This document shows positions 1 through 64,000 of a stretch of 64,000 nucleotides of DNA, one piece after another. The stretch lies in IMG/VR virus record IMGVR_UViG_3300024221_000009, positions 27,387 through 91,386 of that record; one strand, given 5' to 3'. Positions within the stretch are counted from its first letter, which is position 1. Each line of letters opens with the position of its first letter. The position numbers and the translations under genes are program-made. The stretch comes from a virus. The notes beneath the pieces were generated by a model. The model did not search any database, was not told the origin of the DNA, and saw nothing but the letters and a program-made list of their open reading frames with translations.

Positions 1-1
1 A

Positions 2-2551
2 TCAATAGGAGATGTTGCATTTAAATTTAAATTTGAAAAAGACTATAATTCTAGCGAAGACGTTTTTCTATATAGCGCACAATCAGATAATGGAGAGCTT
101 ATAGTTAAAAAAGACTTATTTCAATCAGAACCTATTTTATCTTCAACAACATCTACTTCAACATCAGGAGATAAAAAAGTAGTCACTGCAAATTTACAAG
201 CAAAGCCAATTACATGTCGAGTTGCTTTAAATTCAGAAGAAGAAGGATTTCATATAAAACCTTTAAGTATTGTTGAGGTTGTTGATGGAGTTGAAACTAG
301 AGAAATAGCAAACATTAAAATATACGGTGAAGTTGAGGCTGAAGACGAAAGACTTAAGACTTTATTAACTAACATCGGAATGAATTTAGGTGATTTAGAT
401 TATTTTATATTTAGAGACTCAAACATTAGCGAGCAATCACCTGACCACATTCTACTAAACCAAAAGAGAAAAGAACTATTATTACAGGCTTCTTCTATTA
501 AACCCTTTATAGGGACTTATAAAGCTCTTTTACGTGCTATTGATTTCTTCGGATATGATAAAATTACGTTAAAAGAATATTGGTTAAATATAAACGAACA
601 GAGCGAGAATTTTGGAAAATTAAAAGCAGTAGCAGTTCCTAATCAGGAAGTTACAGGGTTTTTAGCTGACAAAAATAAAACAACGGATCTTCCTAACTCT
701 AATCAGAAGAAAACATCTAGATTTTCTTTAGTATACAGATTAAACAACGCAACTGGAGAATTAGATCAATGGGATATTCCTAAGGTTAAAGAAGCTTTAG
801 ATTATTCTCCAGATGAAGTTTTAGTAAAATTATATGGTTTAAAAAATAAACTTCAAAAAGATTATTTACCATTACAGGCTAAGATAGTCGATATCACAGG
901 AGAAGGAGATTACTTTTCTCAATTTAATCAAAACGTTTGGAATAACCAACATAATATTAAAGATCAAAACGCTGGAATTGAGTTTGTGCCTGAAAAAGTA
1001 CCAGCTCTTAGAAATGTTTACATTGAAGATTTACGTAAAGTAGATTATAGACTTACAGGATTTAATCAAGACTTTAATAGTATACCGGCTTCAGATAAAT
1101 TAGAAATATGCGAATCTATAGAAACTTTTTATAGAAATTATTATGATTTAAGCAAGGACACTTTTAATACTTTAGATGGAATCCCAATTGGAGCTCCAGT
1201 ATCTTTTCATGTTGAAAGAGGATTAGAAGATTCATGGGATTTTGCTGAATTTACATGGGAAGACGCAACGGATACTGGTAATCATCTTTTAACTTGGGAA
1301 AACTGGTGGCATAGAGGAGTTTATGAAATTGAATGGCATTTACTAGGACCTAGAGGATATGATAAATCTTTTAGAGGACCTGTTTACGAATGGAATCATT
1401 TTCCAATGACTTTACCATACGCTGGTAAATATACTGTTGAAGCACATTTACATGATTTATACAATGTACGTTCTACTAGAATTCATAAAGAATGGATTGA
1501 AGTATTGAATAAAAATGTTGAAGTATATGGATTAACTCAAAGAGCTACTAAGAAATTAAATTGGAATGAGTATACATATCAATGGAATAAAACTGGAAGT
1601 AGTTGGGATTGGTCTAGAGAAAACCTAATGCCAGTATCAGATACTATAAGTACTCTTTATTTAACAATGGATAGAGCCAATTATATGTCAGACGATAAAG
1701 ACAATGGAACTCCACATTCTACTGTTAGGAGATACATAGATCCTAATCAAGCAACTGGTTTTAACGAAACACCAGGACCATATCAATGGGGAGATTTGGA
1801 AACTCAAACATGGGAAGACGGTCCTGAAACTACTTGGAAAATGACAAGAATAGGATCAGATATAAATTCTTCATTTCAGATTAAGATAGCAAATTCAGAT
1901 GGATATTCTCAAGGAACTGATTTAGTAATTGAGCAAACTGCTGGGTTTGGGACAATAAATACAGATTCATACGCAATTCAATCAACGTATCCATCTGACG
2001 CAGCTGATGTACTAGCATGGGAAGCAGTCGCTGACGAGTTAAACAATGTAGATCCTTTAATATATCCTATAATTTCTAAATTTAATTATAATGCTATCCT
2101 AGTAGACACTGATGGTAATTTAGTAACTGGGAATGGATCTTTAGGACAGGACGTTTGTCCTTATATATTAGCAGTTGGTAAAGAACCGGCACGAACTCAT
2201 GATTTTAAAACAGTATCTTTTAGTAATCCAATCGGAGGACTTATAGATCAAAAAATTAACTTTACAAGTTACAACCCAGGGTTTGATGATACATATATAA
2301 TCAACAACTTAGCTGAGCTAAATTTATTAAATCATGTCACATTTTCATATGATTTAACCAACATGCCAGGGGTCGTAAAATCAGAATGGAAATTGGTTAA
2401 TAATACATTAAATATCGAGGATATATATTATAGTAATCAGAGATTAACTTATTTGTTAAAACATAAAGGATATTATACAATTAATTTAGATTTAACTGAT
2501 TCAAATGGCAATAAAAATTCAATAACAAAAAATATTTTAAAAATAATTTAA
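2..2551 (+). CDS. Baseplate wedge-like virion structural protein, 5'-truncated by the window edge
   Basis: The frame of the 380..2551 ORF is open back to position 2, so the true start lies upstream. IGTYKALLRAIDFFGY resembles the GTxxA(L/I) helix of P2 gpI/T4 gp7-type wedge proteins. It heads a structural gene block. Confidence 0.55.
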   Translation, partial: SIGDVAFKFKFEKDYNSSEDVFLYSAQSDNGELIVKKDLFQSEPILSSTTSTSTSGDKKVVTANLQAKPITCRVALNSEEEGFHIKPLSIVEVVDGVETREIANIKIYGEVEAEDERLKTLLTNIGMNLGDLDYFIFRDSNISEQSPDHILLNQKRKELLLQASSIKPFIGTYKALLRAIDFFGYDKITLKEYWLNINEQSENFGKLKAVAVPNQEVTGFLADKNKTTDLPNSNQKKTSRFSLVYRLNNATGELDQWDIPKVKEALDYSPDEVLVKLYGLKNKLQKDYLPLQAKIVDITGEGDYFSQFNQNVWNNQHNIKDQNAGIEFVPEKVPALRNVYIEDLRKVDYRLTGFNQDFNSIPASDKLEICESIETFYRNYYDLSKDTFNTLDGIPIGAPVSFHVERGLEDSWDFAEFTWEDATDTGNHLLTWENWWHRGVYEIEWHLLGPRGYDKSFRGPVYEWNHFPMTLPYAGKYTVEAHLHDLYNVRSTRIHKEWIEVLNKNVEVYGLTQRATKKLNWNEYTYQWNKTGSSWDWSRENLMPVSDTISTLYLTMDRANYMSDDKDNGTPHSTVRRYIDPNQATGFNETPGPYQWGDLETQTWEDGPETTWKMTRIGSDINSSFQIKIANSDGYSQGTDLVIEQTAGFGTINTDSYAIQSTYPSDAADVLAWEAVADELNNVDPLIYPIISKFNYNAILVDTDGNLVTGNGSLGQDVCPYILAVGKEPARTHDFKTVSFSNPIGGLIDQKINFTSYNPGFDDTYIINNLAELNLLNHVTFSYDLTNMPGVVKSEWKLVNNTLNIEDIYYSNQRLTYLLKHKGYYTINLDLTDSNGNKNSITKNILKII

Positions 2552-2552
2552 A

Positions 2553-3110
2553 ATGGCAAGTATCACAACAATTTTAGGAACAGACAGTTTAGCGTCTTCA
2601 AGAATCTTAATCAACGACAACTTTTCGTCTCTAGACGATAACTTAGATCAGGTTACAGGTTTATTGAACGTTCAAACTCAATCTTTAGCATTAACAGGAT
2701 CTGTTAGCGCTTCAGAACTTAACTTAACTAACGGAGGATCTAACTTATTTGTAGTTAACACATCAAATATAACAGCGTCTTTACCAGTTACTTTAGAAAA
2801 CACATTAATATTAGAAGGAGGATTAAGACACTCTGTTGCTGCAGTTTCTGCAGTACCAACAGCAGGTAACTATGAAAAATCTACGTATCTTTTAGATGCA
2901 TCTGGATTAGCACAGCCTTTAGTATTTCCAGCAGGAGATGATGGACAAGAGGTTACTATTATAGCAGACGGATCAAATGTTCAATTAGATGTTAATAACA
3001 TCGCTGGACCAACGGCTGCAACAATATTACCTAACGGTACTTTAACAATGAGATACTATAACGGATTATGGTATTTAATCTCTGATGTTAACTGTACTCT
3101 TACATTCTAA
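2553..3110 (+). CDS. Small fibre-like or accessory virion protein
   Basis: N-terminus (TDSLASSRILINDNFSSL) resembles the xINxNFxxL fibre-attachment motif. The beta-rich C-terminal domain is paralogous to the C-terminus of 56772..57899. Confidence 0.55.
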   Translation: MASITTILGTDSLASSRILINDNFSSLDDNLDQVTGLLNVQTQSLALTGSVSASELNLTNGGSNLFVVNTSNITASLPVTLENTLILEGGLRHSVAAVSAVPTAGNYEKSTYLLDASGLAQPLVFPAGDDGQEVTIIADGSNVQLDVNNIAGPTAATILPNGTLTMRYYNGLWYLISDVNCTLTF

Positions 3111-3130
3111 TAAAAAATAATAAAAATTAA

Positions 3131-5092
3131 ATGGCTACACCATTAATAAGAATACCGCAAGAACAGGGTGGTACTATGTATGCTTTTTCTAGCGCTGCTA
3201 GAGATCTTACTCGTGCTTATTATAACCCTGATGTTGTTTTTGAGTATTCAAAATTTGCGCTTTTAGATATTCCAGTTGTTGCTGAGCCATCACCTGGTAG
3301 TACTAATAATTATATTCAATTTAGTAATCTATTTGAAGGTGGACCTGTTGGTGGAAACTCATCAGCGCCAAACTATAGTGATACACTACCCGACGATAAT
3401 GCCAATCGTCACTTTGCACAAACTTTTCAAAATTACGCGCTTAATTTAGAAAACTTTATATTAAATGATGATGATTTTGATAACACGCTATACTCTTCTG
3501 ATTCTGAAAAAATATTTTTTAAATGGTTAAATCATTTAGGAGCTTTTAGAACAAGGCCAGCAACTTCACAAGAAGCATCTACAGGATATTCTAGAGTAGT
3601 TGAAGAAGATGATTCAGTTCAAAATGGATCTGAATATAGCCAAGTAGTTAAATATTTAGGAAATGTAGACGTAACAAATGATAAAAACTATCAAGGAGAT
3701 ACGTATAATGAAGTATTTGTAAACGTACCTTCTTACGTAGGATATACACCTAAAGTTTTATTTAAATCTAGTGATTACAACACTACAGCAACTTCTTACG
3801 AGATTTTAACTAACTCTATTAACGGTAGAAGCGGTCAAGCACATCCGGACGCAAATATTAATTTAGATCCTTTAGCAGATAGCTCAAACGGTTCTATTAA
3901 TATAGACTCGAATTCAACATACAATTACGGGATTGAATGGAATTCTTCAGCATATTCTAAAATTGTAAGTGATAAAAAATTAAACAACCTTTTAGATTAT
4001 TCTAAAAGAGGTGGAGATTTTAGATTTAATGCAATTCTAGTATATTATGATGTTTATTCTAAATCTAATTCTGGAAATAGATCAACAAACTTATACGGTG
4101 TTATTTTATTAGATAATTGGAAATATGATCCAGCAAATACAGGATGGTCTTTACCAGAATTAAGTAAATATAAACCAAACGAAGTAACTGGATTAAACGG
4201 TAATGCTTTCGCTTTAAAACTTAATGTTAAATTTAATTCATCATTAGACAATGTGGGTATTGAAAAAAATATTAATGATTACTCTACGTTTTCAATGGAT
4301 ATTTTCTTTGACTCAACGTCTGCTCTTGAAAACGCAGCAAAGGTATTGTCAGATTCAAATAATAAATTTAATGAGTTAGCCGATAAAGTTAATGGTTTAG
4401 AAAACTTATTTTTAACATCAGTACAACAAGAAAATTTAAATATAAGAGTTGACGAACTCGAGGTCGCTATTGAAAATGCTTCTTTAAATTTTGAAAATTC
4501 AGGTTCTGTTTTAGATTTAATATCTGCAACAAACATTAGAATAAACCAAATTATTAACGGAGAGATACCAACTGAAGTACAGTATAATACAGATGTTATA
4601 GTACCTGGTGATGGTATTGCAGTAGATAACTCAATAGAGAATAAAGTAAAAATACATAATAAAAATTATGGATACGTATTAAATGAAGTTTATAATTACG
4701 ATATAAATACAAACGTAGTATTAGATGCGATTAATGCGGGTAATGAATATAATCCTGCTCTTGCAATTGATAAAGGTATATGGACAACTGTTAAGAAATA
4801 CACAAACCTTGTAAGAATTTATTTAAACGACCAGGATGTATTCCAAAATGATCTAAATATATATTTAGATGACAGCGTTAATTCTTTTAAAGAAGGACAA
4901 GTTATTAAATTAGTATTTAGAAAAGGTTTTTATAAATTCCATAAACAAATTAACATATATACTGACGTAAATAACGGTTGGGTTTTAAAGAAAACAATCA
5001 ATTCTTCAGATTTAATAAGTAGTAAACCATACGTTGAGCTTATTTGCGTAGACGAAACAAACAAGACATTTGAACTTGACATTATAAGATAA
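3131..5092 (+). CDS. Putative virion structural protein (baseplate/tail), 653 aa
   Basis: Long ORF within the structural block, N/D/S-rich with a coiled-coil segment. No catalytic motif recognised. Confidence 0.5.
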   Translation: MATPLIRIPQEQGGTMYAFSSAARDLTRAYYNPDVVFEYSKFALLDIPVVAEPSPGSTNNYIQFSNLFEGGPVGGNSSAPNYSDTLPDDNANRHFAQTFQNYALNLENFILNDDDFDNTLYSSDSEKIFFKWLNHLGAFRTRPATSQEASTGYSRVVEEDDSVQNGSEYSQVVKYLGNVDVTNDKNYQGDTYNEVFVNVPSYVGYTPKVLFKSSDYNTTATSYEILTNSINGRSGQAHPDANINLDPLADSSNGSINIDSNSTYNYGIEWNSSAYSKIVSDKKLNNLLDYSKRGGDFRFNAILVYYDVYSKSNSGNRSTNLYGVILLDNWKYDPANTGWSLPELSKYKPNEVTGLNGNAFALKLNVKFNSSLDNVGIEKNINDYSTFSMDIFFDSTSALENAAKVLSDSNNKFNELADKVNGLENLFLTSVQQENLNIRVDELEVAIENASLNFENSGSVLDLISATNIRINQIINGEIPTEVQYNTDVIVPGDGIAVDNSIENKVKIHNKNYGYVLNEVYNYDINTNVVLDAINAGNEYNPALAIDKGIWTTVKKYTNLVRIYLNDQDVFQNDLNIYLDDSVNSFKEGQVIKLVFRKGFYKFHKQINIYTDVNNGWVLKKTINSSDLISSKPYVELICVDETNKTFELDIIR

Positions 5093-5097
5093 TAAAT

Positions 5098-8000
5098 ATG
5101 AGTGCACAAAATTCAATATCTCAATTACTAGAACAGTTTCTAGAATTAAATACTAATTCTTTAGAAACTTTTAATCGTATTAATGAAGCGATTTCTACAG
5201 ATAAACAAACAGTTACTGTTGATTTATATGATCCATCAAATGAGGGTAGTGTAAAATCAGTACAGATACCTGCATTTGGTTATTTGAAAAGAGAAATTGA
5301 AAGACTTAATAAAAACTTAGAGTCAATTACGAATGTTGATAAAGGAGGCGCAAATGTAAGATTAAAAGATGGTACATATAGAACATTATTTACATCTAAA
5401 TTAAAAGGACCTTCGGCTCCTATTACATCATTAGCGGCACCAACTCAGTTTAATACAAAATCAAACGAATTTTTTGAAGACTTTTTAAATCCACTATTAA
5501 CTATTAAATTAGATGTTAGTGGTCAAATTCCTGTAGAAACTGAAAGAGTTTATATAGAAAGATTTATTTTTGATGGGTCAGATCCTTTAACTTTAGAAAG
5601 ATTTAAAGAAGTATATAAAGGAGAAAGCGAAATAAGTCATTCTAAACTAGAATCAGATATTGCAGAAAATAATCTAAAACACTACGTTGATTCAGAGGTT
5701 ATTGAATTACCAGTAAGATCAGTTCAATATTTTGGTAAATTTGACGTAATTAAAATAACTAATGAACAGAGATCACAGCTTGTTGATGGTATAACTCAAA
5801 CAAAAACTATTAAGTTATTCACAGTTGATAAGTTAAGTTACTCAGATGCTTCTAAATCACTTAAAGACACTGAGGTTTTAAAAGTAAATGACTCTTTAGT
5901 TGTTAACTCTGGAAAACTTAGAACAAGATATTTAATTAAATCAATAGATAATTCAACTTCTCAAATAGAACTAGAATTAATTGAAGGGTATGAGTCTATT
6001 AAAGTAGGCACTCAAATGTTAAGTGTATATAGAGATGTTGATTCAGATTTAGATATAGAAATAAACGTTGGTTTTGATGAAAGACAGATAGTTTTTATAA
6101 AACCAATAGACGCTTTATCAAACATACCATCGGATGATTATTCTCCAGGGGTTTCTTTTTATTCAAATGAATTAATTATTAACGGAGCAGACGGTAGAAA
6201 ACAAACTTTATCTTCTTATTATAGAGAAGAGGTTGCAGACTTTGGTCAATTTATTAAATCGTTAAATGTTGATTATATTCCACCATCAAGCGTTGGTGTA
6301 ATGCCAAAATCTCCTACGGTTTCTGCAGAAAATTTAAAAGTTGTACAAATTAATAAACACTTAACTAATAATACAACAACACAAAAGATTCAAAGATTAA
6401 AATCTGATAAAATAGCTGAAGAGCAAAATTTAAAGAATTTAAATGAATCTATTAAGCAAAAGAAAACTTTACTAAGTACTAAAAAGTTTAAGTCTACTGT
6501 AGAAAGAGATAAACAAAGAAATGAATTAAATTCTCAAATAGCTGTCAAAGCAGCATCTACTCAATTATATTCTTCTATTGTTTCTGAGATAAAAGCTTCT
6601 GCTGAATCTTCTGATTTGAATACAGTTAGCCCTAAATTTAGAGTTAGAGGTTTTTGGCCAGTTCCGGATCCTATTAAAATCGGAGAAGGACTTTCACAAG
6701 AAGTAGTTCAATTTAAAATAAGATATAGATACGTTTCAACTTCTGGTAAAACTAGTCAAGTTGAACAAATAGAATTTAATGACAGTAGTAGTCAAACTTC
6801 TAAAACAGCTGCTTTTTCAAACTGGGTAGAGGTTGACGGTCCTGTTAGAAAAAGAGAAAAAGGAGAAGACGGTAAATATAAATGGATTACTGAAAGTGAA
6901 GAAGACGCACAGGCGGTAAACTTTAACTCTATAGACGTTCCTATTAATTCAGGAGAATTTGTTGAGGTAATGGTTAAATCAGTTTCTGAAGCAGGTTTCC
7001 CTGCAAATCCAGTGACAAGCGATTGGTCAGATATTATAAAAGTAGAATTTCCTGAAGGAGAGCTTTCAACTGAATCTTTATCAGATTTAGTTTCTTCAAA
7101 TAATTTAGATTCTGTAAAAGTAGATATTAATGATGATTTAACATCAGCCGGTGTATTTGAACACATTAGCGATAATTTTACAGCTGGAGATAAATATTTT
7201 GCACACTCTGCAAATGCTTTAGCTTCTGGGTTTTTAACGCAAGAACAATCGCCAATATCAATATACGATAAATTACTAGAATTACAGAACGAAATTACGA
7301 GATTAAGATCTCAAATAGAAGGTGCAATTGGAGAACTCACTGTTGAAATTATAGATGAAGATGGTAACGTTACTCCAGTTACAAATAATTCTAGAGTTAA
7401 ATTATTCGCAGGATATTATACTGAAGAATTACCTGAAACTAATTACAAAGGGCATATTGTAACTAAAAACTTTAAAATTAAATTATCAAATAATCAAGGA
7501 GCAGATCTTGAATTAATCGCAAGAATACTAGGAGACACTTCTAAACCATCTTGGATTTCTTCAACAAATACTACATTTGGTCTTGGAAATGGATCAGTTG
7601 ACACGGTAACAGCATCAGATTCTTATTATACAAACGAAGGTAAATATGATTTAGTACCTATCGTTTATCAGAATCTTGAACTTGAAGATTTAGTATATGA
7701 TTACTTTAATGAAGGACCTGAACAATCAACTCAGTTAAGAGGACAATTCATATATTCAAGATTTAAAAATATTGCAAACGACAATACTTTTTATATAGAT
7801 GATCAAGCAAATGATATACCAAATAATAAAAGTGGTTTTGATCTTTTTGAATATGGTGTACAAGAAACATACGGTATAACTGGAGTGACTGATGTTGGAT
7901 CAAACGGATGTTATGATTTTTCTGGTGTAAACTGGGTACCAAATGCTACAGCTGGAAACAACACTATAGATTATATTTGGAATGGTATTTGTAGAACCTC

Positions 8001-8730
8001 TACATCAGATCCTATACTAAGTGATCCAATACCAATAGGATCAGTATATGGTTATGACGACGGTGTATTGGTACACGTAAATCACCCAGCTATTGTAGAA
8101 AATCCAGATTCTGATATTGTAGATTTACAGTCTAACGGATTCTTTAGTATTCCTAAAACAGCATCACTTAGAGCTAACGAAATTAATGGTAAAAAACAAA
8201 TACCTTTAAAATTAACAGTAGATTCTGTAACAACGGATTCATCAAATCCATATAGAACATCTATTAAAACATCGTTTGAACCTAATGATCAATATTTATT
8301 AGGTGGAAAATCATGTGGATCTTTCTTATATCTTTCGCCTCTAGATAATAAATCACATGTTGTGAATGCTAATAATAAATCTGGTAAAAAGGTTATAAGT
8401 GCAAACGGAAATAATAGTGTAATAATAGATTTAGTTTTCCAATACAGAATGACTGATTATAATGGAGTTGGAGATACAGGTACTGGTAGAATTGCAGGAG
8501 CTATTGGAACAACATACGAAAATTTAACTTATTCTAAAAATATAGGTATTGATATATTAGATTCACAAGATAAAGATTTTAAATTTGATTTAGAGGTTTT
8601 TGCAAAATACAAAACAACTGGTAAAAATATAAATTCTATTAATTCTTCAATGTTATCTAACTTTATAAATACATCTGGAGCTTCCGGTGGAGGAATTGGA
8701 GGACAACAGTACATTCAAGAACTAAGGTAA
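5098..8730 (+). CDS. Large putative virion structural protein, 1210 aa
   Basis: Long ORF with coiled-coil and beta-rich segments, tightly coupled to its neighbours in the structural block. Confidence 0.5.
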   Translation: MSAQNSISQLLEQFLELNTNSLETFNRINEAISTDKQTVTVDLYDPSNEGSVKSVQIPAFGYLKREIERLNKNLESITNVDKGGANVRLKDGTYRTLFTSKLKGPSAPITSLAAPTQFNTKSNEFFEDFLNPLLTIKLDVSGQIPVETERVYIERFIFDGSDPLTLERFKEVYKGESEISHSKLESDIAENNLKHYVDSEVIELPVRSVQYFGKFDVIKITNEQRSQLVDGITQTKTIKLFTVDKLSYSDASKSLKDTEVLKVNDSLVVNSGKLRTRYLIKSIDNSTSQIELELIEGYESIKVGTQMLSVYRDVDSDLDIEINVGFDERQIVFIKPIDALSNIPSDDYSPGVSFYSNELIINGADGRKQTLSSYYREEVADFGQFIKSLNVDYIPPSSVGVMPKSPTVSAENLKVVQINKHLTNNTTTQKIQRLKSDKIAEEQNLKNLNESIKQKKTLLSTKKFKSTVERDKQRNELNSQIAVKAASTQLYSSIVSEIKASAESSDLNTVSPKFRVRGFWPVPDPIKIGEGLSQEVVQFKIRYRYVSTSGKTSQVEQIEFNDSSSQTSKTAAFSNWVEVDGPVRKREKGEDGKYKWITESEEDAQAVNFNSIDVPINSGEFVEVMVKSVSEAGFPANPVTSDWSDIIKVEFPEGELSTESLSDLVSSNNLDSVKVDINDDLTSAGVFEHISDNFTAGDKYFAHSANALASGFLTQEQSPISIYDKLLELQNEITRLRSQIEGAIGELTVEIIDEDGNVTPVTNNSRVKLFAGYYTEELPETNYKGHIVTKNFKIKLSNNQGADLELIARILGDTSKPSWISSTNTTFGLGNGSVDTVTASDSYYTNEGKYDLVPIVYQNLELEDLVYDYFNEGPEQSTQLRGQFIYSRFKNIANDNTFYIDDQANDIPNNKSGFDLFEYGVQETYGITGVTDVGSNGCYDFSGVNWVPNATAGNNTIDYIWNGICRTSTSDPILSDPIPIGSVYGYDDGVLVHVNHPAIVENPDSDIVDLQSNGFFSIPKTASLRANEINGKKQIPLKLTVDSVTTDSSNPYRTSIKTSFEPNDQYLLGGKSCGSFLYLSPLDNKSHVVNANNKSGKKVISANGNNSVIIDLVFQYRMTDYNGVGDTGTGRIAGAIGTTYENLTYSKNIGIDILDSQDKDFKFDLEVFAKYKTTGKNINSINSSMLSNFINTSGASGGGIGGQQYIQELR

Positions 8731-8805
8731 TTTTGTTTAATAATTATCTGGTTAGACTGCGGTTAAAATACAGATATATAATCTAACGAAAAAGAGTTCC
8801 CATAG

Positions 8806-11800
8806 ATGGCTATAAAGTTTAATATTGAAAATAATGAATTAGATAATAATTCTTTTGCATTACTTAGAACTAATCCAAAGTTTACTAGTAACATTAAGTT
8901 AATAGTAGATTCTAGTGAGGATATATTTTTAAGCTCTTTTAAAGCAAACAATACACTTTCTAAAGTAAAATTCCAAAAATTTGAAATTAAAAAGAATGGA
9001 GAATATTCAAATGATGTTGCCCAATTTTTTAAAGGAGTACCTGTTAAAGAAAGGTTTGAAACATTAAGAAAAAATTCAGATATTACTCCATATTCAGAAT
9101 ATTCATATCAATATGAAAATCAATATAATTACGGAGCTAGTTTTAATTCAACAAAGCTATATGATGAGCAATATAAAATGTTTGCTCCAATATGGTTAGA
9201 GAGAAGAGTACCTAGAAAATTTGTAGTGTATAGGGTTTTAGACGTAGATTATAAAAATAAATACGAAGAAACAACTGAAGGGCAAAATAGCAGAATTTTA
9301 AACTTATTAAAAGATGCAACTATTATAAAGACGTTTGATCTAACTAGAAATAGTAATGTTGGACAATATTTATATAATCACGTATTTAGTAAAGCAATGC
9401 CAACGTCTTCATTAGATTTTAATTTTGGAGAACAAGGAGAAATATCATATAATGGTATTGATACTTCTAAAGGAGGTTTTGCTAGCAAGCTAGGTTTGAT
9501 GAATTCTGAATATTTAAAAGAACAAACTCCAGAAATATACGCAAACGAATTAATAACATCTGGTTTTGAAAATAGTGAATTAATTTCAGCTAATTTAATC
9601 AACATGGAATTTATGTTTGATGACGTTAATGCTGAAGACTATGAAATATACAGATATTTTGGATTATACGTCGATGATATTGAAGAAGGTACTTTTAAGA
9701 TAAATACAATATCTTCATCTAATACTATAAGTGTTGCACCAAAAAGCGTTGAGACGTCGTATGATTTACAAAACACTGAATTAATACCAGAAGATTTTTT
9801 ACCAAATACAGACGATTTAAATAAGCCAACTTTAAATTATATAAAGTATAGTGATAAAGATTATATGCATATTAGAAATTTAAATTTTTCTAAAGATTTA
9901 AGAATTCCTATTTCTAAAAATTCGGATGATATCGATATAATAGAATATACTAAATCCGATAACAAAGTTAAAGCAATTGATAAATCTATTTCAAATAAAG
10001 GATTTATTAGCTTTAAAGTTACTGGTACACCTAATCACAATGATAGATTATTTATTGCAGATAAAACTGAAATTAAAATAGAAAATTATAGTTTATATGA
10101 TTTTACTTTAATAGCAGATGAAAATTTAGATGCTGGTAAATCTGTTGATAACAGGTTCTCAACAAAAGGAGGAGTTCAATCAGTCGCTATTGCGATTGGT
10201 AGAGTAATAGATCAAAAATCTAAATTATTTAAAATTATAGTTGATAAAGATACAATAACTATAGAGGATTACGCTAACGGAGATAATAGAAAAAGACTGG
10301 TGTTTGGTATTTATAATCAAAATCTTAATCAGTTTGTAAGTGTTGTACATGGAGAATCTGGAGACGCAAATCTTTCAAATACTCTTGTAAACAATCCACC
10401 AATAGATACTGACTTTAATGATTGGAGTATGTTTACTCCAGTTGGAGGTTCTAAAAAAGGAGCAGCATTCTTTGTTGATAAATCAGAGTTAGGAGACGTT
10501 AAAGTTAATCAATATTTTAAATTTAGCAACTTAAATAAATATGTTAGAATTACTGCAATAGTAAACGACTATGGTGATTCTAATTTATATAGAGTTATAT
10601 TAGAAAATAATATATCTATACCTAGCGACGGCGATATTCAATTATATGATAAATTTAGACCTAGTTTTGGAAAATTTAGTGCATACGATTTAAAAGATTT
10701 CGATTTCGATTTTTATAGTACTCAATATTCTGATTTAGGAGAACTTAAATATGAATTAAGCTCTGAAAAATTTAATAATCCTTTGATTCCTGTTTTAAAA
10801 CAAGAAGAAATTGGAAATACGGAACAAAACTCTATTAATATAAGATCAGAGTATGATAGACTTTCTGAAAATAAACTTAAGGAAACTTCTCTTTTAAGTA
10901 GAGTGGTTCCAACGTTTATGAAATTTAAACTGAAAGGAGCTACTAACGCTAGAAATAAACCATACTTATTAAATGCAAGTGAGGTTTTTGGTGCAGATAA
11001 TTTATCTCCCAATATAAAAATAGAATCAGGAAGATCTATTGATAATTTAAATATGGAACATTTCCATATAAATAAAATACCTAAAAGATTTATAACTGAA
11101 AATGGAACTTTAAATGGATTAAATTCTTATTTAGATTTTAAAACAGATGGAGATTTTACATTAGAAAAACTAAAATCAACAGACACAGATTACTTCAGTT
11201 TATATTTTAAATGGAACGGATATAAAGATTTTGAAAATGATGTATGGGTTGATGATAAGTTTAAAAATTTATTTACTAAATTTAGAGAAGGTACTGGAGA
11301 ATTAAATTCTAGCACAGTTTTTAGAGGATTAAGATATTTATACAAAAAAAGAAAGGAAACAGAAAAGGTTGAACCTACTGAATTTATTGAAACTTCTGAA
11401 ATTAACGATTTTAAGTTTGGAGTTGTCTTAACGTATAATTCAAATAGCACAATAAAATCAAATAAAGTTAATTATAAAGTTGTAAAAAACGATACTTTTA
11501 AATTTATATGTGTATTTATAGAATTAAATATAGTTTTAAACGTTGCCGGCTGGTTAGAAAGAGAGATGCTTTATAATCAAACAGATATTATAAGTGGCGA
11601 AACAACAGATCCAGTTACAGGTATTACTACTCCTATTTTGGTTGATTCAACCATACCATTTAATTTAGATTTAGCTGGAACAGATTGGAATGCCCCAACA
11701 GAGGGTTATTCCGTATTTCCTTCAAATTTATTAGGAGCTAAATTTACAGAACATGTAACACCAGATAACGAAAATAACTATTCATGGATTTATTTTGACA

Positions 11801-13281
11801 CTGGGAATGGCAATATTTATGGGATGAAAGTACTTTCTATTCCTAATGACTCGGAAATTATAGTAAACGGAAGGCCTGTTTTATTTAATCCTACTCCTGA
11901 TATAGATCCAAACACTGGTGAGGAAGGTTCTCCGGTAGAAAGTGGAGCCCAAGTATTAGGGGATGCTGCTATGGCGGCTTTAGCTAATGACGTTGAGTTT
12001 AAATATTGGAAAACTGGAAAATCTGGTTGGAAAAACGTATTAGAAGAAATTGTTTCTTATAAATTTGCTCAAAGATTTAATAAATTCGGAGACATAGAAT
12101 ATATTACAGTAAATAAAGAAAATATAAAATACAATGAATTTGTATTAGAAGTTCAAGATGGTGTAGAGTTTTTAAAACCCTCAATACTAACAAATTCATC
12201 AGATGGAGATAGACCTAAATCATATCAGCTTTTTTCTGGTGAAATAGGTAAAGTTATATCAGGAAGAAACGACAGAGGATATTTTACAATTCTTAGAAGA
12301 ATGAATGGCGGTTATGATCCTTTATTTAAGGACTGTATCAGCTTTACAGATATTAACACAGAACAGAGCTTGCTTATTCCTGAATTAGGAGAAAACACAA
12401 TAGAGCCAGATAAGGCAGATATGAGAGCTAATTTAATCTATAATAAATTTAGATACCTGGGAGTATCGTTTGCTTCTTATAAAAATGTAGACTCTTCTTA
12501 TGGTTTTATTAACAATATGCATTTTCATAAGGTTAATGATGAAAATTCTAAAAACTTATTAAAATTGTCTGAGACATCTGATAAACTACCTTTATATCCA
12601 TTAATTGGAGAAATAGCAATTGATAAAAAAGACTTTAATGTATTTAAATCTAAATATGCTAGCGATTATTTTACAAAATCATTGCCTGGTTTAAATAGAG
12701 AAAAAGCACATGGAACTTTAACACCAATTGAATTAAAATCATTTATGGTTTCAACTATAATGAAAGTAAAAGATGAGTATGACTTAACTAATTTTTCTTC
12801 AACGGAAGAAACTAGTTTAGACGCGTTAGATAGAATAAGATTTAATAAATTAGACACTGCATCAATCCACTGGGTTGAAAATAATGAAGACATTATAGCT
12901 GATTTTTATTTACCAAGATCAATTTATAACGAGTTATTAGAAGATGGCATCTATCATAAATTTAAAAAATACGTAGACTCTGAAAATTCATTTGGAGATA
13001 AAACAACAATAGAAGACGATTTAGAAAAATATGTATATCATAATATTGTTAATAGGTTTATTATAGAATCTATTAGTGTTTATGGTATTGAAGGTAAAGA
13101 TTTAGAAACATCATTTGTTTCAGTTGATAATGTACAAGAATTAAAAGAAAATAATTTTAAACTAGACACTGGATTTGAGATACAAGGAGATCAAACGGAT
13201 GGTTTAAGTTTTAGACTAATATATAATAAAAGAATAGGCTATAAATATAATTTAAAGCTTCATATTAAAATACAAGCATAA
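8806..13281 (+). CDS. Large putative virion structural protein, 1491 aa
   Basis: Long ORF preceded by the late-promoter-like GATATATA (8773-8780), in a structural context. Confidence 0.5.
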   Translation: MAIKFNIENNELDNNSFALLRTNPKFTSNIKLIVDSSEDIFLSSFKANNTLSKVKFQKFEIKKNGEYSNDVAQFFKGVPVKERFETLRKNSDITPYSEYSYQYENQYNYGASFNSTKLYDEQYKMFAPIWLERRVPRKFVVYRVLDVDYKNKYEETTEGQNSRILNLLKDATIIKTFDLTRNSNVGQYLYNHVFSKAMPTSSLDFNFGEQGEISYNGIDTSKGGFASKLGLMNSEYLKEQTPEIYANELITSGFENSELISANLINMEFMFDDVNAEDYEIYRYFGLYVDDIEEGTFKINTISSSNTISVAPKSVETSYDLQNTELIPEDFLPNTDDLNKPTLNYIKYSDKDYMHIRNLNFSKDLRIPISKNSDDIDIIEYTKSDNKVKAIDKSISNKGFISFKVTGTPNHNDRLFIADKTEIKIENYSLYDFTLIADENLDAGKSVDNRFSTKGGVQSVAIAIGRVIDQKSKLFKIIVDKDTITIEDYANGDNRKRLVFGIYNQNLNQFVSVVHGESGDANLSNTLVNNPPIDTDFNDWSMFTPVGGSKKGAAFFVDKSELGDVKVNQYFKFSNLNKYVRITAIVNDYGDSNLYRVILENNISIPSDGDIQLYDKFRPSFGKFSAYDLKDFDFDFYSTQYSDLGELKYELSSEKFNNPLIPVLKQEEIGNTEQNSINIRSEYDRLSENKLKETSLLSRVVPTFMKFKLKGATNARNKPYLLNASEVFGADNLSPNIKIESGRSIDNLNMEHFHINKIPKRFITENGTLNGLNSYLDFKTDGDFTLEKLKSTDTDYFSLYFKWNGYKDFENDVWVDDKFKNLFTKFREGTGELNSSTVFRGLRYLYKKRKETEKVEPTEFIETSEINDFKFGVVLTYNSNSTIKSNKVNYKVVKNDTFKFICVFIELNIVLNVAGWLEREMLYNQTDIISGETTDPVTGITTPILVDSTIPFNLDLAGTDWNAPTEGYSVFPSNLLGAKFTEHVTPDNENNYSWIYFDTGNGNIYGMKVLSIPNDSEIIVNGRPVLFNPTPDIDPNTGEEGSPVESGAQVLGDAAMAALANDVEFKYWKTGKSGWKNVLEEIVSYKFAQRFNKFGDIEYITVNKENIKYNEFVLEVQDGVEFLKPSILTNSSDGDRPKSYQLFSGEIGKVISGRNDRGYFTILRRMNGGYDPLFKDCISFTDINTEQSLLIPELGENTIEPDKADMRANLIYNKFRYLGVSFASYKNVDSSYGFINNMHFHKVNDENSKNLLKLSETSDKLPLYPLIGEIAIDKKDFNVFKSKYASDYFTKSLPGLNREKAHGTLTPIELKSFMVSTIMKVKDEYDLTNFSSTEETSLDALDRIRFNKLDTASIHWVENNEDIIADFYLPRSIYNELLEDGIYHKFKKYVDSENSFGDKTTIEDDLEKYVYHNIVNRFIIESISVYGIEGKDLETSFVSVDNVQELKENNFKLDTGFEIQGDQTDGLSFRLIYNKRIGYKYNLKLHIKIQA

Positions 13282-13284
13282 TAG

Positions 13285-15822
13285 ATGCCAATCAGAGTTC
13301 AAGAAATATTTAGAAGCGATTTAGATCCCAATAGTGATTACTGGTGGGCTAGTGATAAATTAGATAAACTTAATTATAATTTTGGTTTGCTATCATTAGG
13401 TGGTGTACCAGGTCCACTAGGACCCCAAGGTAATGATGGTTTTACTGGTGAAAGAGGTTTTCAAGGACTGGTAGGTTTTCAAGGTCCATTAGGACATCAA
13501 GGCTCTACTGGATTAGCCGGATATTCTCTATGGAAGATAATAAGCGGAGAAGATAATGATACTTTGATTCCATTATTTCAAGACAATGGATTATCAGAGT
13601 ATTCTGCAATACCTATTATTATCGGTGGAGAAGATGACTCCATATTATGGAGCTCCGGAACCCAAGGCCCGGATCCTTATGGATATGATACTCCTTTAAA
13701 TTATGAAAGTTCGGTTGCAACGTTCTATGCTAAGCAAAATAAGATTAATTTATCTTTTAGCTTAAATAATTCAGACGCTGGATATAGAATCAATGATGTA
13801 ACGTCATCAACTAATATTGTTGATTTTGGTAATTTACCAGCCGATCCAAATATCGCAGGATATTTACATGTAAATAATATTTTAGATCAAACAGAATATA
13901 ATTTACAATATTTAGATGCTCAAAATGAATTTCAAAACCTGCTTTCAATTGATGAAAATGATTTAACATCGTTTTCAACGAATTCAGTATTTAATCAACC
14001 AGTTATAGTAAATTCTTTAAAATATAATTCAAACGCAGGTATTGGAAAAGTTCTAGTATCTACAAACACTGATGGTGATGTCATTTGGAAAAATCAAGTT
14101 GAAGTTTTTAGCGCTCTTCCTGAAGGTTCTGTAATATCTCTAAGAAGAGAAGATTTTAATAATATTAATTTTCATATAAACGATGCAGGATCTTTAAGTG
14201 AAGATCAAGCTAATGAATTAAATATAATATATGGTAGAGGAAGAGAAGAAGGACCTTTTAGAGGATGGTATCTAGCTAATGGTAAAACTTGGGAATTTGA
14301 TAATGGATTAGTTGCACATGCTGTTCCTAATTTAAATAGTTTTAATTATGTTATTGATAGCGGTACAGCAGGTACTGGAGAATTAGGAGGTACTGCAGGG
14401 GATGATACTACTATTATTATAGGAGGTGGAGACACTCAAGTAAACGCCCTATATAGTAATCCAAATACGAATTATACGGTAGATCTTACTTTAAATTCTT
14501 CGGACGATACTTTAGACGTAGATAGTATTACAGGCTCTTCTGCGATTTTACATAAAAATGTAAATATAGTAAAATTAAACGAAAACAACTTATATTGGAG
14601 AACAAATCCAGGAGGAGTACCTTTAACATTAACAATAGCGCTTTCAGTACCAGGAGATAATTCTGGAGTTGCATGTAGTAATTCACAGCAGAATTATGAA
14701 ATTACTAATATTAGCGGAATAAGTGAATGGATAGATACTTCAAACGCTTTAACAGGATCTACGTTATACACTTCTGTTAATGGAGCCGCAGGATCTATCG
14801 CCGTTGCTAATAAATGGTATGCAACTGGCGGTGTTGCTAGATTTTGGAATGGAAGTTCATTTACATCAATAGTATCTTGTCCAGTTGTAAGCAATGTAAA
14901 CTTAAGATATGATCTTAGTGTTACTGCCTTAAATGGAAGTGTTACATCGACTGGTATTTTTGAAATAGACGGAACAGATTTTGCAAGTGCAACAACGCTA
15001 ATGGACTCTAATAACAATAACGCTAACGGCGGATGGTATAAAGTATCTAATGATGTTAATGGATTACGTAGGTTCTGGAATGGAAGTCAATTCTTAGGAG
15101 ATTCAATTAGTGAAGAGTATGTTTATGAAGAAACTAACTTACAGCTATCTAATCAATCCGGAACTAGTGCATGTTCAATGTATGGTAGCATCACTCCTGA
15201 TTTTATATATTATGCAACAGACAATATACCTACTGGGCCGGCTCTAAATCAATTAAGCAACATAAAAAGCGTAGACGGTGTTGTATACGTTCACTATAAT
15301 TGGATAGGATCAGTTGGCGGTCAATTTCCACTAGTTAAAGTTTATGAACAAAATATAGTTAATAGTTCATCACCTTATTCTTCTATTATTGAAGGTAGTT
15401 TTAGTGGAAACAACGTATATGTTTCAAATATACTAACAACATCTAAAGTTGGTAAAGCAATAAGGTGTAATGACAATATAACTGGAAATACTGGAATTAA
15501 TATAATAGACTGGAATAGTGGAAACCCACCTACAGTCGACGGCACTGGCGGAGTAATCGACATATATACACAAAACGGAAGAACTTTAAAATTAATAGCA
15601 ACAAATAGTAACCAAAGCCATTGGGCTATAGCAAATGTTGTTATAACTGGTTCTAACGGATTTAGTACAACTTTAAGTGTATCACTAGAAGGAGATGTTG
15701 GTTCTAGTAATCAAAGTAGAACAGATACAGATACAGTTCCATTATTGGCTGGAGAATACACATGGACTTGGGACGTACTTAACATGACAAATTCAAGTAT
15801 AATTAATTTTGTGTTTGATTAA
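13285..15822 (+). CDS. Tail fibre protein with collagen-like repeat and tail-collar-like domain
   Basis: KLDKLNYNF attachment motif, G-X-Y run (GPLGPQGNDGFTGERGFQG...), collar-like LPEGSV...GWYLANG...VPNL, and repeated WY..RFWNG units in the distal part. Confidence 0.7.
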   Translation: MPIRVQEIFRSDLDPNSDYWWASDKLDKLNYNFGLLSLGGVPGPLGPQGNDGFTGERGFQGLVGFQGPLGHQGSTGLAGYSLWKIISGEDNDTLIPLFQDNGLSEYSAIPIIIGGEDDSILWSSGTQGPDPYGYDTPLNYESSVATFYAKQNKINLSFSLNNSDAGYRINDVTSSTNIVDFGNLPADPNIAGYLHVNNILDQTEYNLQYLDAQNEFQNLLSIDENDLTSFSTNSVFNQPVIVNSLKYNSNAGIGKVLVSTNTDGDVIWKNQVEVFSALPEGSVISLRREDFNNINFHINDAGSLSEDQANELNIIYGRGREEGPFRGWYLANGKTWEFDNGLVAHAVPNLNSFNYVIDSGTAGTGELGGTAGDDTTIIIGGGDTQVNALYSNPNTNYTVDLTLNSSDDTLDVDSITGSSAILHKNVNIVKLNENNLYWRTNPGGVPLTLTIALSVPGDNSGVACSNSQQNYEITNISGISEWIDTSNALTGSTLYTSVNGAAGSIAVANKWYATGGVARFWNGSSFTSIVSCPVVSNVNLRYDLSVTALNGSVTSTGIFEIDGTDFASATTLMDSNNNNANGGWYKVSNDVNGLRRFWNGSQFLGDSISEEYVYEETNLQLSNQSGTSACSMYGSITPDFIYYATDNIPTGPALNQLSNIKSVDGVVYVHYNWIGSVGGQFPLVKVYEQNIVNSSSPYSSIIEGSFSGNNVYVSNILTTSKVGKAIRCNDNITGNTGINIIDWNSGNPPTVDGTGGVIDIYTQNGRTLKLIATNSNQSHWAIANVVITGSNGFSTTLSVSLEGDVGSSNQSRTDTDTVPLLAGEYTWTWDVLNMTNSSIINFVFD

Positions 15823-15880
15823 TGTAATTAATTTAACTATATCTCAATAAAAAACAAATATATAATAAATATACTATAAG

Positions 15881-18175
15881 ATGGCAATTAATTTAAAACA
15901 AATATTAATATCAGACACTGATAACATTAAATTAGACAAAGTTAACTATAACTTTGATCAGTTAGTTGCTAATGGTGGAGGACCCCAGGGTTCACAGGGT
16001 ACTGATGGAATTACAGGTTTTCAAGGAGTTACTGGATATCAAGGTTTTCAAGGAGAAATTGGTGATCAAGGAGTTCAAGGTGCTCAAGGTACTAATGGAC
16101 AAGATATTTGGAAAATAAATATAGGTGATCCAGGTCAACAAACAGTTGATACTATTTTACCAGCACATGATATAACTAGTATAGCTAATCCACCAGCTGT
16201 TGTTATAGGATATAAAACAGATGACTTTCAATATGATTTACCAGAGGGTAATTCACAATTTGTAATACACAGACATGATCCTTTTCAAAGTAATTTAGAA
16301 TTAAAATATAGCGGTAATACAGATACATCTTTTACGTTTGATTTAAGAGATAACGGGCAGCCAATGACAGTTGGTAGCATACTAACTCTTAAGTTTAAAG
16401 GCACTCAAAACGTAAATGATACAAATATATTTAACAGTGTTGCTGACAAATTTATTTGGAGAAAAACAGAAGGATCTCCAGAGCTAGTTTCAATAGACGA
16501 AAACTTATTTACAACAACTTTAGAAGCTGAATTTAATAATCTTACAGTAAATGATGGATTAACAATAAGTGATACAAGTGCTGATGTAGATAAAATTGCA
16601 GTATCTGTTGATTCAGATGGTGAAATTACTTTTAAAAGTGTTGATGAAATCGGAGGGGTGGTTCCAGTAGGTACTATAGTGTCTATGGTTCCTTCTTTTT
16701 TTACAGATTCAACTAAATTTATAAATCAAGAAACATTAAATTCGGTAAGTTCGCACCCTTTACAGATAAAGGTTGGTGCTGGTATAGGAGAGCATGCTGG
16801 GTGGTATTTATGTAATGGTCAAGATTGGACTAACGGTGAATCAACTTATTCAACACCTGATCTAAACTCATTTTCATACACAATAGACAATGATCCTAAT
16901 ATTAGTGATTCAACAAGCCAAGGAGATGCTAATGTATCTAACAATTCTCTTTCGATTATAGGAGGAGCAGATACTAGCTTAACAGGTACTTATAATCAAG
17001 CAAATAGCAATTATACTGTTACAGGTACTTTAGATCCTAATACAACTGAAAACTTTTATACAGCAACAGGTTCAACTTACGTTGTTAAAAAACTTCCTCA
17101 AGTAATATATTTAGGATTAGATGATTTATATTGGAGTGACGCTGGATCAAATCAAGGGTTTGTACCGAGCTCGTTTACTATACCAGATTGGACTGGAAAC
17201 GTTTCGCTCACAGTTCCTTCTTCAGGTGGACATCCAGCATTTACATTAGGTAATTCAACTGATGTTAGACCTCAAGCGAGTCAACAGCCATTCCCTGCAA
17301 ACACAACACAAACCGATAACGGGCCATACTCATATAATTATGAAGTGTTAGTTCCAAGTGGATATGCAAACTCAGGATCATATATTCAAGACACAATACA
17401 AGGTGTTATTGTAGAGACAAGCTATAATCCTTCATTTAATGCAGTATTAAACTTTCAACCAACAACCCCTAACACATCAGGAGCATTAAGCTATAGTGAT
17501 GGACATACTGGAACTCCAGGTTCTCAAGGAGCTGGTACAATTACAGTAAACGCACCTAATGATTATTATTTTGTAGATGACCCTGCAATAGTTTATGCTT
17601 CAGGACCTCAAGCAAATGCTTCAATATCACATGACGGCGATGTATACGCAGCGGACGGTACTACTAGTATTGGTAAAACATACGATACCGCTTTTACAAT
17701 AGGATCTACAGGTACTACAACAGAGTATACGTATTCTAGTAACGTTCCAAGTGTATTAACACAAGACGTTATTGAAACAGCAGTAGAAACATCTCTTGGA
17801 AGCGGTGGTATAAATTGGGAATGGGCATTTTCAAGTAGTGTTATAACAAACCAACAAGGAAATCACGTATATACTGGGAGACCAAATGAAACATATAACC
17901 TACAAGTAAGCTGTTGGTACATAGGCCCAAATTCAAACCCGGTAGGTATGCAACAATTTTCAATTCAAACAACTCAATTAAGCGGTCTAAATCTAGGATA
18001 CGACGTTGACTCTGATCCTTCTTCATCTGGAGCAGACATATATATGTCAGATACTGGTAATAATACAATGCCACCGAGTGGAGGATCGTCATCAAGAATG
18101 TATGCGGGTATGTTAACAATAACTTCAACAGGTATTGGAAGTGGAGAGTTTTTAAATAGAATGCAACACATATAA
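15881..18175 (+). CDS. Tail fibre protein (paralog of 13285..15822)
   Basis: KLDKVNYNF, G-X-Y run (GPQGSQGTDGITGFQG...), collar-like VPVGTIV...GWYLCNG...TPDL, and a different T/S/G-rich distal region. Confidence 0.7.
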   Translation: MAINLKQILISDTDNIKLDKVNYNFDQLVANGGGPQGSQGTDGITGFQGVTGYQGFQGEIGDQGVQGAQGTNGQDIWKINIGDPGQQTVDTILPAHDITSIANPPAVVIGYKTDDFQYDLPEGNSQFVIHRHDPFQSNLELKYSGNTDTSFTFDLRDNGQPMTVGSILTLKFKGTQNVNDTNIFNSVADKFIWRKTEGSPELVSIDENLFTTTLEAEFNNLTVNDGLTISDTSADVDKIAVSVDSDGEITFKSVDEIGGVVPVGTIVSMVPSFFTDSTKFINQETLNSVSSHPLQIKVGAGIGEHAGWYLCNGQDWTNGESTYSTPDLNSFSYTIDNDPNISDSTSQGDANVSNNSLSIIGGADTSLTGTYNQANSNYTVTGTLDPNTTENFYTATGSTYVVKKLPQVIYLGLDDLYWSDAGSNQGFVPSSFTIPDWTGNVSLTVPSSGGHPAFTLGNSTDVRPQASQQPFPANTTQTDNGPYSYNYEVLVPSGYANSGSYIQDTIQGVIVETSYNPSFNAVLNFQPTTPNTSGALSYSDGHTGTPGSQGAGTITVNAPNDYYFVDDPAIVYASGPQANASISHDGDVYAADGTTSIGKTYDTAFTIGSTGTTTEYTYSSNVPSVLTQDVIETAVETSLGSGGINWEWAFSSSVITNQQGNHVYTGRPNETYNLQVSCWYIGPNSNPVGMQQFSIQTTQLSGLNLGYDVDSDPSSSGADIYMSDTGNNTMPPSGGSSSRMYAGMLTITSTGIGSGEFLNRMQHI

Positions 18176-18178
18176 AAT

Positions 18179-18991
18179 ATGATTTTTTATAAATACATAC
18201 TTGATAAAATATTAAATAAGAATACTCTAATTTTCATTGGAGTTTCTTTGTTTGTTTTGCTTTTTTTAAGACAATGTAATCAAATAGAAAACTTAAAGAT
18301 AGAAATAGATAATGCTCAAAAAATATCTAATAGAAACTTAAATAATTATAAAGCGAGTTTAGATACTATTAAATTTGAGAAAAATAAGAATGAAGAAACT
18401 ATTGCTAAGATAAGATCTTATGAATTAGAGGTTTCAGATTTAAATAAATCTAAAGCAAATCTTCTTAAAAAATATAACAATGTTTTAAGCATAAATAAAG
18501 ACGTTGAAGAGATTAATTCAGTAATTAGTGCAGATCTAGAGGTTAAAGATTCTATAATTAACGCAACATCTATTATTACAAAAGAAGCAGACACAACAAC
18601 ACTTTCAATATTTGATAATAAAGAGTGGGATAAATATAATTGGAGAAGTTTTGATGGATCATTAAGATTAAGAGTTAATGATTCTTCATTTAGCCTACTT
18701 TCATCAGAGTTTAACTTTAGTCAAGGTATTAGTTTGACAGCGGGTATTATAAAAACAACTGAAGGAAATAGCTTAAAAATAACTTCGCCATATCCTAATT
18801 TAACATTTACTAGGATTGAAAATTTAAATTTAGTAAATGATGAATTAAATAGACCTATGATAGGAAAGTCAGGATGGTCTGTAGGATTTGGAGTTGGATA
18901 TGGATTAAATTTAAATCCAAATCAAGTAATTAGTGTAGGACCTACTATTGGAATAGGACTTTATTGGTCTCCAAAATGGTTAAGATTTTAA
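18179..18991 (+). CDS. Membrane-anchored coiled-coil protein, putative spanin-like lysis protein
   Basis: N-terminal hydrophobic helix ending in LRQC, then a coiled coil, then a Gly/aromatic alternating beta-hairpin ending in F. Confidence 0.45.
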   Translation: MIFYKYILDKILNKNTLIFIGVSLFVLLFLRQCNQIENLKIEIDNAQKISNRNLNNYKASLDTIKFEKNKNEETIAKIRSYELEVSDLNKSKANLLKKYNNVLSINKDVEEINSVISADLEVKDSIINATSIITKEADTTTLSIFDNKEWDKYNWRSFDGSLRLRVNDSSFSLLSSEFNFSQGISLTAGIIKTTEGNSLKITSPYPNLTFTRIENLNLVNDELNRPMIGKSGWSVGFGVGYGLNLNPNQVISVGPTIGIGLYWSPKWLRF

Positions 18992-19007
18992 AATATAAAA
19001 AATAACA

Positions 19008-21062
19008 ATGGCGCAATCATCTAAATTTGCAAGACTTGACGAAGACGTACTATTAGAATTTATCTATCACGATCAAAGCGCGACTGATAATGCTAAAATA
19101 GAAAATGACGAAAACGGAAGTCAACTTAAATACTTAAACACATCAAACACGAATAGTGCTGATAGAATGCTTATTCACGAGTTAGGAAGTGATGTTGTTA
19201 ATTTTACAGTAAATGTTGCAAATGGATATGTATATGTAAACAATTTCGCTTCTAGAGAGCTAATCTTAAAGAATGGAATGACATATAAATTTAATCTAAA
19301 TGATGTGTCAATAGATAATCAATCTGGGTTCTATATAAATGGAGTTGCTCAAACGCCAGTTGGTGGAATAGTAACTTATAGTCCTAATACAAATGGAAAT
19401 TACACATACTCTTATGAAAACGCATTAGGTACTTCTTTTATTGGAGGTAATTTAATGGTTGGTGACAGAGCTAATTCTTTATATGCAAGACCAGAACAGG
19501 AAACAGGTAATACAATTAAAACAGCACCGGGAGAAGTTGGAAGATACTATGCAGTACCAACTGATAATTCAAATACATTAGCACTTTTAGGAAATGATTT
19601 AGATTATTTAAATTCTCAAGAATGGGAAGGAACAAGTTCTGCTAATTTAGGAGTTGTTCAATCTTCACAAGTACAGGCAGTATGGTATGATACTATAAGA
19701 CTTCACTTAAGAACAGGATATAGTTTTAGTGGTAGAGGATACGAAGGATTTTTATTCCAAGTAAAAGCAAAAAGAAATTCAGGAGAATATGGTTATTTTA
19801 CTTCTGTTGTTTATTTAAACTCTTCAAGCTTTGAGGTTCAAAATCCTAATCCATTTACTTTAGTTGATAGTTCTTTTTCAAAATATATTGAAATTAAAGT
19901 ACCTGCACTAATACACATGTCAGACGCTAACAAAAATTTAGAGTTTTCTGAAACTTTTTTTGGGACAGGATCTGATGCAATACTTTCAACTGCAAATTAT
20001 GAAATATCTTTAGGATTAATATCTGATGTTAAAACTGTTACAGGATATGATTATATTGAAATTGCTGATGAAAAAGAAATAACACTAGCACAAGAAGACG
20101 AATTCGTAGATATAGCTGTTAATTTAAATGAAGATCCTAATGGAGACTATTTTCAAATATATGGAACTAAAGACGGCTCTCAATCAGGATTTGAAAACTA
20201 TATTAATGGTAGAATAGAAACAACATCAGATGACATTACAGTTTTTTATGATGTTGAAGTTAGTGAACAAATAGGTTTAAATTATATAAGTACATATCAA
20301 TCAACGTTCTCACAGGTTTCAAATTTTGATCAAAACTTAATATACAGACCTGTAATTTTAAATTCTTCAGTAAGTAGTAACTTTTTATTACAAGTATCTA
20401 TGAGAATTTATAATGAAACAGATAATACACAAATATTAAAAAGAGCTTCTTTAATATACAATAAGCCTAAGAAATATGGTAGAAGAATGTCTAAAATAAA
20501 TTTAAGTGGAAATTATTCTCCAACTGTAATTTACAATAAACTAGACAATACATCAGTTAATAGAGAAATTAATCAATTTGTTAACTCATCAAGACCTGTT
20601 ATAGGAGAAACTAAATATGTGCCAGTTGCTATTAATGTATATGGCGTTGTTGCAGGATCTACTAATATAACACTACAAGGAACTGAAATAGAGTCAACGA
20701 ATGAAATTGATTATTCTCAAAATGGAGAAGGAGAAATAACTTTATCTAAAGTGTCTGATAACTTTATTAAATTTAGTATTGCTAAACCAGCTGGAGATTC
20801 TTTAGAATCTATAAGTTTGGTTAATGCTGATGATATTGTTTTAATTATTAAATCAGGGGCAGTGGAACAACAAGTTAGCCACAACCCTACTTTCCCAGAT
20901 ATCGATTTAGGAAATGGAGAAGTTTTATTTAAAGTAAATAAGGCAGTCGCAACAAGATTTGATAAAGAAGATACTAATATAAATCAAGATAAGTTTTATA
21001 TTAACTTAAAGAATGGAGAAACAGAATCTCTTCTATATCACGGTAAAGTAAATATTATATAA
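19008..21062 (+). CDS. Putative virion structural protein, 684 aa
   Basis: Beta-rich ORF in the structural block whose stop overlaps the next start codon. Confidence 0.45.
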   Translation: MAQSSKFARLDEDVLLEFIYHDQSATDNAKIENDENGSQLKYLNTSNTNSADRMLIHELGSDVVNFTVNVANGYVYVNNFASRELILKNGMTYKFNLNDVSIDNQSGFYINGVAQTPVGGIVTYSPNTNGNYTYSYENALGTSFIGGNLMVGDRANSLYARPEQETGNTIKTAPGEVGRYYAVPTDNSNTLALLGNDLDYLNSQEWEGTSSANLGVVQSSQVQAVWYDTIRLHLRTGYSFSGRGYEGFLFQVKAKRNSGEYGYFTSVVYLNSSSFEVQNPNPFTLVDSSFSKYIEIKVPALIHMSDANKNLEFSETFFGTGSDAILSTANYEISLGLISDVKTVTGYDYIEIADEKEITLAQEDEFVDIAVNLNEDPNGDYFQIYGTKDGSQSGFENYINGRIETTSDDITVFYDVEVSEQIGLNYISTYQSTFSQVSNFDQNLIYRPVILNSSVSSNFLLQVSMRIYNETDNTQILKRASLIYNKPKKYGRRMSKINLSGNYSPTVIYNKLDNTSVNREINQFVNSSRPVIGETKYVPVAINVYGVVAGSTNITLQGTEIESTNEIDYSQNGEGEITLSKVSDNFIKFSIAKPAGDSLESISLVNADDIVLIIKSGAVEQQVSHNPTFPDIDLGNGEVLFKVNKAVATRFDKEDTNINQDKFYINLKNGETESLLYHGKVNII

Positions 21063-21613
21063 TGATATTAAACAGTAGAAATAACTTATTTAACTTTAAA
21101 TTTCCTCGTAAATTTATACCGGTTGAAGTGGCTGATAAATACAGGAAGTATTTAAACAGAATGCCTGGGAATTTAATTACAGAACCTATTGATTTTATTA
21201 ACTACTCAATACAAGGTATTGCAATTCCTGGAATTGAATTTGATCCTGTAGAACAAACACCAAATGATGGTACTATTACATATCATAGAGGATCCATACC
21301 TATTCAAAACACAATTGAAAGACAATTTCAAGTAGAGTTGCAACTATTAGATGGGTATATAAATTATTGGATTTTACAAGACACTCTTTTGTATTACTAT
21401 TCTAAATCTGTTAGAGCTCCATTTATTGATGATTTAAAGCTTCAAATATTAGATGCTGAAGGAATACATGTTATGAGTGCTACATTTGAAAAACCTATTA
21501 TGAACTCAATTACCGAACTGGAATTAAACATGAGTTCTAACATAGCGGAGTTTAACACATTTACAATTAACTTTTATTATAATAAATTTAATTTAAAGTT
21601 AGAAATTGATTAA
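21062..21613 (+). CDS. Tail tube terminator / tail completion protein (T4 gp3-like)
   Basis: QGIAIPGI, LQILD...MSATFEKP...ITELEL and a final beta strand match the T4 gp3 pattern (QSVPIPGI, LYILD..MSINFYKP..LSEVEF). Size is similar. Confidence 0.65.
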   Translation: MILNSRNNLFNFKFPRKFIPVEVADKYRKYLNRMPGNLITEPIDFINYSIQGIAIPGIEFDPVEQTPNDGTITYHRGSIPIQNTIERQFQVELQLLDGYINYWILQDTLLYYYSKSVRAPFIDDLKLQILDAEGIHVMSATFEKPIMNSITELELNMSSNIAEFNTFTINFYYNKFNLKLEID

Positions 21614-21625
21614 GATATATACTAT

Positions 21626-21994
21626 ATGAAAACATTTTTAGATTACATGACAAATGCCAATGCAACTGAAGCAGAACTTCAAATATTGCAAGAATCTTTA
21701 CAGTCGGAGTGGACTGAATCTTTAGAAGAAAAAGTAGATTCTGCTCTTGAAGAATTTGTATCAGAATACAAGCAGGAAGATGGAACATACGATGTTGAAA
21801 GACTTAATAATGAAATGACTAATGAAGGTATATTAGGTTCTATTTTTGGAGGTCTTACTGGGTTTGCTTTAGGAAAAACAATTGGTAAAGCAGTTGCTAA
21901 AGTCTTAGGTATTGAAAAAGGAATAATGTATGAAATGCTAACCTCTCGATTAGTTGGTGCCGCTCTTGGTGCTGCAATCGGTAAAAAACTATAA
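21626..21994 (+). CDS. Acidic pro-region plus glycine-zipper hydrophobic C-terminus; candidate capsid-packaged protein
   Basis: CTS-like start MKTFLDYM, acidic linker, TNE|G site, then GILGSIFGGLTGFALG...GAALGAAIG. A late promoter lies immediately upstream. Confidence 0.5.
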   Translation: MKTFLDYMTNANATEAELQILQESLQSEWTESLEEKVDSALEEFVSEYKQEDGTYDVERLNNEMTNEGILGSIFGGLTGFALGKTIGKAVAKVLGIEKGIMYEMLTSRLVGAALGAAIGKKL

Positions 21995-21996
21995 GA

Positions 21997-22659
21997 ATGA
22001 TTTACGTAGCAGTAGACTTCTCTTTAAATTCACCTGGTATTTGTATTCACGATGATTCAAAGGATTCATATCACTTTGTGTCTTATATTAAAAGAGGACA
22101 AGGAACTAAAAAAGATCAAAAGAAACAAGAAGACATTTCTCTTCTAAAAGACACCACATTAATTTATCAGCCCGACTGGGATAAAAGCGATAACTATTCA
22201 AGTGCTGAAATATCTAAAGTTAGAAGATATTCAAGAACCGCTCAAGACCTTATTGATATTATATTAAAGATAACTAAAACTAAAGACAATTATATTATTG
22301 GTTTTGAAGGAACTTCTTTTGGTTCTAAGATGGGAACTAATAATATTATTGATATGGCAGCAGGTGCAGCCCTTCTAAAAGCTGAAATGCTAAACCAATT
22401 AGATGTTAAAGCTCTAGAGACTGTAGCACCTTCAACTATTAAGAAACATGCTGGTAAAGGTAATATGAATAAAACAATGCTTTGGAAAGTTTTTATTGAT
22501 AATAATATAAAAGACCAGAAACTAGCATCCTCTAAACTATTTAATTATTGTGTTGATGAGATTGGAGAAGTTTCTAAGATCCCAAAACCTTTTGATGATT
22601 TGGTCGATGCCTTCTTCTTGAACAGCTTACTTCAAACGTTATTTAACCCTCAGGCTTAA
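21997..22659 (+). CDS. RuvC-like Holliday junction resolvase
   Basis: RNase H-fold catalytic motifs AVDFSLNSPG, FEG, PSTIKK and DDLVDA. Confidence 0.8.
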   Translation: MIYVAVDFSLNSPGICIHDDSKDSYHFVSYIKRGQGTKKDQKKQEDISLLKDTTLIYQPDWDKSDNYSSAEISKVRRYSRTAQDLIDIILKITKTKDNYIIGFEGTSFGSKMGTNNIIDMAAGAALLKAEMLNQLDVKALETVAPSTIKKHAGKGNMNKTMLWKVFIDNNIKDQKLASSKLFNYCVDEIGEVSKIPKPFDDLVDAFFLNSLLQTLFNPQA

Positions 22660-22724
22660 AACTCTAAGCTTATATTACATATATGATAAAAAGTTTCAAT
22701 AATAATAAATAAAATAATAAAATA

Positions 22725-22910
22725 ATGGAAAAGAAAAAGATAGCTTCGGCACACTTATTAAAATTAAAAGAGATATTGTTTGATATGATATCACAAAACA
22801 GAATATCAGAAGCAGAAGCTCTAAATATTTTAAGAAAAGCAGGATTAATAAAGCTTCCAGAGGCTGATGGATGGATGGATGAAGAAGGATCCACATATAG
22901 AAAATTATAG
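22725..22910 (+). CDS. Hypothetical protein, 61 aa
   Basis: A-rich start context and normal composition. No recognised family. Confidence 0.5.
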   Translation: MEKKKIASAHLLKLKEILFDMISQNRISEAEALNILRKAGLIKLPEADGWMDEEGSTYRKL

Positions 22911-22936
22911 AGATATATATTTTAAGATTATATTTT

Positions 22937-22964
22937 GAAACCTTTTAAAGATTCATTGTATAAT
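22937..22964 (+). promoter_or_regulatory. Middle-type promoter GAAAC-N17-TATAAT (gp32 operon)
   Basis: One of six sites with an identical 17-nt spacer. Confidence 0.7.
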
Positions 22965-23051
22965 TAATGAAAGTTTTTTAAAGGTACCTTAACGAACAAT
23001 CAAAGATTTAAAGATTATTAACAAAATTAACGAAATTAAAGATTTAAAGAA

Positions 23052-23960
23052 ATGGCAGAATTTGACATTTTCAACTTAAGCGTAAGCGATGTTGAAACAC
23101 ACGACACACAAAGCACTAAAACGGATGTACTATACAAGCCGAGTGCAGATCAAGGAAAAGATGGAACTTATAAAGCACTAGTACGCTTTGTTCCTAATCC
23201 AGCAAACCCAAGAAATTCACTAGTTAAAAAATACGTACACTGGTTAACAGATGCATCAGGTAATGGTCGATTAATTGACTCACCTAGTTCTGTTGGCGAA
23301 AGTTGTCCAATTGCAGAAGCTTTTTTCAAACTAAGAAATAGCGATTCAGCAGTTGACCGTAAGATGAGTGAAAAATTAAAGAGACGTGAGCAATACTACT
23401 CTCTTATTAAAGTAATTAAAGACCCTCAAAATCCAGATCTAGAAGGACAATACTTAGTGTATAAGTTTGGTTATAAGATTAAGGAAAAGATTGACGAGGA
23501 ATTAAAGCCAGCTTTTGGTGAACCAACTCAAGTATTTGACCTTTTCGAAGGTAAAAACTTTGAATTGATTATAACAAGACAAGGTGAATATAACAATTAC
23601 GATAAATCTAAATTCTCTGCAAGCACTTCAGCAATCACAGTAAATGGAGAAGCTGCTGAAAGAACAAAAGAGACAATGTCAGTTATTAAAACTGAATTAG
23701 ATGCAGCACCATCATTAGAGCCTTACGAGTATAAAGTATGGGATGGAGATGCAAGAGATTTCGTAAACGGAATTTTACGTCAATACTTAAATCCAGGAGG
23801 TTCAATTGATGCAGTGGTTTCAAAACCTAAAGCTGCGCCAAAGGCATCTAAGCCAGTTGAAGTATCTACACCAGTTGTAGAAACTACTTCAACAACAGAA
23901 TCAACAAGTGCAGATAGTAGTGATGATCTAGATTCTTTCTTGAATGACCTCGACATCTAA
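23052..23960 (+). CDS. Single-stranded DNA-binding protein (T4 gp32-like)
   Basis: ALVRFVP, CPI, YKFGYKI, FDLFEGKNF, NYDKSKF and an acidic tail DDLDSFLNDL. Confidence 0.9.
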   Translation: MAEFDIFNLSVSDVETHDTQSTKTDVLYKPSADQGKDGTYKALVRFVPNPANPRNSLVKKYVHWLTDASGNGRLIDSPSSVGESCPIAEAFFKLRNSDSAVDRKMSEKLKRREQYYSLIKVIKDPQNPDLEGQYLVYKFGYKIKEKIDEELKPAFGEPTQVFDLFEGKNFELIITRQGEYNNYDKSKFSASTSAITVNGEAAERTKETMSVIKTELDAAPSLEPYEYKVWDGDARDFVNGILRQYLNPGGSIDAVVSKPKAAPKASKPVEVSTPVVETTSTTESTSADSSDDLDSFLNDLDI

Positions 23961-25071
23961 GATAGACGAAACATTAAAGCAAAAAATTAGAAGCTTAGTA
24001 AAGCAAGTTGTAGTAAACGAGCACACTGACCCTAATAAAAGAATGCTTAAGGAAATGCCAGGCCGTTTGAGCCTGGCATGCCCTTATTGTGGAGACTCTA
24101 CAACAGATACACATAAGAAGAGAGGTAATATATATTGGGATAGTTTACAGTTTCATTGTTTTAACTGCTCTGCCCATGGAGATGTTTATTCTTTATTAAA
24201 AGATCATCACGTAGGATTCAAAGATAGAGAAGATTCTATTGCTATTATAGATTTCATACAGGAACATAGAATACAAGCAAACACTGTAGAAGTATTAGAA
24301 CACGACATCTTTAAAAAGATATACGACTTAGCCCCTACTCGAGAAGAATTAAGTAAAACATTTGGATATAAAGAAATAGAAGTAGGAGATCCTGGTTATT
24401 TTTACTTAAGAGGGAGAATGTTATCTCATAAGCTTGAAAACTTTATGTATTCTCCTAAAGATAAAAGAATGGTTGTTCTTAATTTAGGCCCTAATAAAAA
24501 AGTTATAGGGTTTCAAACAAGAGCTCTTTCCAAATATAGAAACGCAAGATACCTAACGTATGATATTGAAAAAATATATCAAGAAATGAATAAAGATCTT
24601 GGAGTATCTGAAACTGAATTAATAAGTCTTAAAAAAATATCAACACTCTTTGGTATTTTAAGAGTTGATTTACAAAGAACAGTCACTATGTTTGAAGGTC
24701 CTATTGACGCAATGTTTATGTCAAATAGTATTGGATTAGCAACAGCAGGTAGATCAACAGAAGAGTTTGATGAAATACCAACAATACGTTATATGTTTGA
24801 TAACGACAAAACAGGTAAAGAGAAGATGATGCAAAAACTTCGAAGAGGTAAAGAAATATTTATGTGGGGTAAATTTCTTAATGATACCAAGCTAGATTTA
24901 AAATACGATAAATGGCTAGACGGAGTTAATAAAGAAAATAGAGATAAATATCCTAAAGAATTAGGTGATTTAAATGATCTAGTACGAGTAGCATACTATT
25001 TAAAAGACGATTGTCTTAAAAATCTGTCTGAATATTTTAGTAATTCTAAACTAGATGCATTTTACCTATGA
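23944..25071 (+). CDS. DNA primase (T4 gp61-like)
   Basis: Zn finger CPYCGD...CFNC and TOPRIM motifs EGPIDA, FDND, DLND. Confidence 0.88.
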   Translation: MTSTSKIDETLKQKIRSLVKQVVVNEHTDPNKRMLKEMPGRLSLACPYCGDSTTDTHKKRGNIYWDSLQFHCFNCSAHGDVYSLLKDHHVGFKDREDSIAIIDFIQEHRIQANTVEVLEHDIFKKIYDLAPTREELSKTFGYKEIEVGDPGYFYLRGRMLSHKLENFMYSPKDKRMVVLNLGPNKKVIGFQTRALSKYRNARYLTYDIEKIYQEMNKDLGVSETELISLKKISTLFGILRVDLQRTVTMFEGPIDAMFMSNSIGLATAGRSTEEFDEIPTIRYMFDNDKTGKEKMMQKLRRGKEIFMWGKFLNDTKLDLKYDKWLDGVNKENRDKYPKELGDLNDLVRVAYYLKDDCLKNLSEYFSNSKLDAFYL

Positions 25072-25289
25072 CAAATAAAGAAATTAACGAAATGATAGAT
25101 CATGAGTTTGACGAATTCGAACACGATCGAAACCGTAGAAAAAATATTAAAGCTTTTTTAAAACTTAAAAGCTCTATATATGATTTTACGGAAACTAAAT
25201 TAACTATGACAGATCCTAAGTTTAAGAAAAAACTTAGCACTTCTGTTTATATTAAACACAAAAATAAAAATAATAATCAACTGTTTTAA
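25068..25289 (+). CDS. Hypothetical protein, 73 aa
   Basis: Overlaps the primase stop (ATGA). Ends in NQLF. Confidence 0.5.
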   Translation: MTNKEINEMIDHEFDEFEHDRNRRKNIKAFLKLKSSIYDFTETKLTMTDPKFKKKLSTSVYIKHKNKNNNQLF

Positions 25290-25300
25290 ACTAATAATCA

Positions 25301-25729
25301 ATGGCAGATTTAAAAGATAAAATACTTAAATTAGACGAATATCTAGGAAGACAAAGATTAGATTGGACTGATAAAATAAAAGAACTTACAGTTAATTTAA
25401 AGAAAGGTGTAAACCTTGAAGAGGTTAGTTCGTTCTCATTGAGTTATCGACAAATATTAGTAGAACAGCTTGCATCTATGTCTAATAAGATGAGAGCACA
25501 AAAAGCAACAGTTGATCAAAAGTATAAAACAAAGTGGATAGAATATTATCAATACGATTATAAACTAACCGACAAGCAACGAGAAAGATTTCTTGAAGCG
25601 GATTTAGCAGAAGATAGACAGCTGCTAGATTTATTAGAAACACAGAAGAGCTTTATTGAAGCTTCTGTAAAAACTCTTGACAATATGGGCTTTGCAATAA
25701 AGAATCGCCTCGATATGACAAGAATATAA
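25301..25729 (+). CDS. uvsY: Recombination mediator UvsY-like
   Basis: Helical 142-aa protein with C-terminal LDNMGFAIKN, matching the UvsY GFAIKN motif. Adjacent to uvsW. Confidence 0.7.
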   Translation: MADLKDKILKLDEYLGRQRLDWTDKIKELTVNLKKGVNLEEVSSFSLSYRQILVEQLASMSNKMRAQKATVDQKYKTKWIEYYQYDYKLTDKQRERFLEADLAEDRQLLDLLETQKSFIEASVKTLDNMGFAIKNRLDMTRI

Positions 25730-25747
25730 AAAATAGTTTCATGAAAA

Positions 25748-27256
25748 TTGGTACTAACATTAACAGATGATAATCAATTTCTACGAATTGATGATGCTAC
25801 TGAACTTGAGTTAGAACAGATTACAATCTCCCTTACAAAAAGAATTGAAAGTTGGAGATTTAATCCGTTAGTAAAACGAGGAGTGTGGGATGGTTATGTC
25901 TCTTATATTAAAGATGACAAATGGATTCCAGCTGGACTATGGAGGCATGTTATACAAATTTGTAAAGATTATAAGATAGAGATTCAAATGAACGGAATAA
26001 AACGTTTAATTGATCCAGATATTAACGCAGAAGCATTTGAAGAATGGGCTCTTAATTTCTTTAAAGGTGCTGAGATAACTCCAAGAGATTATCAAATAGA
26101 AACAGCATATAACATACTTAAATTTAGAAAGTGTTTAGCGGAGTTGGCAACATCAGCTGGTAAAACTTTAATTAGTTTTATGACTGTTGCATATATGCTA
26201 GAAAAGAAAAAAGCTCAAAAAATATTATTTATAGTACCTAACGTATCTTTAGTTGTACAGGCCCATGAAGATTTTCATGAATATAATTACATGAATAAAG
26301 TTAATTTAAAGATTCAACAGATATATTCAGGTAAAAAAATTAAAAGTAATAAAAATATAATTATTGGTACATATCAATCTTTAGTAAAAAAAGATAAAGA
26401 ATATTTTAGTCAATTTGACGCTGTTTTAGTAGATGAAACTCACAAAGCAAAAAGCGCATCTATAAAAACAATATTACAAAAATGTACTAACGCAAAATAT
26501 AAATTTGGTCTTTCAGGAACAATTCCTAAAGATGGATCTCTTGATAAATTAACTCTTATGAGCCAGACTGGTCCAGTTATTAGTGAAGTCAAAGCGGCTT
26601 TTCTACAAAAACAAGGACATATTGCAAAATGTTTGGTTAAAGTAATTCAAATGAACTATGCAACAGAAAATCAAAGACAAGCGTTTCAAGAGCTTGCGCA
26701 GAACAAATATGATAGAAAGGATGTTTTCCAACTTGAACAAAATTTTATTATTAATAACGAAGCACGTCTTGATTTTATCTCAAGCGTTATTTCCAGAGTA
26801 CCCAGGAATAGCCTTGTCCTTTTTCACAGGATTGAACACGGTAAAAAATTATATGAAAAACTTAGACAAGAAAGCGATAAAAGAGTTTTTTATGTGGATG
26901 GCGGAACCAATACTGATATTAGAGAAGAATATAAAAAGAAAATGGAAGCCGGTGAAGAAGTTGTCATCGTTGCGTCCTATGGTACTTTCTCAACAGGGAT
27001 CTCGATTAAAAAAATACACAACATATTCTTTACGGAATCTTTTAAAAGTGAAGTGATTATCAGGCAATCAATAGGACGTGGTTTAAGGCAACATGAATCA
27101 AAGGACAAGGTTTTAATAATCGACTTTGTTGACGACATTAGAACGCAAGAGTGGGATAATTATCTATATAAACATGGTAAAGCTCGCCAGGCAATATATA
27201 AACAAGAAAAGTTTGATTATAATATTAAAATAGTCAATTTTGAAGGAGATATATAA
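25748..27256 (+). CDS. uvsW: SF2 DNA helicase UvsW-like (TTG start)
   Basis: PRDYQ, ATSAGKT, DETH, GLSGT, STGISI and QSIGRGLR motifs. Confidence 0.92.
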   Translation: MVLTLTDDNQFLRIDDATELELEQITISLTKRIESWRFNPLVKRGVWDGYVSYIKDDKWIPAGLWRHVIQICKDYKIEIQMNGIKRLIDPDINAEAFEEWALNFFKGAEITPRDYQIETAYNILKFRKCLAELATSAGKTLISFMTVAYMLEKKKAQKILFIVPNVSLVVQAHEDFHEYNYMNKVNLKIQQIYSGKKIKSNKNIIIGTYQSLVKKDKEYFSQFDAVLVDETHKAKSASIKTILQKCTNAKYKFGLSGTIPKDGSLDKLTLMSQTGPVISEVKAAFLQKQGHIAKCLVKVIQMNYATENQRQAFQELAQNKYDRKDVFQLEQNFIINNEARLDFISSVISRVPRNSLVLFHRIEHGKKLYEKLRQESDKRVFYVDGGTNTDIREEYKKKMEAGEEVVIVASYGTFSTGISIKKIHNIFFTESFKSEVIIRQSIGRGLRQHESKDKVLIIDFVDDIRTQEWDNYLYKHGKARQAIYKQEKFDYNIKIVNFEGDI

Positions 27257-27291
27257 GATATACGTAAATAAAATAAATAAAATTTATAAAA

Positions 27292-29712
27292 ATGGCAAAA
27301 ATGAATAAAATCAGTTCTTTTCAAACTTTTTCTGAAGTAAGAGAGGCTGAAAATGCTGATAAACTACAACAAGAAAATCAAGCTAAAAGATTAGAGCTAA
27401 CAGAAAGAATAGGTAAAATATTAGATGAAATGGAAATAACATCTTTTGAAGACTTAGACGAAGAAGTTAGAGATCAATTAGTAGAAAAAACGTTCGGATT
27501 AGTTAAAGAAGGAGATAAAACAAAAGTTTCTAAAAAAGAAATTAAAATGCATCTGGATATGTTCCAAGCAGGAGACATCGATGGTAATGATTTATCACAA
27601 GCTATTTCTGCAATTATATTCGGAGAAGTAAAAGGACCGGGTATGGAATCTAAAGATTCTGAACAGGTTTCAGAAGCAACTGTTGTTATGGACGCAATAA
27701 ACCCTGATGATAAAGATTTCTTAAAATTCTTAAAAAAGAATAAAGTTAAAGTAATTGACACTGTAAAATCAGGCCCAAGTGGACATCCTGAAATTACAAT
27801 GCAAGGAAAAAGAAAAGATCTTGAAGCAGTATTAGCTGACGGTGAATTAGGATGGGATGATCCTGGTTTAGCAGAATTTATTGAAGAATCAATAAACATT
27901 TCAGAAGCAGTAATAGTTACTGGTAGAAGAGACGCTAAAAAAGTTTTAACAGCATACACTAAATTTTTCCAAAAATATCCAGCATTAGCTGATAGGAGAT
28001 TTGCAGGTTTACATTTAGGAGCAATCAAATCCTTAATGGTTTCTGCATTAACAGATGCTAATTTTCATAGAGAATCAGCAGCGTGCGGAAAGTCTATTAA
28101 AGGAGCAAAGCTTCAACCTGTTTTTATTAAGCCAATGGAATTAAATAAAACAGAAATTAAAATACCTGTTGGTAAAGTAGCATCTATTTTAGATGATAAT
28201 GCATCTCTTATTTCTGGTGCAGCCGGCTTTTCTGGTTTAGGTATTGCTGAAGGAACAGCATTATACTTAGATTCTCTTAAATATGTTAAAGAAGCAGAAG
28301 CAGTTATTGCATGTTTTAATTCTACGTTTGAAAGTGAAGTTACTGACGTAACAGAAGGTAATGCATTTTTAGGAGCTAGAGCTAAGGCTATTGAAGAAGA
28401 TGCTGAAGAATTTGAATTTAACGGTAAAAAATATCCAGTAATTAAAGAATCAGAAGAAGTTACTGAATCAGCCGAACCAAAGTGTAATAATAAAAAAGGA
28501 CATTTATATAAGCAAATTGATAAGGACGGAACGGTAGAATGCGTGCACTGTGGTCTAAGAAATTCATTAAGCGAATCAGAGGTTAATGAAGCTAAATCTT
28601 TTAAAAATACTGAAGATTTTGAAGCATTTTTAAAGGAAATCGATGCTATGCCAGAAAGAGCAGTTAGAAAGATAATGGGTAAAGAATATATCGATACTCC
28701 TGGTTTTTATGAAGATGAAAAGGATGATTATGATGATGTAATTGACTTCATGATTTCAAACATGGGTGCAGATATTTATCACCAATTAGAACAGTGGTGG
28801 GAAAACAATGTTCAAGAATCAGCAGTTACTGAAGCTAAATTTGTAAAAGATTTTGATAAAGATGTTTTAGATGCTGAAACCAAAGCAGATATAACAACTT
28901 ACTACCCTTCTGCTAAATTCTTTATAGGTAAATCAACCCACTTCTTCGGAGAATTAGATAAAAATTTATTTTTTAAAGCATATTATAAAGATTATGTAAA
29001 GAAGGCTGGTGGTAAAATCGATGGTGATTTTAAAATTGTAATGATATATTCTGAAAAAGGTAGAAATTTTGTACCTTTATTTACTAGAGAAGTTACTGAA
29101 TCAGTGGTTACTGAAGCTAAAATTAATTCTGACGAAGAGTTTAAAGAATATGCTACAACTGTTTTACAAAAAGCGTTTGGTGAAGATTATGACGAAGCAA
29201 AAGCAAACGAAGTTATTGATGGTATTTTAGCAAAAGTTGACGGAGATTACGGCGCTGCTGTAGGAATGTTAACATCTTCATTAGGAGAATCAGTAGTTAC
29301 TGAAAAAACATATAATAAAAAGTCTTTAATGAAAGCAATGAAAGCCGATGATGGTATGATACAATTAGGCAATGGTCAAGAATATGTTATCTACGCTTAC
29401 GGTAATGGTAATGATGATAACGACAATATGTGGGGAGATAAATCAATCTTTGCGTTAGACCAAGACGGCGAAGAGCATGAAATTGAATATTCTGATATTG
29501 TAAGTTATAATGAAGCTAACGCTGATGGAACTATTTCAGATGATGAAGACGAAAAAAGAGAAGAACTTTTAAATAGAGTTAAAGAACAAATGGAAGAGCT
29601 ATTAGCATCTGCTGAATTTGATGCTAAAGAAATTGGTGGTTCTTTTAGATCTCCTGGTATTATGTTTGATATTAGAAAACAACTTGATAAGCAAGTTAAA
29701 AAGTTTAAATAA
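27292..29712 (+). CDS. Modular polyprotein A, predicted internal head (cargo) protein with about 10 modules
   Basis: CTS-like SFQTFSEVRE. Recurrent linkers VSE|A, ISE|A, VTE|G, VTE|S, VNE|A, VTE|A (twice), VTE|K and YNE|A separate unrelated modules. Late promoter at 27248. Confidence 0.65.
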   Translation: MAKMNKISSFQTFSEVREAENADKLQQENQAKRLELTERIGKILDEMEITSFEDLDEEVRDQLVEKTFGLVKEGDKTKVSKKEIKMHLDMFQAGDIDGNDLSQAISAIIFGEVKGPGMESKDSEQVSEATVVMDAINPDDKDFLKFLKKNKVKVIDTVKSGPSGHPEITMQGKRKDLEAVLADGELGWDDPGLAEFIEESINISEAVIVTGRRDAKKVLTAYTKFFQKYPALADRRFAGLHLGAIKSLMVSALTDANFHRESAACGKSIKGAKLQPVFIKPMELNKTEIKIPVGKVASILDDNASLISGAAGFSGLGIAEGTALYLDSLKYVKEAEAVIACFNSTFESEVTDVTEGNAFLGARAKAIEEDAEEFEFNGKKYPVIKESEEVTESAEPKCNNKKGHLYKQIDKDGTVECVHCGLRNSLSESEVNEAKSFKNTEDFEAFLKEIDAMPERAVRKIMGKEYIDTPGFYEDEKDDYDDVIDFMISNMGADIYHQLEQWWENNVQESAVTEAKFVKDFDKDVLDAETKADITTYYPSAKFFIGKSTHFFGELDKNLFFKAYYKDYVKKAGGKIDGDFKIVMIYSEKGRNFVPLFTREVTESVVTEAKINSDEEFKEYATTVLQKAFGEDYDEAKANEVIDGILAKVDGDYGAAVGMLTSSLGESVVTEKTYNKKSLMKAMKADDGMIQLGNGQEYVIYAYGNGNDDNDNMWGDKSIFALDQDGEEHEIEYSDIVSYNEANADGTISDDEDEKREELLNRVKEQMEELLASAEFDAKEIGGSFRSPGIMFDIRKQLDKQVKKFK
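28447..29310 (+). repeat. Dispersed 24-bp linker repeats GAATCAGnRGTTAmTGAAGCTAAA between polyprotein modules
   Basis: Copies at 28573, 28816, 29098 and 29287. Variants at 28447, 34247 and 36642. Confidence 0.75.
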
Positions 29713-29720
29713 AAATAGAA

Positions 29721-29758
29721 AAAAAGATGACCTGGATTTTTCCGGGTCAAATCTTTTT
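29721..29758 (+). terminator. Intrinsic terminator after polyprotein A
   Basis: GACCTGGA-TTTT-TCCGGGTC stem with A and T flanks. Confidence 0.65.
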
Positions 29759-29760
29759 AT

Positions 29761-29772
29761 TATATTAGTAGT
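29761..29772 (+). promoter_or_regulatory. Host-type (Bacteroidota -7-like) promoter TATATTAGTAGT
   Basis: The 15-mer TTATATTAGTAGTAT is identical here and at 39498. It is one mismatch from TAnnTTTG. Confidence 0.5.
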
Positions 29773-30075
29773 ATGAAGAAAGCAAAATTATATGAAGAGT
29801 TTATCAACGAAGAAATCTATTTAACATATAGTGAAATCGTAGGTTATCAATTTGATAAGTTTTTAGAATCATATTTTAAACTAAATAAAGATAACAAAAC
29901 AGTTTACGATAAAAAAGAAGATTTTACGTATGGTTTTAGAAAAGGATCTAAAACTGCACATTGGAAATATGATCACGATAATTTCGAATTACACCACAGT
30001 GAAAAAGAATTTCATGTCTTAGGTCTTATAAATTTTTATAAACAAGCATCAAAGGGACATCCCTGGTCTAAATAA
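29773..30075 (+). CDS. Small internal-protein-like cargo with capsid-targeting N-terminus
   Basis: MKKAKLYEEFINE|E resembles the T4 IP CTS MKTYQEFIAE. Confidence 0.55.
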   Translation: MKKAKLYEEFINEEIYLTYSEIVGYQFDKFLESYFKLNKDNKTVYDKKEDFTYGFRKGSKTAHWKYDHDNFELHHSEKEFHVLGLINFYKQASKGHPWSK

Positions 30076-30085
30076 AACATACGCA

Positions 30086-31369
30086 ATGAAAATATTATCA
30101 TTTAAAGATTTCTTAATAGAAAGAGAAAATAAAGAAGTATTAGACTCTAAATTAATTTTAGAAGGTGGGGCAGCAGGTCACATGTCACATCCATTTGATG
30201 AAAAAGATTTGACATTTGCAGATTTTAAAAAGATAGTAACTGCTGGTCTTCAAGGTGAATTAAACTTTGAGGAAGAAGCAACTGAAAAAACGGATGGACA
30301 AAATGTATTTGCAACAGTTCAAGATGGAGAAGTAAAATTTGCCAGAAATAAAACTGAATTAGCAAATCCAATGGACTTGGCTACTTTTAAGAATAAGTTT
30401 GAAGGACATCCAAGTAAATTAGTACAAGATACTTTTCAATTTGCTGCAGAAGATTTAGCAAACTCATTAAATAAATTATCCCCTAAAGATTTAGAAGTTT
30501 TTGATAATGGTAAAAACTGGATGAACATGGAGTTAATTTACTCTAAGAATCCAAACGTTATCTACTATGACCGCGATGTTATTCAATTTCATGGTATAAA
30601 GAAAACTGATGGTGAAGGTAATACTATTGGAGAAGATAACAAACCAGCAAGATCAATTGCGAAAGCAATGCAAGATCTTAAAATTAATGTTGGTAAAACA
30701 TTTACAGTTATCCCACCTCAAATTATTAAATTAGGTAAAGATTTAGAATTTGATAAAAATCAATCTAAATTTATAAAACAAATAGAAGCGTTAAGAGATC
30801 GTTATAAATTAACAGACGCTGATGAAGTTTCTAGATATCATGAAATGTGGTGGAGAGAAACAATAGATACAAATTTCCCTGATTTACAACAAGACTATAA
30901 AGAAGGTTTATTATTAAGATGGGCTTATGGAAATAAGAAGTCTTTAAATATGAGAAGTCTTGCAAAGGAAATAGGAAAAGATGAAGCAGCTTCTGTTAAG
31001 AAATTCGACAAAGAAGATGTTAAAAAGAAATATAAAGAAAACATTAGACCTTTTGAAGATTTATTCTTAGAACTAGGATCTATAATTCTTAAAAATGCTT
31101 CTAATTTTGTAGCAGCAAATCCAGACAAGGAAATGCAAAGATTACATAATCAAATTAGAAGTGAATCAGAAAAAATTAAAAAAGGCGGAGGAGAAGCTCA
31201 AATTGCAAAAGTAGAAGCTGAACTTGCTAGGTTAGAAAGAATTGGTGGTGTAGAATCTATTATACCAACTGAAGGAATAGTCTTTGTATATAAAGGAAAA
31301 ACAATGAAATTAACAGGTACGTTTGCAGCCATTAATCAATTAATGGGAATTATAAAGTACGGAAGATAA
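30086..31369 (+). CDS. ATP-dependent ligase-superfamily nucleotidyltransferase (DUF6267-like) with a CTS-like leader
   Basis: Motif I TEKTDGQN, motif IV TEGIVF and motif V KLTG. The leader MKILSFKDFLIE...LILE| precedes GGAAGHMSHPFD. Confidence 0.65.
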   Translation: MKILSFKDFLIERENKEVLDSKLILEGGAAGHMSHPFDEKDLTFADFKKIVTAGLQGELNFEEEATEKTDGQNVFATVQDGEVKFARNKTELANPMDLATFKNKFEGHPSKLVQDTFQFAAEDLANSLNKLSPKDLEVFDNGKNWMNMELIYSKNPNVIYYDRDVIQFHGIKKTDGEGNTIGEDNKPARSIAKAMQDLKINVGKTFTVIPPQIIKLGKDLEFDKNQSKFIKQIEALRDRYKLTDADEVSRYHEMWWRETIDTNFPDLQQDYKEGLLLRWAYGNKKSLNMRSLAKEIGKDEAASVKKFDKEDVKKKYKENIRPFEDLFLELGSIILKNASNFVAANPDKEMQRLHNQIRSESEKIKKGGGEAQIAKVEAELARLERIGGVESIIPTEGIVFVYKGKTMKLTGTFAAINQLMGIIKYGR

Positions 31370-31379
31370 ATAATATAAT

Positions 31380-33263
31380 ATGGCACTTAAAAAATTAAGA
31401 GAACATTTTCAAGAAACTAATATTAATGAGTTTCATAGATTGTTAAAAAATAGAGTAATGGTTGTTGAAAAAATTTCAGCACCATCTTTTTATGTTAGAA
31501 GAAATGAAGAAAAATTTGAATTTTATAAATCTTCAAAATCTAAACCTCTAACAATAATAGATAGAACTATTATGTCTCTTTACGAAGTTGCCATTAAACA
31601 TATACAAAGTTTAAATCCTAAAAGTAAAAAACAATTACCAGATAATTATAGATTTGGTTTTGAATATTTACCAGAAGAAAAGGTTTCTGAATATGTATAC
31701 ACTAAAATACCTAAAAATACTTTAATATTAACGCACATCCACCAACTAGGTGAAAACGGAAAAGTAAAAAAGACAATTATAGATCCTTTAATTATAAAAA
31801 AATGGGCTACCGTATTAGAAGTACAACAACAAGAAGTTATATTTGACGGAACTTTAGATTCAACTCAAAAAGAAAAGCTTATTAATTTATTAGAAATGAA
31901 TGATAAAGCTTTTTCTGAGGCATTTGACTACGATATAGAAACGGATAAATTAGTTTCTTTCACAAAAGAAATATACAAGATATTTAATATTAATTCAACA
32001 TCAAGCGTTCTTCAAGAGGATTTAGAATCTGAAATAGATGGTTTAGTTTTAAATTTTGCTGAAGGTAAAAAAATACAATCTTATAAATTAGAAGATTTTA
32101 TTAGAAAACCTTTAAATGAAATTAGAGAAGGTTCTCATACATATCAAATAGCAATCGCAGATATATTAGAATATTTTGTTAATTATAATTTTTCAGAAAC
32201 AAATTTAGTTGAAGAAAATGCAGAAAAAAGATATATAGAATTAATCTCAGCAGCATTTAACAAATACGTTAATAAAAACGCAACAAGATATATTGGAGTT
32301 AATTTCCAAAATGCAGAATTTTCTTCTTCTAAATTATTTAATTTAAATACAACATTCATTAAAAACGAAAAAACATTAACACATGTTTCAAATGAAGTTT
32401 TATCAAGTTTATTTAAAATAACATTAGGTACTTTTAGAAAGCATAAAACGAAAGCAACAGATATATTAAATGATGATATGATATCTCAATTAAATAATAT
32501 AGTTGATAAAATCAATGATGTTGTTTTTCTAGAAAAAGCAGACGAAAATTCTATATATAATTATAAGAATTTTATGATGCATAACAATATAAAAAGCGAA
32601 GTAACTTTAAATGAAGCGCTAACTGTTAAGCACGCTGAGCAAGGTAAAGAATTAGTAAATATGTTCGTTGGTAGATTTCAGCCATTCACATTAGGACACG
32701 CCAAAGTTTTAGAAGCAATTCACAAACAAAATGGATATCCAGTTATTGTATTTTTAATTAAAGCAAAATCTAAAAAGAAAGGTGACGAATTTAGAAAACC
32801 TTATTCTGAAGATTTACAAATTAAAATGTTTAAACAAGTTCAAAAGCAATATAAATTCTTAAAAGAAATTATAGTTCTTGATAGAGGTGCAATTGATTAT
32901 ATGTTTAACGAATTAAGACCTAAATACGAGCCAGTACTTTGGGGAACAGGATCAGACAGAATGACTTCTTATGGATATCAAGTAAATAATGATTCTTATA
33001 GAGATCAATTAAATGTAAGATCCGATTTTGGTTTATTTGAAATACCAAGAACAGATAATAATATTTCAGCAACACAAGTAAGAAACGCAATGTTAGACGG
33101 TGATGAATCTTTATTTAAAAAGACTACCCCAAAGGCAATTCATAAAATGTATGATGTTTTAAAGTCTGAACTTGAAAAATCTATGGAGATGGTTGCAGCT
33201 TCTAAAGTTGTATCAGAATCCGTTATGACATTTCAAGAATATATGAATAAATTAAAATCATAA
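31380..33263 (+). CDS. Degenerate ligase-like domain fused to a HIGH-family (cytidylyl/adenylyl) nucleotidyltransferase
   Basis: N-part has VVEKISAP (eroded KxDG) and IDGLVL. After LNE|A comes GRFQPFTLGH...ISATQVR. C-terminal CTS-like VMTFQEYM. Confidence 0.7.
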   Translation: MALKKLREHFQETNINEFHRLLKNRVMVVEKISAPSFYVRRNEEKFEFYKSSKSKPLTIIDRTIMSLYEVAIKHIQSLNPKSKKQLPDNYRFGFEYLPEEKVSEYVYTKIPKNTLILTHIHQLGENGKVKKTIIDPLIIKKWATVLEVQQQEVIFDGTLDSTQKEKLINLLEMNDKAFSEAFDYDIETDKLVSFTKEIYKIFNINSTSSVLQEDLESEIDGLVLNFAEGKKIQSYKLEDFIRKPLNEIREGSHTYQIAIADILEYFVNYNFSETNLVEENAEKRYIELISAAFNKYVNKNATRYIGVNFQNAEFSSSKLFNLNTTFIKNEKTLTHVSNEVLSSLFKITLGTFRKHKTKATDILNDDMISQLNNIVDKINDVVFLEKADENSIYNYKNFMMHNNIKSEVTLNEALTVKHAEQGKELVNMFVGRFQPFTLGHAKVLEAIHKQNGYPVIVFLIKAKSKKKGDEFRKPYSEDLQIKMFKQVQKQYKFLKEIIVLDRGAIDYMFNELRPKYEPVLWGTGSDRMTSYGYQVNNDSYRDQLNVRSDFGLFEIPRTDNNISATQVRNAMLDGDESLFKKTTPKAIHKMYDVLKSELEKSMEMVAASKVVSESVMTFQEYMNKLKS

Positions 33264-33310
33264 ATAAATAAAGAATATATAATCTTATAATATAAAACAA
33301 AATAAAAGTC

Positions 33311-35521
33311 ATGGATAAATCACACTTTAATCAAGATGATAGAGTAGATGAAGGGAAAATAACAATAAAAAGACGTTATACTGAAAACTACCCTGCAAAA
33401 ACTGTTGGTAAATCAGCAAAAATAAGAAACAAAATGTTGGAAGCAATTTCGGACGGGGCTATTACCCAAGAAGAATTTGATTCTATCATAGCAGAATTAT
33501 CATCTGATTCAAAAAGATGGTTATCTCGTAATTCTAGGTTATTTAATATTACAGAGGCTGGAATAACATTAACAGGGTTAGGTAGAAAGATTTTATCTCA
33601 AATTACAGTAAATGAAAAAACAGAAAAGAATCCAGAAATATGGGTTCCTGGAAAATTTGATAAAGAAGTTTCTAAATTATCAGCTGATGAATTAACACTA
33701 GACAATATAAAAAAATTATCAAAAAAACATAGAGTATTTTTACAAGATGCAATAGCGTATGTTGAATATAGCTTCGATGTTGATATTGTAGAAAATAAAG
33801 AAAATAATATGAAAACAAAATTAGTATTTGAATCTTTCGGAGATTTTGTAAACTCATTAGATAAAAATAATGAAGAATTAAACGAAGGCACTAGAGGCCA
33901 ATTCGGAATGATTGATAAAAAAGGAAATATACAGTCAGTATATATGCATTATGATTCATATCCTGAAAACATTCTACCATTAATAAAAAGAGGTTACGGA
34001 AACTCTAAAAAAGTACAAGCAGTTATTGATAGAGGAGATACTTCTGGATTAGATAAAACAGTTGATACTATGAATTTCTATGAAGATGGTAGAAAGCCAA
34101 CTTCAGGTAAAAAAGCAGACATTGCACGTTATATTAAAAAAGCAGCTGATGATGGTGGAGCAGAATACATCTATTTATATGATGAGTCTGATAAAACTTG
34201 GTACATGGTTGATGTTTATGGAGACATGCAATTAGTTCCTGCATTTGAATCAGTAATTAATGAAGCTGTAAACGCAACTGCTTATATTAAAGCTGGTAAA
34301 TTAGGTTATAATGATCAATTCTTAGCAAAGAGATCTTTATCATGGACATTATCAGTTGACTTAGGTCTAAAAGCATCTGATGAATTTGTCGGACCATGGT
34401 TAGGATTCGATTATGTATCATTATATGCTATTGGTAAAAAAGGAGGAACAATTATTGATGATGCCTTAACTGGTAAATATACTTATGACGAATTAAAAGC
34501 AGCAGCAGCTGATTTTTTAGGTATTAAAGAATCAGAAGAAGCTTTAGGTGAATCAGAAGATACTGAACTTAATGAAGCATTTAAATCTTCTAAATTAAGA
34601 AATTTAGTAAATATGGATCAATCACAACGTGATGGATATGGTAAAGCAAGAAATTTAGCAGCTGCTATTTATGGATTATCAAAACTAAAATTAGATAAAA
34701 TTGAAGATTCTTCTTTAATTGATGTAGATCCTAAAGAAGCTTATAAAAAATATCAAAACAATAGAGACTATTTAGTTTTTTATATAGTAGACAACGAAAA
34801 AGAAAATGAATACAGCAAAGGTTCATTTACATCATTAATAAAACCAGGTATTTTAGCTTTAACCAGAGGAAAAGACTTTTTATCAGTTCAATATGTTCAA
34901 TCTAGAAATAGATCAGTTGATCGTACTTTAGGAAAAGATGATGGTAATGCAATTGGTGGTAATAAAAGATATTCTGGATATGATGCATCGGGTATTTCTT
35001 CAGTTGTAAGAGCTTCTAAATTAGCAGACAGAGCAATTGTAATTGATATTGTTAATGGTGGCGAAACTTCAAAAGAAGAAAGAAACGAAAGAGCAAGAGC
35101 AAAAGAAGGAGCTTTAGCTTTTAAATCTGACGCAGACTTTAAGAAAGCTAACAAGGCAAGATACCAAGAAATCTTATCAACTAAAGCTTCTAAGTTACCT
35201 CTTGATAAAATGGTTAATGACGCTATTGATGATTTAGGAAATCAAATTAAAGATGGTCTTAAGGCTAATAAAAAGACAGAATACGGAGAGCTTAAAATTG
35301 GAGAAAATTCTAAAGGTAGAGCAGTTAAAATCACAGATGCTTCAAACCACATGGGTAGAATCTTATCTGATTATCAAAGATATGTTGAATACATGGTAAA
35401 AGCAGAAGAAGAAAAAGGTAGAGATTATTCATCAGGATATTACGAAAAGAATTCAAAACAATACGCTAAAGATATTAAAGATGCAGTTAAAAAAATACCT
35501 ACGTTCGATTACGCTTGGTAA
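33311..35521 (+). CDS. Modular polyprotein B, predicted internal head (cargo) protein
   Basis: Linkers VDE|G, VNE|K, LNE|G, INE|A and LNE|A. Internal CTS-like MKTKLVFESFGDFVN at 33809. Late promoter at 33274. Confidence 0.65.
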   Translation: MDKSHFNQDDRVDEGKITIKRRYTENYPAKTVGKSAKIRNKMLEAISDGAITQEEFDSIIAELSSDSKRWLSRNSRLFNITEAGITLTGLGRKILSQITVNEKTEKNPEIWVPGKFDKEVSKLSADELTLDNIKKLSKKHRVFLQDAIAYVEYSFDVDIVENKENNMKTKLVFESFGDFVNSLDKNNEELNEGTRGQFGMIDKKGNIQSVYMHYDSYPENILPLIKRGYGNSKKVQAVIDRGDTSGLDKTVDTMNFYEDGRKPTSGKKADIARYIKKAADDGGAEYIYLYDESDKTWYMVDVYGDMQLVPAFESVINEAVNATAYIKAGKLGYNDQFLAKRSLSWTLSVDLGLKASDEFVGPWLGFDYVSLYAIGKKGGTIIDDALTGKYTYDELKAAAADFLGIKESEEALGESEDTELNEAFKSSKLRNLVNMDQSQRDGYGKARNLAAAIYGLSKLKLDKIEDSSLIDVDPKEAYKKYQNNRDYLVFYIVDNEKENEYSKGSFTSLIKPGILALTRGKDFLSVQYVQSRNRSVDRTLGKDDGNAIGGNKRYSGYDASGISSVVRASKLADRAIVIDIVNGGETSKEERNERARAKEGALAFKSDADFKKANKARYQEILSTKASKLPLDKMVNDAIDDLGNQIKDGLKANKKTEYGELKIGENSKGRAVKITDASNHMGRILSDYQRYVEYMVKAEEEKGRDYSSGYYEKNSKQYAKDIKDAVKKIPTFDYAW

Positions 35522-35522
35522 T

Positions 35523-37004
35523 ATGAAAACAATGTATACATCATTTAGCGAATTTTCAAGAGGGATTAAAGAAAACATTTCACCAGAAAGTATTGGAGGA
35601 ATGGGAGATGTTATATTACCGAATGGTGATGAACTAGGTTCTGGCGATATTCCTTCTGAAGAAGATGATGAAAATAAAGAAAAAATAAATACAAAATCTA
35701 TGGATTTTAATAGTTTTATAAACAAATCAACGGTTAGTAAATTAGTCATTGAGAAATCAGCAACAGATACTCTAGCGGATGATGTTTCTGGAGAATTATA
35801 TATTGCAAAACTTAAAGGCAAGTCAGCTACTATTAAAGCAACGACTACGACAAAGACATGGGATGATGGAGTCCCGGTATTAAAGTATTTAGCAAGAGGT
35901 AAAAGTAAATCAATGTCTTTTGATTTATATCAAAGACCTTTTCAAGTGGTACACGACTATGCACATGGCTGGTGGTACTTCACAGATGGTGGAAAATGGT
36001 ACGGATTGCACGTAAGCGACGGTTATAGTGAAGCTGCTGATTTACCATTCGATATGCAAATTCCAGAAAACAAAATACAAGAAGGTGTTATGTCTGACAT
36101 TCACCAAATGATAGGTAATCATAAAACTTTTGATTCATTTCAAAAAGAATTCTTTAAAGAATATGGAGATAATAAAGCTATGAAAAAAACCAAAGACTTT
36201 TTAGAATGGCTAGAAGCTTTATATTCAGATTCACAATATGCAGTATCTGAGGCAAGACCAGGTACTTACACGTACCAAATGGATAGTGAAGGAAATACTA
36301 GAAAAGTATTACCGCCATATTATGGTAATTCAGAACTTCATGATAAATCAAAAGAACTATTTAAAAAACCATGGAAAAAGCTTAGTGATAAACAACAAGA
36401 TGAAGTTTTAGCAGCCTTTGAAATAGTTGAAGCAAGATCAATTGCAAAAATACAAAAAGAATATGGAAGTGTAGTAACTGATATGAAAGATCTTGTTAAA
36501 GATTATGTAAAAATGTCAGATGATAATTCTGAAAAAGCTAAGACAAGACAATTACTTATAGATTTAACTTCTAAGAAAAAATCATTAATGTCAGAATTAG
36601 ATGACGCAGTAGGTATCAAAGATTTAAATATTGAATTAGCAGAATCAGTAAATGAATCAATGAGTTCTTACTATTTCACGAGTCCTAGCGAATACGGTCA
36701 ATTTGCAAATGAAGCACCTGCAAAGGGTGAAACTAAATATTTAGTAATGGCTACTAATAAAGCAAACTTTAATGGTCAAGAAATTAGACTAGAAGGTGGA
36801 GTTAGATTTGGTTCAACCTCTAAAAAAGAAATTTTAGGAGTTTTTGATAAAGAATCAGAAGCTTTAACATTTTATAAATCAGCTATGAAAAAACCAGAAG
36901 GAACATTTGTTTCTTTCTCAATGGGAACGGTTGTCGGTGAAACTAAATTTAGATCGCAATATACTGAAATTCAAGGATATTTAGCAACTGCAAAGGTAAA
37001 ATAA
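35523..37004 (+). CDS. Modular polyprotein C, predicted internal head (cargo) protein
   Basis: ATG 35523, one base after the upstream stop, gives CTS-like MKTMYTSFSEFSRGIKE. Linkers VIE|K, IQE|G, VSE|A, IVE|A and VNE|S. Confidence 0.62.
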   Translation: MKTMYTSFSEFSRGIKENISPESIGGMGDVILPNGDELGSGDIPSEEDDENKEKINTKSMDFNSFINKSTVSKLVIEKSATDTLADDVSGELYIAKLKGKSATIKATTTTKTWDDGVPVLKYLARGKSKSMSFDLYQRPFQVVHDYAHGWWYFTDGGKWYGLHVSDGYSEAADLPFDMQIPENKIQEGVMSDIHQMIGNHKTFDSFQKEFFKEYGDNKAMKKTKDFLEWLEALYSDSQYAVSEARPGTYTYQMDSEGNTRKVLPPYYGNSELHDKSKELFKKPWKKLSDKQQDEVLAAFEIVEARSIAKIQKEYGSVVTDMKDLVKDYVKMSDDNSEKAKTRQLLIDLTSKKKSLMSELDDAVGIKDLNIELAESVNESMSSYYFTSPSEYGQFANEAPAKGETKYLVMATNKANFNGQEIRLEGGVRFGSTSKKEILGVFDKESEALTFYKSAMKKPEGTFVSFSMGTVVGETKFRSQYTEIQGYLATAKVK

Positions 37005-37045
37005 TAATTTCGCGTATCAACGAAACACGTCAACAATATACTGTT

Positions 37046-37073
37046 GAAACAATTTTAAAAGTCTCTGTATAAT
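37046..37073 (+). promoter_or_regulatory. Middle-type promoter GAAAC-N17-TATAAT (mgsA operon)
   Basis: Same motif and spacing as the other five sites. Confidence 0.7.
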
Positions 37074-37090
37074 CTACAGAGACTTTTTTA
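37057..37090 (+). terminator. Intrinsic terminator after polyprotein C
   Basis: Perfect 13-bp inverted repeat AAAAGTCTCTGTA/TACAGAGACTTTT plus a T tract. Confidence 0.75.
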
Positions 37091-37102
37091 TTTAAATAGT
37101 AT

Positions 37103-37480
37103 ATGAAAATAGCTTTAATAGCGCACGACAACAAAAAAGCTGACATGGTCGCTTTTGTATCAAAAAGATTACCTTTCTTTAATAGAAAGGATATTACTAT
37201 TGTAACCACTGGAACAACGGGAAAACACGTTATGCATGCTGGGATAGAAGACGTTATTAAAGTAAATTCAGGGCCACTTGGAGGAGATGCTCAGATAGCA
37301 GCAATGGTTACTGAAGGTGAAATAGATTTAGTTATCTTTTTAAGAGATCCATTAGGCAAACATCCACATGATGTTGATATCAGTATGTTAATGCGATTAT
37401 GCGACGTTCATGATATACCTCTCGCAACAAATTATAGAACAGCAAGCTACTTAGTTAAATATTTAAAATCTTGTAAATAA
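37103..37480 (+). CDS. mgsA: Methylglyoxal synthase
   Basis: IALIAHDNKK, TGTTG, SGPLGGDAQI, DPLxxHPHDVD and IPLATN motifs. Confidence 0.95.
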   Translation: MKIALIAHDNKKADMVAFVSKRLPFFNRKDITIVTTGTTGKHVMHAGIEDVIKVNSGPLGGDAQIAAMVTEGEIDLVIFLRDPLGKHPHDVDISMLMRLCDVHDIPLATNYRTASYLVKYLKSCK

Positions 37481-37716
37481 TGGAAATGTTTTTATTTAAA
37501 CCGGATAATTATAAAGAATGGTCAGATAGCGCTATTAAAAAAATAATAAAAGTTGTAGATTCATGTATCAGTGATGACCATTTAGACTCTGCTAAACAAA
37601 TGATAGATCATTTTATTTTAATGCTTGCCTTAAATGAAACTTACTCAGAAGAAACTGTACAAGATATATCAAAACAATTATATTTATATTTAAATATTAA
37701 AAAATCTAATATATGA
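37480..37716 (+). CDS. Hypothetical protein, 78 aa
   Basis: Translationally coupled ORF with a KVVDSC...HL helical pattern. Confidence 0.5.
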   Translation: MEMFLFKPDNYKEWSDSAIKKIIKVVDSCISDDHLDSAKQMIDHFILMLALNETYSEETVQDISKQLYLYLNIKKSNI

Positions 37717-38288
37717 GTTCTAAAACAAAAATAGGATTTACAGCAGGAAACTTTGATCTATTACACCCTGGCTATATTTATACATTTGAAACTGCAAAAC
37801 AACACTGTGATCACTTCATAGTTTTTCTACAAATTGATCCATCTGAAACAAGATTCACGAAATATAAACCAGTAATACCTTTATATGAAAGATATAAAAC
37901 TTTAATGGCAATACAATACGTTGATGAAGTTATAACATATCAAACAGAAGAAGATCTAATTAAATTAATAAAATTCTATAAACCTGATGTTAGAATATTA
38001 GGAGAAGACTATATTGGTAAAGGATTTACAGGAGATGATTTACCCCCTAAGGTAATTTATACAACGCGATCACATAACTGGTCAACTACTAAACTCAAGG
38101 ATTTAATTACAATGCAAACTATTAAGCAAAATCCTGAAATAGTAGATAGAGCTAAGAATGAAAAAGAACAAACGTCTCACCAAAGATTAATGTTAGCAAT
38201 TAGAGATCAAATTGCACAACATGCTGAAGGTAATTTAACTGAGGCACAATATAAATCAGCAATTAAAGAATTATTAGAAGAATCATGA
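37713..38288 (+). CDS. Cytidylyltransferase (TagD/RfaE-like, HIGH superfamily)
   Basis: AGNFDLLHPGY, KP...ER, YVDEV, LGEDY and RSHNWSTT motifs. Confidence 0.8.
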   Translation: MSSKTKIGFTAGNFDLLHPGYIYTFETAKQHCDHFIVFLQIDPSETRFTKYKPVIPLYERYKTLMAIQYVDEVITYQTEEDLIKLIKFYKPDVRILGEDYIGKGFTGDDLPPKVIYTTRSHNWSTTKLKDLITMQTIKQNPEIVDRAKNEKEQTSHQRLMLAIRDQIAQHAEGNLTEAQYKSAIKELLEES

Positions 38289-39220
38289 GAATAATCGTAA
38301 CAGGAGGACTTGGATTTATTGGATCATCTTTTGTAAATTTATTAAACAGAAGAATACCAAACGCTAAGATAGTTATTTTAGATAAAATGACGTACGCTGC
38401 TAATCCTAACAATATAATTAAACCAACAAGTATCATTAAAAAAGATATATGTGATGTGACTCCTGATGATTTAGGATCTTATGACTATATTGTACATTTC
38501 GCCGCAGAAAGCCACGTTGATAACTCTATTAAAAATGGAAGGCCATTTGTTAGAACTAATGTTGAAGGTACTTTTAACTTATTAGAGTGTGCAAGACAAA
38601 ACCCTGATCTTAAAAAGTTTATTCATATTTCAACAGATGAGGTTTATGGAGATATGGCAGATATTGGATTACTAGCAGAAGCAAATGAAGCATATAGTTT
38701 ATCAGCATCTTCATATTATTCAGCAACAAAAGCTTCAAGTGATTTATTAGTTGAAGCAGCGGGTAGAACCTTTGGTTTACCATATTTAATTACAAGAACT
38801 TGCAATAACTATGGAGAACATCAAAATGAAGAAAAATTCATTCCTAAAATAATGAAGTCAATTGCCAATGATTTAACAATACCAGTATATGGAGATGGTA
38901 AGCAAGTTAGAGAGTGGATTGATTGCGAAGACAACGTACAAATTATATATGAACTTATGTTATCAGATCTAGAAGGTGAGGTTTATAACATTGGCTCTGG
39001 AGAGAGATATGAAAACATAGAAATTATAAATATGATCGGAGAAATGTTAGGAAAAACTCCTAAGTTTGAATTTGTTAAAGACAGATTAGGGCATGATCGT
39101 AGATATGCAATAAACTCAACTCGAGTTAGAGAAATATTCTCAGATTGGGAAACTCTTTCATTTCAAGAGTTTTTATTAGAACAAGTAAATACATTAAAAT
39201 TAAAACAAGAACAATTATGA
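38285..39220 (+). CDS. rfbB: dTDP-glucose 4,6-dehydratase
   Basis: TGGLGFIGS, HFAAESHVDNSI, STDEVYG, YSATK, NNYG, GDGKQVREW and DRLGHDRRY motifs. Confidence 0.93.
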   Translation: MRIIVTGGLGFIGSSFVNLLNRRIPNAKIVILDKMTYAANPNNIIKPTSIIKKDICDVTPDDLGSYDYIVHFAAESHVDNSIKNGRPFVRTNVEGTFNLLECARQNPDLKKFIHISTDEVYGDMADIGLLAEANEAYSLSASSYYSATKASSDLLVEAAGRTFGLPYLITRTCNNYGEHQNEEKFIPKIMKSIANDLTIPVYGDGKQVREWIDCEDNVQIIYELMLSDLEGEVYNIGSGERYENIEIINMIGEMLGKTPKFEFVKDRLGHDRRYAINSTRVREIFSDWETLSFQEFLLEQVNTLKLKQEQL

Positions 39221-39438
39221 ACATTAAATTAATTAAAATGCTTAAGTCATCAGCAGAAGCTGATAAAGCAAAAGCTCTTTTATCCTTAGATTTATTAGGA
39301 AATAAAGGAACAGGTATTGGAGACCACTCAACTGGAGATTTTTATACTAACGCTGAAGAAGCACTGGCAATGTTAGTTGATGCAGATGATAGATTAGGGG
39401 CTATTGAAAAATACTTCCCAGCAGTTGAACAACTTTAA
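39217..39438 (+). CDS. Conserved phage hypothetical protein, 73 aa
   Basis: ATG at 39217 overlaps the rfbB stop. Helical hairpin with a GIGDH motif, as seen in T4-like phage hypotheticals. Confidence 0.55.
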   Translation: MNIKLIKMLKSSAEADKAKALLSLDLLGNKGTGIGDHSTGDFYTNAEEALAMLVDADDRLGAIEKYFPAVEQL

Positions 39439-39461
39439 AAAAGTGAATATTTTTTAAAAAT

Positions 39462-39495
39462 AAAGGCCCAAACATTTTTTTGTTTGGGTTTTTTT
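39462..39495 (+). terminator. Intrinsic terminator
   Basis: GGCCCAAACA/TGTTTGGGTT stem plus a T tract. Confidence 0.7.
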
Positions 39496-39498
39496 GTT

Positions 39499-39510
39499 TA
39501 TATTAGTAGT
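39499..39510 (+). promoter_or_regulatory. Host-type (Bacteroidota -7-like) promoter TATATTAGTAGT
   Basis: Second copy of the same 15-mer, with upstream TTTG. Confidence 0.5.
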
Positions 39511-39516
39511 ATAATT

Positions 39517-39657
39517 ATGGAAGAAAAAAGCAAAAAATTAAAAGAAGTAAACCTAACACTACAAGAGTGGTTAGACGCTTTACGTATGCCTACTCCCGTA
39601 AGAAATAAAAAAAAATACAGACGTACAAAGAAACATAAAAACAAAGGTGATGAGTAA
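39517..39657 (+). CDS. 46-aa basic protein with an ArfA-like tail (not in the ORF track)
   Basis: Manual translation MEEKSKKLKEVNLTLQEWLDALRMPTPVRNKKKYRRTKKHKNKGDE, directly behind a promoter. Confidence 0.6.
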   Translation: MEEKSKKLKEVNLTLQEWLDALRMPTPVRNKKKYRRTKKHKNKGDE

Positions 39658-40246
39658 CAGAACATTTACATGGTGGAGACGCTTTCATTCTCCAATAAAG
39701 TTAAAGAAGAATCAAATGTGGAAAGGATATCCTCAATTACTACAGAGAATTGAATTTGGAGAATTTGAGTACTGTCATCTTTCTGAAGAATGTCTTTTAG
39801 AAGAAGAGCTATATAAACTTGAAGAAATAGAAATTCGTAAAGAACTTGTAAGATCTGACGAAGATGCAATACAAGAAAAATTATTTGATCGAAGAAAGCT
39901 TAAAAATAAAAGAGTAAAGCTTATGATGCAAGCTCATTTAAAAAAAGAACATGAAATATTAAAAAGTCTTAAGGAAAATCTATGTAAAGAATTTAATATG
40001 TCAAATGAATTTATAAATAACTTCTTTGATACCTTCGATGGAGACACACGTCAATTATATTACTGTTTAAGAGCAGTTGCTAATAAAAAACCTATTCCAT
40101 CTAATATCGATATAGATAAATATCCTAGAGCGTTTGTACAGCAACCTAGACACGTGTTAAAACATGAACATCGTGGATTAAATAAAATATGGAAAAAAGT
40201 AGTAAAACAAAATAAAATTTGGAATGCGTATGGAATCACAGATTAA
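39650..40246 (+). CDS. Hypothetical protein
   Basis: About 198-aa ORF with FTWWRRF and a coiled-coil region. No recognised family. Confidence 0.55.
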   Translation: MSNRTFTWWRRFHSPIKLKKNQMWKGYPQLLQRIEFGEFEYCHLSEECLLEEELYKLEEIEIRKELVRSDEDAIQEKLFDRRKLKNKRVKLMMQAHLKKEHEILKSLKENLCKEFNMSNEFINNFFDTFDGDTRQLYYCLRAVANKKPIPSNIDIDKYPRAFVQQPRHVLKHEHRGLNKIWKKVVKQNKIWNAYGITD

Positions 40247-40490
40247 ACCTTATTTAGTTTATTTTTATCCTTATGAGGATGATCGTTTTTTTGAAAAGTC
40301 AAAAAAGCCTCAAGACCATGTTTGTTGTGTAATGGCATCTAGTCAAAAAGAAGCCATGGCCAAAACAGAAATAATAGCCCAAAATAATGGGGTTAAGTTT
40401 GTTAAGTTTATGGGAATTGGAACAGGAAAAGAAGAGTGGGTAAACGAACATGAACCTCTTAGAGATTATGGAAGAGGACCAAGAAAATAA
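40224..40490 (+). CDS. Hypothetical protein
   Basis: VMASSQKEA pattern is typical of small phage proteins. The start may be 40230. Confidence 0.5.
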   Translation: MRMESQIKPYLVYFYPYEDDRFFEKSKKPQDHVCCVMASSQKEAMAKTEIIAQNNGVKFVKFMGIGTGKEEWVNEHEPLRDYGRGPRK

Positions 40491-40518
40491 AATATATAAA
40501 AAAAATAAAAATTAAACA

Positions 40519-40752
40519 ATGTCAACAAAACATCCCTGGGAATATAAACAAGAAGTTATAAAAGATAAAGCTAGTAAAGAAGAATTTCAAAAACTTATAG
40601 ACAAAATTAAGAATAAAGAAGATCAACACAAGTCAGATATGTTTATAAAAAAAGGAACAAAATCCAAAACAAAAAAAACTCAATATCATTTCATTAATGG
40701 AATTCCACATAAGATGGTTGGTGGAAATTGGGTTCCTTTAACTAAAATGTAA
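40519..40752 (+). CDS. Hypothetical basic protein, 77 aa
   Basis: A-rich start context with AATATATA at 40491. Confidence 0.5.
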   Translation: MSTKHPWEYKQEVIKDKASKEEFQKLIDKIKNKEDQHKSDMFIKKGTKSKTKKTQYHFINGIPHKMVGGNWVPLTKM

Positions 40753-40777
40753 ACAAAACCGATTATCGAGATATAAT
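40750..40777 (+). promoter_or_regulatory. Middle-type promoter TAAAC-N17-TATAAT (bgt/gp56/pol operon)
   Basis: Same motif and spacing as the other five sites. Confidence 0.65.
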
Positions 40778-40793
40778 ACTTAAAATAAATTAC

Positions 40794-41078
40794 ATGAAGA
40801 GTATATTAGAAGAAGCAAATGACATTGTAAATAATAGAAGTGAAGAAGCAGATAGAAATTATGGTCCTTTTTCTGAAGGAATGGATCGAGCTGCTATGAT
40901 ATTTCAAGGAATGACCGGCCATCCCGTAACCGGCGCTGATATGTTTAAAGCATTAGTAGCACTTAAATTTTCTAGAGAAAGTTACAACCACAAAAGAGAT
41001 AATTTATTAGACGCAGTCGCGTACATTCAAGGATTAGATAACTACGTTCAGGAGAACAATTCTAAAAACAATGAATGA
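40794..41078 (+). CDS. DUF6378-like small helical protein associated with nucleotide-modification loci
   Basis: ILEEA..IV...R...YG, LKFSR and HKRDNLLDAVAY pattern. Confidence 0.7.
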   Translation: MKSILEEANDIVNNRSEEADRNYGPFSEGMDRAAMIFQGMTGHPVTGADMFKALVALKFSRESYNHKRDNLLDAVAYIQGLDNYVQENNSKNNE

Positions 41079-41238
41079 TAAAAGACCTAAAAACCCAATT
41101 AAAGTAACTCACCCTAAATATGGTACAGGAGAGGTTTACGAATATTTTGAATTTTACAATGAAGAATTTATGAATATAAAATTTGAAAAGTTAGATAAAG
41201 TAATGTACCTTAGTTCAGATTCTATAAAAAAAATATAA
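41071..41238 (+). CDS. 55-aa Tudor-like mini-protein (not in the ORF track)
   Basis: Manual translation MNDKRPKNPIKVTHPKYGTGEVYEY...IKF. It fills the gap exactly up to the next ATG. Confidence 0.6.
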   Translation: MNDKRPKNPIKVTHPKYGTGEVYEYFEFYNEEFMNIKFEKLDKVMYLSSDSIKKI

Positions 41239-42279
41239 ATGAAAGTAGCAATAACGTCAGTATTTTCAAACTTAACGTACAATAGTAAAAACCACAGAGG
41301 ATTAGAGGTAACATACTTTAAAAAGCTTTTAGAAGAAAACAAATATGACGTTGATCTAATTGGTAAAAAAAATAGAAATACAGAAGAATTTGATTTCTAT
41401 AAAAACTACGCTGACACTGATTGGAATTCTTATGAAGCAGTTTTTATTCAATTAAGTACTGCTAATTTCTTTGGCGGTGTTGTTGGAGAACATACTGAAC
41501 CAATTGCAAGAGCCCTTGCAGGATATGGTGGTAAAATATATGTTTTAGTAAATGATCCTCGGATCGATTTCTTAAACCCAGTGGATAAGTTAAAAAGATT
41601 TAATCTACTTCAAGATCTTAGCTCAGAGTGGTCCGAGATCATTGAGGAAGCAACATATTTATTTCCAGGTAAAGACATTAGTAAATTCTTAGGAAGAACA
41701 CCTAAAAATTGGCAAAAACTAGATTGGTTTACATATATGTTTAAGCACAGAATGGCTGATAAGTTAAATAATACAAAAACAACAAACGCACTTTTTGATT
41801 TTGATGCTCCTAAAAAAGAATGGGATGCCATTTACTATGGAGATAATCGAGCAGCCTTTAGAGAACAACAAGTTCGAAAGTATATGCCACATAGCGAAAA
41901 GAGTTTATTAGTAGGTTATAAAACTAAAAAAGTTCCAACGACCTTTGCAAAAAAGATGGAACACTCAGTTTTATTAGATACTATTTCAAAAAGTAAAGCA
42001 AGTTTAATATTAGGAGATGATGAACATTTAAATAATGTGACAACATTCCGCTTTTATGAAACTATGGCAAGTGATTGTTTGGCAGCGATCCAAATCGAAT
42101 ACGATCCAGAAATGGAATTAATACAAGACCCTGTATTGCGTGATCAATTATATGTAAAATCGTCAAAGGATGTTGAGAAATTAGTAGCATCTTATTCGGA
42201 TGATTTAATTGCAAGACAGAAGAAAGAATTAAGAAACATATTTAACAGATTAGATATAACCTTTAAAATAAACAAGTAA
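41239..42279 (+). CDS. bgt: DNA beta-glucosyltransferase (T4 BGT-like)
   Basis: Collinear matches to T4 BGT: MKVAI, NFFGG, IYVLVNDPR, DAIYYGDNR...RE and LILGD...NNVTTFRFYETMASD. Length is similar. Confidence 0.85.
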   Translation: MKVAITSVFSNLTYNSKNHRGLEVTYFKKLLEENKYDVDLIGKKNRNTEEFDFYKNYADTDWNSYEAVFIQLSTANFFGGVVGEHTEPIARALAGYGGKIYVLVNDPRIDFLNPVDKLKRFNLLQDLSSEWSEIIEEATYLFPGKDISKFLGRTPKNWQKLDWFTYMFKHRMADKLNNTKTTNALFDFDAPKKEWDAIYYGDNRAAFREQQVRKYMPHSEKSLLVGYKTKKVPTTFAKKMEHSVLLDTISKSKASLILGDDEHLNNVTTFRFYETMASDCLAAIQIEYDPEMELIQDPVLRDQLYVKSSKDVEKLVASYSDDLIARQKKELRNIFNRLDITFKINK

Positions 42280-42746
42280 TGGCAAACATAGATAACGAAT
42301 GTAAAGACTTAGAAGTAAAAGACTTTTATGATCAGTCAAACACACACTTAGCAGATATCATGGAAAACCAAAAAAAGATGCAAGAGCAGACTTATGGTTT
42401 TAACTTTGATGATATGACAATTAGAGAAATTATGGATTTCTGGCACTGTAATACACATGCAGTTGTTGATGAAATTCACGAAATGACCGATGCTCTTGGT
42501 GGTATTAAAGATGGTTCTGGAAATGCAGTATGGAAATACTGGAAAAAAGACTTTACAAAATACGATACATTAAAGATTTCTGACATGTCTGAAGGAGACA
42601 AAAAAGAATTGTATATGGAATGGGTAGATATTCTACACTTCTTTATTAATTACGCCGCTTCAATCGGGCTAGATGCTAAAACAGCATATAACTATTATTT
42701 CGCAAAAGCAGAAGAAAATGTTAACCGTCAGAAAAATAACTATTAA
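42279..42746 (+). CDS. dCTP/dUTP pyrophosphatase (T4 gp56-like)
   Basis: NEC, DEIHEM..ALG, AVWKYWK, ISDMS..D..E, EWVDILHF and RQKNNY all match the T4 gp56 pattern. Confidence 0.88.
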   Translation: MANIDNECKDLEVKDFYDQSNTHLADIMENQKKMQEQTYGFNFDDMTIREIMDFWHCNTHAVVDEIHEMTDALGGIKDGSGNAVWKYWKKDFTKYDTLKISDMSEGDKKELYMEWVDILHFFINYAASIGLDAKTAYNYYFAKAEENVNRQKNNY

Positions 42747-44143
42747 TGATATTAGATATCGAACAAAGAGATAGGGATGTCATTGTTTCCTATTACGATA
42801 CTGAAGGTAAAGTAGCATATAAACAATATCCAATTGCTCAATTCCAGAATTGGTATATATGTGATGAAAAAGAAAAAGGAGTTAGTACTGAATTTAAAAA
42901 CTGGGATGGAAGGCCTGTTAAATTAGGAAACGCTAGACAATTCAATAAATTTTCATTAAATTATTTTATAGACGGATTACCTGAAAAAGATAAAGAAGAA
43001 ATTTTAGCATATAATATGCCTAAAACCTATTTTGTCGATATTGAAACCGAAATTGTAGATGGATTTCCTAAAGCTGAAGAAGCTAAAAGTAGAATTTTAT
43101 CATTCTCAATTATTACACCAGAACGTAAAGCAATTGTATTAGGACTGGAAGATATGGCTCCTGATAAAATTAAAAAGATCAATGATGATACTAATGAGTA
43201 TTTCAAAGACTTTGATCAGGATTGGGAATTTAAGTATCATAAGTTTAATACAGAATATGATATGGTATATACTTTTTTAATGAAGTTTTTACCTAAATTT
43301 CCAATGATGACTGGCTGGAACTTCATAAACTATGACTGGCAATATATCGTAAATAGATGTAAAAGATTACAAATAGATGTTGCTGAGGTAGGTATGACTA
43401 AGAAGGTTGATAGAAACGATTCTAGACCTTTACATATTGGTATTTTAGATTACATGCAGTTATATGATAAATATGATCGTAGTGTGAAAGTAAAAGAATC
43501 TAATGCACTTGATTATGTTTCTGGTCAAGTATTAAACGTAAAGAAGATTAAATACTCAGGCTCATTACAGGATTTATATAGAGATAATTTCGTTAAATAC
43601 ATTTATTATAACGTGGTCGATTCAGTGCTGGTATACTATATTGATCAAAAGTTAAAATCAATGGAAGTTCTTTTAACTCTTGCAAATATAACAAGAATGC
43701 CGCTATATAAAGCAGCTTCTCCAGTGGCAGTCACAGAATCTTTAATGGCAAGAAAGTTAGCAGAACAAGGAATGCGAATAGGAACTGAAAGAAGAGAAGA
43801 TAGTGAAAAGAATTCTCAATACGCCGGAGCATTTGTTAAAGAACCTATTGTTGGATATTATGAAGGTGTAAGTGCATTTGACTTTGCTTCCCTATACCCA
43901 TCTATAATGAGACAATTTAATATTTCGCCAGATGCTTATATAGAGCAGGTATATAAGACTGAGGTTGCGGAAAGACGTAAAGACAAAGACGTTATTGTTT
44001 GTGATAATGGTGTAGTTTATAAAAAAGATGATAGTATTCTTAAAAAGATATTAACAGATTTATATTCTCAGAGGAAACAATATAAAAAAATGTCGTATGA
44101 TTATTTTACTAAGGCTGATCAACTTAAAAAAAGATTAAGATAA
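42746..44143 (+). CDS. Family B DNA polymerase, N-terminal subunit (exonuclease, palm motif A, first fingers helix; gp43A)
   Basis: ExoI DIET, ExoII GWNFINYD, ExoIII YNVVD, YAGAFV and DFASLYPSIM. It stops after the helix ending RKQYKK and lacks motifs B and C. Confidence 0.9.
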   Translation: MILDIEQRDRDVIVSYYDTEGKVAYKQYPIAQFQNWYICDEKEKGVSTEFKNWDGRPVKLGNARQFNKFSLNYFIDGLPEKDKEEILAYNMPKTYFVDIETEIVDGFPKAEEAKSRILSFSIITPERKAIVLGLEDMAPDKIKKINDDTNEYFKDFDQDWEFKYHKFNTEYDMVYTFLMKFLPKFPMMTGWNFINYDWQYIVNRCKRLQIDVAEVGMTKKVDRNDSRPLHIGILDYMQLYDKYDRSVKVKESNALDYVSGQVLNVKKIKYSGSLQDLYRDNFVKYIYYNVVDSVLVYYIDQKLKSMEVLLTLANITRMPLYKAASPVAVTESLMARKLAEQGMRIGTERREDSEKNSQYAGAFVKEPIVGYYEGVSAFDFASLYPSIMRQFNISPDAYIEQVYKTEVAERRKDKDVIVCDNGVVYKKDDSILKKILTDLYSQRKQYKKMSYDYFTKADQLKKRLR

Positions 44144-44265
44144 TATAATTATCAACAAGCCCTGCAGACTCTATGTAAATAGATATATAAAATCTATTAT
44201 CATAGATATGAAGGCCTAACAAGGCCTTTATTAGTCTAAATCAGTAAGCAAAAAAAAATAAAAAA

Positions 44266-45279
44266 ATGGAAAATTCAAATTTATTTATAGAGAGAGTAGA
44301 GTTCAAACCGTTTGAATATCCTGAATATTATACGGAAGGTTGGTTAAAACAAGCGCAAGCTTTTTGGCTACACACTGAAATATCAATGCAAGGAGATGTT
44401 AAAGATTGGAACGAAAAGTTAACAAAAGGAGAAAAGAATTTAGTTGGGAATATTCTTTTAGGCTTTGCTCAAACAGAATGTGCAGTGAGCGATTATTGGA
44501 CAACAATGGTAACCAAATGGTTTCCTAAACATGAAATTAAACAAATGGCAATGATGTTTGGTTCTCAAGAAACTATTCACGCAACAGCATACTCTTATTT
44601 AAATGAAACATTAGGTTTAGAAGATTTTGCTGCGTTTTTACACGAACCTGCTATTTCAGAAAAATTTGAATTATTAACTTCTACATCAGCCGATTATACA
44701 CACACTAACTTAGCAGAAGATGATAAAGCACGTAAAGAAGTTGCTAGATCACTTGCTATTTTTTCAGCTTTCGCTGAAGGAGTTTCACTATACAGTTCTT
44801 TCGCTGTTTTATATAGTTTTCAAATGAGAAACTTATTAAAAGGTATTGGACAACAAATGAAATGGTCTGTAAGAGATGAATCTCTACATTCTAAAATGGG
44901 ATGTCAATTATTTAAACAAATGGCAACTGAATATCCTGAGTTACAGGAGGATGTAAAAGAAGATGTTCTTAAAGCAGCTAAATTAATGGTTGAAATGGAA
45001 CACAAATTCATAGACATGATATTTGAACAAGGAGATCTTGAGAATCTTAAAGCAAATGATCTAAAGCAATTTATTATAAAAAGAGCTAATGAAAAGATTG
45101 CAGAATTAGGATATACAAAAGGTCCTTTTATGGAATATGATGAAGATGCTGCAGCAGAATTAGATTGGTTCTATCACTTAACAGGTGGAACAACACATAC
45201 TGATTTCTTTGCAACAAGATCTACAGATTATTCTAAAGCAGGTGAAGATGAAAACTGGGACGAAGACGAATTATTTTAA
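44266..45279 (+). CDS. nrdB: Ribonucleotide reductase class Ia beta subunit
   Basis: QETIHATAY (radical Tyr), EGVSLYSSF, RDESLH and TDFF motifs. Confidence 0.95.
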   Translation: MENSNLFIERVEFKPFEYPEYYTEGWLKQAQAFWLHTEISMQGDVKDWNEKLTKGEKNLVGNILLGFAQTECAVSDYWTTMVTKWFPKHEIKQMAMMFGSQETIHATAYSYLNETLGLEDFAAFLHEPAISEKFELLTSTSADYTHTNLAEDDKARKEVARSLAIFSAFAEGVSLYSSFAVLYSFQMRNLLKGIGQQMKWSVRDESLHSKMGCQLFKQMATEYPELQEDVKEDVLKAAKLMVEMEHKFIDMIFEQGDLENLKANDLKQFIIKRANEKIAELGYTKGPFMEYDEDAAAELDWFYHLTGGTTHTDFFATRSTDYSKAGEDENWDEDELF

Positions 45280-45300
45280 AAAGACTAAAACAATATAAAA

Positions 45301-47130
45301 ATGAGTAGCGAAAAAACAAATTATGGAGAATCACAAGGTTGGGAACTTGGTGTTGATTTTCCAACATGGGCAAACACAGAAATTTACGTAAAAACAATAA
45401 GCAACGGATATTTATTAGAAGGAGAAACGCCTAAAGACGCATATTGGAGAGTTGCAACAACAGTTGCTAAAAGGTTACAAAAACCTGAAATGGCTTCTAA
45501 ATTTTATGATTATATTTGGAGAGGTTGGTTAAATTTAGCTAGCCCAGTATTATCAAATACTGGAACTGAAAGAGGATTACCAATATCTTGTTTTGGTATC
45601 GATGTTGCCGATTCAATTCATGACATTGGTGCAAAGAATCTAGAGATGATGTTGTTAGCAAAACACGGAGGTGGAGTTGGTATTGGTATAAATCAAATTA
45701 GACCAGCAGGTGCAACTATACGAGGAAATGGAACATCAGACGGTGTAGTTCCTTTTTGTAAAGTATATGACTCAACTATTCTCGCAACTAACCAAGGTTC
45801 AGTTAGAAGAGGAGCTGCATCAGTTAATATAGATATTGAACATAAAGATTTTTGGGAATGGTTAGAAATTAGAGAACCTAAGGGAGATGTTAATAGACAA
45901 TCTTTAAATCTTCATCAATGCGTTGTTGTTTCTGATGGTTTCATGCAAAAAGTAAAAGAAGGAGATAAAGAAGCAAGAAAAAGATGGACGGCAGTTATTA
46001 GAAAAAGAAGAGCAACTGGAGAACCATATATAATGTTTAAAGGAAATATTAACAGAATGAATCCAGACGCATATAAGCAAAATGGATTAAAAGTTTACAT
46101 GACTAATATTTGTTCTGAAATTACACTACACACGGACGAAAACCATTCTTTTGTATGTTGCCTTTCATCTGTTAATTTATCAAGATATGATGAATGGAAA
46201 GATACTGATTTAATATACACTGCAACTTGGTTTTTAGATGGAGTATTAGAAGAATTTATTCAAAAAGCAAAATATATGCGTGGATTTGAAAACTCAATTC
46301 GTTCCGCTGAAAAAGGTAGAGCATTAGGATTAGGAGTTCTTGGATGGCATACATATTTACAAGATAGAAATATTCCATTTGAAGGTTTAACTGCACAATT
46401 TGAAACTCGTAAGATTTTTTCACAAATCAAGATTGAATCTGAAAGAGCATCAAGAGATATGGCAACTGAAATGGGAGAACCTCTATGGTGTGTTGGGACT
46501 GGAATGAGAAACACACACTTAAGGGCTATTGCACCTACAGTTTCTAATTCTAAATTAGCTGGAAACGTTTCCCCAGGTATTGAACCTTGGGCAGCAAATG
46601 TATTCACAGAACAAACTGCTAAAGGAACTTTTATTAGAAAGAATCAAACTTTAGAAAAATGCCTTGATAGTATTGGTAAAAATACAAAAAAGACATGGGA
46701 TCAAATTTTAAAAGATGGAGGATCAGTTCAAGGACTTGATTGGATAGATAATTACTCAGTACATATTGGTTCAAAAATAAATTTAGAATCAGGTTTAGGA
46801 AAACCTTTAACTAAAAAAGAAATTGAAAAAGAACCTCTTGAAAAACAAGGAGATTATATCCCTATGAAAGATGTTTTTAAAACATTTAAAGAAATTAATC
46901 AATTAGAGCTTGTAAGACAAGGTGGAATAAGACAACAATATGTCGATCAGGCTGTTTCATTAAATTTAGCATTTCCTACGGAAGCAGAACCTAAGTTTAT
47001 TAATCAAGTTCATTTAGAAGCATACGAACAGGGTATTAAAACTTTGTATTATATGAGAACTGAATCAGTATTAAGAGGAGATATTGCGCAATCAGCAATA
47101 GACCCAGATTGTTTAAGCTGTGACGGATAA
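45301..47130 (+). CDS. nrdA: Ribonucleotide reductase class Ia alpha subunit (no obvious ATP cone)
   Basis: SPVLSN, ISCF, GGGVG, TNICSEI, APTVSNS, KTLYY and C-terminal CLSC. Confidence 0.95.
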   Translation: MSSEKTNYGESQGWELGVDFPTWANTEIYVKTISNGYLLEGETPKDAYWRVATTVAKRLQKPEMASKFYDYIWRGWLNLASPVLSNTGTERGLPISCFGIDVADSIHDIGAKNLEMMLLAKHGGGVGIGINQIRPAGATIRGNGTSDGVVPFCKVYDSTILATNQGSVRRGAASVNIDIEHKDFWEWLEIREPKGDVNRQSLNLHQCVVVSDGFMQKVKEGDKEARKRWTAVIRKRRATGEPYIMFKGNINRMNPDAYKQNGLKVYMTNICSEITLHTDENHSFVCCLSSVNLSRYDEWKDTDLIYTATWFLDGVLEEFIQKAKYMRGFENSIRSAEKGRALGLGVLGWHTYLQDRNIPFEGLTAQFETRKIFSQIKIESERASRDMATEMGEPLWCVGTGMRNTHLRAIAPTVSNSKLAGNVSPGIEPWAANVFTEQTAKGTFIRKNQTLEKCLDSIGKNTKKTWDQILKDGGSVQGLDWIDNYSVHIGSKINLESGLGKPLTKKEIEKEPLEKQGDYIPMKDVFKTFKEINQLELVRQGGIRQQYVDQAVSLNLAFPTEAEPKFINQVHLEAYEQGIKTLYYMRTESVLRGDIAQSAIDPDCLSCDG

Positions 47131-47191
47131 AAAACTGAAATAGCCAACCTGAAATATGGTTGGATTTTAGGACCGTTTTAGTTAACGGCAC

Positions 47192-47231
47192 GGGGTAAGA
47201 AAAAGTTCGCTACTATTCTTACCCCATTTTT
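47192..47231 (+). terminator. Probable terminator after nrdA
   Basis: GGGGTAAGAA/TTCTTACCCC 10-bp stem followed by ATTTTT. Confidence 0.65.
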
Positions 47232-47273
47232 ATTAGATATATAGATTAACAAATTAATAAAAACAATTTAAAA

Positions 47274-47726
47274 ATGGCAAAAGTATTTTACGTGATTAAT
47301 CACAACGAAGGCGAAGGAGGAGTAGATTTCTTCAAAACAGAAAAAGAAGCATTAGCTTATGGAAAAGAACAATTCGAACAATTCGAAATGGGTAAAGAAG
47401 TAGAAGATGAAGATGGATGGGTATACATTGGAGACGCATTAACATTTAAAAAAGGAATCTTATTTTCATATGAAGAAGACGGTACTAAGTTACAAGCAAT
47501 TGAAGATGCTGATGCAAGACAATATGCTGAAGATCTAGAAGAAATGGGTTCTGCTGTATTCTTTGAAGGTTTTGTAAAAGGAATGTATTGTTTATTAGGT
47601 TACGATGTTAAAGGTAAAGGTATAAAATGGAGTTATACAGGTGATGGTATTAATGAAAATGAAGTTAAGAGTTCATTCAAATACGTGCACACCTTTGAAT
47701 CATTTACTAACACCTATAAAAAATAA
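47274..47726 (+). CDS. Acidic hypothetical protein with a C-terminal CTS-like motif
   Basis: Own late promoter (47236) and terminator. Ends INE|NEVKSSFKYVHTFESFTN. Confidence 0.55.
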   Translation: MAKVFYVINHNEGEGGVDFFKTEKEALAYGKEQFEQFEMGKEVEDEDGWVYIGDALTFKKGILFSYEEDGTKLQAIEDADARQYAEDLEEMGSAVFFEGFVKGMYCLLGYDVKGKGIKWSYTGDGINENEVKSSFKYVHTFESFTNTYKK

Positions 47727-47768
47727 ATAAAATTATTAAATTTTAATATTTTACCGCCAAACTACACT

Positions 47769-47797
47769 AAACCAGGACTTCAATCCTGGTTTTTTTA
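47769..47797 (+). terminator. Intrinsic terminator
   Basis: AAACCAGGA-CTTCAA-TCCTGGTTT plus a T tract. Confidence 0.8.
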
Positions 47798-47802
47798 TTT
47801 TT

Positions 47803-47830
47803 GAAACTTTTTACTTATTTTGCTTATAAT
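47803..47830 (+). promoter_or_regulatory. Middle-type promoter GAAAC-N17-TATAAT (clamp/gp43B operon)
   Basis: Same motif and spacing as the other five sites. Confidence 0.7.
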
Positions 47831-47860
47831 ACTCAAATAAGTTACTAAAAAATAAATATC

Positions 47861-48616
47861 ATGAAAATTACAATTAACAAAGTTGATCAAACTAATTTTA
47901 TCAACTTCATCAATAGACTTAAAGTTATCGATACTTTCGTTTATTTCAAGATTAAAAATGGTGTAGTTCAGGCTTCGGCTTATTTACCTCAAAGAGATGC
48001 GGTAAAACACCACAGATTACCAATCGGTCAAGTTTTTCAAGTTGAAGAAGATTCAATATCAACAGATAAAGAACTTAAAGTTGCTTTCTTTGATGCTCAA
48101 AAATTAACAGATGCTTTTAAGCAATTTGAGTATGATTCTATTCAAGGTGAATTAGAGTTTATTGAAAATGAAGATGACTTTGTTGCAACTAGCTTTAGAA
48201 TCTATAATGATGAGCTTGAAATTACTTTAGCATGTTCAGAGCCTTCTTTAGGATATAAAGATCTTACAGATGCTCAGATTCAAACTATCTTTAACGTAGA
48301 AGATGCAAATTATAAATTTGACATGGATTACACTACGTTAAATAAAGTAAGATCTCTATTTGGATTAGATAAAGAAGAAACTTTTTCTATTGAAGCGAAT
48401 GGAAAAGGTGTTAAGCTAACTGGAAACACATACAATATGCTAGTGACTCCTGATTATGATGGAGATTCTTCAGGTAAAGTTACATTATTCAAAAAATATT
48501 TAAATCTTTTAGACAAAGAAGATTATACAGCAAACGTATTAGATAATAGAGTTGTTTTAAAATCTAACGATTCTGAAACATTATTAACTATTGCAACATG
48601 TTCAACTGCTGAATAA
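47861..48616 (+). CDS. Sliding clamp (gp45-like)
   Basis: 251 aa with a twofold alpha/beta pattern, immediately upstream of the polymerase C-terminal subunit. No diagnostic motif. Confidence 0.55.
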   Translation: MKITINKVDQTNFINFINRLKVIDTFVYFKIKNGVVQASAYLPQRDAVKHHRLPIGQVFQVEEDSISTDKELKVAFFDAQKLTDAFKQFEYDSIQGELEFIENEDDFVATSFRIYNDELEITLACSEPSLGYKDLTDAQIQTIFNVEDANYKFDMDYTTLNKVRSLFGLDKEETFSIEANGKGVKLTGNTYNMLVTPDYDGDSSGKVTLFKKYLNLLDKEDYTANVLDNRVVLKSNDSETLLTIATCSTAE

Positions 48617-48622
48617 TATTAA

Positions 48623-49825
48623 ATGATAGAGATACAGGAACTTATTGATAAACCAGAAAGCGAGCTTAGTGTTCAAGAAACTGAAACATTGATTGATCAT
48701 TATCAAACAATGTCTGCAAAATACACAGCGTACGAACAGGCAGTTAAAGTAACACTAAACTCGATTTATGGTGCCTTTGGTAATAAATGGTTTCACTTTT
48801 TCGATATTGAAATAGCAGAATCAATTACATTACAAGGCCAAAGTGCCATTCTATATTCTGAAAAAATATTAAATAAATATTTTCAAGAATTTTGGCCAAA
48901 AGATACAGTAGTTCATGAACACTTTAATATTAGTATTAAAAATAAATTAGTAAGACCATCCGTAGTTTATATTGACACAGATTCTTGCTATGTTCAGTTT
49001 GAAGAAATGTATGAGTCTATTGAATGGTTAGGAGAATCAAAACCTCCTATTGATAAGTTTATTATGGATTTATATACGTTTAGACTTAGAGATTATATTA
49101 CAAAATGTATGCAAAAATATGCAGATGTTACTAATACAAAAAACTTTTTATTCTTTGAATTAGAATCAATTGCATATTCAGGTATATGGTTAGCAAAAAA
49201 GAAATATTTACAAAATATTGCATGGGAAGATCGATTAGACGTTTCTGATAGATATGATTCTCTTAAAAAAATTAAAACAATTGGTTTTGATACAATCCAA
49301 TCTTCAACACCGGCACTTGCACGTAAACATCTAACTGATGCTTTAAAAATAGTTCTTTCTGAAAAACCAACAGCAGATCTTCTTAAAAAGCTAGTAGATT
49401 ATTTAAAGAAAGGTAAGAAAGAATTTAAATTAGCAGATATAGACCAAATAGCATTTAATAAAAGAACAAATAATATTGAAAAATATATCGTAGATGATAC
49501 TATTGAATTTCAAATAGGTTTAAAGTGTCCACCTAATGTTAAAGCAGCAGGATTTTATAATTTCTTAATGAATCAATCTCCTAAATATAAAAACAAATAT
49601 AAAATGATAGGTAATGGTGAGAAATTAAAGTTATATCACTGTAAGCATTTATCGTGCGATATGTTTGCTTATTTACCAGGAGATCATCCTTATGAAATTG
49701 CGCCTGAGGTTGATTATGAACTACAATTTGAAAAAAGCGTAATAGACCCTTTAAATAGAGTATTGAAGGCAGTAGGTCTTCAGACTTTAAACAGAAATTT
49801 AATTTATTCAACATCATTATTTTAA
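48623..49825 (+). CDS. Family B DNA polymerase, C-terminal subunit (gp43B)
   Basis: Motif B KVTLNSIYGAFGN, SITLQGQ, motif C YIDTDS, KKKY, QSSTP and a clamp-binding-like tail STSLF. Confidence 0.9.
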   Translation: MIEIQELIDKPESELSVQETETLIDHYQTMSAKYTAYEQAVKVTLNSIYGAFGNKWFHFFDIEIAESITLQGQSAILYSEKILNKYFQEFWPKDTVVHEHFNISIKNKLVRPSVVYIDTDSCYVQFEEMYESIEWLGESKPPIDKFIMDLYTFRLRDYITKCMQKYADVTNTKNFLFFELESIAYSGIWLAKKKYLQNIAWEDRLDVSDRYDSLKKIKTIGFDTIQSSTPALARKHLTDALKIVLSEKPTADLLKKLVDYLKKGKKEFKLADIDQIAFNKRTNNIEKYIVDDTIEFQIGLKCPPNVKAAGFYNFLMNQSPKYKNKYKMIGNGEKLKLYHCKHLSCDMFAYLPGDHPYEIAPEVDYELQFEKSVIDPLNRVLKAVGLQTLNRNLIYSTSLF

Positions 49826-49826
49826 T

Positions 49827-50012
49827 ATGAAACATCAAGCAAACTTTTACGAGACTATCGCTAGCATTACGAAAAACACTCCAAACAATATGGAGTTGGG
49901 TACTTCTATAAGATCTTTAATTAATAAAATTGAAGACTCAAAAAAGAAAGAAGCGATTAAAGACCCTAATCAAGTAACAATATTTCAAGATTTAGAAAAT
50001 TATGGATCCTAA
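49827..50012 (+). CDS. Hypothetical protein, 61 aa
   Basis: PNNMELG..IR pattern plus DPNQVTIF. Confidence 0.5.
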   Translation: MKHQANFYETIASITKNTPNNMELGTSIRSLINKIEDSKKKEAIKDPNQVTIFQDLENYGS

Positions 50013-50193
50013 AAAATTAACAGAAAATTTAACGACAGAACAGTTAAAACAAGTACAAGAGTATCAGAAACTCCACATGAGGCTTAAAATTTTAAAAGCT
50101 CAAATGGCAGAAATTCAAGATGAAACGCATGACTTAATTGAAACTCTTGATAAAATGCGTATAAAAGATAATAAAAATAAAAACAATGGCTAA
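50002..50193 (+). CDS. Hypothetical coiled-coil protein, 63 aa
   Basis: Overlaps both neighbours in operon fashion. Confidence 0.5.
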   Translation: MDPKKLTENLTTEQLKQVQEYQKLHMRLKILKAQMAEIQDETHDLIETLDKMRIKDNKNKNNG

Positions 50194-51286
50194 AAAAGAT
50201 TTTACATTCGATGATTTAAATAAAGAACTAGCGGAATTAAATCCACTAGGTTCTGTTATGGATCAATCTAATTTTAGTGAAGTTACTGAATGGATTCATA
50301 CAGGAAACTATCACCTAAATGCATGTGTTAGTGGTTCTCTATTTGGAGGATGGCCTAACAATAGATCAAGTTCAGTTGCAGGTCCTTCAGGAACTGGTAA
50401 AACATTCCTTACATTAAACTCAGTTAGAGAAGCAATTAACATGGGATATAATGTAATATACTATGATAGTGAAGCAGCTGTAGATAAAGAACAAATGATT
50501 AAATTTGGTATTGATATTACTAAAGTAAATTATCAACCAATGAATACTGTTCAAGATTTTAGAACTTCTATTACAACAATTACTCAAAAGATGCAAGAAA
50601 TCAAAAGAAAAGGTGGAGAAATACCTAAGCTTATGATTATTCTTGATTCTGCCGGTAATTTAGCAACAGCTAAAGAAATCGCAGATGCTGCATCAGGTAG
50701 TGAAAAATCAGATATGACACGTTCTAAAATTCTTAAGTCTATCTTTAGAATTATTATGACACCATTAGCTGATTTAAAGATTCCATTTATATTTACAAAC
50801 CACACATATCAATCTCAATCTTTTATTCCAATGCAAATCGCAGGAGGAGGAACAGGTCCAGAGTATGCTGCATCTATTGTATTGATGTTGAACAAAGCAC
50901 AGTTAAAAGACGGAGCAGATAAAGTAGGTATTATTGTAACTGCAAAACCTTCAAAAAATAGATTTGCAAAACCAACACCTATTAAATTTCATCTAAACTT
51001 TAGTGAAGGTATGAATCCATACGTTGGATTAGAGCAATATGCAACTTGGGATATTTGTGGAATAACAAGAGGAACTATTGAGAAAGGAAAGAAAGTTCCT
51101 AAAGCAACTGCAAGAGGCTGGATTTGTGAGCACTTAGATTATGCAGTTCCTAACAAAGAATTCTTCACAGAAAAAGTATTTACTCAAGAAGTTCTTGAAA
51201 GAATTGAAGAACATATCCAACCTATATTTAACTATAACTCAGAAGCGGCAAGTTTAGATGTAGAAGAAATGTTACAAGAGGATTAA
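50186..51286 (+). CDS. uvsX: RecA-family recombinase UvsX
   Basis: GPSGTGKT, YYDSE, ILDSAGNL, NHTY, GGTGPEY and KNRF motifs. Confidence 0.92.
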   Translation: MAKKDFTFDDLNKELAELNPLGSVMDQSNFSEVTEWIHTGNYHLNACVSGSLFGGWPNNRSSSVAGPSGTGKTFLTLNSVREAINMGYNVIYYDSEAAVDKEQMIKFGIDITKVNYQPMNTVQDFRTSITTITQKMQEIKRKGGEIPKLMIILDSAGNLATAKEIADAASGSEKSDMTRSKILKSIFRIIMTPLADLKIPFIFTNHTYQSQSFIPMQIAGGGTGPEYAASIVLMLNKAQLKDGADKVGIIVTAKPSKNRFAKPTPIKFHLNFSEGMNPYVGLEQYATWDICGITRGTIEKGKKVPKATARGWICEHLDYAVPNKEFFTEKVFTQEVLERIEEHIQPIFNYNSEAASLDVEEMLQED

Positions 51287-51597
51287 TGAAAGCTAACGTT
51301 CATAAAATATTAGAAGATAAATTGCCTATAAAATATATTTTAGGCATTCAGGATAAACTCGAAGCGTTTCCTGATGCTTTCGATATTTTATACATATTTA
51401 TTAACGAAGCGGTTAGACGTCCCGATAGACAAAAGGAAACATTCACGAAGCATGCTTTGATGAAATACCATTCTAAAGGTAATCATGAGAACGCAGAAGA
51501 AGGTCTTAAAAGAGGAATTCAATTAGGACTTTTAGAGCAAATTAAATTTGAAAAAGGAAAAGAAACTTACGAAATAAAAATAAACCCATATATATGA
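51286..51597 (+). CDS. Hypothetical protein, possible winged helix
   Basis: C-terminal LKRGIQLGLLEQ...KGKETYEI resembles a wHTH wing. Confidence 0.45.
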   Translation: MKANVHKILEDKLPIKYILGIQDKLEAFPDAFDILYIFINEAVRRPDRQKETFTKHALMKYHSKGNHENAEEGLKRGIQLGLLEQIKFEKGKETYEIKINPYI

Positions 51598-52166
51598 TAG
51601 CAGTATTTGACGATTTTATACAAGATCAAGATTTATTAAACACAATAGCAAGAGAAGGAGAATCATTTTTTGTACCTACTGGAGACTATAAATACTGGAA
51701 AGGATGGTGGTCTAAAGACGCCGTTAATACAAAACAAAGATTAGCCCAATATATTTGGGGTGATAACTTTCCGCTTAAACTAAACTTAGAGGTTGACGGT
51801 TTTGAATATTGGACTGGTCTACAAACAGCCCTTGAAGATGGTAGAAGAAATTATTTAGAAATGCATTACGATGATGATGTTCATTTAAGAGAAAAAACAG
51901 GAGAAAGAATGTTTCCAATACTAGGATGTGTATATTACCCTCCAGGATTTGATTTTAAAGGAGGAGATCTATTGGTATATACTGATGGAGAAAGCAACAC
52001 ACCTGATCGTATTAAAACAAGACCAAATAGATTAGTAATTTTTAATCCAGGTGAGGTAGCACATTGTGTTGATACTGTAACTGAAGGAGTAAGAGGAGCA
52101 ATTGCGATTAATATATGGGGACAAGAGCCGTGGTCAGTAGGTCAAGGATTTATTGGTGTAGAATAA
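51594..52166 (+). CDS. 2OG-Fe(II) oxygenase (prolyl-hydroxylase-like)
   Basis: HYD, GGDL, PNRLVIF, H-C-V and R-x-A-x-x-x-N facial triad and 2OG motifs. Confidence 0.82.
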   Translation: MIAVFDDFIQDQDLLNTIAREGESFFVPTGDYKYWKGWWSKDAVNTKQRLAQYIWGDNFPLKLNLEVDGFEYWTGLQTALEDGRRNYLEMHYDDDVHLREKTGERMFPILGCVYYPPGFDFKGGDLLVYTDGESNTPDRIKTRPNRLVIFNPGEVAHCVDTVTEGVRGAIAINIWGQEPWSVGQGFIGVE

Positions 52167-52168
52167 AA

Positions 52169-52196
52169 GAAACAAATCAGTAAATTACACTATAAC
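52169..52196 (+). promoter_or_regulatory. Middle-type promoter GAAAC-N17-TATAAC (gp41 operon)
   Basis: Same motif and spacing as the other five sites. Confidence 0.65.
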
Positions 52197-52216
52197 CTAT
52201 ATAAAAATAAACACGT

Positions 52217-53530
52217 ATGAAATTCGGCGAAAATTTTGAAAAAATATTCTTTAAATTATCACTTTCTAAACCAAAATATTTAGATAAAATACAAAAGGGA
52301 TTTTATGAATCTGATGAAATAGATATTTTACACGCTATAGCTAAGAAATTTCATAATAAATTCCACGAGTGTCCATCATTAGATCAGATGACATTACTTA
52401 TATCTGATTCTAAATTTAAAAATAGAGTTGATGTTGATTTAATAGAAATAATATACTCTGTTGATTTAGCAGAATACGACGAAGAATGGTTAACATCAAC
52501 TGCAGAATCTTGGATTAAATGGCGTAATTTTGATAATACTCTTATTGATACTATCGAATACGTTAAAACAACTGAAGTTACTCCTGAAAATGTAGACAGT
52601 ATAGTTTCTAAAGTAAAAGGACTTATAAACGATAGAAATGCTATTGTATTTAATTCTGATTTAGGATTAGATTTCTTTAATCCGGATGATCACTGGGATG
52701 AAGAAAGACAGAAAGTAAGTAGCGGTTATCACTTCTTAGATAGAGTTTTAAACGGTGGTTATGATAAAGATGGTTCTTTAGTTGTTTATGTTGGAGAACA
52801 AAATATCGGTAAATCTATATTCCTAGCGAATGATGCTGCGAGTTTTGTAAAGATGGGAGTAAATACCGCGTTTGTTTCAGCGGAAATGGCAGCTCATAAA
52901 GTAATGAAACGTATTGGAGCTAATCTTCTTACTATTGAAATGAATGATTACGATGAGAAAGCTAAAAATAGAGATCTCATGAAGCGTAAGATTGAAACAG
53001 TTGGTGATGGTTTAACTCCACCTGGTCAATTATTTGTAAGACAATTTCCAACGTCACAGGCAACAGTACCAGATATTGAAGCATATTTAAAACAAATAGA
53101 AGAAGAAAGAAAAATAAAATTAGGCTGTGTTGTTATTGATTACATTAACATCTTAGCAAATTACAGAAATCTAAATTCAGAAAACATGTACTTAAAGATT
53201 AAGCAAATCGCTGAAGATTTAAGAGCAATGGGAGTACGTAATGGATGGTTAATTGTAACAGCGACTCAGATTAATAGAAATAATTATAATTCCAGTGATA
53301 TTGGAATGGGAGACGTTGCAGAATCTGCAGGTCTTTCACACACTGCTGATATGATGCTTGGTATTATCCAAGACGATTTAATGCGAGCAAGCCAAGAATA
53401 TTGGCTTAAAATCCTGAAAATCAGGGACGGTGAAGGTAAAGGAACTAAATGTAAACTTCATATTAATTATGGTTATATGAGACTTACTGAAACCGACGAG
53501 GTAACTAATTCAAACATACACAGTTTATAA
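52217..53530 (+). CDS. Replicative DnaB-like helicase (T4 gp41-like)
   Basis: GEQNIGKS, SAEM, IDYINI, AEDLR, TATQINR, AESAGL and KIRDG motifs. Confidence 0.92.
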   Translation: MKFGENFEKIFFKLSLSKPKYLDKIQKGFYESDEIDILHAIAKKFHNKFHECPSLDQMTLLISDSKFKNRVDVDLIEIIYSVDLAEYDEEWLTSTAESWIKWRNFDNTLIDTIEYVKTTEVTPENVDSIVSKVKGLINDRNAIVFNSDLGLDFFNPDDHWDEERQKVSSGYHFLDRVLNGGYDKDGSLVVYVGEQNIGKSIFLANDAASFVKMGVNTAFVSAEMAAHKVMKRIGANLLTIEMNDYDEKAKNRDLMKRKIETVGDGLTPPGQLFVRQFPTSQATVPDIEAYLKQIEEERKIKLGCVVIDYINILANYRNLNSENMYLKIKQIAEDLRAMGVRNGWLIVTATQINRNNYNSSDIGMGDVAESAGLSHTADMMLGIIQDDLMRASQEYWLKILKIRDGEGKGTKCKLHINYGYMRLTETDEVTNSNIHSL

Positions 53531-53976
53531 TGGGAAGAACTAAAAGAGATAAAATATTCGACAATACGTTTGAAGAAACGGAATATGAATTTGACACTTC
53601 AATGACTTTTAATCTAGCACCACACATGGTAGATAATAGATCAGAGGAAGATAAAATTGAAACTAGAATTATTGCCGATACTATTCATGAGTTAATAATC
53701 AAATCTAGATTTAAACACTTTAACAATATTGATGAATTTCAACAAACAGTTAAATTAAAAAAGATAGACATCAACGAAGTATATGGATATATTAGTGATG
53801 AAACAAGAGATACACACTCTTTAATAGAGGTTTTCTCAGAGCTATGCGATTATTTTAACATTAATCCTAATAGATTTTACCAATCTCTTGGTAATAAATT
53901 TAAAGAAGAACTAATTGAACAATTAGACGAAAGAACTAATATTTTACAAAGAAAAAACATAAATAGATTATTCTAA
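53530..53976 (+). CDS. Possible late-transcription co-activator (gp33-like)
   Basis: C-terminal half LIEVFSELCDYFNI...LGNKFKEELIE...NIL...NRLF resembles the gp33 helical pattern with a clamp-type tail. Confidence 0.4.
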   Translation: MGRTKRDKIFDNTFEETEYEFDTSMTFNLAPHMVDNRSEEDKIETRIIADTIHELIIKSRFKHFNNIDEFQQTVKLKKIDINEVYGYISDETRDTHSLIEVFSELCDYFNINPNRFYQSLGNKFKEELIEQLDERTNILQRKNINRLF

Positions 53977-53977
53977 T

Positions 53978-55093
53978 ATGATTGACCCTAAAATCTTAAA
54001 CAAACCCGTTAAAAGGATTTGGATATTAGGAGATATGCACTTAGGTGTTCGCTCTAATTCTATGGAGTGGCTCGATATTCAAAAAGACTTTTATGAAAAT
54101 GTATTTATACCTACTTTAAAAGAAAATGTAAAGGAAGGAGATATATTAGTTCAAGTTGGAGACGCGTTTGACAATCGTCAAAGTATAAATTTAAAGGTAT
54201 TAAATTATGCTGTTGATTTTTTTGAAAGAGTTGGAGAAATTCTACCAACCCATGTGATATGTGGAAATCATGATATATGGGCAAAGAAGAGCAATGAAGT
54301 AACTTCAATTGATAGTTTAAAATGGATTCCAAATGTAGCAATATATAAAGAACCTAAAGAGTTTAAATGGGCTAATAAAAAAGTTTTATTAATGCCATGG
54401 AGAAGAGACACAGAACATGAAGTAGAAACTCTAGCAAAATATCCACATACAAATATAGTTTTTTGTCACTCTGAAGTTAGAGGTATTAAATTAAATTCTA
54501 AAGTAACAAATCATCACGGAGTTGAAGCAAATTCTTATGATAATTATGAAGCGGTTTTTTCAGGTCATATACACTATAGACAACGTAAAGGTAAATTAAG
54601 AATGGTTGGCGTTCCATATCAATTAACTAGATCTGATGCAAACAACGAAAAAGGATTTGACCTCGTTGATTTAAGTGACATGAGCGAGACTTTCTTTGAA
54701 AATACTAGATCACCTAAATTTATTAAGAAGTATCTTACAAGTCTATATAATGTACCTTTAGGTGAATTTAAAAATGAGATTGAAAATAATTTTGTAGATC
54801 TATTTGTTCCATCTTATATCGCAGCATCTAATTCTTTATCTAAATTAATTAATAAAATACAAGAAGGTGCTCGTAAAATAGAACCAAACATATATGAACA
54901 AGATACGTTTATAGATAAAGACATGTATGACATGGATGAGATCGAAGATATGTATAAAAATTACAACATTTTACATTTGTGTAATATGTATATCGACGGA
55001 ATGACTCATGATGATGAAACAAAATTACAGATCAAAGATAGAATAAAGAAGCTGCATGATTTATGTGCGTATAATTACGATAACGACAAATGA
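53978..55093 (+). CDS. Mre11/SbcD-like nuclease (gp47)
   Basis: GDMHLG, GDAFD, GNHD, HSE and GHIH motifs. Confidence 0.92.
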   Translation: MIDPKILNKPVKRIWILGDMHLGVRSNSMEWLDIQKDFYENVFIPTLKENVKEGDILVQVGDAFDNRQSINLKVLNYAVDFFERVGEILPTHVICGNHDIWAKKSNEVTSIDSLKWIPNVAIYKEPKEFKWANKKVLLMPWRRDTEHEVETLAKYPHTNIVFCHSEVRGIKLNSKVTNHHGVEANSYDNYEAVFSGHIHYRQRKGKLRMVGVPYQLTRSDANNEKGFDLVDLSDMSETFFENTRSPKFIKKYLTSLYNVPLGEFKNEIENNFVDLFVPSYIAASNSLSKLINKIQEGARKIEPNIYEQDTFIDKDMYDMDEIEDMYKNYNILHLCNMYIDGMTHDDETKLQIKDRIKKLHDLCAYNYDNDK

Positions 55094-56763
55094 GAATCCA
55101 ATCTATAGAATTTAAGAATTTTGCAAGTTATGGAAATTCAATTCAACGTTTAGAATTTGAAGATGAATCTTCAGAGTTATTTTTAACACTAGGTAAAAAT
55201 GGCCACGGTAAAACTACTATTGCGAATGCGATTGTTTTTGCGTTATATGGTAAAGTCGAAGGAGTTAAAATGGCAGATCTGCCAAATAGAATTAATAAAG
55301 AACTTTGGGTAAAGGTTAATTTATTATGTGGAACTAATGAAGTTTCAATAGAAAGAGGATTAGCTCCTAATAAATTTGAAGTTAAATTAAATGGAGTTGA
55401 ATTTGATAAAGCTGGTAAAAGATCAGTTCAAGAATATTTAGAAGAAGAAATATTTGGAATTCCATACCATGTATTTAAAAATATTATCATATTGTCAGTT
55501 AATGATTTTAAATCTTTTTTAACAATGACAAATAATGATAAAAAGCAAATCATAGATAGAATGTTTGGATTTTCTATTCTTAATGATATGCAACGTCAAA
55601 TCAAAGAACAGCGTAAAAGTTTAAAAGTTGAATTAGATGTTTATGATAGAGAATTAAAACAATTAACTGAAAATATTACTTCAGTTAATATGAAACTTAA
55701 TGAAATGCTAGCTGAATCTAATAAAAAAGATAAAGCTAAAATTCAAGAATTAAAAAATACTCTAAAAAAATATGGAGATAATAAAGATAAATTAGTTGAT
55801 GCACAAACTAAAATATCAAACTCTATTAAGGATTTAAATTTAGTAAATCAAAGCGCTACTCAAGATAAATCAGATCTTGAATATGAATTAAAAGAACTTA
55901 AAAAGAAATTAAGCCTTTATGAAAGTAATTCATGTCCAACTTGTACGGCTCCTTTAACTTCTGATTTTCATGAAGATAGAAAAAAAGAATTAGAAGCTTT
56001 AATATCAGATTTACCTAATAAAATTGCAGATGCCAATAAAGATGTTTTAGATATTAAAGATAAAATATTTTTAATGAATCAAAAAAACGATCAGGTTCGA
56101 GAAAAAGTTGCTTCAATAAATACAAATATATTAAATCTCAAAAAAGAGTTAATTACTATTAAAGATTCTATTGACAGTGAGGGTAATTTTCCACACATGA
56201 AAGAATTAATTAAAGGGTTTGAATCTCAAGAATCTGAAAAAACAACATCACAGTCTAAAGTTAATAGTGATTATTATTTTTTAGAAAATATAGAAGAAAT
56301 ATTAGGTGAAGATGGTGTAAAAAACTTGGCAATTCAAACAATATTACCAGGGCTAAATACAAACATAGCGGCAATGGCCCAAACAATGCACCTTCCGTTT
56401 CATATTAGATTCAACGATAAGTTTGATTGTATTATAAATCACTTAGGAGAAGACATCAACCCACTAACATTATCGACAGGCGAGCGTAAAAAAGCAGACT
56501 TTATTGTTATTATTGCAATCATTAAAATATTAAAATTAAGATTTCCACAATTAAATCTGTTATTCTTAGATGAATTATTAAGTTCAGTAGATGCAGATGG
56601 GGTTCATAATATTCTTAAAATATTAAGTCAAGTAATCAAAGAGAGCAAGATTAATACATTTGTAATTAATCACTCAGTTCTTCCACATGAATTATTTGAT
56701 AAAAAAATACAAATATATAGAGAAAATGGCTTCTCTAAATTTGAGATAGAAGCTATAGAATAA
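55090..56763 (+). CDS. Rad50/SbcC-like ATPase (gp46)
   Basis: FKNFASYG, GKNGHGKTT, CPTC hook, LSTGE and LDE motifs. Confidence 0.92.
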   Translation: MRIQSIEFKNFASYGNSIQRLEFEDESSELFLTLGKNGHGKTTIANAIVFALYGKVEGVKMADLPNRINKELWVKVNLLCGTNEVSIERGLAPNKFEVKLNGVEFDKAGKRSVQEYLEEEIFGIPYHVFKNIIILSVNDFKSFLTMTNNDKKQIIDRMFGFSILNDMQRQIKEQRKSLKVELDVYDRELKQLTENITSVNMKLNEMLAESNKKDKAKIQELKNTLKKYGDNKDKLVDAQTKISNSIKDLNLVNQSATQDKSDLEYELKELKKKLSLYESNSCPTCTAPLTSDFHEDRKKELEALISDLPNKIADANKDVLDIKDKIFLMNQKNDQVREKVASINTNILNLKKELITIKDSIDSEGNFPHMKELIKGFESQESEKTTSQSKVNSDYYFLENIEEILGEDGVKNLAIQTILPGLNTNIAAMAQTMHLPFHIRFNDKFDCIINHLGEDINPLTLSTGERKKADFIVIIAIIKILKLRFPQLNLLFLDELLSSVDADGVHNILKILSQVIKESKINTFVINHSVLPHELFDKKIQIYRENGFSKFEIEAIE

Positions 56764-56771
56764 AAATTAAT

Positions 56772-57899
56772 ATGGCTTCATACAATTTAAAATACAATTC
56801 AGACGACAGTGTCGTTAGACATTTAATCATAGGCTTATTAGCAGACTTAAATAATAAGCTATATTTCTACAGACAAGTAGATTCAAATACCCGTAAGGCA
56901 ATTGATGTTCCTTTTTATTATTCAATAACAGGGGATGATCAATTTTTAAGAGATAATTTTTTATTTTCTACAGCGTCTGGACCTGATTGTCACCCTGATG
57001 TAGGGTTTGCCGATGGTAATTATGATGTTGTTCCAAGAGGAGTTGCAAGAGTAACGGGAATGGCTATTGATTCAGGCAGTTTAGTAAATAAACGTAATGT
57101 TGGAAGCTATACTAAAATGAATAGCGAAGGCGCTATGGAAGGTTATCAATCTGAATTTGAAATGATTCCTATAGAGCTTTCATTTGATATTGAGATTTTA
57201 GTTAGCTCTACATTAGATGCTTTTAAAATAACTGAAATGATGGTTAAGACTTTATATAAGTCTAATACCTTTAATGTTGAGGTTGGTCATTTAGACGAGG
57301 CAACATATAGATTAAATTCATATTATGCAATTCCTGAAGATTTTGAAATACAAAATCCAATTGATTTTACTTTTGATGATAAAGATAAATATAAAATAAC
57401 ATTTCCAATCGTAGTAAATTCATTTATACCTGCTTTTGAATTTGATTCAGAAACGCATGTTGGTAATAGAATGTTTGAAATTGTATCTTCGGTAGTTTCA
57501 AAAGGAAGTTTAGAAGATGAAACAATAGCAACAAACAGAGGAGATACTACAATGGTTATAGATTCTACATTAACATCTAAGCCATCTCAAAATAATAGCA
57601 ATTTTGCAGCAGACACTTCGTTTAACGCAAGTGATAGATACATTCCAAACGCTGGAAGTTCTAATTCAACACCATTGATTATTGACGCAAATCAACAACA
57701 ATCACCGCTTGTTCTTTCCCCTGGAACAATAGGACAAGAATCGGTTATTATAGCAGCAAACGGTACTATTCAAATAGATACTTCTAATTTTGAAGGACCT
57801 CAGTCAATTGAGATTTTAGCAGGAGGAGCAATAAGTATTAAATATTATCAAGACTCTTGGTATGTTGTAGGGCATTCTAATAGTAATGTCACTTATTAA
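56772..57899 (+). CDS. Tail sheath terminator (gp15-like) with an appended beta domain
   Basis: IDVPFYY, VPRG and PIELSFDI pattern of the gp15 family. AATATATA at 56712. Extra C-terminal domain. Confidence 0.6.
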   Translation: MASYNLKYNSDDSVVRHLIIGLLADLNNKLYFYRQVDSNTRKAIDVPFYYSITGDDQFLRDNFLFSTASGPDCHPDVGFADGNYDVVPRGVARVTGMAIDSGSLVNKRNVGSYTKMNSEGAMEGYQSEFEMIPIELSFDIEILVSSTLDAFKITEMMVKTLYKSNTFNVEVGHLDEATYRLNSYYAIPEDFEIQNPIDFTFDDKDKYKITFPIVVNSFIPAFEFDSETHVGNRMFEIVSSVVSKGSLEDETIATNRGDTTMVIDSTLTSKPSQNNSNFAADTSFNASDRYIPNAGSSNSTPLIIDANQQQSPLVLSPGTIGQESVIIAANGTIQIDTSNFEGPQSIEILAGGAISIKYYQDSWYVVGHSNSNVTY

Positions 57900-57913
57900 A
57901 AAACAAACAAGCG

Positions 57914-58669
57914 ATGAAAACAAATATATTATCTCCATTTTTTAAAGACAAAAATTCTTCAACATTTTATATTAATGGTAGAACTTTTGAATTAAATAAT
58001 AATATTCTAACAGAAACTGAACACATAAGTAATACTTTAAAAAATGCGATTAATGCATTTGAGTCGTTTGAATTTTTAACTAATAAAATAAACTGGTATA
58101 ATGGATCTTCTCAATTTGAATATCTGATTAAAGAAAACATCTTTAAGGTCAATGGAATTGAAATAAATGGTTCTTTCACAAACCACGTTCTACAAGCAGG
58201 TTTAGTAAGGTATAATAATAAGAATAAATCTGATTTATTTGAATCTTTACCAAATTTAATTGAAAACTTTATAGTTTTAGATTTTGTAGCTTCATTTAAT
58301 AATAAAAATATAAATGTTGATTTATTTAAAATAAACGAAAGTGTATATGTTTCTAGATTTAATTCAGAAACAAAAATTGCAAGATTTTTTAAAGCAGATT
58401 CTGCAAATACAGCACTTAATATAGTCTCTGAAGAAACTAAATTAGACGCATCTTCTTTTTTATTAGATTTATTAGAAGGAGAATCTAAAACAATAGCAGA
58501 CATAAACGCAAAAATAGAATCATACGAAGATATAGTATCATTTTTAAAAGATCAAAGAGGTTTATTAGCAGAGGCTGATAAATCAATTTCTGAAATAAAA
58601 GCAGCTGATATACTTATTACAAAAGAAATATTAGATTGGAAAAATAAAATTGCAGAGTTAAAGAAGTAA
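57914..58669 (+). CDS. Hypothetical protein, 251 aa
   Basis: N/F-rich ORF with a C-terminal coiled coil, followed by a terminator. Confidence 0.55.
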   Translation: MKTNILSPFFKDKNSSTFYINGRTFELNNNILTETEHISNTLKNAINAFESFEFLTNKINWYNGSSQFEYLIKENIFKVNGIEINGSFTNHVLQAGLVRYNNKNKSDLFESLPNLIENFIVLDFVASFNNKNINVDLFKINESVYVSRFNSETKIARFFKADSANTALNIVSEETKLDASSFLLDLLEGESKTIADINAKIESYEDIVSFLKDQRGLLAEADKSISEIKAADILITKEILDWKNKIAELKK

Positions 58670-58694
58670 TTAAGAATTACATATTACTCTAATT

Positions 58695-58719
58695 AAGGGA
58701 ACGAAAGTTCCCTTTTTTT
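58695..58719 (+). terminator. Intrinsic terminator
   Basis: AAGGGAAC-GAAA-GTTCCCTT plus a T tract. Confidence 0.85.
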
Positions 58720-58724
58720 ATTAA

Positions 58725-58752
58725 TAAACAAATTGCATTTTTACTGTATAAC
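58725..58752 (+). promoter_or_regulatory. Middle-type promoter TAAAC-N17-TATAAC (gp55 operon)
   Basis: Same motif and spacing as the other five sites. Confidence 0.65.
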
Positions 58753-58777
58753 CTTTAAATAAATTAAATTATAAACA

Positions 58778-59155
58778 GTGCCACGTAAAAAGAACTACCT
58801 TAACAATAAAGATTTTCATGCAGAAATGAGTCTTTCAAAAGAACAAGACACACTTACTCCAACAGCAGAGAAGATGTTACTTCTACTTGCTGAAAAGGCA
58901 ATAAATAAGATGCGATATGTTAACGAAGATGATAGACATGACTGTCTTCAATTTGCTATTTTAGACCTTCTTAAATATTGGAGAAACTTTAACCCTAAAT
59001 ATCCTAATGCATTTGCGTATTTTACAGAAATTGCAAAAAGAGGATACGCTAAAGGATGGAATAAAATTCATCCACAAAAATATAAAGGAACTATATCAAT
59101 TGATGGATATGGATCTGATAAAGGAGGAGAACAGTCTGGAATCTATACAATATAA
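58778..59155 (+). CDS. Late-transcription sigma factor (gp55-like), GTG start
   Basis: NYLNNKDF and NFNPKYPNAFAYFTEI match the gp55 pattern. Confidence 0.8.
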   Translation: MPRKKNYLNNKDFHAEMSLSKEQDTLTPTAEKMLLLLAEKAINKMRYVNEDDRHDCLQFAILDLLKYWRNFNPKYPNAFAYFTEIAKRGYAKGWNKIHPQKYKGTISIDGYGSDKGGEQSGIYTI

Positions 59156-59156
59156 C

Positions 59157-59645
59157 ATGTCAATAAAGAATGTTAAACCAACTAAAAACTCAGGATTTAA
59201 TCAAGGTTATTTTATCCCTAACTTTCCTGAGAAATATATCGGACCAACTCCGATTATATACAGAAGCTCATGGGAGCGCAAATTCTGTATTTGGTGTGAC
59301 ATGAATGATAAAGTATTAAATTGGTCAAGTGAGCCTGTTGAAATTAAATATTGGTCGAGACAAGATAATAAGGCACGTAAATATTATCCTGATTTTTATT
59401 TTAAACAAAAACAACAGGATAATTCTAATAAAGAATATTTAGTTGAAATTAAACCAAAGGCACAAATTCAAAAACCAGAACCTCCTAAGAAAAATTCAAA
59501 AAAAGCTATAAAATCTTATAAATTTCTGGCAGAGCAGTATGTTAAAAACATGGATAAATACAATGCTGCTAAAGAATATTGTGAAGGTCGTAACTGGAAC
59601 TTTATAGTATTAACAGAAGACACTATATTAAATGGGCTACGTTAA
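59157..59645 (+). CDS. Head completion nuclease (gp4, TnsA-like)
   Basis: QGYF.P..PEKY, YRSSWE, WSSE, YYPDF, VEIKP and F..LTE. The likely start is ATG 59157 rather than 59007. Confidence 0.88.
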   Translation: MSIKNVKPTKNSGFNQGYFIPNFPEKYIGPTPIIYRSSWERKFCIWCDMNDKVLNWSSEPVEIKYWSRQDNKARKYYPDFYFKQKQQDNSNKEYLVEIKPKAQIQKPEPPKKNSKKAIKSYKFLAEQYVKNMDKYNAAKEYCEGRNWNFIVLTEDTILNGLR

Positions 59646-60222
59646 AAAACAAATAAGAGAATTAACAAAAAGCGCTGGTAGTAAAAGAGCTGCCAGAAAG
59701 GCTGCTGAGAAATGGTTTAATGATGGTGTTAGTAATAAAAGTGTAAAAGAAGCAGCTTATGTTAGAAATAGATTTGAACCTGGAAAAATATACATATTTG
59801 AATATGACCCTATTACACCAGATCTCGAATTTTTCGACAAAAACCCAGTAGTACTCGCTTTAGAACAATTAGATAATAACAACGATTTAGGAGTTAATTT
59901 AAATTTATTACCAATTAGAGTTAAAGAAGATTTATTAGATGATCTATATAGCAGGGTACAAGGTCAAATAAAAAGTAATTCAACAGGTGTAAAATATTAT
60001 AACGCAAAAACACAAGGAGGATTAAGAATAACGTACGACGGTATGAAATCGTATTTACAAAGATCCGGATGTGATTTTGCAATCAGACAATATAAACCAA
60101 GTAGAAAACAAAAACAAGCAGTTGTTAGTTATTCTAAATGGCCAGAGATAGCACTATGTGATTTTATTGATTTAAATGGTGTTACAATGAAACAAATTAG
60201 AAGATTGTTTTCTAAGAAATAA
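59632..60222 (+). CDS. DNA end protector (gp2-like)
   Basis: PGKIYIFEYDP, FDKNP.V, GVNLNLLP and IRQY motifs. Confidence 0.8.
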   Translation: MGYVKKQIRELTKSAGSKRAARKAAEKWFNDGVSNKSVKEAAYVRNRFEPGKIYIFEYDPITPDLEFFDKNPVVLALEQLDNNNDLGVNLNLLPIRVKEDLLDDLYSRVQGQIKSNSTGVKYYNAKTQGGLRITYDGMKSYLQRSGCDFAIRQYKPSRKQKQAVVSYSKWPEIALCDFIDLNGVTMKQIRRLFSKK

Positions 60223-60259
60223 AAAAAGAATATATAAACAAAATTAATATTATATTATA

Positions 60260-61855
60260 ATGGCAGGATTCGTAGATAGAAATGGACCATTAAGCTACAA
60301 CAAGAAATCATTTACACTGAGAGATCAGCTAAAAAAGCTAAGCTCTTTTGGTATGTATTATGATGATTTAGTACTTAGGCAATCACAGGCAATAGGTCCG
60401 ATTGAAGACGCAATAGGTTTTGGTCAAATAAACCAAATGGGAGTAGACTCAGATGATATGTATGGAGCGTTTGCAGCTCTTTCAATGTCTGATACAACAA
60501 TGCGTAAGAATATACCGTTCTTCGATCAAAATTACGAAAGTAAGCGTAATGAATTAAGAGCATTTTCAACGTATGATGAAATCGAAGATATTTTAGATAT
60601 TCTTTGTGATGAATCAGTTGTTTATGATAATAAAAACTTTTTTGCAACTCCTGAACTTATAGGAATGGATGTTAGTGAAGAAGTTGAAAAATATTTACAA
60701 AAAGCATATCGAGATATTTATCAATATTTTGGATTTAATCAAGACCAATCGGCATGGTACTTTTATAGAAAGTTCTTAGTTGATGGTTATCTTTCTTTTG
60801 AAATAGTTTATAACCCTGAGCAAACTCAAATTATTGGATTTAAAGAAATTGATCCTATAACATTAATTCCAGGATATAATAAAACGGATGGTAAGAAAGT
60901 ATGGACTCAATTTAAAGACGATCCAGTTAAAGAGAGAGTTCTATATGACTCTCAGATCATTTATATTTCTTATTCATCAATTACCACAGCCTCGAGAGTA
61001 AGTTACTTAGAGAGACTTATAAGGTCATTTAATTTAATGAGAATTATGGAACACACTAGAGTAATCTGGGCTGTTACTAATTCTTCTTATAGAATGAAAT
61101 TTATAATCCCAGTTGGTGGTAAATCTAAAACAAGAGCAAAACAATCACTTGCTCAGTTAATGAATAACTATAAAGAAGTTGTAGATTTTGATTGGGAATC
61201 TGGAAGTATGCATACTGACGGTAAACCAATGTTACAATTTAATAAAGAATATTGGTTACCTTCGAAAGATGGAGAACAGCCGGAGATTGAAACACTAGGA
61301 GGAGAAGGTCCTGAATTATCAGATACAGAGGCTCTTAAATATTTCTCAGATAAATTAAAAATGGTTTCTAAAATACCATTTAATAGATTCATGTATGAAG
61401 ATGGTGGTGGAGATTTCAATTTAGCTGCCGATGGTATGATTAGAGATGAGATCAAGTTTGGTAAATTTATTAAACGTTTAAGATCTACATTCCAAGAAAT
61501 TTTAGTTAAACCATTATACATTCAAATGTGTTTAAAATTTCCTGAATTTGAAAATGATGCATCGTTTAAAACACAAATATCTCTACAATTCCTTGAAGAG
61601 AATATGTTTGCTGAATTAAAACAAATGGAAATCATGGAACGTAGAGTAGAATTTATTAGTTCTGTAAAAGATTCTCTAGTTGAAACAAACCCAGAAACAA
61701 TGGAAGAAGATTACTACTTTGATTCAGACTTCTTAGTTGATAGATATTTAAAACTAAGTCCAGATGATAAAGCAGCTAATGCAGCTTATAAAGCAAGAAA
61801 GGCTGCTAAAGATGCAGAAGAACCTGAAGTTGACCCAATGGACGCTGGAATGTAA
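60260..61855 (+). CDS. Portal protein (gp20-like)
   Basis: FLVDG, SYLER, LMRIME, YWLP..DG..EIETL.G and F.KFI.RLR..F motifs. Confidence 0.92.
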   Translation: MAGFVDRNGPLSYNKKSFTLRDQLKKLSSFGMYYDDLVLRQSQAIGPIEDAIGFGQINQMGVDSDDMYGAFAALSMSDTTMRKNIPFFDQNYESKRNELRAFSTYDEIEDILDILCDESVVYDNKNFFATPELIGMDVSEEVEKYLQKAYRDIYQYFGFNQDQSAWYFYRKFLVDGYLSFEIVYNPEQTQIIGFKEIDPITLIPGYNKTDGKKVWTQFKDDPVKERVLYDSQIIYISYSSITTASRVSYLERLIRSFNLMRIMEHTRVIWAVTNSSYRMKFIIPVGGKSKTRAKQSLAQLMNNYKEVVDFDWESGSMHTDGKPMLQFNKEYWLPSKDGEQPEIETLGGEGPELSDTEALKYFSDKLKMVSKIPFNRFMYEDGGGDFNLAADGMIRDEIKFGKFIKRLRSTFQEILVKPLYIQMCLKFPEFENDASFKTQISLQFLEENMFAELKQMEIMERRVEFISSVKDSLVETNPETMEEDYYFDSDFLVDRYLKLSPDDKAANAAYKARKAAKDAEEPEVDPMDAGM

Positions 61856-61886
61856 AGAGGATATATAATAAAAATAAATTAATAAA

Positions 61887-62228
61887 ATGAAAAAAGTAAG
61901 ATTATACGAAGATTTTATAGCCGAAGACGCAAAAACGGTTACACCTGATTCTGATATTAAAATTGATGATTTTTCAACAGACGATGGGATTGAACTTAAA
62001 TCTCAAGAAATTATCGGAGCAATAGTTAGTTCTGAGACTGAAAAGGAATTTAAAGAATATTTTTTCGATCAGTATGGTAATACAGCTTTTACTGAAGCAG
62101 ATATGCAAAATTTAGTTGTAATGTATAACGAATATTTAGAAGAAATTACAGCGAAAGAAACTGAAGAGGAAGAAGAAGAGAAAAAAGAAGAAGAAGGTGG
62201 AGAGGAAGATCCTTTAGCAGATATTTAA
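61887..62228 (+). CDS. Acidic prohead core protein (gp67/68-like position) with CTS
   Basis: MKKVRLYEDFIAE|D and a Glu-rich tail. Lies between portal and protease. Confidence 0.6.
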   Translation: MKKVRLYEDFIAEDAKTVTPDSDIKIDDFSTDDGIELKSQEIIGAIVSSETEKEFKEYFFDQYGNTAFTEADMQNLVVMYNEYLEEITAKETEEEEEEKKEEEGGEEDPLADI

Positions 62229-62265
62229 AAAAATTAATTTTTTAAAAATCACACTTTTTAATAAA

Positions 62266-62273
62266 GATATATA
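62266..62273 (+). promoter_or_regulatory. Late promoter GATATATA (representative copy)
   Basis: RATATATA also precedes genes at 2420, 8773, 13218, 15857, 21614, 27248, 33274, 40491, 44182, 47236, 56712, 60229 and 61860. Analogous to T4 TATAAATA. Confidence 0.65.
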
Positions 62274-62297
62274 ATACAAATATAATAAAATAATAAA

Positions 62298-64000
62298 ATG
62301 AGCAAAACTGACTTATTAATCTTAGAAAGATCTGCTTCGGGTTTAGAATTTAAAGAAGAAAACGGAGTATATGTATTAGAAGGAGTTTTTGGCGAATTAG
62401 ATACGAAGAATAGAAACAACCGTATTTACACTGCTGAAGAGTATCTACCACAGATCGAATCATTACAAGATAAAATCAAAGCATCTAAACTTTTAGGTGA
62501 ATTAGATCATCCACAAAATTTTGACGTTTCTTTAAAGAATGTATCACACATTATTGAAGAAATAACATACGATGAAGCAAATAAGCAAATTAAAGGACGT
62601 ATTAGATTATTAGATACTGACGCTGGTCGTCAAGCTAAAGCACTTGTTGATGCTGGAGTACCACTTCAAATTTCTTCAAGAGCCGCTGGTGCTGTAGAAT
62701 CTAATGGTAAAGTAAAGATCAAACAACTATTCACTTATGATTTAGTTGCAGATCCTGGATTTGAAAACGCAGAATTAAAGAGAGTTAACGAATCTTTTGG
62801 ATTTGAAAACAACTCTGATATTTTAATCTATGAAATCGGTGGAAGCTCAAATTTAAACGAAGAAACAACAAAAATCGAAAATAAACAAACAGAAACAATG
62901 GCAGAATCTAAATTTATCACTGTTGAAGATTTTAATAAATACTCACAATATCTTTCTGAAGAAATGAAAAGTATTAAAGAATCTATGGCAGCTGCTAAAG
63001 AAAATGGCAATGATACAGAAATAGAAAATCTAAAAGAATATGCTGGATATTTAGCAGAAAAATTAGATCAGTCTATTAATACAGCCGAAGAATTAGCAAC
63101 AAAAACGGATCAATCAATCCAATACACAGAAAGTATTGCAGAAAAATTAGATCAATCAATTCAATACTCTGAGCATATCGCTGAAGGTGTTGATTCAATT
63201 AAAGAGTACACTAACTACTTAGCAGAATCTTATAACGAAGGAGCAACAACTCACGAAGGTTTATTAAAGTATATCGACTATTTAAAAGAAAACTTAGAAA
63301 AAGTTACAGAATACGCAGAATACGTTGCTGAAACTGTAAATACCAATTTAATTTTAGAAGATGAAGCTGGTAAAGAAGTTGAAGAAATCGAAGATGAAAA
63401 CGATGCAAAGGATGTTACTGAACCTACAGTTGATGCTGAAGAAAATGAATTAGAACATGGAGCTGAAGTTAAAGATGTTGAAAAAGATCTAGAACTTGAA
63501 GGTGAAGGAGACGCTGAAGGAGAGGAAATCTCAGAAGAAGCTGAAGCTGGTAAAGAAGTTGAAGAAATCGAAGACGAAAACGACGCTAAAGAAGTAGCAA
63601 ACGACGTTGAAGAGCCAGAAAACGTAGAAGCTGATTTAGAGCTTGACGGTGAAGGAGATGCTGAAGGAGAAGAAATCTCAGAAGAAACTGAAGCAGTTGA
63701 AGAAACTGAAGCAGTTGAAGAAACTGAAGAAGTTGAAGAAACTAAAGCAGTTGAAGAAACTGAAGAAGTTGAAGAAACTGAAGAAGTTGAAGAAACTAAA
63801 GCGGTTGAAGAAACTGAAGAGGTAGAAGCAGTTGAAGAAACTGAAGAAGAAGATCAAGAATTCCATGAATCTACAGAAACTGAAGCAGTTAAAGAGGAAG
63901 AAGTTGAAGAGACTGAAGAAGTTGAAGAATCTAACGAGCTTCAAACTTACAAAAATGAAATAACTGAAAAGTTACAATCTTTAATTAATAAAACAACTGA
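62298..64000 (+). CDS. Prohead protease (gp21-like) fused to an acidic scaffold (gp22-like); 3'-truncated and missing from the ORF track
   Basis: Manual translation from ATG 62298: NRNNRIY, GELDHP, VSH, ISSRAAG, YDLVADPGF. The frame stays open through Glu-rich repeats to the window end. Confidence 0.88.
   Translation, partial: MSKTDLLILERSASGLEFKEENGVYVLEGVFGELDTKNRNNRIYTAEEYLPQIESLQDKIKASKLLGELDHPQNFDVSLKNVSHIIEEITYDEANKQIKGRIRLLDTDAGRQAKALVDAGVPLQISSRAAGAVESNGKVKIKQLFTYDLVADPGFENAELKRVNESFGFENNSDILIYEIGGSSNLNEETTKIENKQTETMAESKFITVEDFNKYSQYLSEEMKSIKESMAAAKENGNDTEIENLKEYAGYLAEKLDQSINTAEELATKTDQSIQYTESIAEKLDQSIQYSEHIAEGVDSIKEYTNYLAESYNEGATTHEGLLKYIDYLKENLEKVTEYAEYVAETVNTNLILEDEAGKEVEEIEDENDAKDVTEPTVDAEENELEHGAEVKDVEKDLELEGEGDAEGEEISEEAEAGKEVEEIEDENDAKEVANDVEEPENVEADLELDGEGDAEGEEISEETEAVEETEAVEETEEVEETKAVEETEEVEETEEVEETKAVEETEEVEAVEETEEEDQEFHESTETEAVKEEEVEETEEVEESNELQTYKNEITEKLQSLINKTT
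63363..63930 (+). repeat. Coding repeats in the scaffold: a 180-bp-period duplication plus 18-bp tandem repeats
   Basis: EAGKEVEEIEDENDAK starts at both 63363 and 63543. GAAGAAACTGAAG(C/A)AGTT (EETEAV/EETEEV) tandem units run from about 63681. Confidence 0.85.

What the first reader, a model, noticed from the sequence alone, without database searches (positions are those of the whole stretch)
27292..37004. Protease-processed polyprotein arrays: a candidate modular system for delivering effectors in the virion
Seen: three long ORFs (27292-29712, 33311-35521, 35523-37004) are strings of mostly 30-150-aa modules with unrelated composition, including a Cys/His Zn-ribbon-like unit, helical bundles and alpha/beta units. 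Modules are bounded by a recurrent linker of the form ES(x)n[VIL][TNSV]E|[AGSK], about 20 sites in total. Each ORF has a capsid-targeting-like motif, and two sit behind the late-promoter motif. Established: T4 prohead protease gp21 cuts after Glu in (I/L)-x-E, and T4 internal proteins are packaged via a CTS, processed, and injected; IPI* inhibits the GmrSD nuclease. Inference: this phage packages polyproteins that its own gp21 (62298+) cuts into about 20 small proteins delivered with the DNA, probably anti-defence or host-takeover effectors. One targeting signal would load many cargos.
Basis: partly seen in the sequence, partly recalled or inferred. Interest (0 to 1): 0.92.

Follow-up and report, generated by a model that had tools for sequence, protein, structure and literature searches.

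The report
Phage head-cargo polyproteins with protease linkers
An uncultured marine relative of phage T4 strings about twenty small unrelated protein modules into three long proteins, joined by short peptides that fit the cutting rule of its own head-maturation protease. The modules are therefore probably loaded into the capsid behind one address tag and cut apart there, which is a swappable-cassette version of T4's internal proteins that I did not find described in the papers I could search.

Summary
ORFs 27292-29712, 33311-35521 and 35523-37004 are chains of small modules bounded by [ILV]-x-E|[SAGK] sites, mostly as a double linker E|S-V-V-[TN]-E|A. That linker occurs 452 times in 239 homologues, against 19 expected.

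Four independent lines place module boundaries at the linkers:
- BLAST breakpoints, with permuted module order, in over 1000 metagenomic homologues.
- AlphaFold2 low-confidence segments, with pTM about 0.3.
- Five in-frame cassette gains or losses in two phages that are 90-96% identical in DNA.
- Stand-alone small proteins made of a T4-like address tag plus one module, giving the same predicted mature N-terminus.

The leader module is N-terminal in 109 of 109 homologues. The contig encodes a T4-type portal and an S77 prohead protease. An address tag close to T4's, as I recall it, starts the gene between them.

Most likely (0.7) these are capsid-targeted polyproteins cut by the prohead protease into internal proteins. 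No cleavage, packaging or injection has been measured. No module has a known function, so the anti-defence role is conjecture.

I class this as a new variant of the T4 internal-protein system. This scan has already reported the same architecture on other DNA (eight follow-up reports). I found no paper describing it.

The parts
27248..27256 (+). Promoter-like motif GATATATAA, 44 nt upstream of polyprotein A
   Evidence: The same 9-mer precedes 8806, 61887 and the protease gene 62298. All five copies are on the + strand and upstream of genes. A late-promoter function is inferred.
27292..29712 (+). Polyprotein A, 806 aa: an N-terminal leader followed by about 10 modules of 31-150 aa
   Evidence: Over 1000 homologues carry the modules in permuted order.
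27292..27510 (+). Leader module (aa 1-73) with a capsid-targeting-like SSFQTF near the N-terminus, ending LVKE|G
   Evidence: It is at the N-terminus in 109 of 109 homologues and never internal. S9 and F10 are invariant.
27886..27906 (+). Double linker IEE|SINISE|A (E199, E205)
   Evidence: pLDDT is below 50 over residues 189-207. E205 is invariant. Homologue breakpoints fall at 201-206.
28447..28467 (+). Double linker IKE|SEEVTE|S (E386, E392)
   Evidence: Low-pLDDT segment 384-406. It is the left breakpoint of the three-cassette deletion in L083.
28468..28575 (+). Cys/His Zn-ribbon-like module (aa 393-428)
   Evidence: C398, H404, C419 and C422 are conserved in homologues. Weak YheV match, E 0.02. 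One source names a homologue 'Zn ribbon'.
28573..28590 (+). Double linker LSE|SEVNE|A (E428, E433)
   Evidence: Left breakpoint of the cassette that is absent from L082. It is a member of the DNA repeat family D1.
28591..28818 (+). Cassette aa 434-509, present here and absent from a phage that is 96% identical
   Evidence: Window 28593-28820 has no counterpart in L082. The flanks join as LSE|SVIKE|AEE...VTE|AKFVKDF.
28816..28833 (+). Double linker VQE|SAVTE|A (E509, E514)
   Evidence: T513, E514 and A515 are nearly invariant.
29098..29115 (+). Double linker VTE|SVVTE|A (E603, E608)
   Evidence: E608 is the only invariant column across 54 mosaic homologues. It is the right breakpoint of the L083 deletion.
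29287..29304 (+). Double linker LGE|SVVTE|K (E666, E671)
   Evidence: Low-pLDDT segment 664-672. Breakpoints at 665/669.
29728..29760 (+). Terminator-like hairpin followed by a T run, after polyprotein A
   Evidence: Read directly from the sequence. Not scored with the terminator scanner.
29773..30075 (+). 100-aa protein with a capsid-targeting-like start, MKKAKLYEEFINE
   Evidence: No family match.
30086..31369 (+). 427-aa protein with a capsid-targeting-like start, MKILSFKDFLIE|R
   Evidence: No family match.
31380..33263 (+). Interleaved 627-aa gene with a C-terminal NMNAT/cytidylyltransferase-like domain. Whether it belongs to the cargo set is uncertain.
   Evidence: PF01467, E 1.6e-10. 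NCBIfam match. The same PHROG family (3041) is embedded in 2 of 54 homologous polyproteins.
33274..33282 (+). Promoter-like motif AATATATAA, 37 nt upstream of polyprotein B
   Evidence: The same 9-mer lies 31 nt upstream of the portal gene and 24 nt upstream of 15881.
33311..35521 (+). Polyprotein B, 736 aa: degenerate leader, winged-helix-like module, three variable modules, and a conserved 314-aa C-terminal domain
33887..34249 (+). Module aa 193-313, a member of phrog_1987, which is a stand-alone small protein in cyanophages and Streptococcus phages
   Evidence: Residues 193-302 match profile positions 2-117 of 128, E 8.7e-17. The stand-alone gene L081:2998-3384 starts MGTRS, the same N-terminus as a cut after LNE|GTRG would give.
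34247..34264 (+). Double linker AFE|SVINE|A (E313, E318)
   Evidence: Left breakpoint of the cassette absent from L082, and the site of a 132-nt insertion in L083.
34529..34576 (+). Triple linker IKE|SEEALGE|SEDTELNE|A (E407, E414, E422)
   Evidence: Low-pLDDT segment 406-423. Right breakpoint of the L082 deletion.
34577..35518 (+). Conserved basic C-terminal domain (aa 423-736, net charge +12), always C-terminal in homologues
   Evidence: Covered by 119 of 119 listed homologues. pLDDT is mostly 70-90. No fold or family match.
35523..37004 (+). Polyprotein C, 493 aa: capsid-targeting start MKTMYTSFSEF...IKE|N followed by about 6 modules
   Evidence: The start follows directly on the stop of B, so the two are probably co-transcribed.
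36066..36083 (+). Double linker IPE|NKIQE|G (E182, E187 in 493-aa numbering)
   Evidence: Stand-alone homologues of the preceding module end at the equivalent PFE/PFD residues. P0420 starts at the next module.
36642..36656 (+). Double linker LAE|SVNE|S (E374, E378)
   Evidence: The stand-alone homologue P0392 has an address tag plus ...DINE|SMSSYYF. That gives the same predicted mature N-terminus as here, SVNE|SMSSYYF.
60260..61855 (+). T4-type portal protein
   Evidence: PF07230, E 3e-70.
61887..62228 (+). 113-aa acidic protein in the gp67/gp68 position, starting MKKVRLYEDFIAE
   Evidence: The Y-x-x-F-I-A-E pattern matches T4's capsid targeting sequence as I recall it. Residues 4 and 7 are the ones that matter for targeting in T4 (PMC9026906).
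62298..63998 (+). Prohead protease (S77) fused to an acidic scaffold-like region; cut off by the end of the contig
   Evidence: PF03420, 44.5 bits against a cut-off of 27. It has 38 [VIL]xE sites. The complete 694-aa form in L012 has repeated [ILV]AE|K.

Best explanation
The three ORFs are capsid-cargo polyproteins of a T4-like phage.

Proposed mechanism (every step inferred):
1. Each ORF is made together with the head genes.
2. Its N-terminal leader carries a T4-type capsid targeting signature: two aromatic residues three positions apart near the N-terminus. The leader takes the whole chain into the prohead core.
3. The phage's own S77 prohead protease cuts after Glu at each linker, usually at two sites five residues apart ([ILV]-x-E|S-V-V-[TN]-E|A).
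4. This releases about 20 folded products of 31-314 aa plus small linker peptides.
5. The folded products are too large to leave the shell. They stay with the DNA as internal proteins and most likely enter the host at infection.

Shown here by computation:
- the motif enrichment;
- module boundaries at the linkers, by four independent lines of evidence;
- the N-terminal leader fixed in position while the other modules move;
- stand-alone address-tag-plus-module versions of the same modules;
- cassette gain and loss exactly at linkers between near-identical phages;
- a T4-type head module on the same contig.

What the modules do is unknown. Early-acting host-takeover or counter-defence roles are the likeliest guess (about 0.35), by analogy with T4 IPI* and Alt.
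For: Motif: 11, 5 and 3 sites in the three ORFs, against 0-1 in 42 of the other 45 ORFs. The double linker occurs 452 times against 18.6 expected in homologues, with P3 hydrophobic, P1 Glu and P1' Ser/Ala.

Boundaries at linkers:
- Homologue HSPs end at 69, 123-128, 201-206, 390-392, 434-439, 505-516, 601-609, 665-671 and 737-742, with the order permuted.
- Segments cut at the linker form families of tightly similar length.
- AlphaFold2 gives pTM 0.28 and 0.31. In ORF A, 15 of 17 candidate Glu sites lie in pLDDT<50 segments that cover 24% of the chain, and a 16th lies one residue from such a segment. In ORF B, 8 of the 8 sites retained as linkers do so.
- All five indels longer than 20 nt between the window (25-39 kb) and phages L082 (96% identical) and L083 (90%) are in-frame cassettes with breakpoints at linkers.

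Leader: N-terminal in 109 of 109 homologues. [FY]xx[FYW] occurs within the first 16 residues in 312 of 500 homologues, against 101 of 482 in a control window.

Stand-alone forms: an address tag plus one module, with the same predicted mature N-terminus (SMSSYYF) as the embedded module. The phrog_1987 module starts at profile position 2.

Protease: PF03420 on the contig. Its scaffold region is full of [ILV]xE. The major capsid proteins of relatives keep P-I-I-E|S at residue 20. An address tag close to T4's starts the gene between portal and protease.

Shared promoter-like motif with the head genes.

Established knowledge: T4 internal proteins are targeted by a 10-residue capsid targeting sequence and processed by gp21 after Glu, and fusions behind that sequence are packaged and delivered (PMC9026906, PMC3012670).
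Against: - No virion, proteomic or expression data exist for this uncultured phage.
- The protease's specificity is inferred from its family and from motif patterns, not measured.
- The contig ends inside the protease gene, so this phage's own major capsid protein could not be examined.
- The motif also occurs inside folded domains (E320 and E334 of A, E82 of B), so not every match can be a site.
- The leader of ORF A has no conserved cleavage site right after the aromatic pair. The leader of ORF B is degenerate.
- By a rough split at the sites, most pieces are acidic (pI 4-5.5), unlike the T4 internal proteins that the Black review calls basic.
- The genes lie 25 kb from the head genes, among replication and sugar-nucleotide genes.
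- No module has a functional annotation.
Confidence: 0.7

Rival explanations
1. The proteins are prohead-core or scaffold accessories, like T4 gp22, gp67 and gp68. They enter the core and are cut, but the pieces serve assembly or fill space. They are then expelled or stay inert, and are not delivered effectors.
For: - The conserved winged-helix-like and basic C-terminal parts of ORF B are in all 119 listed homologues, as expected of a core component.
- Two modules of ORF A prefer the C-terminus: 77 of 117 and 30 of 32 copies.
- Most modules are acidic, like the scaffold.
- T4 IPIII affects head assembly (PMC9026906).
Against: - The modules are folded domains of 6-35 kDa, too large to leave through shell pores as T4 scaffold peptides do. 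This is my inference.
- Cassettes are gained and lost between phages 90-96% identical. That fits accessory cargo better than an assembly part.
- One module is elsewhere a stand-alone, untagged small gene among small hypothetical genes of cyanophages.
Confidence: 0.17
2. The chains are not cleaved. They are ordinary multi-domain proteins, and the conserved linker is only a flexible joint and a recombination site that keeps cassette swaps in frame.
For: - Linker DNA is more alike than the amino acids require. The Ser codon is TCA in 9 of 9 linkers, against 33% genome-wide. GTT and ACT are also fixed.
- Junctions show 6-16 nt of microhomology.
Against: - The linker keeps exactly the features of a T4-type protease site (P3 hydrophobic, P1 Glu, small P1'), twice, at a fixed spacing of five residues.
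- Stand-alone forms place the same site between the address tag and the module.
- A purely flexible linker would not need an invariant Glu.
- The two roles are not exclusive.
Confidence: 0.08
3. They are polyvalent proteins in the sense of Iyer et al. 2017: multi-domain conflict proteins that are released by a peptidase domain embedded in the same chain.
For: They have many domains in one chain, a phage origin and likely capsid packaging, all of which fit the general concept (PMC5512222).
Against: - No peptidase or any other Pfam domain was found in the three ORFs or in 51 diverse homologues. Only DUFs matched.
- None of the enzymatic domains typical of that class is present.
- The processing sites fit a protease acting in trans.
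Confidence: 0.03

Closest known systems
Phage T4 internal proteins IPI, IPII, IPIII and Alt: capsid targeting sequence plus gp21 processing (Mullaney and Black 1996; reviews PMC9026906, PMC3012670)
   Same: - An N-terminal tag with two key aromatic residues three positions apart, followed by a hydrophobic-x-Glu cut site.
- A gp21-family (S77) prohead protease in the same genome.
- Mature products of similar size: 8-20 kDa in T4, 6-35 kDa predicted here.
- A variable, non-conserved cargo set.
- Engineered fusions behind the T4 tag are packaged, processed and delivered.
   Different: - In T4 each internal protein has its own gene and its own tag. Here up to about 10 modules share one leader and are separated by internal, mostly doubled, cut sites.
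- Modules are swapped as in-frame cassettes at the linkers.
- There is no sequence similarity to T4 IPs.
- Most modules are acidic.
- Nothing has been measured for this phage.
Processed head and ejection proteins of giant phages phiKZ, 201phi2-1 and SPN3US (PMC10052503, PMC5694885)
   Same: - A diverged gp21-type protease cuts after Glu at a short motif.
- Several head proteins are cut at more than one site.
- A large mass of ejected internal protein is present.
   Different: - There the extra cuts chop up long N-terminal propeptides, and each gene yields one mature product. Here each piece is a conserved folded module.
- The motif there has a small residue at P3 in the phiKZ-type logo, as I recall it. 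Here P3 is hydrophobic, as in T4.
- tblastn of ORF A against 50,697 phage records found no homologue.
Polyvalent proteins of phages and conjugative elements (Iyer, Burroughs, Anand, de Souza, Aravind 2017; PMC5512222)
   Same: The same idea: many unrelated domains in one chain, packaged and delivered with the DNA, then released by proteolysis.
   Different: - Those chains carry recognisable enzymes and an embedded zincin-like peptidase.
- These carry small domains of unknown function and no peptidase. They rely on the head-maturation protease acting in trans and on a T4-type tag.
Viral polyproteins of RNA viruses
   Same: One translation product is cut at repeated short sites into many proteins.
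   Different: This is an analogy only. Here processing would happen inside the assembling capsid, on cargo rather than on replication or structural proteins.

Membership tests
T4-type capsid-targeted internal proteins | N-terminal capsid targeting sequence: aromatic residues at i and i+3 near the N-terminus, followed by a processing site ending in Glu | tested here: met
   - ORF C: MKTMYTSFSEF...IKE|N.
- ORF A: SSFQTFSEVRE|A.
- ORF B is degenerate but aligns with MNFQDFLNE|G of homologues.
- 312 of 500 homologues have the aromatic pair in the first 16 residues, against 21% in a control window.
T4-type capsid-targeted internal proteins | A gp21-family (peptidase S77) prohead protease encoded by the same phage | tested here: met
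   PF03420, 44.5 bits against a cut-off of 27, at 62298+, next to a T4-type portal.
T4-type capsid-targeted internal proteins | Cut sites of the form hydrophobic-x-Glu followed by a small residue | tested here: met
   Linker logo: P3 I/L/V/Y/A, P1 Glu, P1' Ser; then Val at P3, Thr/Asn at P2, Glu at P1 and Ala/Gly/Ser at P1'. This is sequence fit only.
T4-type capsid-targeted internal proteins | Actual cleavage by the protease, presence in the virion and ejection into the host | not testable with these tools
   The phage is uncultured and no proteomic data were at hand.
T4-type capsid-targeted internal proteins | Sequence relationship to T4 IPI, IPII, IPIII or Alt | tested here: not met
   No Pfam or PHROG family of internal proteins matched. 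T4 IPs are themselves unrelated to one another apart from the tag (PMC3012670), so this is not a strict requirement.
Polyvalent proteins (Iyer et al. 2017) | Embedded peptidase (zincin-like MPTase) and recognisable conflict enzymes in the same chain | tested here: not met
   Pfam scans of the three ORFs and of 51 diverse homologues found only DUF5824, DUF3008, DUF6329 and one sub-threshold hit.
phiKZ-type processed inner-body and ejection proteins | Homology to the inner-body or ejection protein families of phiKZ-like phages | tested here: not met
   tblastn of ORF A against the phage collection gave no match. PHROGs gave none.
phrog_1987 (small stand-alone phage proteins of unknown function) | Full-length match to the family profile | tested here: met
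   ORF B residues 193-302 match profile positions 2-117 of 128, E 8.7e-17. 14 of 54 homologous polyproteins carry the family. The stand-alone gene in cyanophage ACG-2014f starts MGTRS.

The most novel reading that the evidence does not exclude
The linkers have two jobs. As peptide they are doubled cut sites for the head protease. As DNA they are short conserved repeats at which cassettes recombine in frame. Together with a single leader, this would make a natural plug-in system. Any small gene, including one that is a stand-alone gene in other phages such as phrog_1987, could be captured into the capsid cargo and delivered ready-made with the DNA. That would give a fast-evolving pre-packaged arsenal against host defences in a large group of marine T4-like phages.
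Probability: 0.35. Interest if true: 0.85.

Novelty: new variant of a known kind. Interest (0 to 1): 0.72.

Why it matters
T4's capsid targeting sequence is the textbook way for a phage to load proteins into its head, one gene and one tag per protein. If these polyproteins are processed as proposed, a large uncultured group of T4-like phages uses the same machinery differently. ORF A alone has more than 1000 homologues in the protein library. One leader would load many cargo modules at fixed stoichiometry, and the cargo would be re-assorted by in-frame cassette exchange.

This would:
- define a searchable signature (leader plus doubled linker) for finding hundreds of candidate injected proteins of unknown function;
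- explain why these long ORFs have no family matches;
- offer a natural design for multi-cargo loading of T4-based delivery particles;
- give module boundaries precise enough to express each piece alone and test it.

Tried and rejected
- Chance motif: rejected by shuffling and by comparison with the other ORFs.
- Near or protein-level matches in 50,697 phage records for the locus or ORF A: none.
- Function of modules:
  - Pfam, PHROGs and NCBIfam gave nothing named.
  - PDB sequence profiles gave only low-complexity helical hits.
  - Foldseek against PDB gave no match at E <= 0.001 for either model.
  - The VIA wide search gave only common arrangements: a winged helix at Z 7-7.6 for ORF B residues 30-102, and helical bundles. 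Whole-chain models are poor queries, so single modules remain barely tested.
  - BFVD gave weak hits to small uncharacterised phage proteins.
  - The protein atlas gave no usable hit.
- T4's own late promoter TATAAATA: 8 copies, all inside coding sequence, none upstream of these genes. The motif shared with the head genes is [AG]ATATATAA instead.
- An RNA-ligase-like reading of the EKTDGQ motif in the 30086 gene: no family or structure support.
Related DNA was taken from IMG/VR instead.
- Complex prediction, read laying and the look-up of sequencing runs were not used, because none could show cleavage.

Full report
**What the window is.** The window is the last 64 kb of a 91-kb viral contig, about 30% G+C, with nearly all genes on the + strand. 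It encodes a T4-type portal (PF07230, E 3e-70). At 62298 it encodes a prohead protease of family S77 (PF03420, 44.5 bits) fused to a very acidic scaffold-like region. The portal's nearest named relative is an uncultured 462-kb phage, LR756500, at 59% identity. Homologues come from Tara Oceans and other metagenomes. The flagged locus lies between primase/helicase genes and sugar-nucleotide, beta-glucosyltransferase and polymerase genes. It is 25 kb from the head genes.

**The observation.** The three ORFs exist. The third starts at 35523, immediately after the stop of the second. Reading the sites shows a more specific form. Most linkers are double, [ILV]-x-E|S-x-V-[TN]-E|A, with the two Glu residues five apart. 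In 239 homologues this double linker occurs 452 times, against 18.6 +/- 4.3 after shuffling. Its logo has a hydrophobic P3, Glu at P1 and Ser or Ala at P1' at both sites. I count 22 linker positions in the three ORFs.

**Are the linkers module boundaries?** Four independent lines say yes.

- *Homologue breakpoints.* ORF A has over 1000 homologues. BLAST alignments break at residues 69, about 125, about 203, about 391, about 436, about 510, about 605, about 668 and about 740, and the pieces occur in different orders. ORFs B and C behave the same way. Segments cut at the linker fall into families with tightly similar lengths.
- *AlphaFold2.* The models of A and B have pTM 0.28 and 0.31, which does not indicate a fixed arrangement of the domains. 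In A, 15 of 17 candidate Glu sites lie in pLDDT<50 segments that cover 24% of the chain, and a 16th lies one residue from such a segment. In B, all 8 sites retained as linkers do. One motif match in B (E82) sits in the wing hairpin of a winged-helix-like domain and is not a linker.
- *Cassette indels.* Two IMG/VR phages are 96% and 90% identical in DNA across window 25-39 kb. They differ from the window only by five indels longer than 20 nt, and all five are in these genes, in frame and at linkers. In ORF A, aa 434-510 is absent from L082, aa 393-606 is absent from L083, and L083 has an extra cassette just before E128. In ORF B, aa 319-418 is absent from L082, and L083 has an extra cassette after E318.
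- *Stand-alone forms.* Many small proteins consist of a tag such as MKNIKTFENFITE| plus one module. P0392 reads ...DINE|SMSSYYF where ORF C reads ...SVNE|SMSSYYF. ORF B residues 193-302 match phrog_1987 from profile position 2. The stand-alone cyanophage gene starts MGTRS, which is what a cut after LNE|GTRG would recreate.

**The leader.**
- The first about 70 residues of ORF A are at the N-terminus in 109 of 109 homologues, while the other modules move about.
- Of 500 homologues, 312 have [FY]xx[FYW] within the first 16 residues, against 21% in a control window. The consensus is M-x-K-[IL]-x-S-F-x-x-F.
- In T4, residues 4 and 7 of the ten-residue capsid targeting sequence matter for targeting, and residues 8 and 10 for processing (PMC9026906).
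- The 113-aa gene between portal and protease sits where T4 has gp67 and gp68. It starts MKKVRLYEDFIAE, close to T4's tag as I recall it.
- The two genes after ORF A start MKKAKLYEEFINE and MKILSFKDFLIE.

**The protease.**
- Its specificity is not measured.
- Its scaffold part has 38 [VIL]xE sites.
- The complete form in relative L012 repeats [ILV]AE|K every 15 residues.
- The capsid proteins of all relatives examined keep P-I-I-E|S at residue 20.
- These points are consistent with the T4 rule but do not prove it.

**Expression.** [AG]ATATATAA lies 24-44 nt upstream of ORFs A and B, the portal, the protease, the gene between them and two large genes at 8806 and 15881. Its count in the window is not above chance, and only its placement is telling. 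ORF A ends with a terminator-like hairpin.

**Linker DNA.** The P1' Ser codon is TCA in 9 of 9 linkers, against 33% of Ser codons in the window. Val is GTT and Thr is ACT throughout. Indel junctions show 6-16 nt of overlap. The linkers are therefore also conserved as DNA, which fits recombination at the linkers. Selection for in-frame joints is not excluded.

**Function.**
- No module has a named family or a convincing fold match.
- By a rough split at the sites, most pieces are acidic. The 150-aa module of A, the winged-helix-like module and the C-terminal domain of B, and the last module of C are basic.
- The conserved ends of ORF B are in every listed homologue and may be a core head component.
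- The anti-defence reading rests only on analogy with T4 IPI* and Alt (PMC3012670) and on cassette turnover.

**Comparison with what is known.**
- T4 internal proteins share the tag, the protease family and the product sizes, but each has its own gene.
- Giant-phage head proteins are cut several times, but within propeptides (PMC10052503).
- Polyvalent proteins share the concept but carry their own peptidase and known enzymes (PMC5512222).
- Five literature searches found no description of tag-led polyproteins cut by a prohead protease. The library lacks most subscription journals.
- This scan has reported the same architecture in other genomes. Those are unchecked AI notes, not independent evidence.

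**Verdict.** The packaging-and-cutting reading is well supported in silico (0.7) but has not been measured. The effector role is open. It is a new variant of the T4 internal-protein system.

Noticed in passing
window 30086-31369: A 427-aa protein with a capsid-targeting-like start (MKILSFKDFLIE|R). It contains EKTDGQ, which resembles the KxDG nucleotidyl-transferase motif of ligases. No family or solved-structure match supports this.
   Followed up: partly
window 31380-33263: A 627-aa protein whose C-terminal third is NMNAT/cytidylyltransferase-like (PF01467). It ends ...VSESVMTFQEYMNKLKS, a tag-like string at the C-terminus. The same PHROG family (3041) is embedded in 2 of 54 homologous polyproteins, so enzymes may also travel as cargo.
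   Followed up: partly
window 62298-63998 and L012:12320-14404: The prohead protease and a scaffold-like region are fused in one gene (694 aa in the complete relative). It has 15-residue repeats ending [ILV]AE|K and a long, very acidic E/T/V-rich stretch. In T4 these are separate genes, 21 and 22.
   Followed up: partly
window 27292-29712, modules aa 609-666 and 746-806: Two modules strongly prefer the C-terminal end of homologues (77 of 117 and 30 of 32 copies). This hints at a second, C-terminal role such as anchoring or targeting. T4 Alt is processed at both ends.
   Followed up: no
window 27886-36656 (linker codons): The Ser at P1' of the linkers is always TCA (9 of 9, against 33% of Ser codons in the window). 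The Val and Thr codons are also fixed, so the linkers are conserved as DNA beyond what the peptide requires.
   Followed up: yes
window 41239-42279: A homologue of beta-glucosyltransferase (phrog_7922, E 1.5e-20). It suggests glucosylated DNA, which in T4 is the setting in which IPI* counters GmrSD.
   Followed up: no
contig upstream of the window (genome 8203-8742 and 9149-9871): Two more ORFs start with tag-like strings (MKFIKTFEDW..., MAKLKSFEQFLSE|M), so the cargo set is dispersed over the genome.
   Followed up: no
L012:16104-17153: In a relative, a 349-aa gene just after the capsid gene starts MIDKFENWFNKINE|K and has a hydrophobic Gly/Ala-rich stretch. It is another tag-like head-region protein.
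   Followed up: no
I did not check whether they are linkers.
   Followed up: no

Follow-up and report, generated by a model that had tools for sequence, protein, structure and literature searches.

The window, i.e., the whole 64,000-nt stretch of phage DNA analyzed here, contains an open reading frame (ORF) at 27292..29712 that translates into a protein of 806 aa and 90 kDa. This gene, polyprotein gene 1, is placed among replication genes, and the order primase-uvsY-uvsW-polyprotein-orf100-ligase-like-NTase recurs in 20 of 21 related contigs (the 20 matching the flanking genes). All features given below are on the plus strand unless stated otherwise. The protein is built by about eleven unrelated cassettes, named A, L, E, C, D, F, G, H, I, J1, and J2, and cassette-wise matches were found in 971 representative relatives. 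In AlphaFold models, folded units alternate with linkers, and pLDDT falls below 50 at five of them. The pI lies between 4.1 and 6.0 in 9 of the 11 units, most of which are acidic (pI 4.1–4.8) and might be parts of the core or scaffold, not cargo bound up with DNA.

Sequence and structure searches gave no recognizable function or fold for any cassette: the whole 806-aa protein has no Pfam family (E ≤ 0.01) and no PHROG match; tblastn of the whole protein and of cassettes C+D against 50,697 phage records found no functional match; the ESM Atlas gave no match for cassette function; a PDB profile search with C+D gave no sequence match; Foldseek against PDB and BFVD returned nothing at E ≤ 0.001; and a wide VIA-align search yielded only generic helical-bundle matches (Z < 6).

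Linkers and cassettes of the three polyprotein genes

The cassettes of polyprotein 1 are joined by short linkers, written here with an arrow at the predicted cut. Linker L/E (DSEQVSE↓A, 27655..27675), a weaker copy that belongs to repeat family D2, coincides with a peak of HSP ends at residue 128 and is the end point of an extra cassette in relative L003; linker E/C (ESINISE↓A, 27886..27906) has an HSP-end peak at residue 205. Another such peak marks linker C/D (ESEVTDVTE↓G, 28330..28356), where pLDDT is <50 in the C+D model. DNA homology to L003 ends at 28467, in linker D/F (ESEEVTE↓S, 28447..28467, overlapping a 17-nt repeat), and resumes at 29110, in linker H/I (ESVVTE↓AK, 29098..29121, with EVTE just before it). 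Similarly, homology to L002 ends at 28592, in linker F/G (ESEVNE↓AK, 28573..28596, at a pLDDT dip), and resumes at 28821, in linker G/H (ESAVTE↓AK, 28816..28839), which is 100% identical to that of L005. Cassette G (28591..28833; 81 aa, helical) is missing in both L002 and L003. Further downstream, most relatives end their ORF right before the position of linker I/J1 (ESVVTE↓KT, 29287..29310), after ...SSLG. The weak junction J1/J2 (IVSYNE↓A, 29497..29514) has an HSP-end peak at residue 741, and L002 carries a full ESAVTE↓A at this position.

Two more genes share this architecture. Polyprotein gene 2 (33311..35521, 736 aa) draws on the same cassette pool as gene 1 and contains five consensus sites. 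Its cassette B (33887..34264; phrog_1987, with a YMHYD.YP motif) ends in the linker ESVINE↓A (34247–34264), lies in polyprotein 1, not 2, of most relatives, and is also a free-standing gene of ~120 aa in cyanophages and Streptococcus phages. The adjoining 104-aa cassette (34265..34576) is missing from the 94–96% identical L002 allele, with a joint exactly at P1↓P1′ and an 8-nt microhomology, AATGAAGC. Polyprotein gene 3 (35523..37004), likely starting at ATG 35523 with MKTMYTSFSEF, contains the linker variant AESVNE↓S (36642–36659), and its cassettes are found inside other polyproteins of relatives.

Linker repeats at the DNA level

The four 24-nt repeats described in the earlier note are present at 28573, 28816, 29098, and 29287, all in frame, and so are the variants at 28447, 34247, and 36642. 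Within ORF 27292–29712, the four copies encode ESEVNEAK, ESAVTEAK, ESVVTEAK, and ESVVTEKT, and an independent repeat finder retrieved them as family D1, the top direct-repeat family of this ORF. Their spacings are 243, 282, and 189 nt, each divisible by 3, leaving 219, 258, and 165 nt between copies, in agreement with the in-frame repeat-spacer layout of 165–260 bp claimed before. A blastp self-comparison detected no similarity among the spacer segments, which are mutually unrelated, as had been claimed; an array arising by tandem duplication was ruled out because the cassettes bear no similarity to each other. The degenerate linker pattern has 7 matches in the window against 0.11 expected. 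A minus-strand ESVVTE match at 8240, antisense to ORF 5098–8730, was dismissed as chance, as only a single minus-strand ORF in the whole record reaches 150 aa or more.

Pairs of the four linkers have a nucleotide identity of 0.833. Part of this identity is automatic because GAA (85–93%) and AAA (81–82%) dominate their codon families. A codon null that keeps the same residues and draws codons from genome or ORF usage gives 0.69–0.72 (p = 1e-4 and 6.5e-4), so that linker identity exceeds the codon-usage expectation and, as the earlier caveat had it, codon bias accounts for some of the likeness, not all. Synonymous positions were said to be largely conserved, and linker codon choice is indeed skewed beyond background across relatives. 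Over 61 unique contexts (22 ORFs), GTT makes up 94% of the Val codons (background 53%, p = 4e-10), ACT 97% of the Thr codons (56%, p = 1e-6), GCT 77% of the Ala codons (43%), and TCA 64% of the Ser codons (40%), the binomial p-values overstating the evidence because linker copies share phylogeny and are not independent. Codons are uniform per lineage: every linker of the window and L005 uses TCA, and the single ES-type linker of L012–L017 uses TCT. More distant relatives write the same motif with other codons (GAG TCT GTA ATG AAT GAA); the linkers stay a peptide motif even where their DNA differs.

Cassette exchange among relatives

Module content and order are not fixed among relatives: the window cassettes occur in 105 different orders among 171 of them. 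At the syntenic locus, the polyprotein ORF varies from 397 to 806 aa despite near-identical flanks, the flanking genes sharing 96–99% identity with L002 and, for the most part, with L003 as well. Internal homology ends (552 in all) cluster at the 10 predicted cuts: 77% are no more than 10 aa away from one, against an expected 27%. Module breakpoints had been predicted to fall in the repeats, and every DNA breakpoint examined, whether an indel, a replacement, or a divergence step, falls in a linker. For instance, cassette G is 96.8% identical to L005, whereas the flanking F and H are 76% and 79% identical, and the L068 and L048 alleles (97–99% identical) differ by two exact in-frame cassette indels. 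Some indel joints have 5–8 nt of microhomology or an adjoining 17-nt exact repeat; the 17-nt repeat AGAAGTTACTGAATCAG, with copies at 28455–28471 and 29088–29104, flanks the F-G-H block missing from L003.

Seawater metagenome contigs from four studies show homology breaks at 28449, 28573, 28803, 29098, 29301, and 29512. Loose ends of co-occurring contigs lie at 28573 and 28577 (linker F/G), joints to 29097/29098 (linker H/I) were seen in four runs, the linker I/J1 region shows joints (29301/29304) and a loose end (29273), and further loose ends fall at 29512 (junction J1/J2). One contig has the order J1-F-...-I. Depth and coverage gaps in the Logan contigs were not counted as evidence. The phage is ecologically widespread, since polyprotein gene 1 was detected in seawater metagenomes from 17 studies as well as in metatranscriptome libraries. 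Overall, the array fits recombining repeat-flanked cassette arrays, where the presence and order of units vary and breakpoints fall in the repeats.

Because the same ~18–24 nt of coding DNA bounds every cassette, the linkers are usable as in-frame recombination joints. The earlier note had gone further, proposing the repeats as microhomology sites for gain, loss, and reordering of modules. Breakpoints in linkers, variable content, and excess DNA identity all agree with this proposal; its causal part is less secure, as selection could leave the same pattern. Indeed, breakpoints in linkers are also expected from selection alone because only in-frame joints between folded units survive. A causal role for microhomology would draw its support, all of it indirect, mainly from the excess synonymous conservation, with microhomology at some joints in addition. 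The adjacency of UvsW and UvsY, offered in support of recombination at this site, is unspecific: the two belong to an ordinary T4-type replication/recombination module, syntenic in all relatives, and their adjacency was rejected on these grounds as evidence for a dedicated recombination system.

It is possible, if doubtful in our view, that the linkers are protease sites and boundaries whose DNA has no mechanistic part, joints arising anywhere by illegitimate or homologous recombination and selection keeping those that are in frame and preserve folds. Silent sites would then be conserved because linkers and cassettes descend together, or because codons are under selection where domains meet. 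The space between cassettes is ~8–12 residues, so any tolerated joint must fall there, and the different codons of distant relatives point the same way; the favored GTT, ACT, and GCT all end in T and could be due to translational selection. Along the same lines, the L002 and L003 junctions do not read as simple chimeras of the window linkers on either side, so alleles are replaced from a wider pool and not only by local deletion. However, the preference for GTT and ACT over the 61 contexts is hard to obtain from protein-level selection alone, and both the homogeneity of linkers within lineages (TCA in the window and L005, TCT in L012–L017) and the microhomology or 17-nt repeat at some indel joints likewise speak against this reading.

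Junction motif and prohead protease

The consensus of 424 unique junctions is E-S-x-V-[N/T]-E↓[A/G], with P1 Glu in 93%, P3 V/I/L/M in 88%, N/T at P2, and A/G at P1′. T4 gp21 cleaves after L/I-x-E (PMC9026906), a rule that the linker consensus fits, but P3 is mostly Val here and Leu/Ile in the T4 rule. An ORF of the window (62298..63998, with the 3′ end beyond the window) joins a prohead protease to an acidic, scaffold-like repeat region; the S77 domain of the protease, at 62331–62705, matches PF03420 with 46.6 bits (cut-off 27). A VNE↓S consensus site lies at residue 165 of this ORF, right after the S77 domain, and the major capsid protein of relatives starts with MANLINE↓AEIR..IIEE↓ATGINE↓SAK. 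Consensus sites are 7-fold enriched in the three polyproteins (17/2049 aa versus 32/27,228 aa, p = 9e-10). Judging from these sequences, the first-order cause of linker conservation is most likely a prohead-protease cleavage site, a role not weighed in the earlier note, and the linkers’ primary role probably differs from the recombination role first proposed.

Capsid-targeting-like leaders

The T4 capsid-targeting sequence (CTS) is MKTYQEFIAE (PMC8442874), with residues 4, 7, 8, and 10 being key (PMC9026906). Asp at position 10 blocks the cut. N-termini resembling it are found on polyprotein 1, orf100, the ligase-like gene, polyprotein 3, and the ORF beside the protease. The N-terminal leader of polyprotein 1, MAKMNKISSFQTFSEVRE↓A (27292..27345), shares the aromatic-x-x-F pattern, here F-x-x-F, followed by V-R-E. 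This is a looser CTS match than those of orf100, whose N-terminus has LYEEFINE, and of the small ORF adjoining the protease gene (61887..62228), which starts with MKKVRLYEDFIAE, close to the T4 CTS, and has LYEDFIAE. The T4 late-promoter motif TATAAATA is not enriched in the window (18 matches versus 18.2 expected) and gives no clue to the timing of expression.

A model for cargo loading and cassette exchange

We consider it fairly likely, from sequence evidence, that ORF 27292–29712 encodes a capsid-loaded cargo polyprotein of a marine giant T4-related phage, cut by the head protease, with cut-site codons doubling as recombination joints. The process would run as follows. (i) Loading: the CTS-like leader would carry the 90-kDa chain into the prohead scaffolding core. 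(ii) Cleavage: the S77 prohead protease, which is of the T4 gp21 type, would cleave every E-S-x-V-[N/T]-E↓[A/G/S/K] linker on the C-terminal side of its P1 Glu, freeing about ten small, independently folded proteins of 4–16 kDa inside the capsid. (iii) Fate: the freed proteins would either accompany the DNA on delivery or function as parts of the core. On the evolutionary side, the linkers would also act as in-frame recombination joints at which cassettes are deleted, inserted, or swapped for distant alleles, moving from one to another of the three polyprotein genes and across phage lineages. The silent positions of the linkers would stay alike through such repeated exchange, and homology itself, beyond selection, may steer breakpoints. 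Several features count against the model: Val predominates at P3, most cassettes are acidic, the gene lies among replication genes, and the T4 late-promoter motif shows no enrichment.

More tentatively, and with reservations that we would not give to the model above, the linkers may embody a dual code, whereby one leader loads a string of protease-separated proteins and the DNA provides universal in-frame docking sites of an integron-like cassette system that rapidly diversifies virion-delivered effectors in abundant marine giant phages. By analogy, linker-flanked cassettes could possibly move among the three polyprotein genes and co-infecting lineages, e.g., as excised circles like PeSL units.

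The fate of the fragments could be different. In T4, gp22, gp67, and gp68 are core components whose fragments are mostly expelled on maturation, and the polyprotein might likewise be cut as proposed and yet be a scaffold or core component, its fragments building the prohead core before being mostly expelled. The acidity of most cassettes is in keeping with this alternative, as is the occurrence of cassette D (GNAF.AAR...) and of acidic spacers such as EEEDQEFHE within the protease-scaffold ORF, both in relatives and in the window; T4 core proteins also have many cut sites (PMC9026906). We nonetheless regard it as unlikely: an essential scaffold is not expected to vary between 397 and 806 aa within near-identical flanks, or to come in 105 architectures, the 6–16 kDa cassettes have the size of the internal proteins that T4 retains, not that of expelled peptides, and cassette B is a free gene in unrelated phages.

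That the ORF encodes an ordinary uncleaved multidomain protein, its motif being a favored flexible linker, seems to us quite improbable. Disorder is predicted for the linkers and would be expected of passive ones, but passive linkers need no fixed P1 Glu, P3 hydrophobic residue, and small residue after the cut. Moreover, the motif fits the rule of a protease in the same record and recurs past that protease’s own domain and at the N-terminus of the relatives’ capsid protein. Finally, we give practically no credence to linker DNA likeness being an artefact of AT-rich codon bias on a repeated peptide, since GAA and AAA dominance makes only some identity automatic and a pure codon-bias origin is rejected by the null simulations (0.69–0.72 versus 0.833) and the family-wide codon excesses.

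Comparison with known systems

Literature searches retrieved analogues of the proposed cargo polyproteins and no published description of such proteins. As in PeSLs and gp38 motifs, short conserved sequences flank variable units, with exchange within or near them, and close phages differ by insertion, deletion, or replacement of flanked units. PeSLs, however, are noncoding intergenic elements with a sigma70-like promoter and a stem-loop terminator, whereas the repeats here lie in frame inside a continuous ORF, as linkers (predicted protease sites) between separate folds. Similarly, gp38 motifs make up the structural core within a single folded domain and are not cut sites, unlike the predicted role of the linkers here.

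In eukaryotic RNA viruses, a polyprotein is a single translation product in which the virus's own protease cleaves a short motif that recurs along the chain. The likeness to the window polyproteins, in the repeated cut motif and the virus-encoded protease, implies no evolutionary relation: here, the virus is a dsDNA phage, the protease is encoded elsewhere, the proposed place of cutting is the prohead interior, and the set of units is fluid, not fixed.

Polyvalent proteins (Iyer et al. 2017, PMC5512222) also combine many unrelated domains per polypeptide in highly variable architectures, and polyprotein 1 shares the presence of several unrelated domains in one chain. Their proposed mode of action is delivery with DNA and release by proteolysis (PMC5512222). 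They carry recognizable enzymatic or anti-defense domains and often an embedded zincin-like peptidase; polyprotein 1 has no detectable effector, enzymatic, or LPD domain and no embedded MPTase (no Pfam E ≤ 0.01, no PHROG), and the head protease would release the units in trans, cutting at one uniform type of linker.

The giant phages phiKZ, 201phi2-1, and SPN3US (PMC5694885, PMC9026906) have head and ejection proteins that are cleaved more than once, by a gp21-related prohead protease that cuts after Glu at a short motif, with several cuts per substrate, as proposed here, and use long propeptides as targeting sequences. Their motifs are S/A/G-x-E or A-x-E and, unlike here, the extra cuts are mostly in discarded propeptides; these papers (PMC5694885, PMC9026906) mention no chain of unrelated cassettes that can be exchanged.

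Parallels are also offered by T4 IPI, IPII, IPIII, and Alt (PMC9026906, PMC3012670, PMC8442874), which combine a CTS with gp21 processing; the window phage has a T4-type S77 protease and a CTS-like leader. This leader loosely resembles the CTS, with an aromatic-x-x-F ahead of a predicted hydrophobic-x-Glu cut, and the predicted product sizes of 4–16 kDa are like those of T4 internal proteins. T4 internal-protein genes, like the polyprotein gene, are non-conserved and hypervariable cargo genes (putatively so for the polyprotein) and lie away from the head-gene cluster. The differences lie in organization and chemistry. Each T4 cargo has its own gene, 10-residue CTS, and one cut, whereas here up to 11 unrelated units with predicted internal cut sites follow one leader; T4 IPI–III are small, basic, and encoded one gene each, whereas a single 806-aa ORF here holds ~11 units, 9 of 11 with a pI of 4.1–6.0, and P3 is mostly Val. 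The T4 capsid-targeting and protease system loads single proteins, some of which disarm host defenses. If our model is true, abundant ocean phages extend T4-type loading to strings of exchangeable mini-proteins, which would constitute a large untapped reservoir of small virion-delivered proteins (971 representative relatives; 105 orders in the 171 analyzed). It would also supply a natural design rule, by which a single gene, with one leader and ESxV[T/N]E↓A linkers, loads a phage head with several proteins, and a clear case of a short coding motif constrained both as peptide and as DNA.

Linker repeats in polyprotein 1

The 806-residue product of ORF 27292-29712 (plus strand), polyprotein 1, has no Pfam or PHROG match and comprises cassettes A, L, E, C, D, F, G, H, I, J1, and J2, joined by a short repeated linker. 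The four 24-mers described in the earlier note are located at 28573, 28816, 29098, and 29287 and encode ES[E/A/V]V[N/T]E plus AK or KT. A repeat finder places them first among its families; they are spaced 243, 282, and 189 nt apart, each distance preserving the reading frame. The variants that the note listed at 28447, 34247, and 36642 are likewise real. A degenerate linker pattern occurs seven times, versus 0.11 expected. The sequence, the repeat finder, and a comparison of the segments between the four 24-mers, which are mutually unrelated, bear out the in-frame repeat-spacer arrangement that the note proposed.

Predicted processing and capsid targeting

The best reading of the sequence is that the linker is a putative site of cleavage by the head protease that the phage itself encodes, and that ORF 27292-29712 is a predicted capsid-loaded polyprotein. 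The T4 prohead protease gp21 cleaves after L/I-x-E (PMC9026906). Alignment of the residues preceding each cassette start in all relatives gave 424 unique junctions, in which P1, immediately before the predicted cut, is Glu in 93% and P3 is V/I/L/M in 88%, with Asn or Thr at P2, Ala or Gly at P1', and a tendency to Glu-Ser at P6-P5. The three polyproteins (2049 residues together) contain the pattern [VILM][NTS]E|[AGSK] (bar, predicted cut) 17 times, versus 32 times in the record's other 27,228 residues (p = 9e-10), and the capsid protein of two relatives starts MANLINE|AEIR...IIEE|ATGINE|SAK. AlphaFold models of F-G-H-I and C-D contain folded units (pLDDT 85-95 for C, 72-85 for H and I), with confidence below 50 at five linkers.

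A Peptidase_S77 domain above the Pfam cut-off lies at 62331-62705, followed in the same ORF by a VNE|S consensus site at residue 165. T4 genes 21 and 22 are separate, whereas here the protease is fused to an acidic scaffold-like region in one open frame (62298-63998); this long region carries tandem EAVEETEEVEET-type repeats, and the frame runs off the window.

The T4 capsid-targeting sequence (CTS) is MKTYQEFIAE (PMC8442874). Polyprotein 1 begins with MAKMNKISSFQTFSEVRE and polyprotein 3, if read from the ATG at 35523, with MKTMYTSFSEF. CTS-like leaders are also present on orf100 (29773-30075; MKKAKLYEEFINE) and on a 427-aa ligase-like protein (30086-31369; MKILSFKDFLIE..LILE|GG), and therefore an enzyme may be packaged in the head too. 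Immediately upstream of the protease, a 113-aa ORF (61887-62228) starts with MKKVRLYEDFIAE, nearly the T4 sequence, and its product is likely a small core or internal protein. Elsewhere in the record, upstream of the window, a 240-aa ORF (G000:C1:9149-9871) has a CTS-like leader, MAKLKSFEQFLSE. On this reading, a single leader would serve several cargoes in a row, an extension of the T4 CTS/internal-protein system, which has one cargo per gene.

Alternatively, the cassettes could have a core or scaffold role instead of being delivered effectors: most are acidic, and cassette D and acidic spacers are common to the polyprotein and the scaffold ORF. Cassette D (37 aa, GNAF.AAR.A.I....F...G..Y.V), the most conserved unit, is also found inside a relative's scaffold ORF (contig L024, 2972-4120, minus strand) and is repeated two to three times in tandem in some polyproteins (L021 7381-7600, L011 5188), and could be a core-binding element.

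Genomic setting and cassette mosaicism

The window spans bases 27387-91386 of an IMG/VR virus fragment of 91 kb, for which CheckV gives a completeness of 28%, and has a GC content of 30%. The only minus-strand ORF of at least 150 aa in the whole record is antisense within the polyprotein gene. T4-type replication and recombination genes include primase, UvsY, UvsW, UvsX, a DnaB-like helicase, an SbcCD-like nuclease, ribonucleotide reductase, and a family-B DNA polymerase split into two ORFs (42746-44143 and 48623-49825) about 4.5 kb apart, with the reductase genes (44266-47130) in between. Directly 3' of the polyprotein cluster, a 125-aa ORF (37103-37480) carries an MGS-like (methylglyoxal synthase-type) domain (Pfam E = 4.6e-16). 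UvsX most resembles the proteins of uncultured huge phages, at 61% for one 462-kb record, and of Lak megaphages, at 38%. The polyprotein 1 gene recurs almost without change in seawater and marine metagenomes from 17 studies, as well as in metatranscriptome libraries. One metatranscriptome contig identical to the window starts at 27287, 5 nt upstream of the polyprotein 1 ATG, and the same run has no cover over 27000-27207; this contig end weakly hints at a transcript start near 27287, as contigs cannot define RNA ends.

A viral-contig scan found 21 related loci, all of which except L022 match the flanking genes of the window and keep their order (primase-uvsY-uvsW-polyprotein-(orf100)-ligase-like-NTase). 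Contrary to a fixed module content, polyprotein length ranges from 397 to 806 aa, and cassettes, as read from the protein sequences, are gained, lost, duplicated, and reordered. For instance, E lies before C in the window but after D in L019 and L021; L, at the N terminus in the window, comes after D in L004; and B, in the polyprotein 1 gene of most relatives, lies within the polyprotein 2 gene here (33887-34264), with free-standing homologues of ~120 aa in T4-like cyanophages and Streptococcus phages. The L014 polyprotein (about 7387-8017) seems to contain a frameshift in a D-like cassette, with the tblastn match running past the stop; either a misassembly or a genuine truncation may account for this.

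An exhaustive HMMER search returned 971 representative proteins, which match over stretches corresponding to single cassettes. The order of the window's cassettes takes 105 different forms among 171 relatives, in which A remains N-terminal and I tends to come last. Internal homology ends fall within 10 residues of ten predicted junctions in 77% of 552 cases (27% expected), and each junction has its own peak. In a second scan, F and G were found in different genes of the same genomes, and single ORFs of up to 1111 aa mix cassettes of polyproteins 1, 2, and 3.

Linker DNA and homology breakpoints

Codon bias, the subject of the earlier note's second test, explains part of the linker identity but falls short of explaining all of it. 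With codons for the same eight residues drawn from the genome's or the ORF's own usage, the null gave 0.69-0.72, versus a mean pairwise nucleotide identity of 0.833 for the four linkers (p = 1e-4 and 6.5e-4). The excess extends to 61 unique linker contexts in 22 polyprotein ORFs of related contigs, where GTT makes up 94% of Val codons (background 53%, p = 4e-10), ACT 97% of Thr codons (56%, p = 1e-6), GCT 77% of Ala codons (43%), and TCA 64% of Ser codons (40%); these p-values are upper bounds on the evidence because the contexts share ancestry. Shared DNA ancestry or homogenization of linkers is exactly the question on which the excess bears.

Breakpoints are visible in close relatives. In L002, whose flanking proteins are 96-99% identical to the window's, nucleotide homology stops at 28592 and restarts at 28821, both inside linkers, and the gap is cassette G. 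Calculated cassette by cassette, identity to L002 changes abruptly at the joints (A 86%, L 82%, E 97%, C 97%, D 99%, F 93%, G absent, H 99%, I 100%, J1 without DNA match, J2 95%). In L003 (flanking proteins mostly 97-99% identical; primase 90%, NTase 85%), homology stops at 28467 and restarts at 29110, removing F-G-H, a block flanked by an exact 17-nt repeat (28455 and 29088). The profile against L005 (F 76%, F-G linker 87.5%, G 96.8%, G-H linker 100%, H 79%) marks a recent exchange confined to G. L068 and L048, alleles of another lineage that are 97-99% identical, differ by two cassettes, inserted in frame precisely between the Glu and the residue after it. L002 lacks a 104-aa cassette of polyprotein 2 (34265-34576), and the joint carries an 8-nt microhomology, AATGAAGC. 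Contigs from four seawater runs of four studies, one run being an RNA library, stop matching the window at 28449, 28573/28577, 28803, 29097/29098, 29273, 29301/29304, and 29512; one contig has the order J1-F-...-I. These contigs represent co-occurring relatives and need not be variants of a single population.

Surviving breakpoints at linkers would also be expected from selection for joints that keep both the frame and the folds, and the L002 and L003 junctions are not simple chimeras. Real recombination through the linkers is nonetheless favored, short of proof, because of the excess synonymous identity, the homogeneity of linker codons within lineages, and the microhomologies at some joints. 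The note's proposal, in which cassettes are gained, lost, and reordered through the near-identical linker DNA, holds in both of the tests that the note set, variable module content in relatives and identity above the codon null; the DNA itself may have a causal role.

Comparison with known systems

The polyprotein class is apparently undescribed; a literature search found no published description of a uniform trans-protease linker combined with freely exchangeable unrelated cassettes. The particular contribution of the window is clear DNA-level evidence at the linkers. The closest known systems are T4 internal proteins and the CTS, head proteins of phiKZ-like phages that are cleaved at several sites, the polyvalent proteins of Iyer et al. 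(PMC5512222), and the conserved-motif-mediated shuffling described for PeSLs and gp38, none of which joins these two features.

What the first reader, a model, noticed from the sequence alone, without database searches (positions are those of the whole stretch)
33881..34246. Embedded module whose predicted cleavage recreates the N-terminus of a stand-alone phage family
Seen: LNE|GTRGQFGMIDKKGNIQSVYMHYDSYPE...GDTSGL...AEYIYLY...W. From recall, this resembles a widespread stand-alone phage family starting M-[GSA]-T-R with a YxHxDGYP motif and ending EYxY...W. Cutting after LNE would give GTR at the N-terminus, as Met removal does in the stand-alone form. This is the best internal evidence that the linkers are real processing sites, and it suggests a free N-terminus matters for function.
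Basis: partly seen in the sequence, partly recalled or inferred. Interest (0 to 1): 0.7.

Follow-up and report, generated by a model that had tools for sequence, protein, structure and literature searches.

The report
Protease-released cargo module in phage polyprotein
A large uncultured marine T4-like phage carries a small protein, which other phages make as a free-standing gene, inside a 736-residue chain; the flanking sequences look like cutting sites for the phage's head-maturation protease, and a cut there would give the protein its usual first residue, but no cutting has been observed.

Summary
This scan reached the same reading earlier on other genomes (e1-5862802, e1-5862824, e1-5787714).

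- **Family match.** Residues 193-318 of the 736-aa ORF (33311-35521) match the stand-alone phage family phrog_1987 from profile position 2 (E 5e-18).
- **Junction.** A search of 1.84 billion proteins gave about 45 free-standing relatives, all starting M-[S/A/G]-T-R. It also gave about 96 embedded copies, all with [L/I/V/M]-x-E directly before [G/A/S]-T. These copies sit in at least 21 unrelated upstream contexts.
- **Protease.** The window encodes an S77 (T4 gp21-type) prohead protease that keeps the catalytic His and Ser motifs.
- **Leaders.** Neighbouring genes, and a 'fossil' leader just before the module, resemble the T4 capsid-targeting sequence.
- **Site avoidance (new here).** Embedded modules have almost no internal [L/I]-x-E (8 in 90 copies, 46 expected). 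Stand-alone relatives have 78 in 38 copies.
- **Cassette differences (new here).** Two close orthologues (96% and 85% identical) differ by whole units that begin and end exactly at x-N-E| sites.

Cleavage, packaging and the module's function are not shown. The fold has no solved relative. That a free N-terminus is needed is plausible, but the embedded copies may descend from a single capture.

The parts
33311..35521 (+). 736-aa polyprotein ORF that holds the module
   Evidence: No Pfam, NCBIfam or PHROG family matches outside the module.
33311..33352 (+). N-terminal leader, residues 1-14 (MDKSHFNQDDRVDE|G), a candidate propeptide ending in V-D-E
   Evidence: In relatives the next unit (KIQLKRKYTENYPA...) is preceded by VNE| or TNE| at the same column. 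pLDDT is below 50. It resembles the T4 CTS only weakly.
33353..33616 (+). Unit 1, residues 15-102, ending ITVNE|
   Evidence: Conserved as a block in relatives. An indel starts exactly after VNE102. The site lies in a low-pLDDT segment, 93-121.
33617..33793 (+). Unit 2, residues 103-161, ending DIVE|. It is absent from most relatives.
   Evidence: The A2 alignment shows the unit as an insertion bounded by VNE102| and about IVE161|.
33794..33886 (+). Fossil capsid-targeting-like leader, residues 162-192 (NKENN-MKTKLVFESFGDFVNSLDKNNEELNE|). The internal ATG (M167) is at 33809.
   Evidence: It resembles the T4 IPII/IPIII leader MKTYQEFIAE|A and the IPI leader MKTFKEF...ITE|A. It also resembles the short-leader single-gene forms P0055, P0058 and P0062. 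pLDDT is below 50.
33884..33889 (+). Predicted scissile junction E192|G193 (GAA|GGC)
   Evidence: P3 is L/I/V and P1 is E in all of about 96 embedded copies. P1' is G in 73, A in 10 and S in 9 of the first count.
33887..34246 (+). Folded core of the phrog_1987-family module, residues 193-312
   Evidence: phrog_1987 E 5.5e-18. The AF2 model has pLDDT 94.4 and pTM 0.88. There is no internal [LIVM]xE.
34247..34264 (+). C-terminal linker ESVINE|, residues 313-318
   Evidence: HSP ends pile up at 319. Cassette indels in L015 and L005 start exactly here. The linker length after PAFES varies among relatives.
34265..34576 (+). Unit 4, residues 319-422, ending DTELNE|
   Evidence: It is missing as a whole from the 96%-identical orthologue L015 and present in L005. 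The same unit follows the module in P0045.
34577..35518 (+). C-terminal unit, residues 423-736 (AFKSSKLRNL...DYAW)
   Evidence: Conserved as a block in P0011, P0014, P0015, P0037, P0039 and P0050. It has no known family and no match in cultured phages.
62298..63998 (+). S77 (T4 gp21-type) prohead protease, fused to a scaffold-like C-terminal part. The ORF runs off the window.
   Evidence: PF03420, 46.6 bits against a cut-off of 27. phrog_207 E 1.6e-34. GELDHP and ISSRAAG align to T4 gp21 H85 and S140. The tblastn hits span protease plus scaffold genes in cyanophages.
60260..61855 (+). Portal protein
   Evidence: phrog_213 E 5.5e-69. The nearest record is the 462-kb uncultured phage LR756500.1, at 58.7% identity.
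27292..33263 (+). Four upstream genes with T4-CTS-like leaders (27292, 29773, 30086, 31380). The first is another linker-punctuated polyprotein.
   Evidence: The leaders are MAKMNKISSFQTFSEVRE|, MKKAKLYEEFINE|, MKILSFKDFLIE| and MALKKLREHFQETNINE|. ES[AV]V[TN]E linkers recur in 27292-29712.
35523..37004 (+). Downstream gene with a CTS-like leader MKTMYTSFSEFSRGIKE|

Best explanation
The 736-aa ORF is most likely a capsid-cargo polyprotein of a large marine T4-like phage.

Proposed mechanism:
1. The ORF is made late and taken into the prohead core.
2. The phage's S77 (gp21-type) prohead protease cuts it after the Glu of [L/I/V]-x-E linkers.
3. One product is a ~126-residue protein (residues 193-318) of the phrog_1987 family. 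Its new N-terminus, G-T-R, equals the Met-excised N-terminus ([S/A/G]-T-R) of the free-standing family members.
4. The pieces probably leave the capsid with the DNA and act at the very start of the next infection.

Shown here: the homology, the residue-exact junction, the presence of the protease, the leader similarity, the avoidance of internal sites, and the cassette-wise variation.

Inferred: cleavage, packaging, ejection, and any need for the free N-terminus.

The module's biochemical role is unknown. My guess is an early host-takeover or counter-defence factor. Its conserved T2, Y19, H21 and D23 cluster beside the N-terminus at one end of the first beta-hairpin.
For: 1. Family and register. 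phrog_1987 matches at profile positions 2-117. Stand-alone CDSs start one codon before the match in five inspected phages. All 46 recognised stand-alone representatives start M[SAG]T.

2. Junction. About 96 embedded copies all carry [LIVM]xE|[GAS]T with zero spacing. Their upstream neighbours fall in at least 21 unrelated clusters and their downstream neighbours in at least 32. All 25 IMG/VR loci show the same junction.

3. Enzyme. An S77 protease lies in the window, with His and Ser motifs aligned to T4 gp21 H85 and S140. gp21-type proteases of T4, phiKZ and SPN3US all cut C-terminal to Glu after a short motif (PMC5694885, PMC10052503, PMC9026906). In the T4 CTS, residues 8 and 10 (P3 and P1) govern processing (PMC9026906). 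T4 gp23 reads FLTE|AEIG at residue 65.

4. Targeting. T4 IPII and IPIII start MKTYQEFIAE|A. The window has MKKAKLYEEFINE|, MKILSFKDFLIE| and, directly before the module, MKTKLVFESFGDFVN...ELNE|. Single-gene 'leader plus module' forms also exist: P0055, P0058 and P0062.

5. Site avoidance. [LI]xE occurs 8 times inside 90 embedded cores, against 46 +/- 6 in shuffles. It occurs 78 times in 38 stand-alone cores, against 53 in shuffles. At columns where stand-alone proteins often have [LI]xE, embedded ones have [LI]xK.

6. Cassettes. L015 (96% identical) lacks residues 319-422 exactly between INE| and LNE|. L005 (85% identical) has an extra 39-aa unit ending TNE| at the same joint.

7. Predicted flexibility. 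All five predicted sites (14, 102, 192, 318, 422) lie in segments with pLDDT below 50 in the full-length model, while the module itself is confident.

8. Capsid protein of relatives. Relatives that carry the module encode a gp23-like capsid protein that starts MNLLNE|AEIK.
Against: - No protein-level data exist. Nothing shows that the ORF is in virions or is cut.
- The ORF's own first 14 residues resemble the T4 CTS only weakly.
- The cluster lies among replication and nucleotide-sugar genes, not beside the head genes about 25 kb downstream.
- The T4 late-promoter motif TATAAATA is not enriched: 18 found, 18.2 expected.
- Embedded and leader forms lie on one side of one branch (98% SH-aLRT). 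The many junctions and the site avoidance are therefore not independent events.
- The full-length model is poor (pLDDT 55, 44% of residues below 50), so the linker-flexibility argument is weak.
- Folded domains can resist a protease anyway, so avoidance is suggestive rather than required.
Confidence: 0.7

Rival explanations
1. The junction is a frozen accident of cassette shuffling. The site is cut, but the free native N-terminus has no functional importance. One ancestral fusion placed the linker Glu where the Met codon was. Later shuffling moved the module together with its upstream linker, which kept the spacing at zero.
For: Embedded and leader forms are separated from 45 of 46 stand-alone forms by a single branch, so one origin is not excluded. 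Cassette indels carry the linker with the unit. Small P1' residues (G/A/S) suit both Met excision and gp21-type proteases, so the match in residue type could be coincidental (PMC10052503 notes a Ser preference at P1').
Against: P2 and P4-P8 have drifted widely, yet no indel has arisen between P1 and T2 in about 96 copies. By contrast, the C-terminal linker varies by 3-10 residues. The five leaderless multi-domain relatives all keep the module at the extreme N-terminus. T2 is at least 90% conserved. By hairpin register it lies opposite H21 (inference).
Confidence: 0.35
2. The ORF is an uncut multidomain protein. The [LIV]-x-E strings are only a favoured flexible linker, and the coincidence with stand-alone starts reflects an ordinary domain boundary.
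For: Domain boundaries usually coincide with the ends of single-domain homologues. No cleavage data exist. The gene is not next to the head genes.
Against: This reading does not explain four observations: Glu is invariant at P1 with an aliphatic P3, which is the T4-type specificity; the motif is purged about 6-fold from inside embedded modules only; T4-CTS-like leaders head the cluster's genes; and an S77 protease is encoded in the same genome.
Confidence: 0.1
3. The module is made mainly from an internal start at M167 (ATG 33809) as a separate 'leader plus module (plus downstream units)' protein. In that case the upstream 166 residues and the rest are two overlapping products rather than one polyprotein.
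For: The MKTKLVFESFGDFVN... segment looks like a complete gene start with a CTS. Upstream of it is an A-rich stretch similar to the one before the annotated start. A sigma-70-like match lies at 33780-33808.
Against: Promoter-like matches are no more frequent than in shuffles: 22 found, 16.8 +/- 4.4 expected. The frame is continuous and conserved across orthologues. This reading would still need the LNE| cut, so it adds to the main explanation rather than replacing it.
Confidence: 0.1

Closest known systems
T4 internal proteins IPI, IPII, IPIII and Alt: a capsid-targeting sequence plus gp21 processing
   Same: Short N-terminal leaders of the MKT..EF..E type end in [L/I]-x-E. An S77 gp21-type protease is present. 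Cleavage after Glu would release the mature cargo, which is ejected with the DNA (PMC9026906, PMC3012670). The single-gene 'leader plus module' relatives (P0055, P0062) have exactly this form.
   Different: Here several unrelated cargo units are strung into one chain, with repeated internal sites. T4 cargo proteins have one leader each. One unit has free-standing homologues in phages that lack this system. Nothing has been tested experimentally.
Polyvalent proteins of phages and conjugative elements (Iyer, Burroughs, Anand, de Souza, Aravind 2017; PMC5512222)
   Same: Many unrelated domains sit in one polypeptide that is predicted to be packaged and delivered at invasion, then released as separate units by proteolysis. 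Solo versions of the domains also occur.
   Different: Those proteins are proposed to be processed by embedded peptidase domains (zincin-like MPTase). Here no peptidase domain was found in the ORF, and cutting would be done in trans by the prohead protease at a uniform short linker. The units are much smaller (40-314 aa), and none matches the domains listed there.
Multiply processed head and ejection proteins of giant phages (phiKZ gp175, 201phi2-1, SPN3US gp245)
   Same: These are gp21-related proteases that cut after Glu at a three-residue motif, with several sites in one substrate (PMC5694885, PMC10052503).
   Different: In SPN3US, apart from the protease's own self-cleavage, all identified cuts remove N-terminal propeptides, and the extra sites lie within those propeptides (PMC10052503). 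Here each piece looks like an independent folded cargo. The motif is [L/I/V]-x-E as in T4, not A-x-E or S/A/G-x-E.
phrog_1987, an uncharacterised stand-alone phage protein family of about 105-150 aa
   Same: The conserved core is the same: T2, Y19-x-H21-x-D23, G-D, F/Y, E-Y-x-Y and W. The length is the same, and the mature N-terminus would be the same.
   Different: This copy is embedded, has lost internal [LI]xE motifs, and carries a C-terminal PAFES-x-x-N-E tail.

Membership tests
phrog_1987 (stand-alone phage family, function unknown) | Significant profile match over nearly the whole profile | tested here: met
   E 5.5e-18, 66.5 bits, protein residues 193-302 against profile positions 2-117 of 128.
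phrog_1987 (stand-alone phage family, function unknown) | Conserved residues T2, Y19, H21, D23, G50, Y65, Y96 and W105 | tested here: met
   All are present in the window copy. D23 and Y96 are invariant and the others at least 90% conserved in 52 sequences.
phrog_1987 (stand-alone phage family, function unknown) | Encoded as a free-standing gene that starts M-[S/A/G]-T | tested here: not met
   The window copy is internal to a 736-aa ORF. It is a homologue in a different architecture.
T4-type CTS / gp21-processed capsid cargo | The genome encodes an S77 prohead protease with catalytic His and Ser | tested here: met
   PF03420 scores above its cut-off. GELDHP and ISSRAAG align to T4 gp21 H85 and S140. 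The third catalytic residue was not covered by the alignment.
T4-type CTS / gp21-processed capsid cargo | An N-terminal targeting leader similar to MKTYQEFIAE | tested here: inconclusive
   The ORF's own start, MDKSHFNQDDRVDE, is a weak match. The internal leader before the module and the neighbouring genes' leaders are close matches.
T4-type CTS / gp21-processed capsid cargo | An [L/I]-x-E motif at the boundary of the mature protein | tested here: met
   LNE|G at 190-192 and INE|A at 316-318. The motif is conserved in about 96 relatives.
T4-type CTS / gp21-processed capsid cargo | Actual cleavage and presence in the virion | not testable with these tools
   This needs proteomics or biochemistry. 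Indirect support comes from site avoidance and cassette indels.
Polyvalent proteins (PMC5512222) | Several unrelated domains in one polypeptide of a phage | tested here: met
   There are at least five units with independent presence or absence among relatives.
Polyvalent proteins (PMC5512222) | An embedded processing peptidase (MPTase or similar) | tested here: inconclusive
   No Pfam, NCBIfam or PHROG family matches any unit outside the module. A very divergent peptidase cannot be excluded.
Ntn (N-terminal nucleophile) hydrolases | The nucleophile Thr, Ser or Cys is the first residue of the mature chain | tested here: not met
   The mature residue 1 is G, A or S, mostly G in embedded copies. 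The conserved Thr is residue 2. The fold search gave no Ntn match, which is inconclusive on its own.

The most novel reading that the evidence does not exclude
Proteolysis acts as an activation switch. The module would need its alpha-amine, together with T2, H21 and D23 at the end of the first hairpin, to form a catalytic or ligand-binding site. It would then be inert while it is part of the polyprotein in the producing cell. It would become active only after the prohead protease frees its N-terminus inside the capsid. That would let the phage carry a potentially self-harmful effector safely and deliver it already active. More broadly, these marine jumbo phages would have a plug-and-play cassette system, with at least 20-30 unit families, for building injected effector sets.
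Probability: 0.2. Interest if true: 0.8.

Novelty: new variant of a known kind. Interest (0 to 1): 0.6.

Why it matters
Loading of capsid cargo through a short targeting tag and the head protease is known from T4, one protein at a time. If the present reading holds, an abundant group of marine T4-like jumbo phages extends that system to strings of small, exchangeable cargo units cut apart at a uniform linker.

- **A way to find injected proteins.** The linker pattern plus internal-site avoidance gives a sequence-only way to spot injected proteins in uncultured phages. These are prime candidates for host-takeover and anti-defence functions.
- **A natural design template.** It offers a template for multi-protein delivery with T4-type vectors.
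- **A prediction for an uncharacterised family.** For a widespread phage protein family it yields one concrete, testable prediction: that its exact N-terminus matters.

Tried and rejected
**Searches for the module's function (all blank)**
- Pfam and NCBIfam on the module, on 52 family members and on the other four units gave nothing. PHROGs on the other units gave nothing.
- The only Pfam line for the whole ORF, Toxin_BN_H, scored 19.8 bits against a cut-off of 52.2, over a helical stretch. I rejected it as chance.
- A PDB sequence-profile search gave only chance-level rows.
- Fold searches of the confident model gave no convincing match:
  - Foldseek against PDB: best E 0.12.
  - VIA-align wide: best Z 4.6.
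  - Second look at Foldseek's matches: best Z 4.9.
- The recurring weak rows are Brix-domain proteins, the class II aaRS anticodon-binding domain and the C-terminal domain of PolG2. At these scores this is only a lead, not a fold assignment.
- BFVD and the ESM Atlas returned only uncharacterised phage proteins.

**Other tests**
- The T4 late-promoter motif TATAAATA is not enriched in the window.
- Promoter and terminator scans of the ORF are at chance level.
- HSP end-points across 81 polyproteins are only about 2-fold enriched near [LIVM]xE, because HSP ends are fuzzy.
- The C-terminal unit has no tblastn match in cultured phages, so no published virion proteome could be linked to it.
- Laid contigs from four seawater runs showed no joints or indels in the ORF, so no cassette variant was seen in those runs. 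The gene's presence in RNA libraries is not proof of transcription.
- A search for 'phrog_1987' in papers found nothing. Two literature searches for prohead-protease polyproteins found no description of this arrangement.

Full report
**1. What is there**

It lies inside a 736-aa ORF, 33311-35521.

The window is the last 64 kb of a 91-kb IMG/VR virus record, 30% G+C, which CheckV rates 28% complete. The window holds T4-type replication genes: gp32-like SSB, primase, helicases, UvsX, a split family-B polymerase, and RNR. It also holds tail-fibre-like genes, a portal and a head-maturation protease.

The nearest portal is in the 462-kb uncultured 'huge phage' record LR756500.1, at 58.7% identity. 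Other 630-735-kb records, Sphingomonas phage PAU and the Lak phages follow. Public runs that hold the gene are seawater metagenomes and metatranscriptomes.

**2. The recalled family is real and the register is exact**

PHROGs gives phrog_1987 (unknown function, 128 positions) at E 5.5e-18. Protein residues 193-302 align to profile positions 2-117, so G193 takes the place of the residue after the initiator Met.

tblastn finds 87 phage records: T4-like cyanophages and Streptococcus siphophages. In the five annotated CDSs that I opened, the match starts at codon 2 every time.

A full HMMER pass over 1.84 billion representatives gives 862 hits at E<=1e-3. The best 150 fall into two classes:
- **Free-standing proteins** of 105-150 aa. 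All 46 recognised start M-[S/A/G]-T.
- **Embedded copies** in proteins of 113-1036 aa, at offsets from 16 to 636.

In every embedded copy with an intact boundary, the residue before [G/A/S]-T is Glu and P3 is L, I, V or M. The six apparent exceptions in the first count were regex mis-hits. A stricter count gives 96 such junctions. Their upstream neighbours fall into at least 21 unrelated sequence clusters and their downstream neighbours into at least 32. The 25 IMG/VR loci fetched by DNA show the same junction.

**3. Is the junction a protease site?**

- **The enzyme is present.** ORF 62298-63998 (it runs off the window) passes the Pfam cut-off for Peptidase_S77, the T4 gp21 family, and matches phrog_207. 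In a pairwise alignment its GELDHP and ISSRAAG line up with T4 gp21 H85 and S140.
- **The specificity fits.** The prohead proteases of T4, phiKZ, 201phi2-1 and SPN3US all cut C-terminal to Glu after a short motif (PMC5694885, PMC10052503). In the T4 targeting sequence, residues 8 and 10 (P3 and P1) control processing, and Asp at position 10 blocks it (PMC9026906). Read from the T4 record, T4 gp23 has FLTE|AEIG at residue 65 and gp24 has LLRE|S at residue 10. That these are the cut sites is established knowledge.
- **The leaders fit.** T4 IPII and IPIII begin MKTYQEFIAE|A, and IPI begins MKTFKEF...ITE|A. The window genes at 29773, 30086, 27292, 31380 and 35523 begin MKKAKLYEEFINE|, MKILSFKDFLIE|, MAKMNKISSFQTFSEVRE|, MALKKLREHFQETNINE| and MKTMYTSFSEFSRGIKE|. 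The 26 residues just before the module read MKTKLVFESFGDFVNSLDKNNEELNE|.
- **Single-gene intermediates exist.** Relatives include short 'leader plus module' proteins (P0055, P0058, P0062), which have exactly the architecture of a T4 internal protein.

The likely history is free-standing gene, then leader-tagged cargo gene, then concatenation into polyproteins.

**4. Two new tests**

*Site avoidance.* If the embedded modules meet a protease that cuts after [L/I]-x-E, internal copies of that motif should be selected against.
- In 90 embedded cores the motif occurs 8 times (0.08 per 100 aa). Shuffling each sequence gives 46 +/- 6.
- In 38 stand-alone cores it occurs 78 times (1.94 per 100 aa), against 53 +/- 6 in shuffles.
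- At alignment columns where stand-alone proteins often read [L/I]-x-E, the embedded ones read [L/I]-x-K.

Composition does not explain this, because the shuffles keep composition. Shared descent inflates the counts, but the contrast is large.

*Cassette variation.* Two close orthologues differ from the window protein by whole units.
- L015 (96% identical) goes straight from ...PAFESVVNE| to AFKSSKL.... It lacks residues 319-422 exactly.
- L005 (85% identical) has an extra 39-residue unit, SYDYDE...SETNE|, inserted at the 318|319 joint.
- More distant relatives lack residues 103-161, again from VNE| to IVE|.
- Units seen in the neighbouring polyprotein 27292-29712, such as the Cys-rich ...PKC.NKKGHLYKQIDKDGTV unit, follow the module in other phages.

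The units are therefore independent and exchangeable, and they are bounded by the linkers.

**5. Structure**

With a 52-sequence alignment, the module folds with pLDDT 94.4 and pTM 0.88. The order of elements is a beta-hairpin (4-9, 14-20), two helices, a long loop, strand-helix, a second hairpin, and a short C-terminal helix.

No solved structure matches convincingly: Foldseek E >= 0.12 and VIA-align Z <= 4.9. The weak rows recur on Brix domains and the class II aaRS anticodon-binding domain, which I keep only as a lead. BFVD returns uncharacterised proteins of large myoviruses such as GAP32, Campylobacter PC5 and fHe-Yen9-04.

From the hairpin register (inference, not measured), T2 lies opposite H21, and the residue-1 amine lies next to residues 22-23. 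The conserved T2, Y19, H21 and D23 would then form one patch that includes the N-terminus.

The full-length model is poor (pLDDT 55). All five proposed sites nevertheless fall in segments below 50, while the module stands out as folded. About 44% of residues are below 50, so this agreement is only mildly informative.

**6. Does the free N-terminus matter?**

For:
- The N-terminal junction never has a spacer, while the distance from the conserved W to the next cut varies from about 19 to 30 residues.
- Five leaderless long relatives (P0160, P0128, P0145, P0134, P0139) all keep the module at the extreme N-terminus and extend only C-terminally.
- Residue 1 is always G, A or S, which suits Met excision in the free-standing forms.

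Against:
- A quick maximum-likelihood tree puts 45 of 46 stand-alone proteins on one side of a 98% branch and all embedded and leader forms on the other. One capture event could account for the junction, and later shuffling may simply carry the linker along.

I rate 'cut at E192|G193' at about 0.7, and 'the free N-terminus is functionally required' at about 0.5.

**7. Function**

The function is unknown. By analogy with T4 IPI (an inhibitor of a restriction system) and Alt, an early host-takeover or counter-defence role is the best guess (PMC3012670, PMC9026906).

In three Streptococcus siphophages the free-standing copy sits between the large terminase and portal genes. In one of them a toxin-antitoxin pair occupies the same slot. 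So those copies are probably expressed late, with the head genes.

**8. Novelty**

Three things are already known: T4 CTS-based cargo loading, multiple gp21-type cuts in giant-phage head proteins, and the 'polyvalent protein' concept with embedded peptidases (PMC5512222). I found no description of cargo polyproteins cut in trans by the prohead protease into units equivalent to free-standing genes.

This scan had already reached the same reading on other genomes. The present window adds the site-avoidance test, the cassette indels between near-identical orthologues, and the link to the huge-phage clade.

I classify this as a new variant of a known kind, with interest 0.6.

Noticed in passing
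window 62298-63998 (runs off the window): The S77 prohead protease is part of an ORF of at least 567 aa. The ORF's tblastn matches in cyanophages span both the protease and the scaffold genes, which suggests a protease-scaffold fusion.
   Followed up: partly
window 42746-44143 and 48623-49825: The family-B DNA polymerase is split into two ORFs (phrog_262 positions 76-495 and 490-843). About 4.5 kb separates them, holding both RNR subunit genes and two small ORFs.
   Followed up: no
window 27292-37004: Six consecutive genes start with T4-CTS-like leaders. They include a 427-aa protein with a ligase-like EKTDG motif (30086) and a 627-aa protein with a C-terminal cytidylyltransferase-like domain (31380, phrog_3041). 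This looks like a candidate packaged-enzyme cluster.
   Followed up: partly
L015:7425-9323 and L005:7416-8981, against window 34265-34576: Orthologues that are 96% and 85% identical differ by the presence or absence of whole units bounded exactly by xNE|. This is very recent cassette gain or loss.
   Followed up: yes
L030, L031, L032 (gp23-like capsid genes of relatives that carry the module): The capsid protein starts MNLLNE|AEIKNTWAPIISE|ATGINE|S, with three [LI]xE sites in the first 25 residues. The first resembles T4 gp23 FLTE|AEIG, but it would leave a propeptide of only 6 residues.
   Followed up: partly
window 33935-33972: In all four seawater runs that were laid, this 38-nt stretch (the SVYMHYDSYPEN motif) is shared with other contigs of higher depth that continue differently on both sides. 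Other copies of the module therefore co-occur in the same samples.
   Followed up: no
L003, L035, L036 (Streptococcus phages Javan638, phi-SsuNJ2_rum, phiD12): The free-standing homologue always lies between the large terminase and portal genes. In phi-SsuNJ2_rum a toxin-antitoxin pair is inserted in the same slot.
   Followed up: partly
They may serve DNA or surface sugar modification.
   Followed up: no
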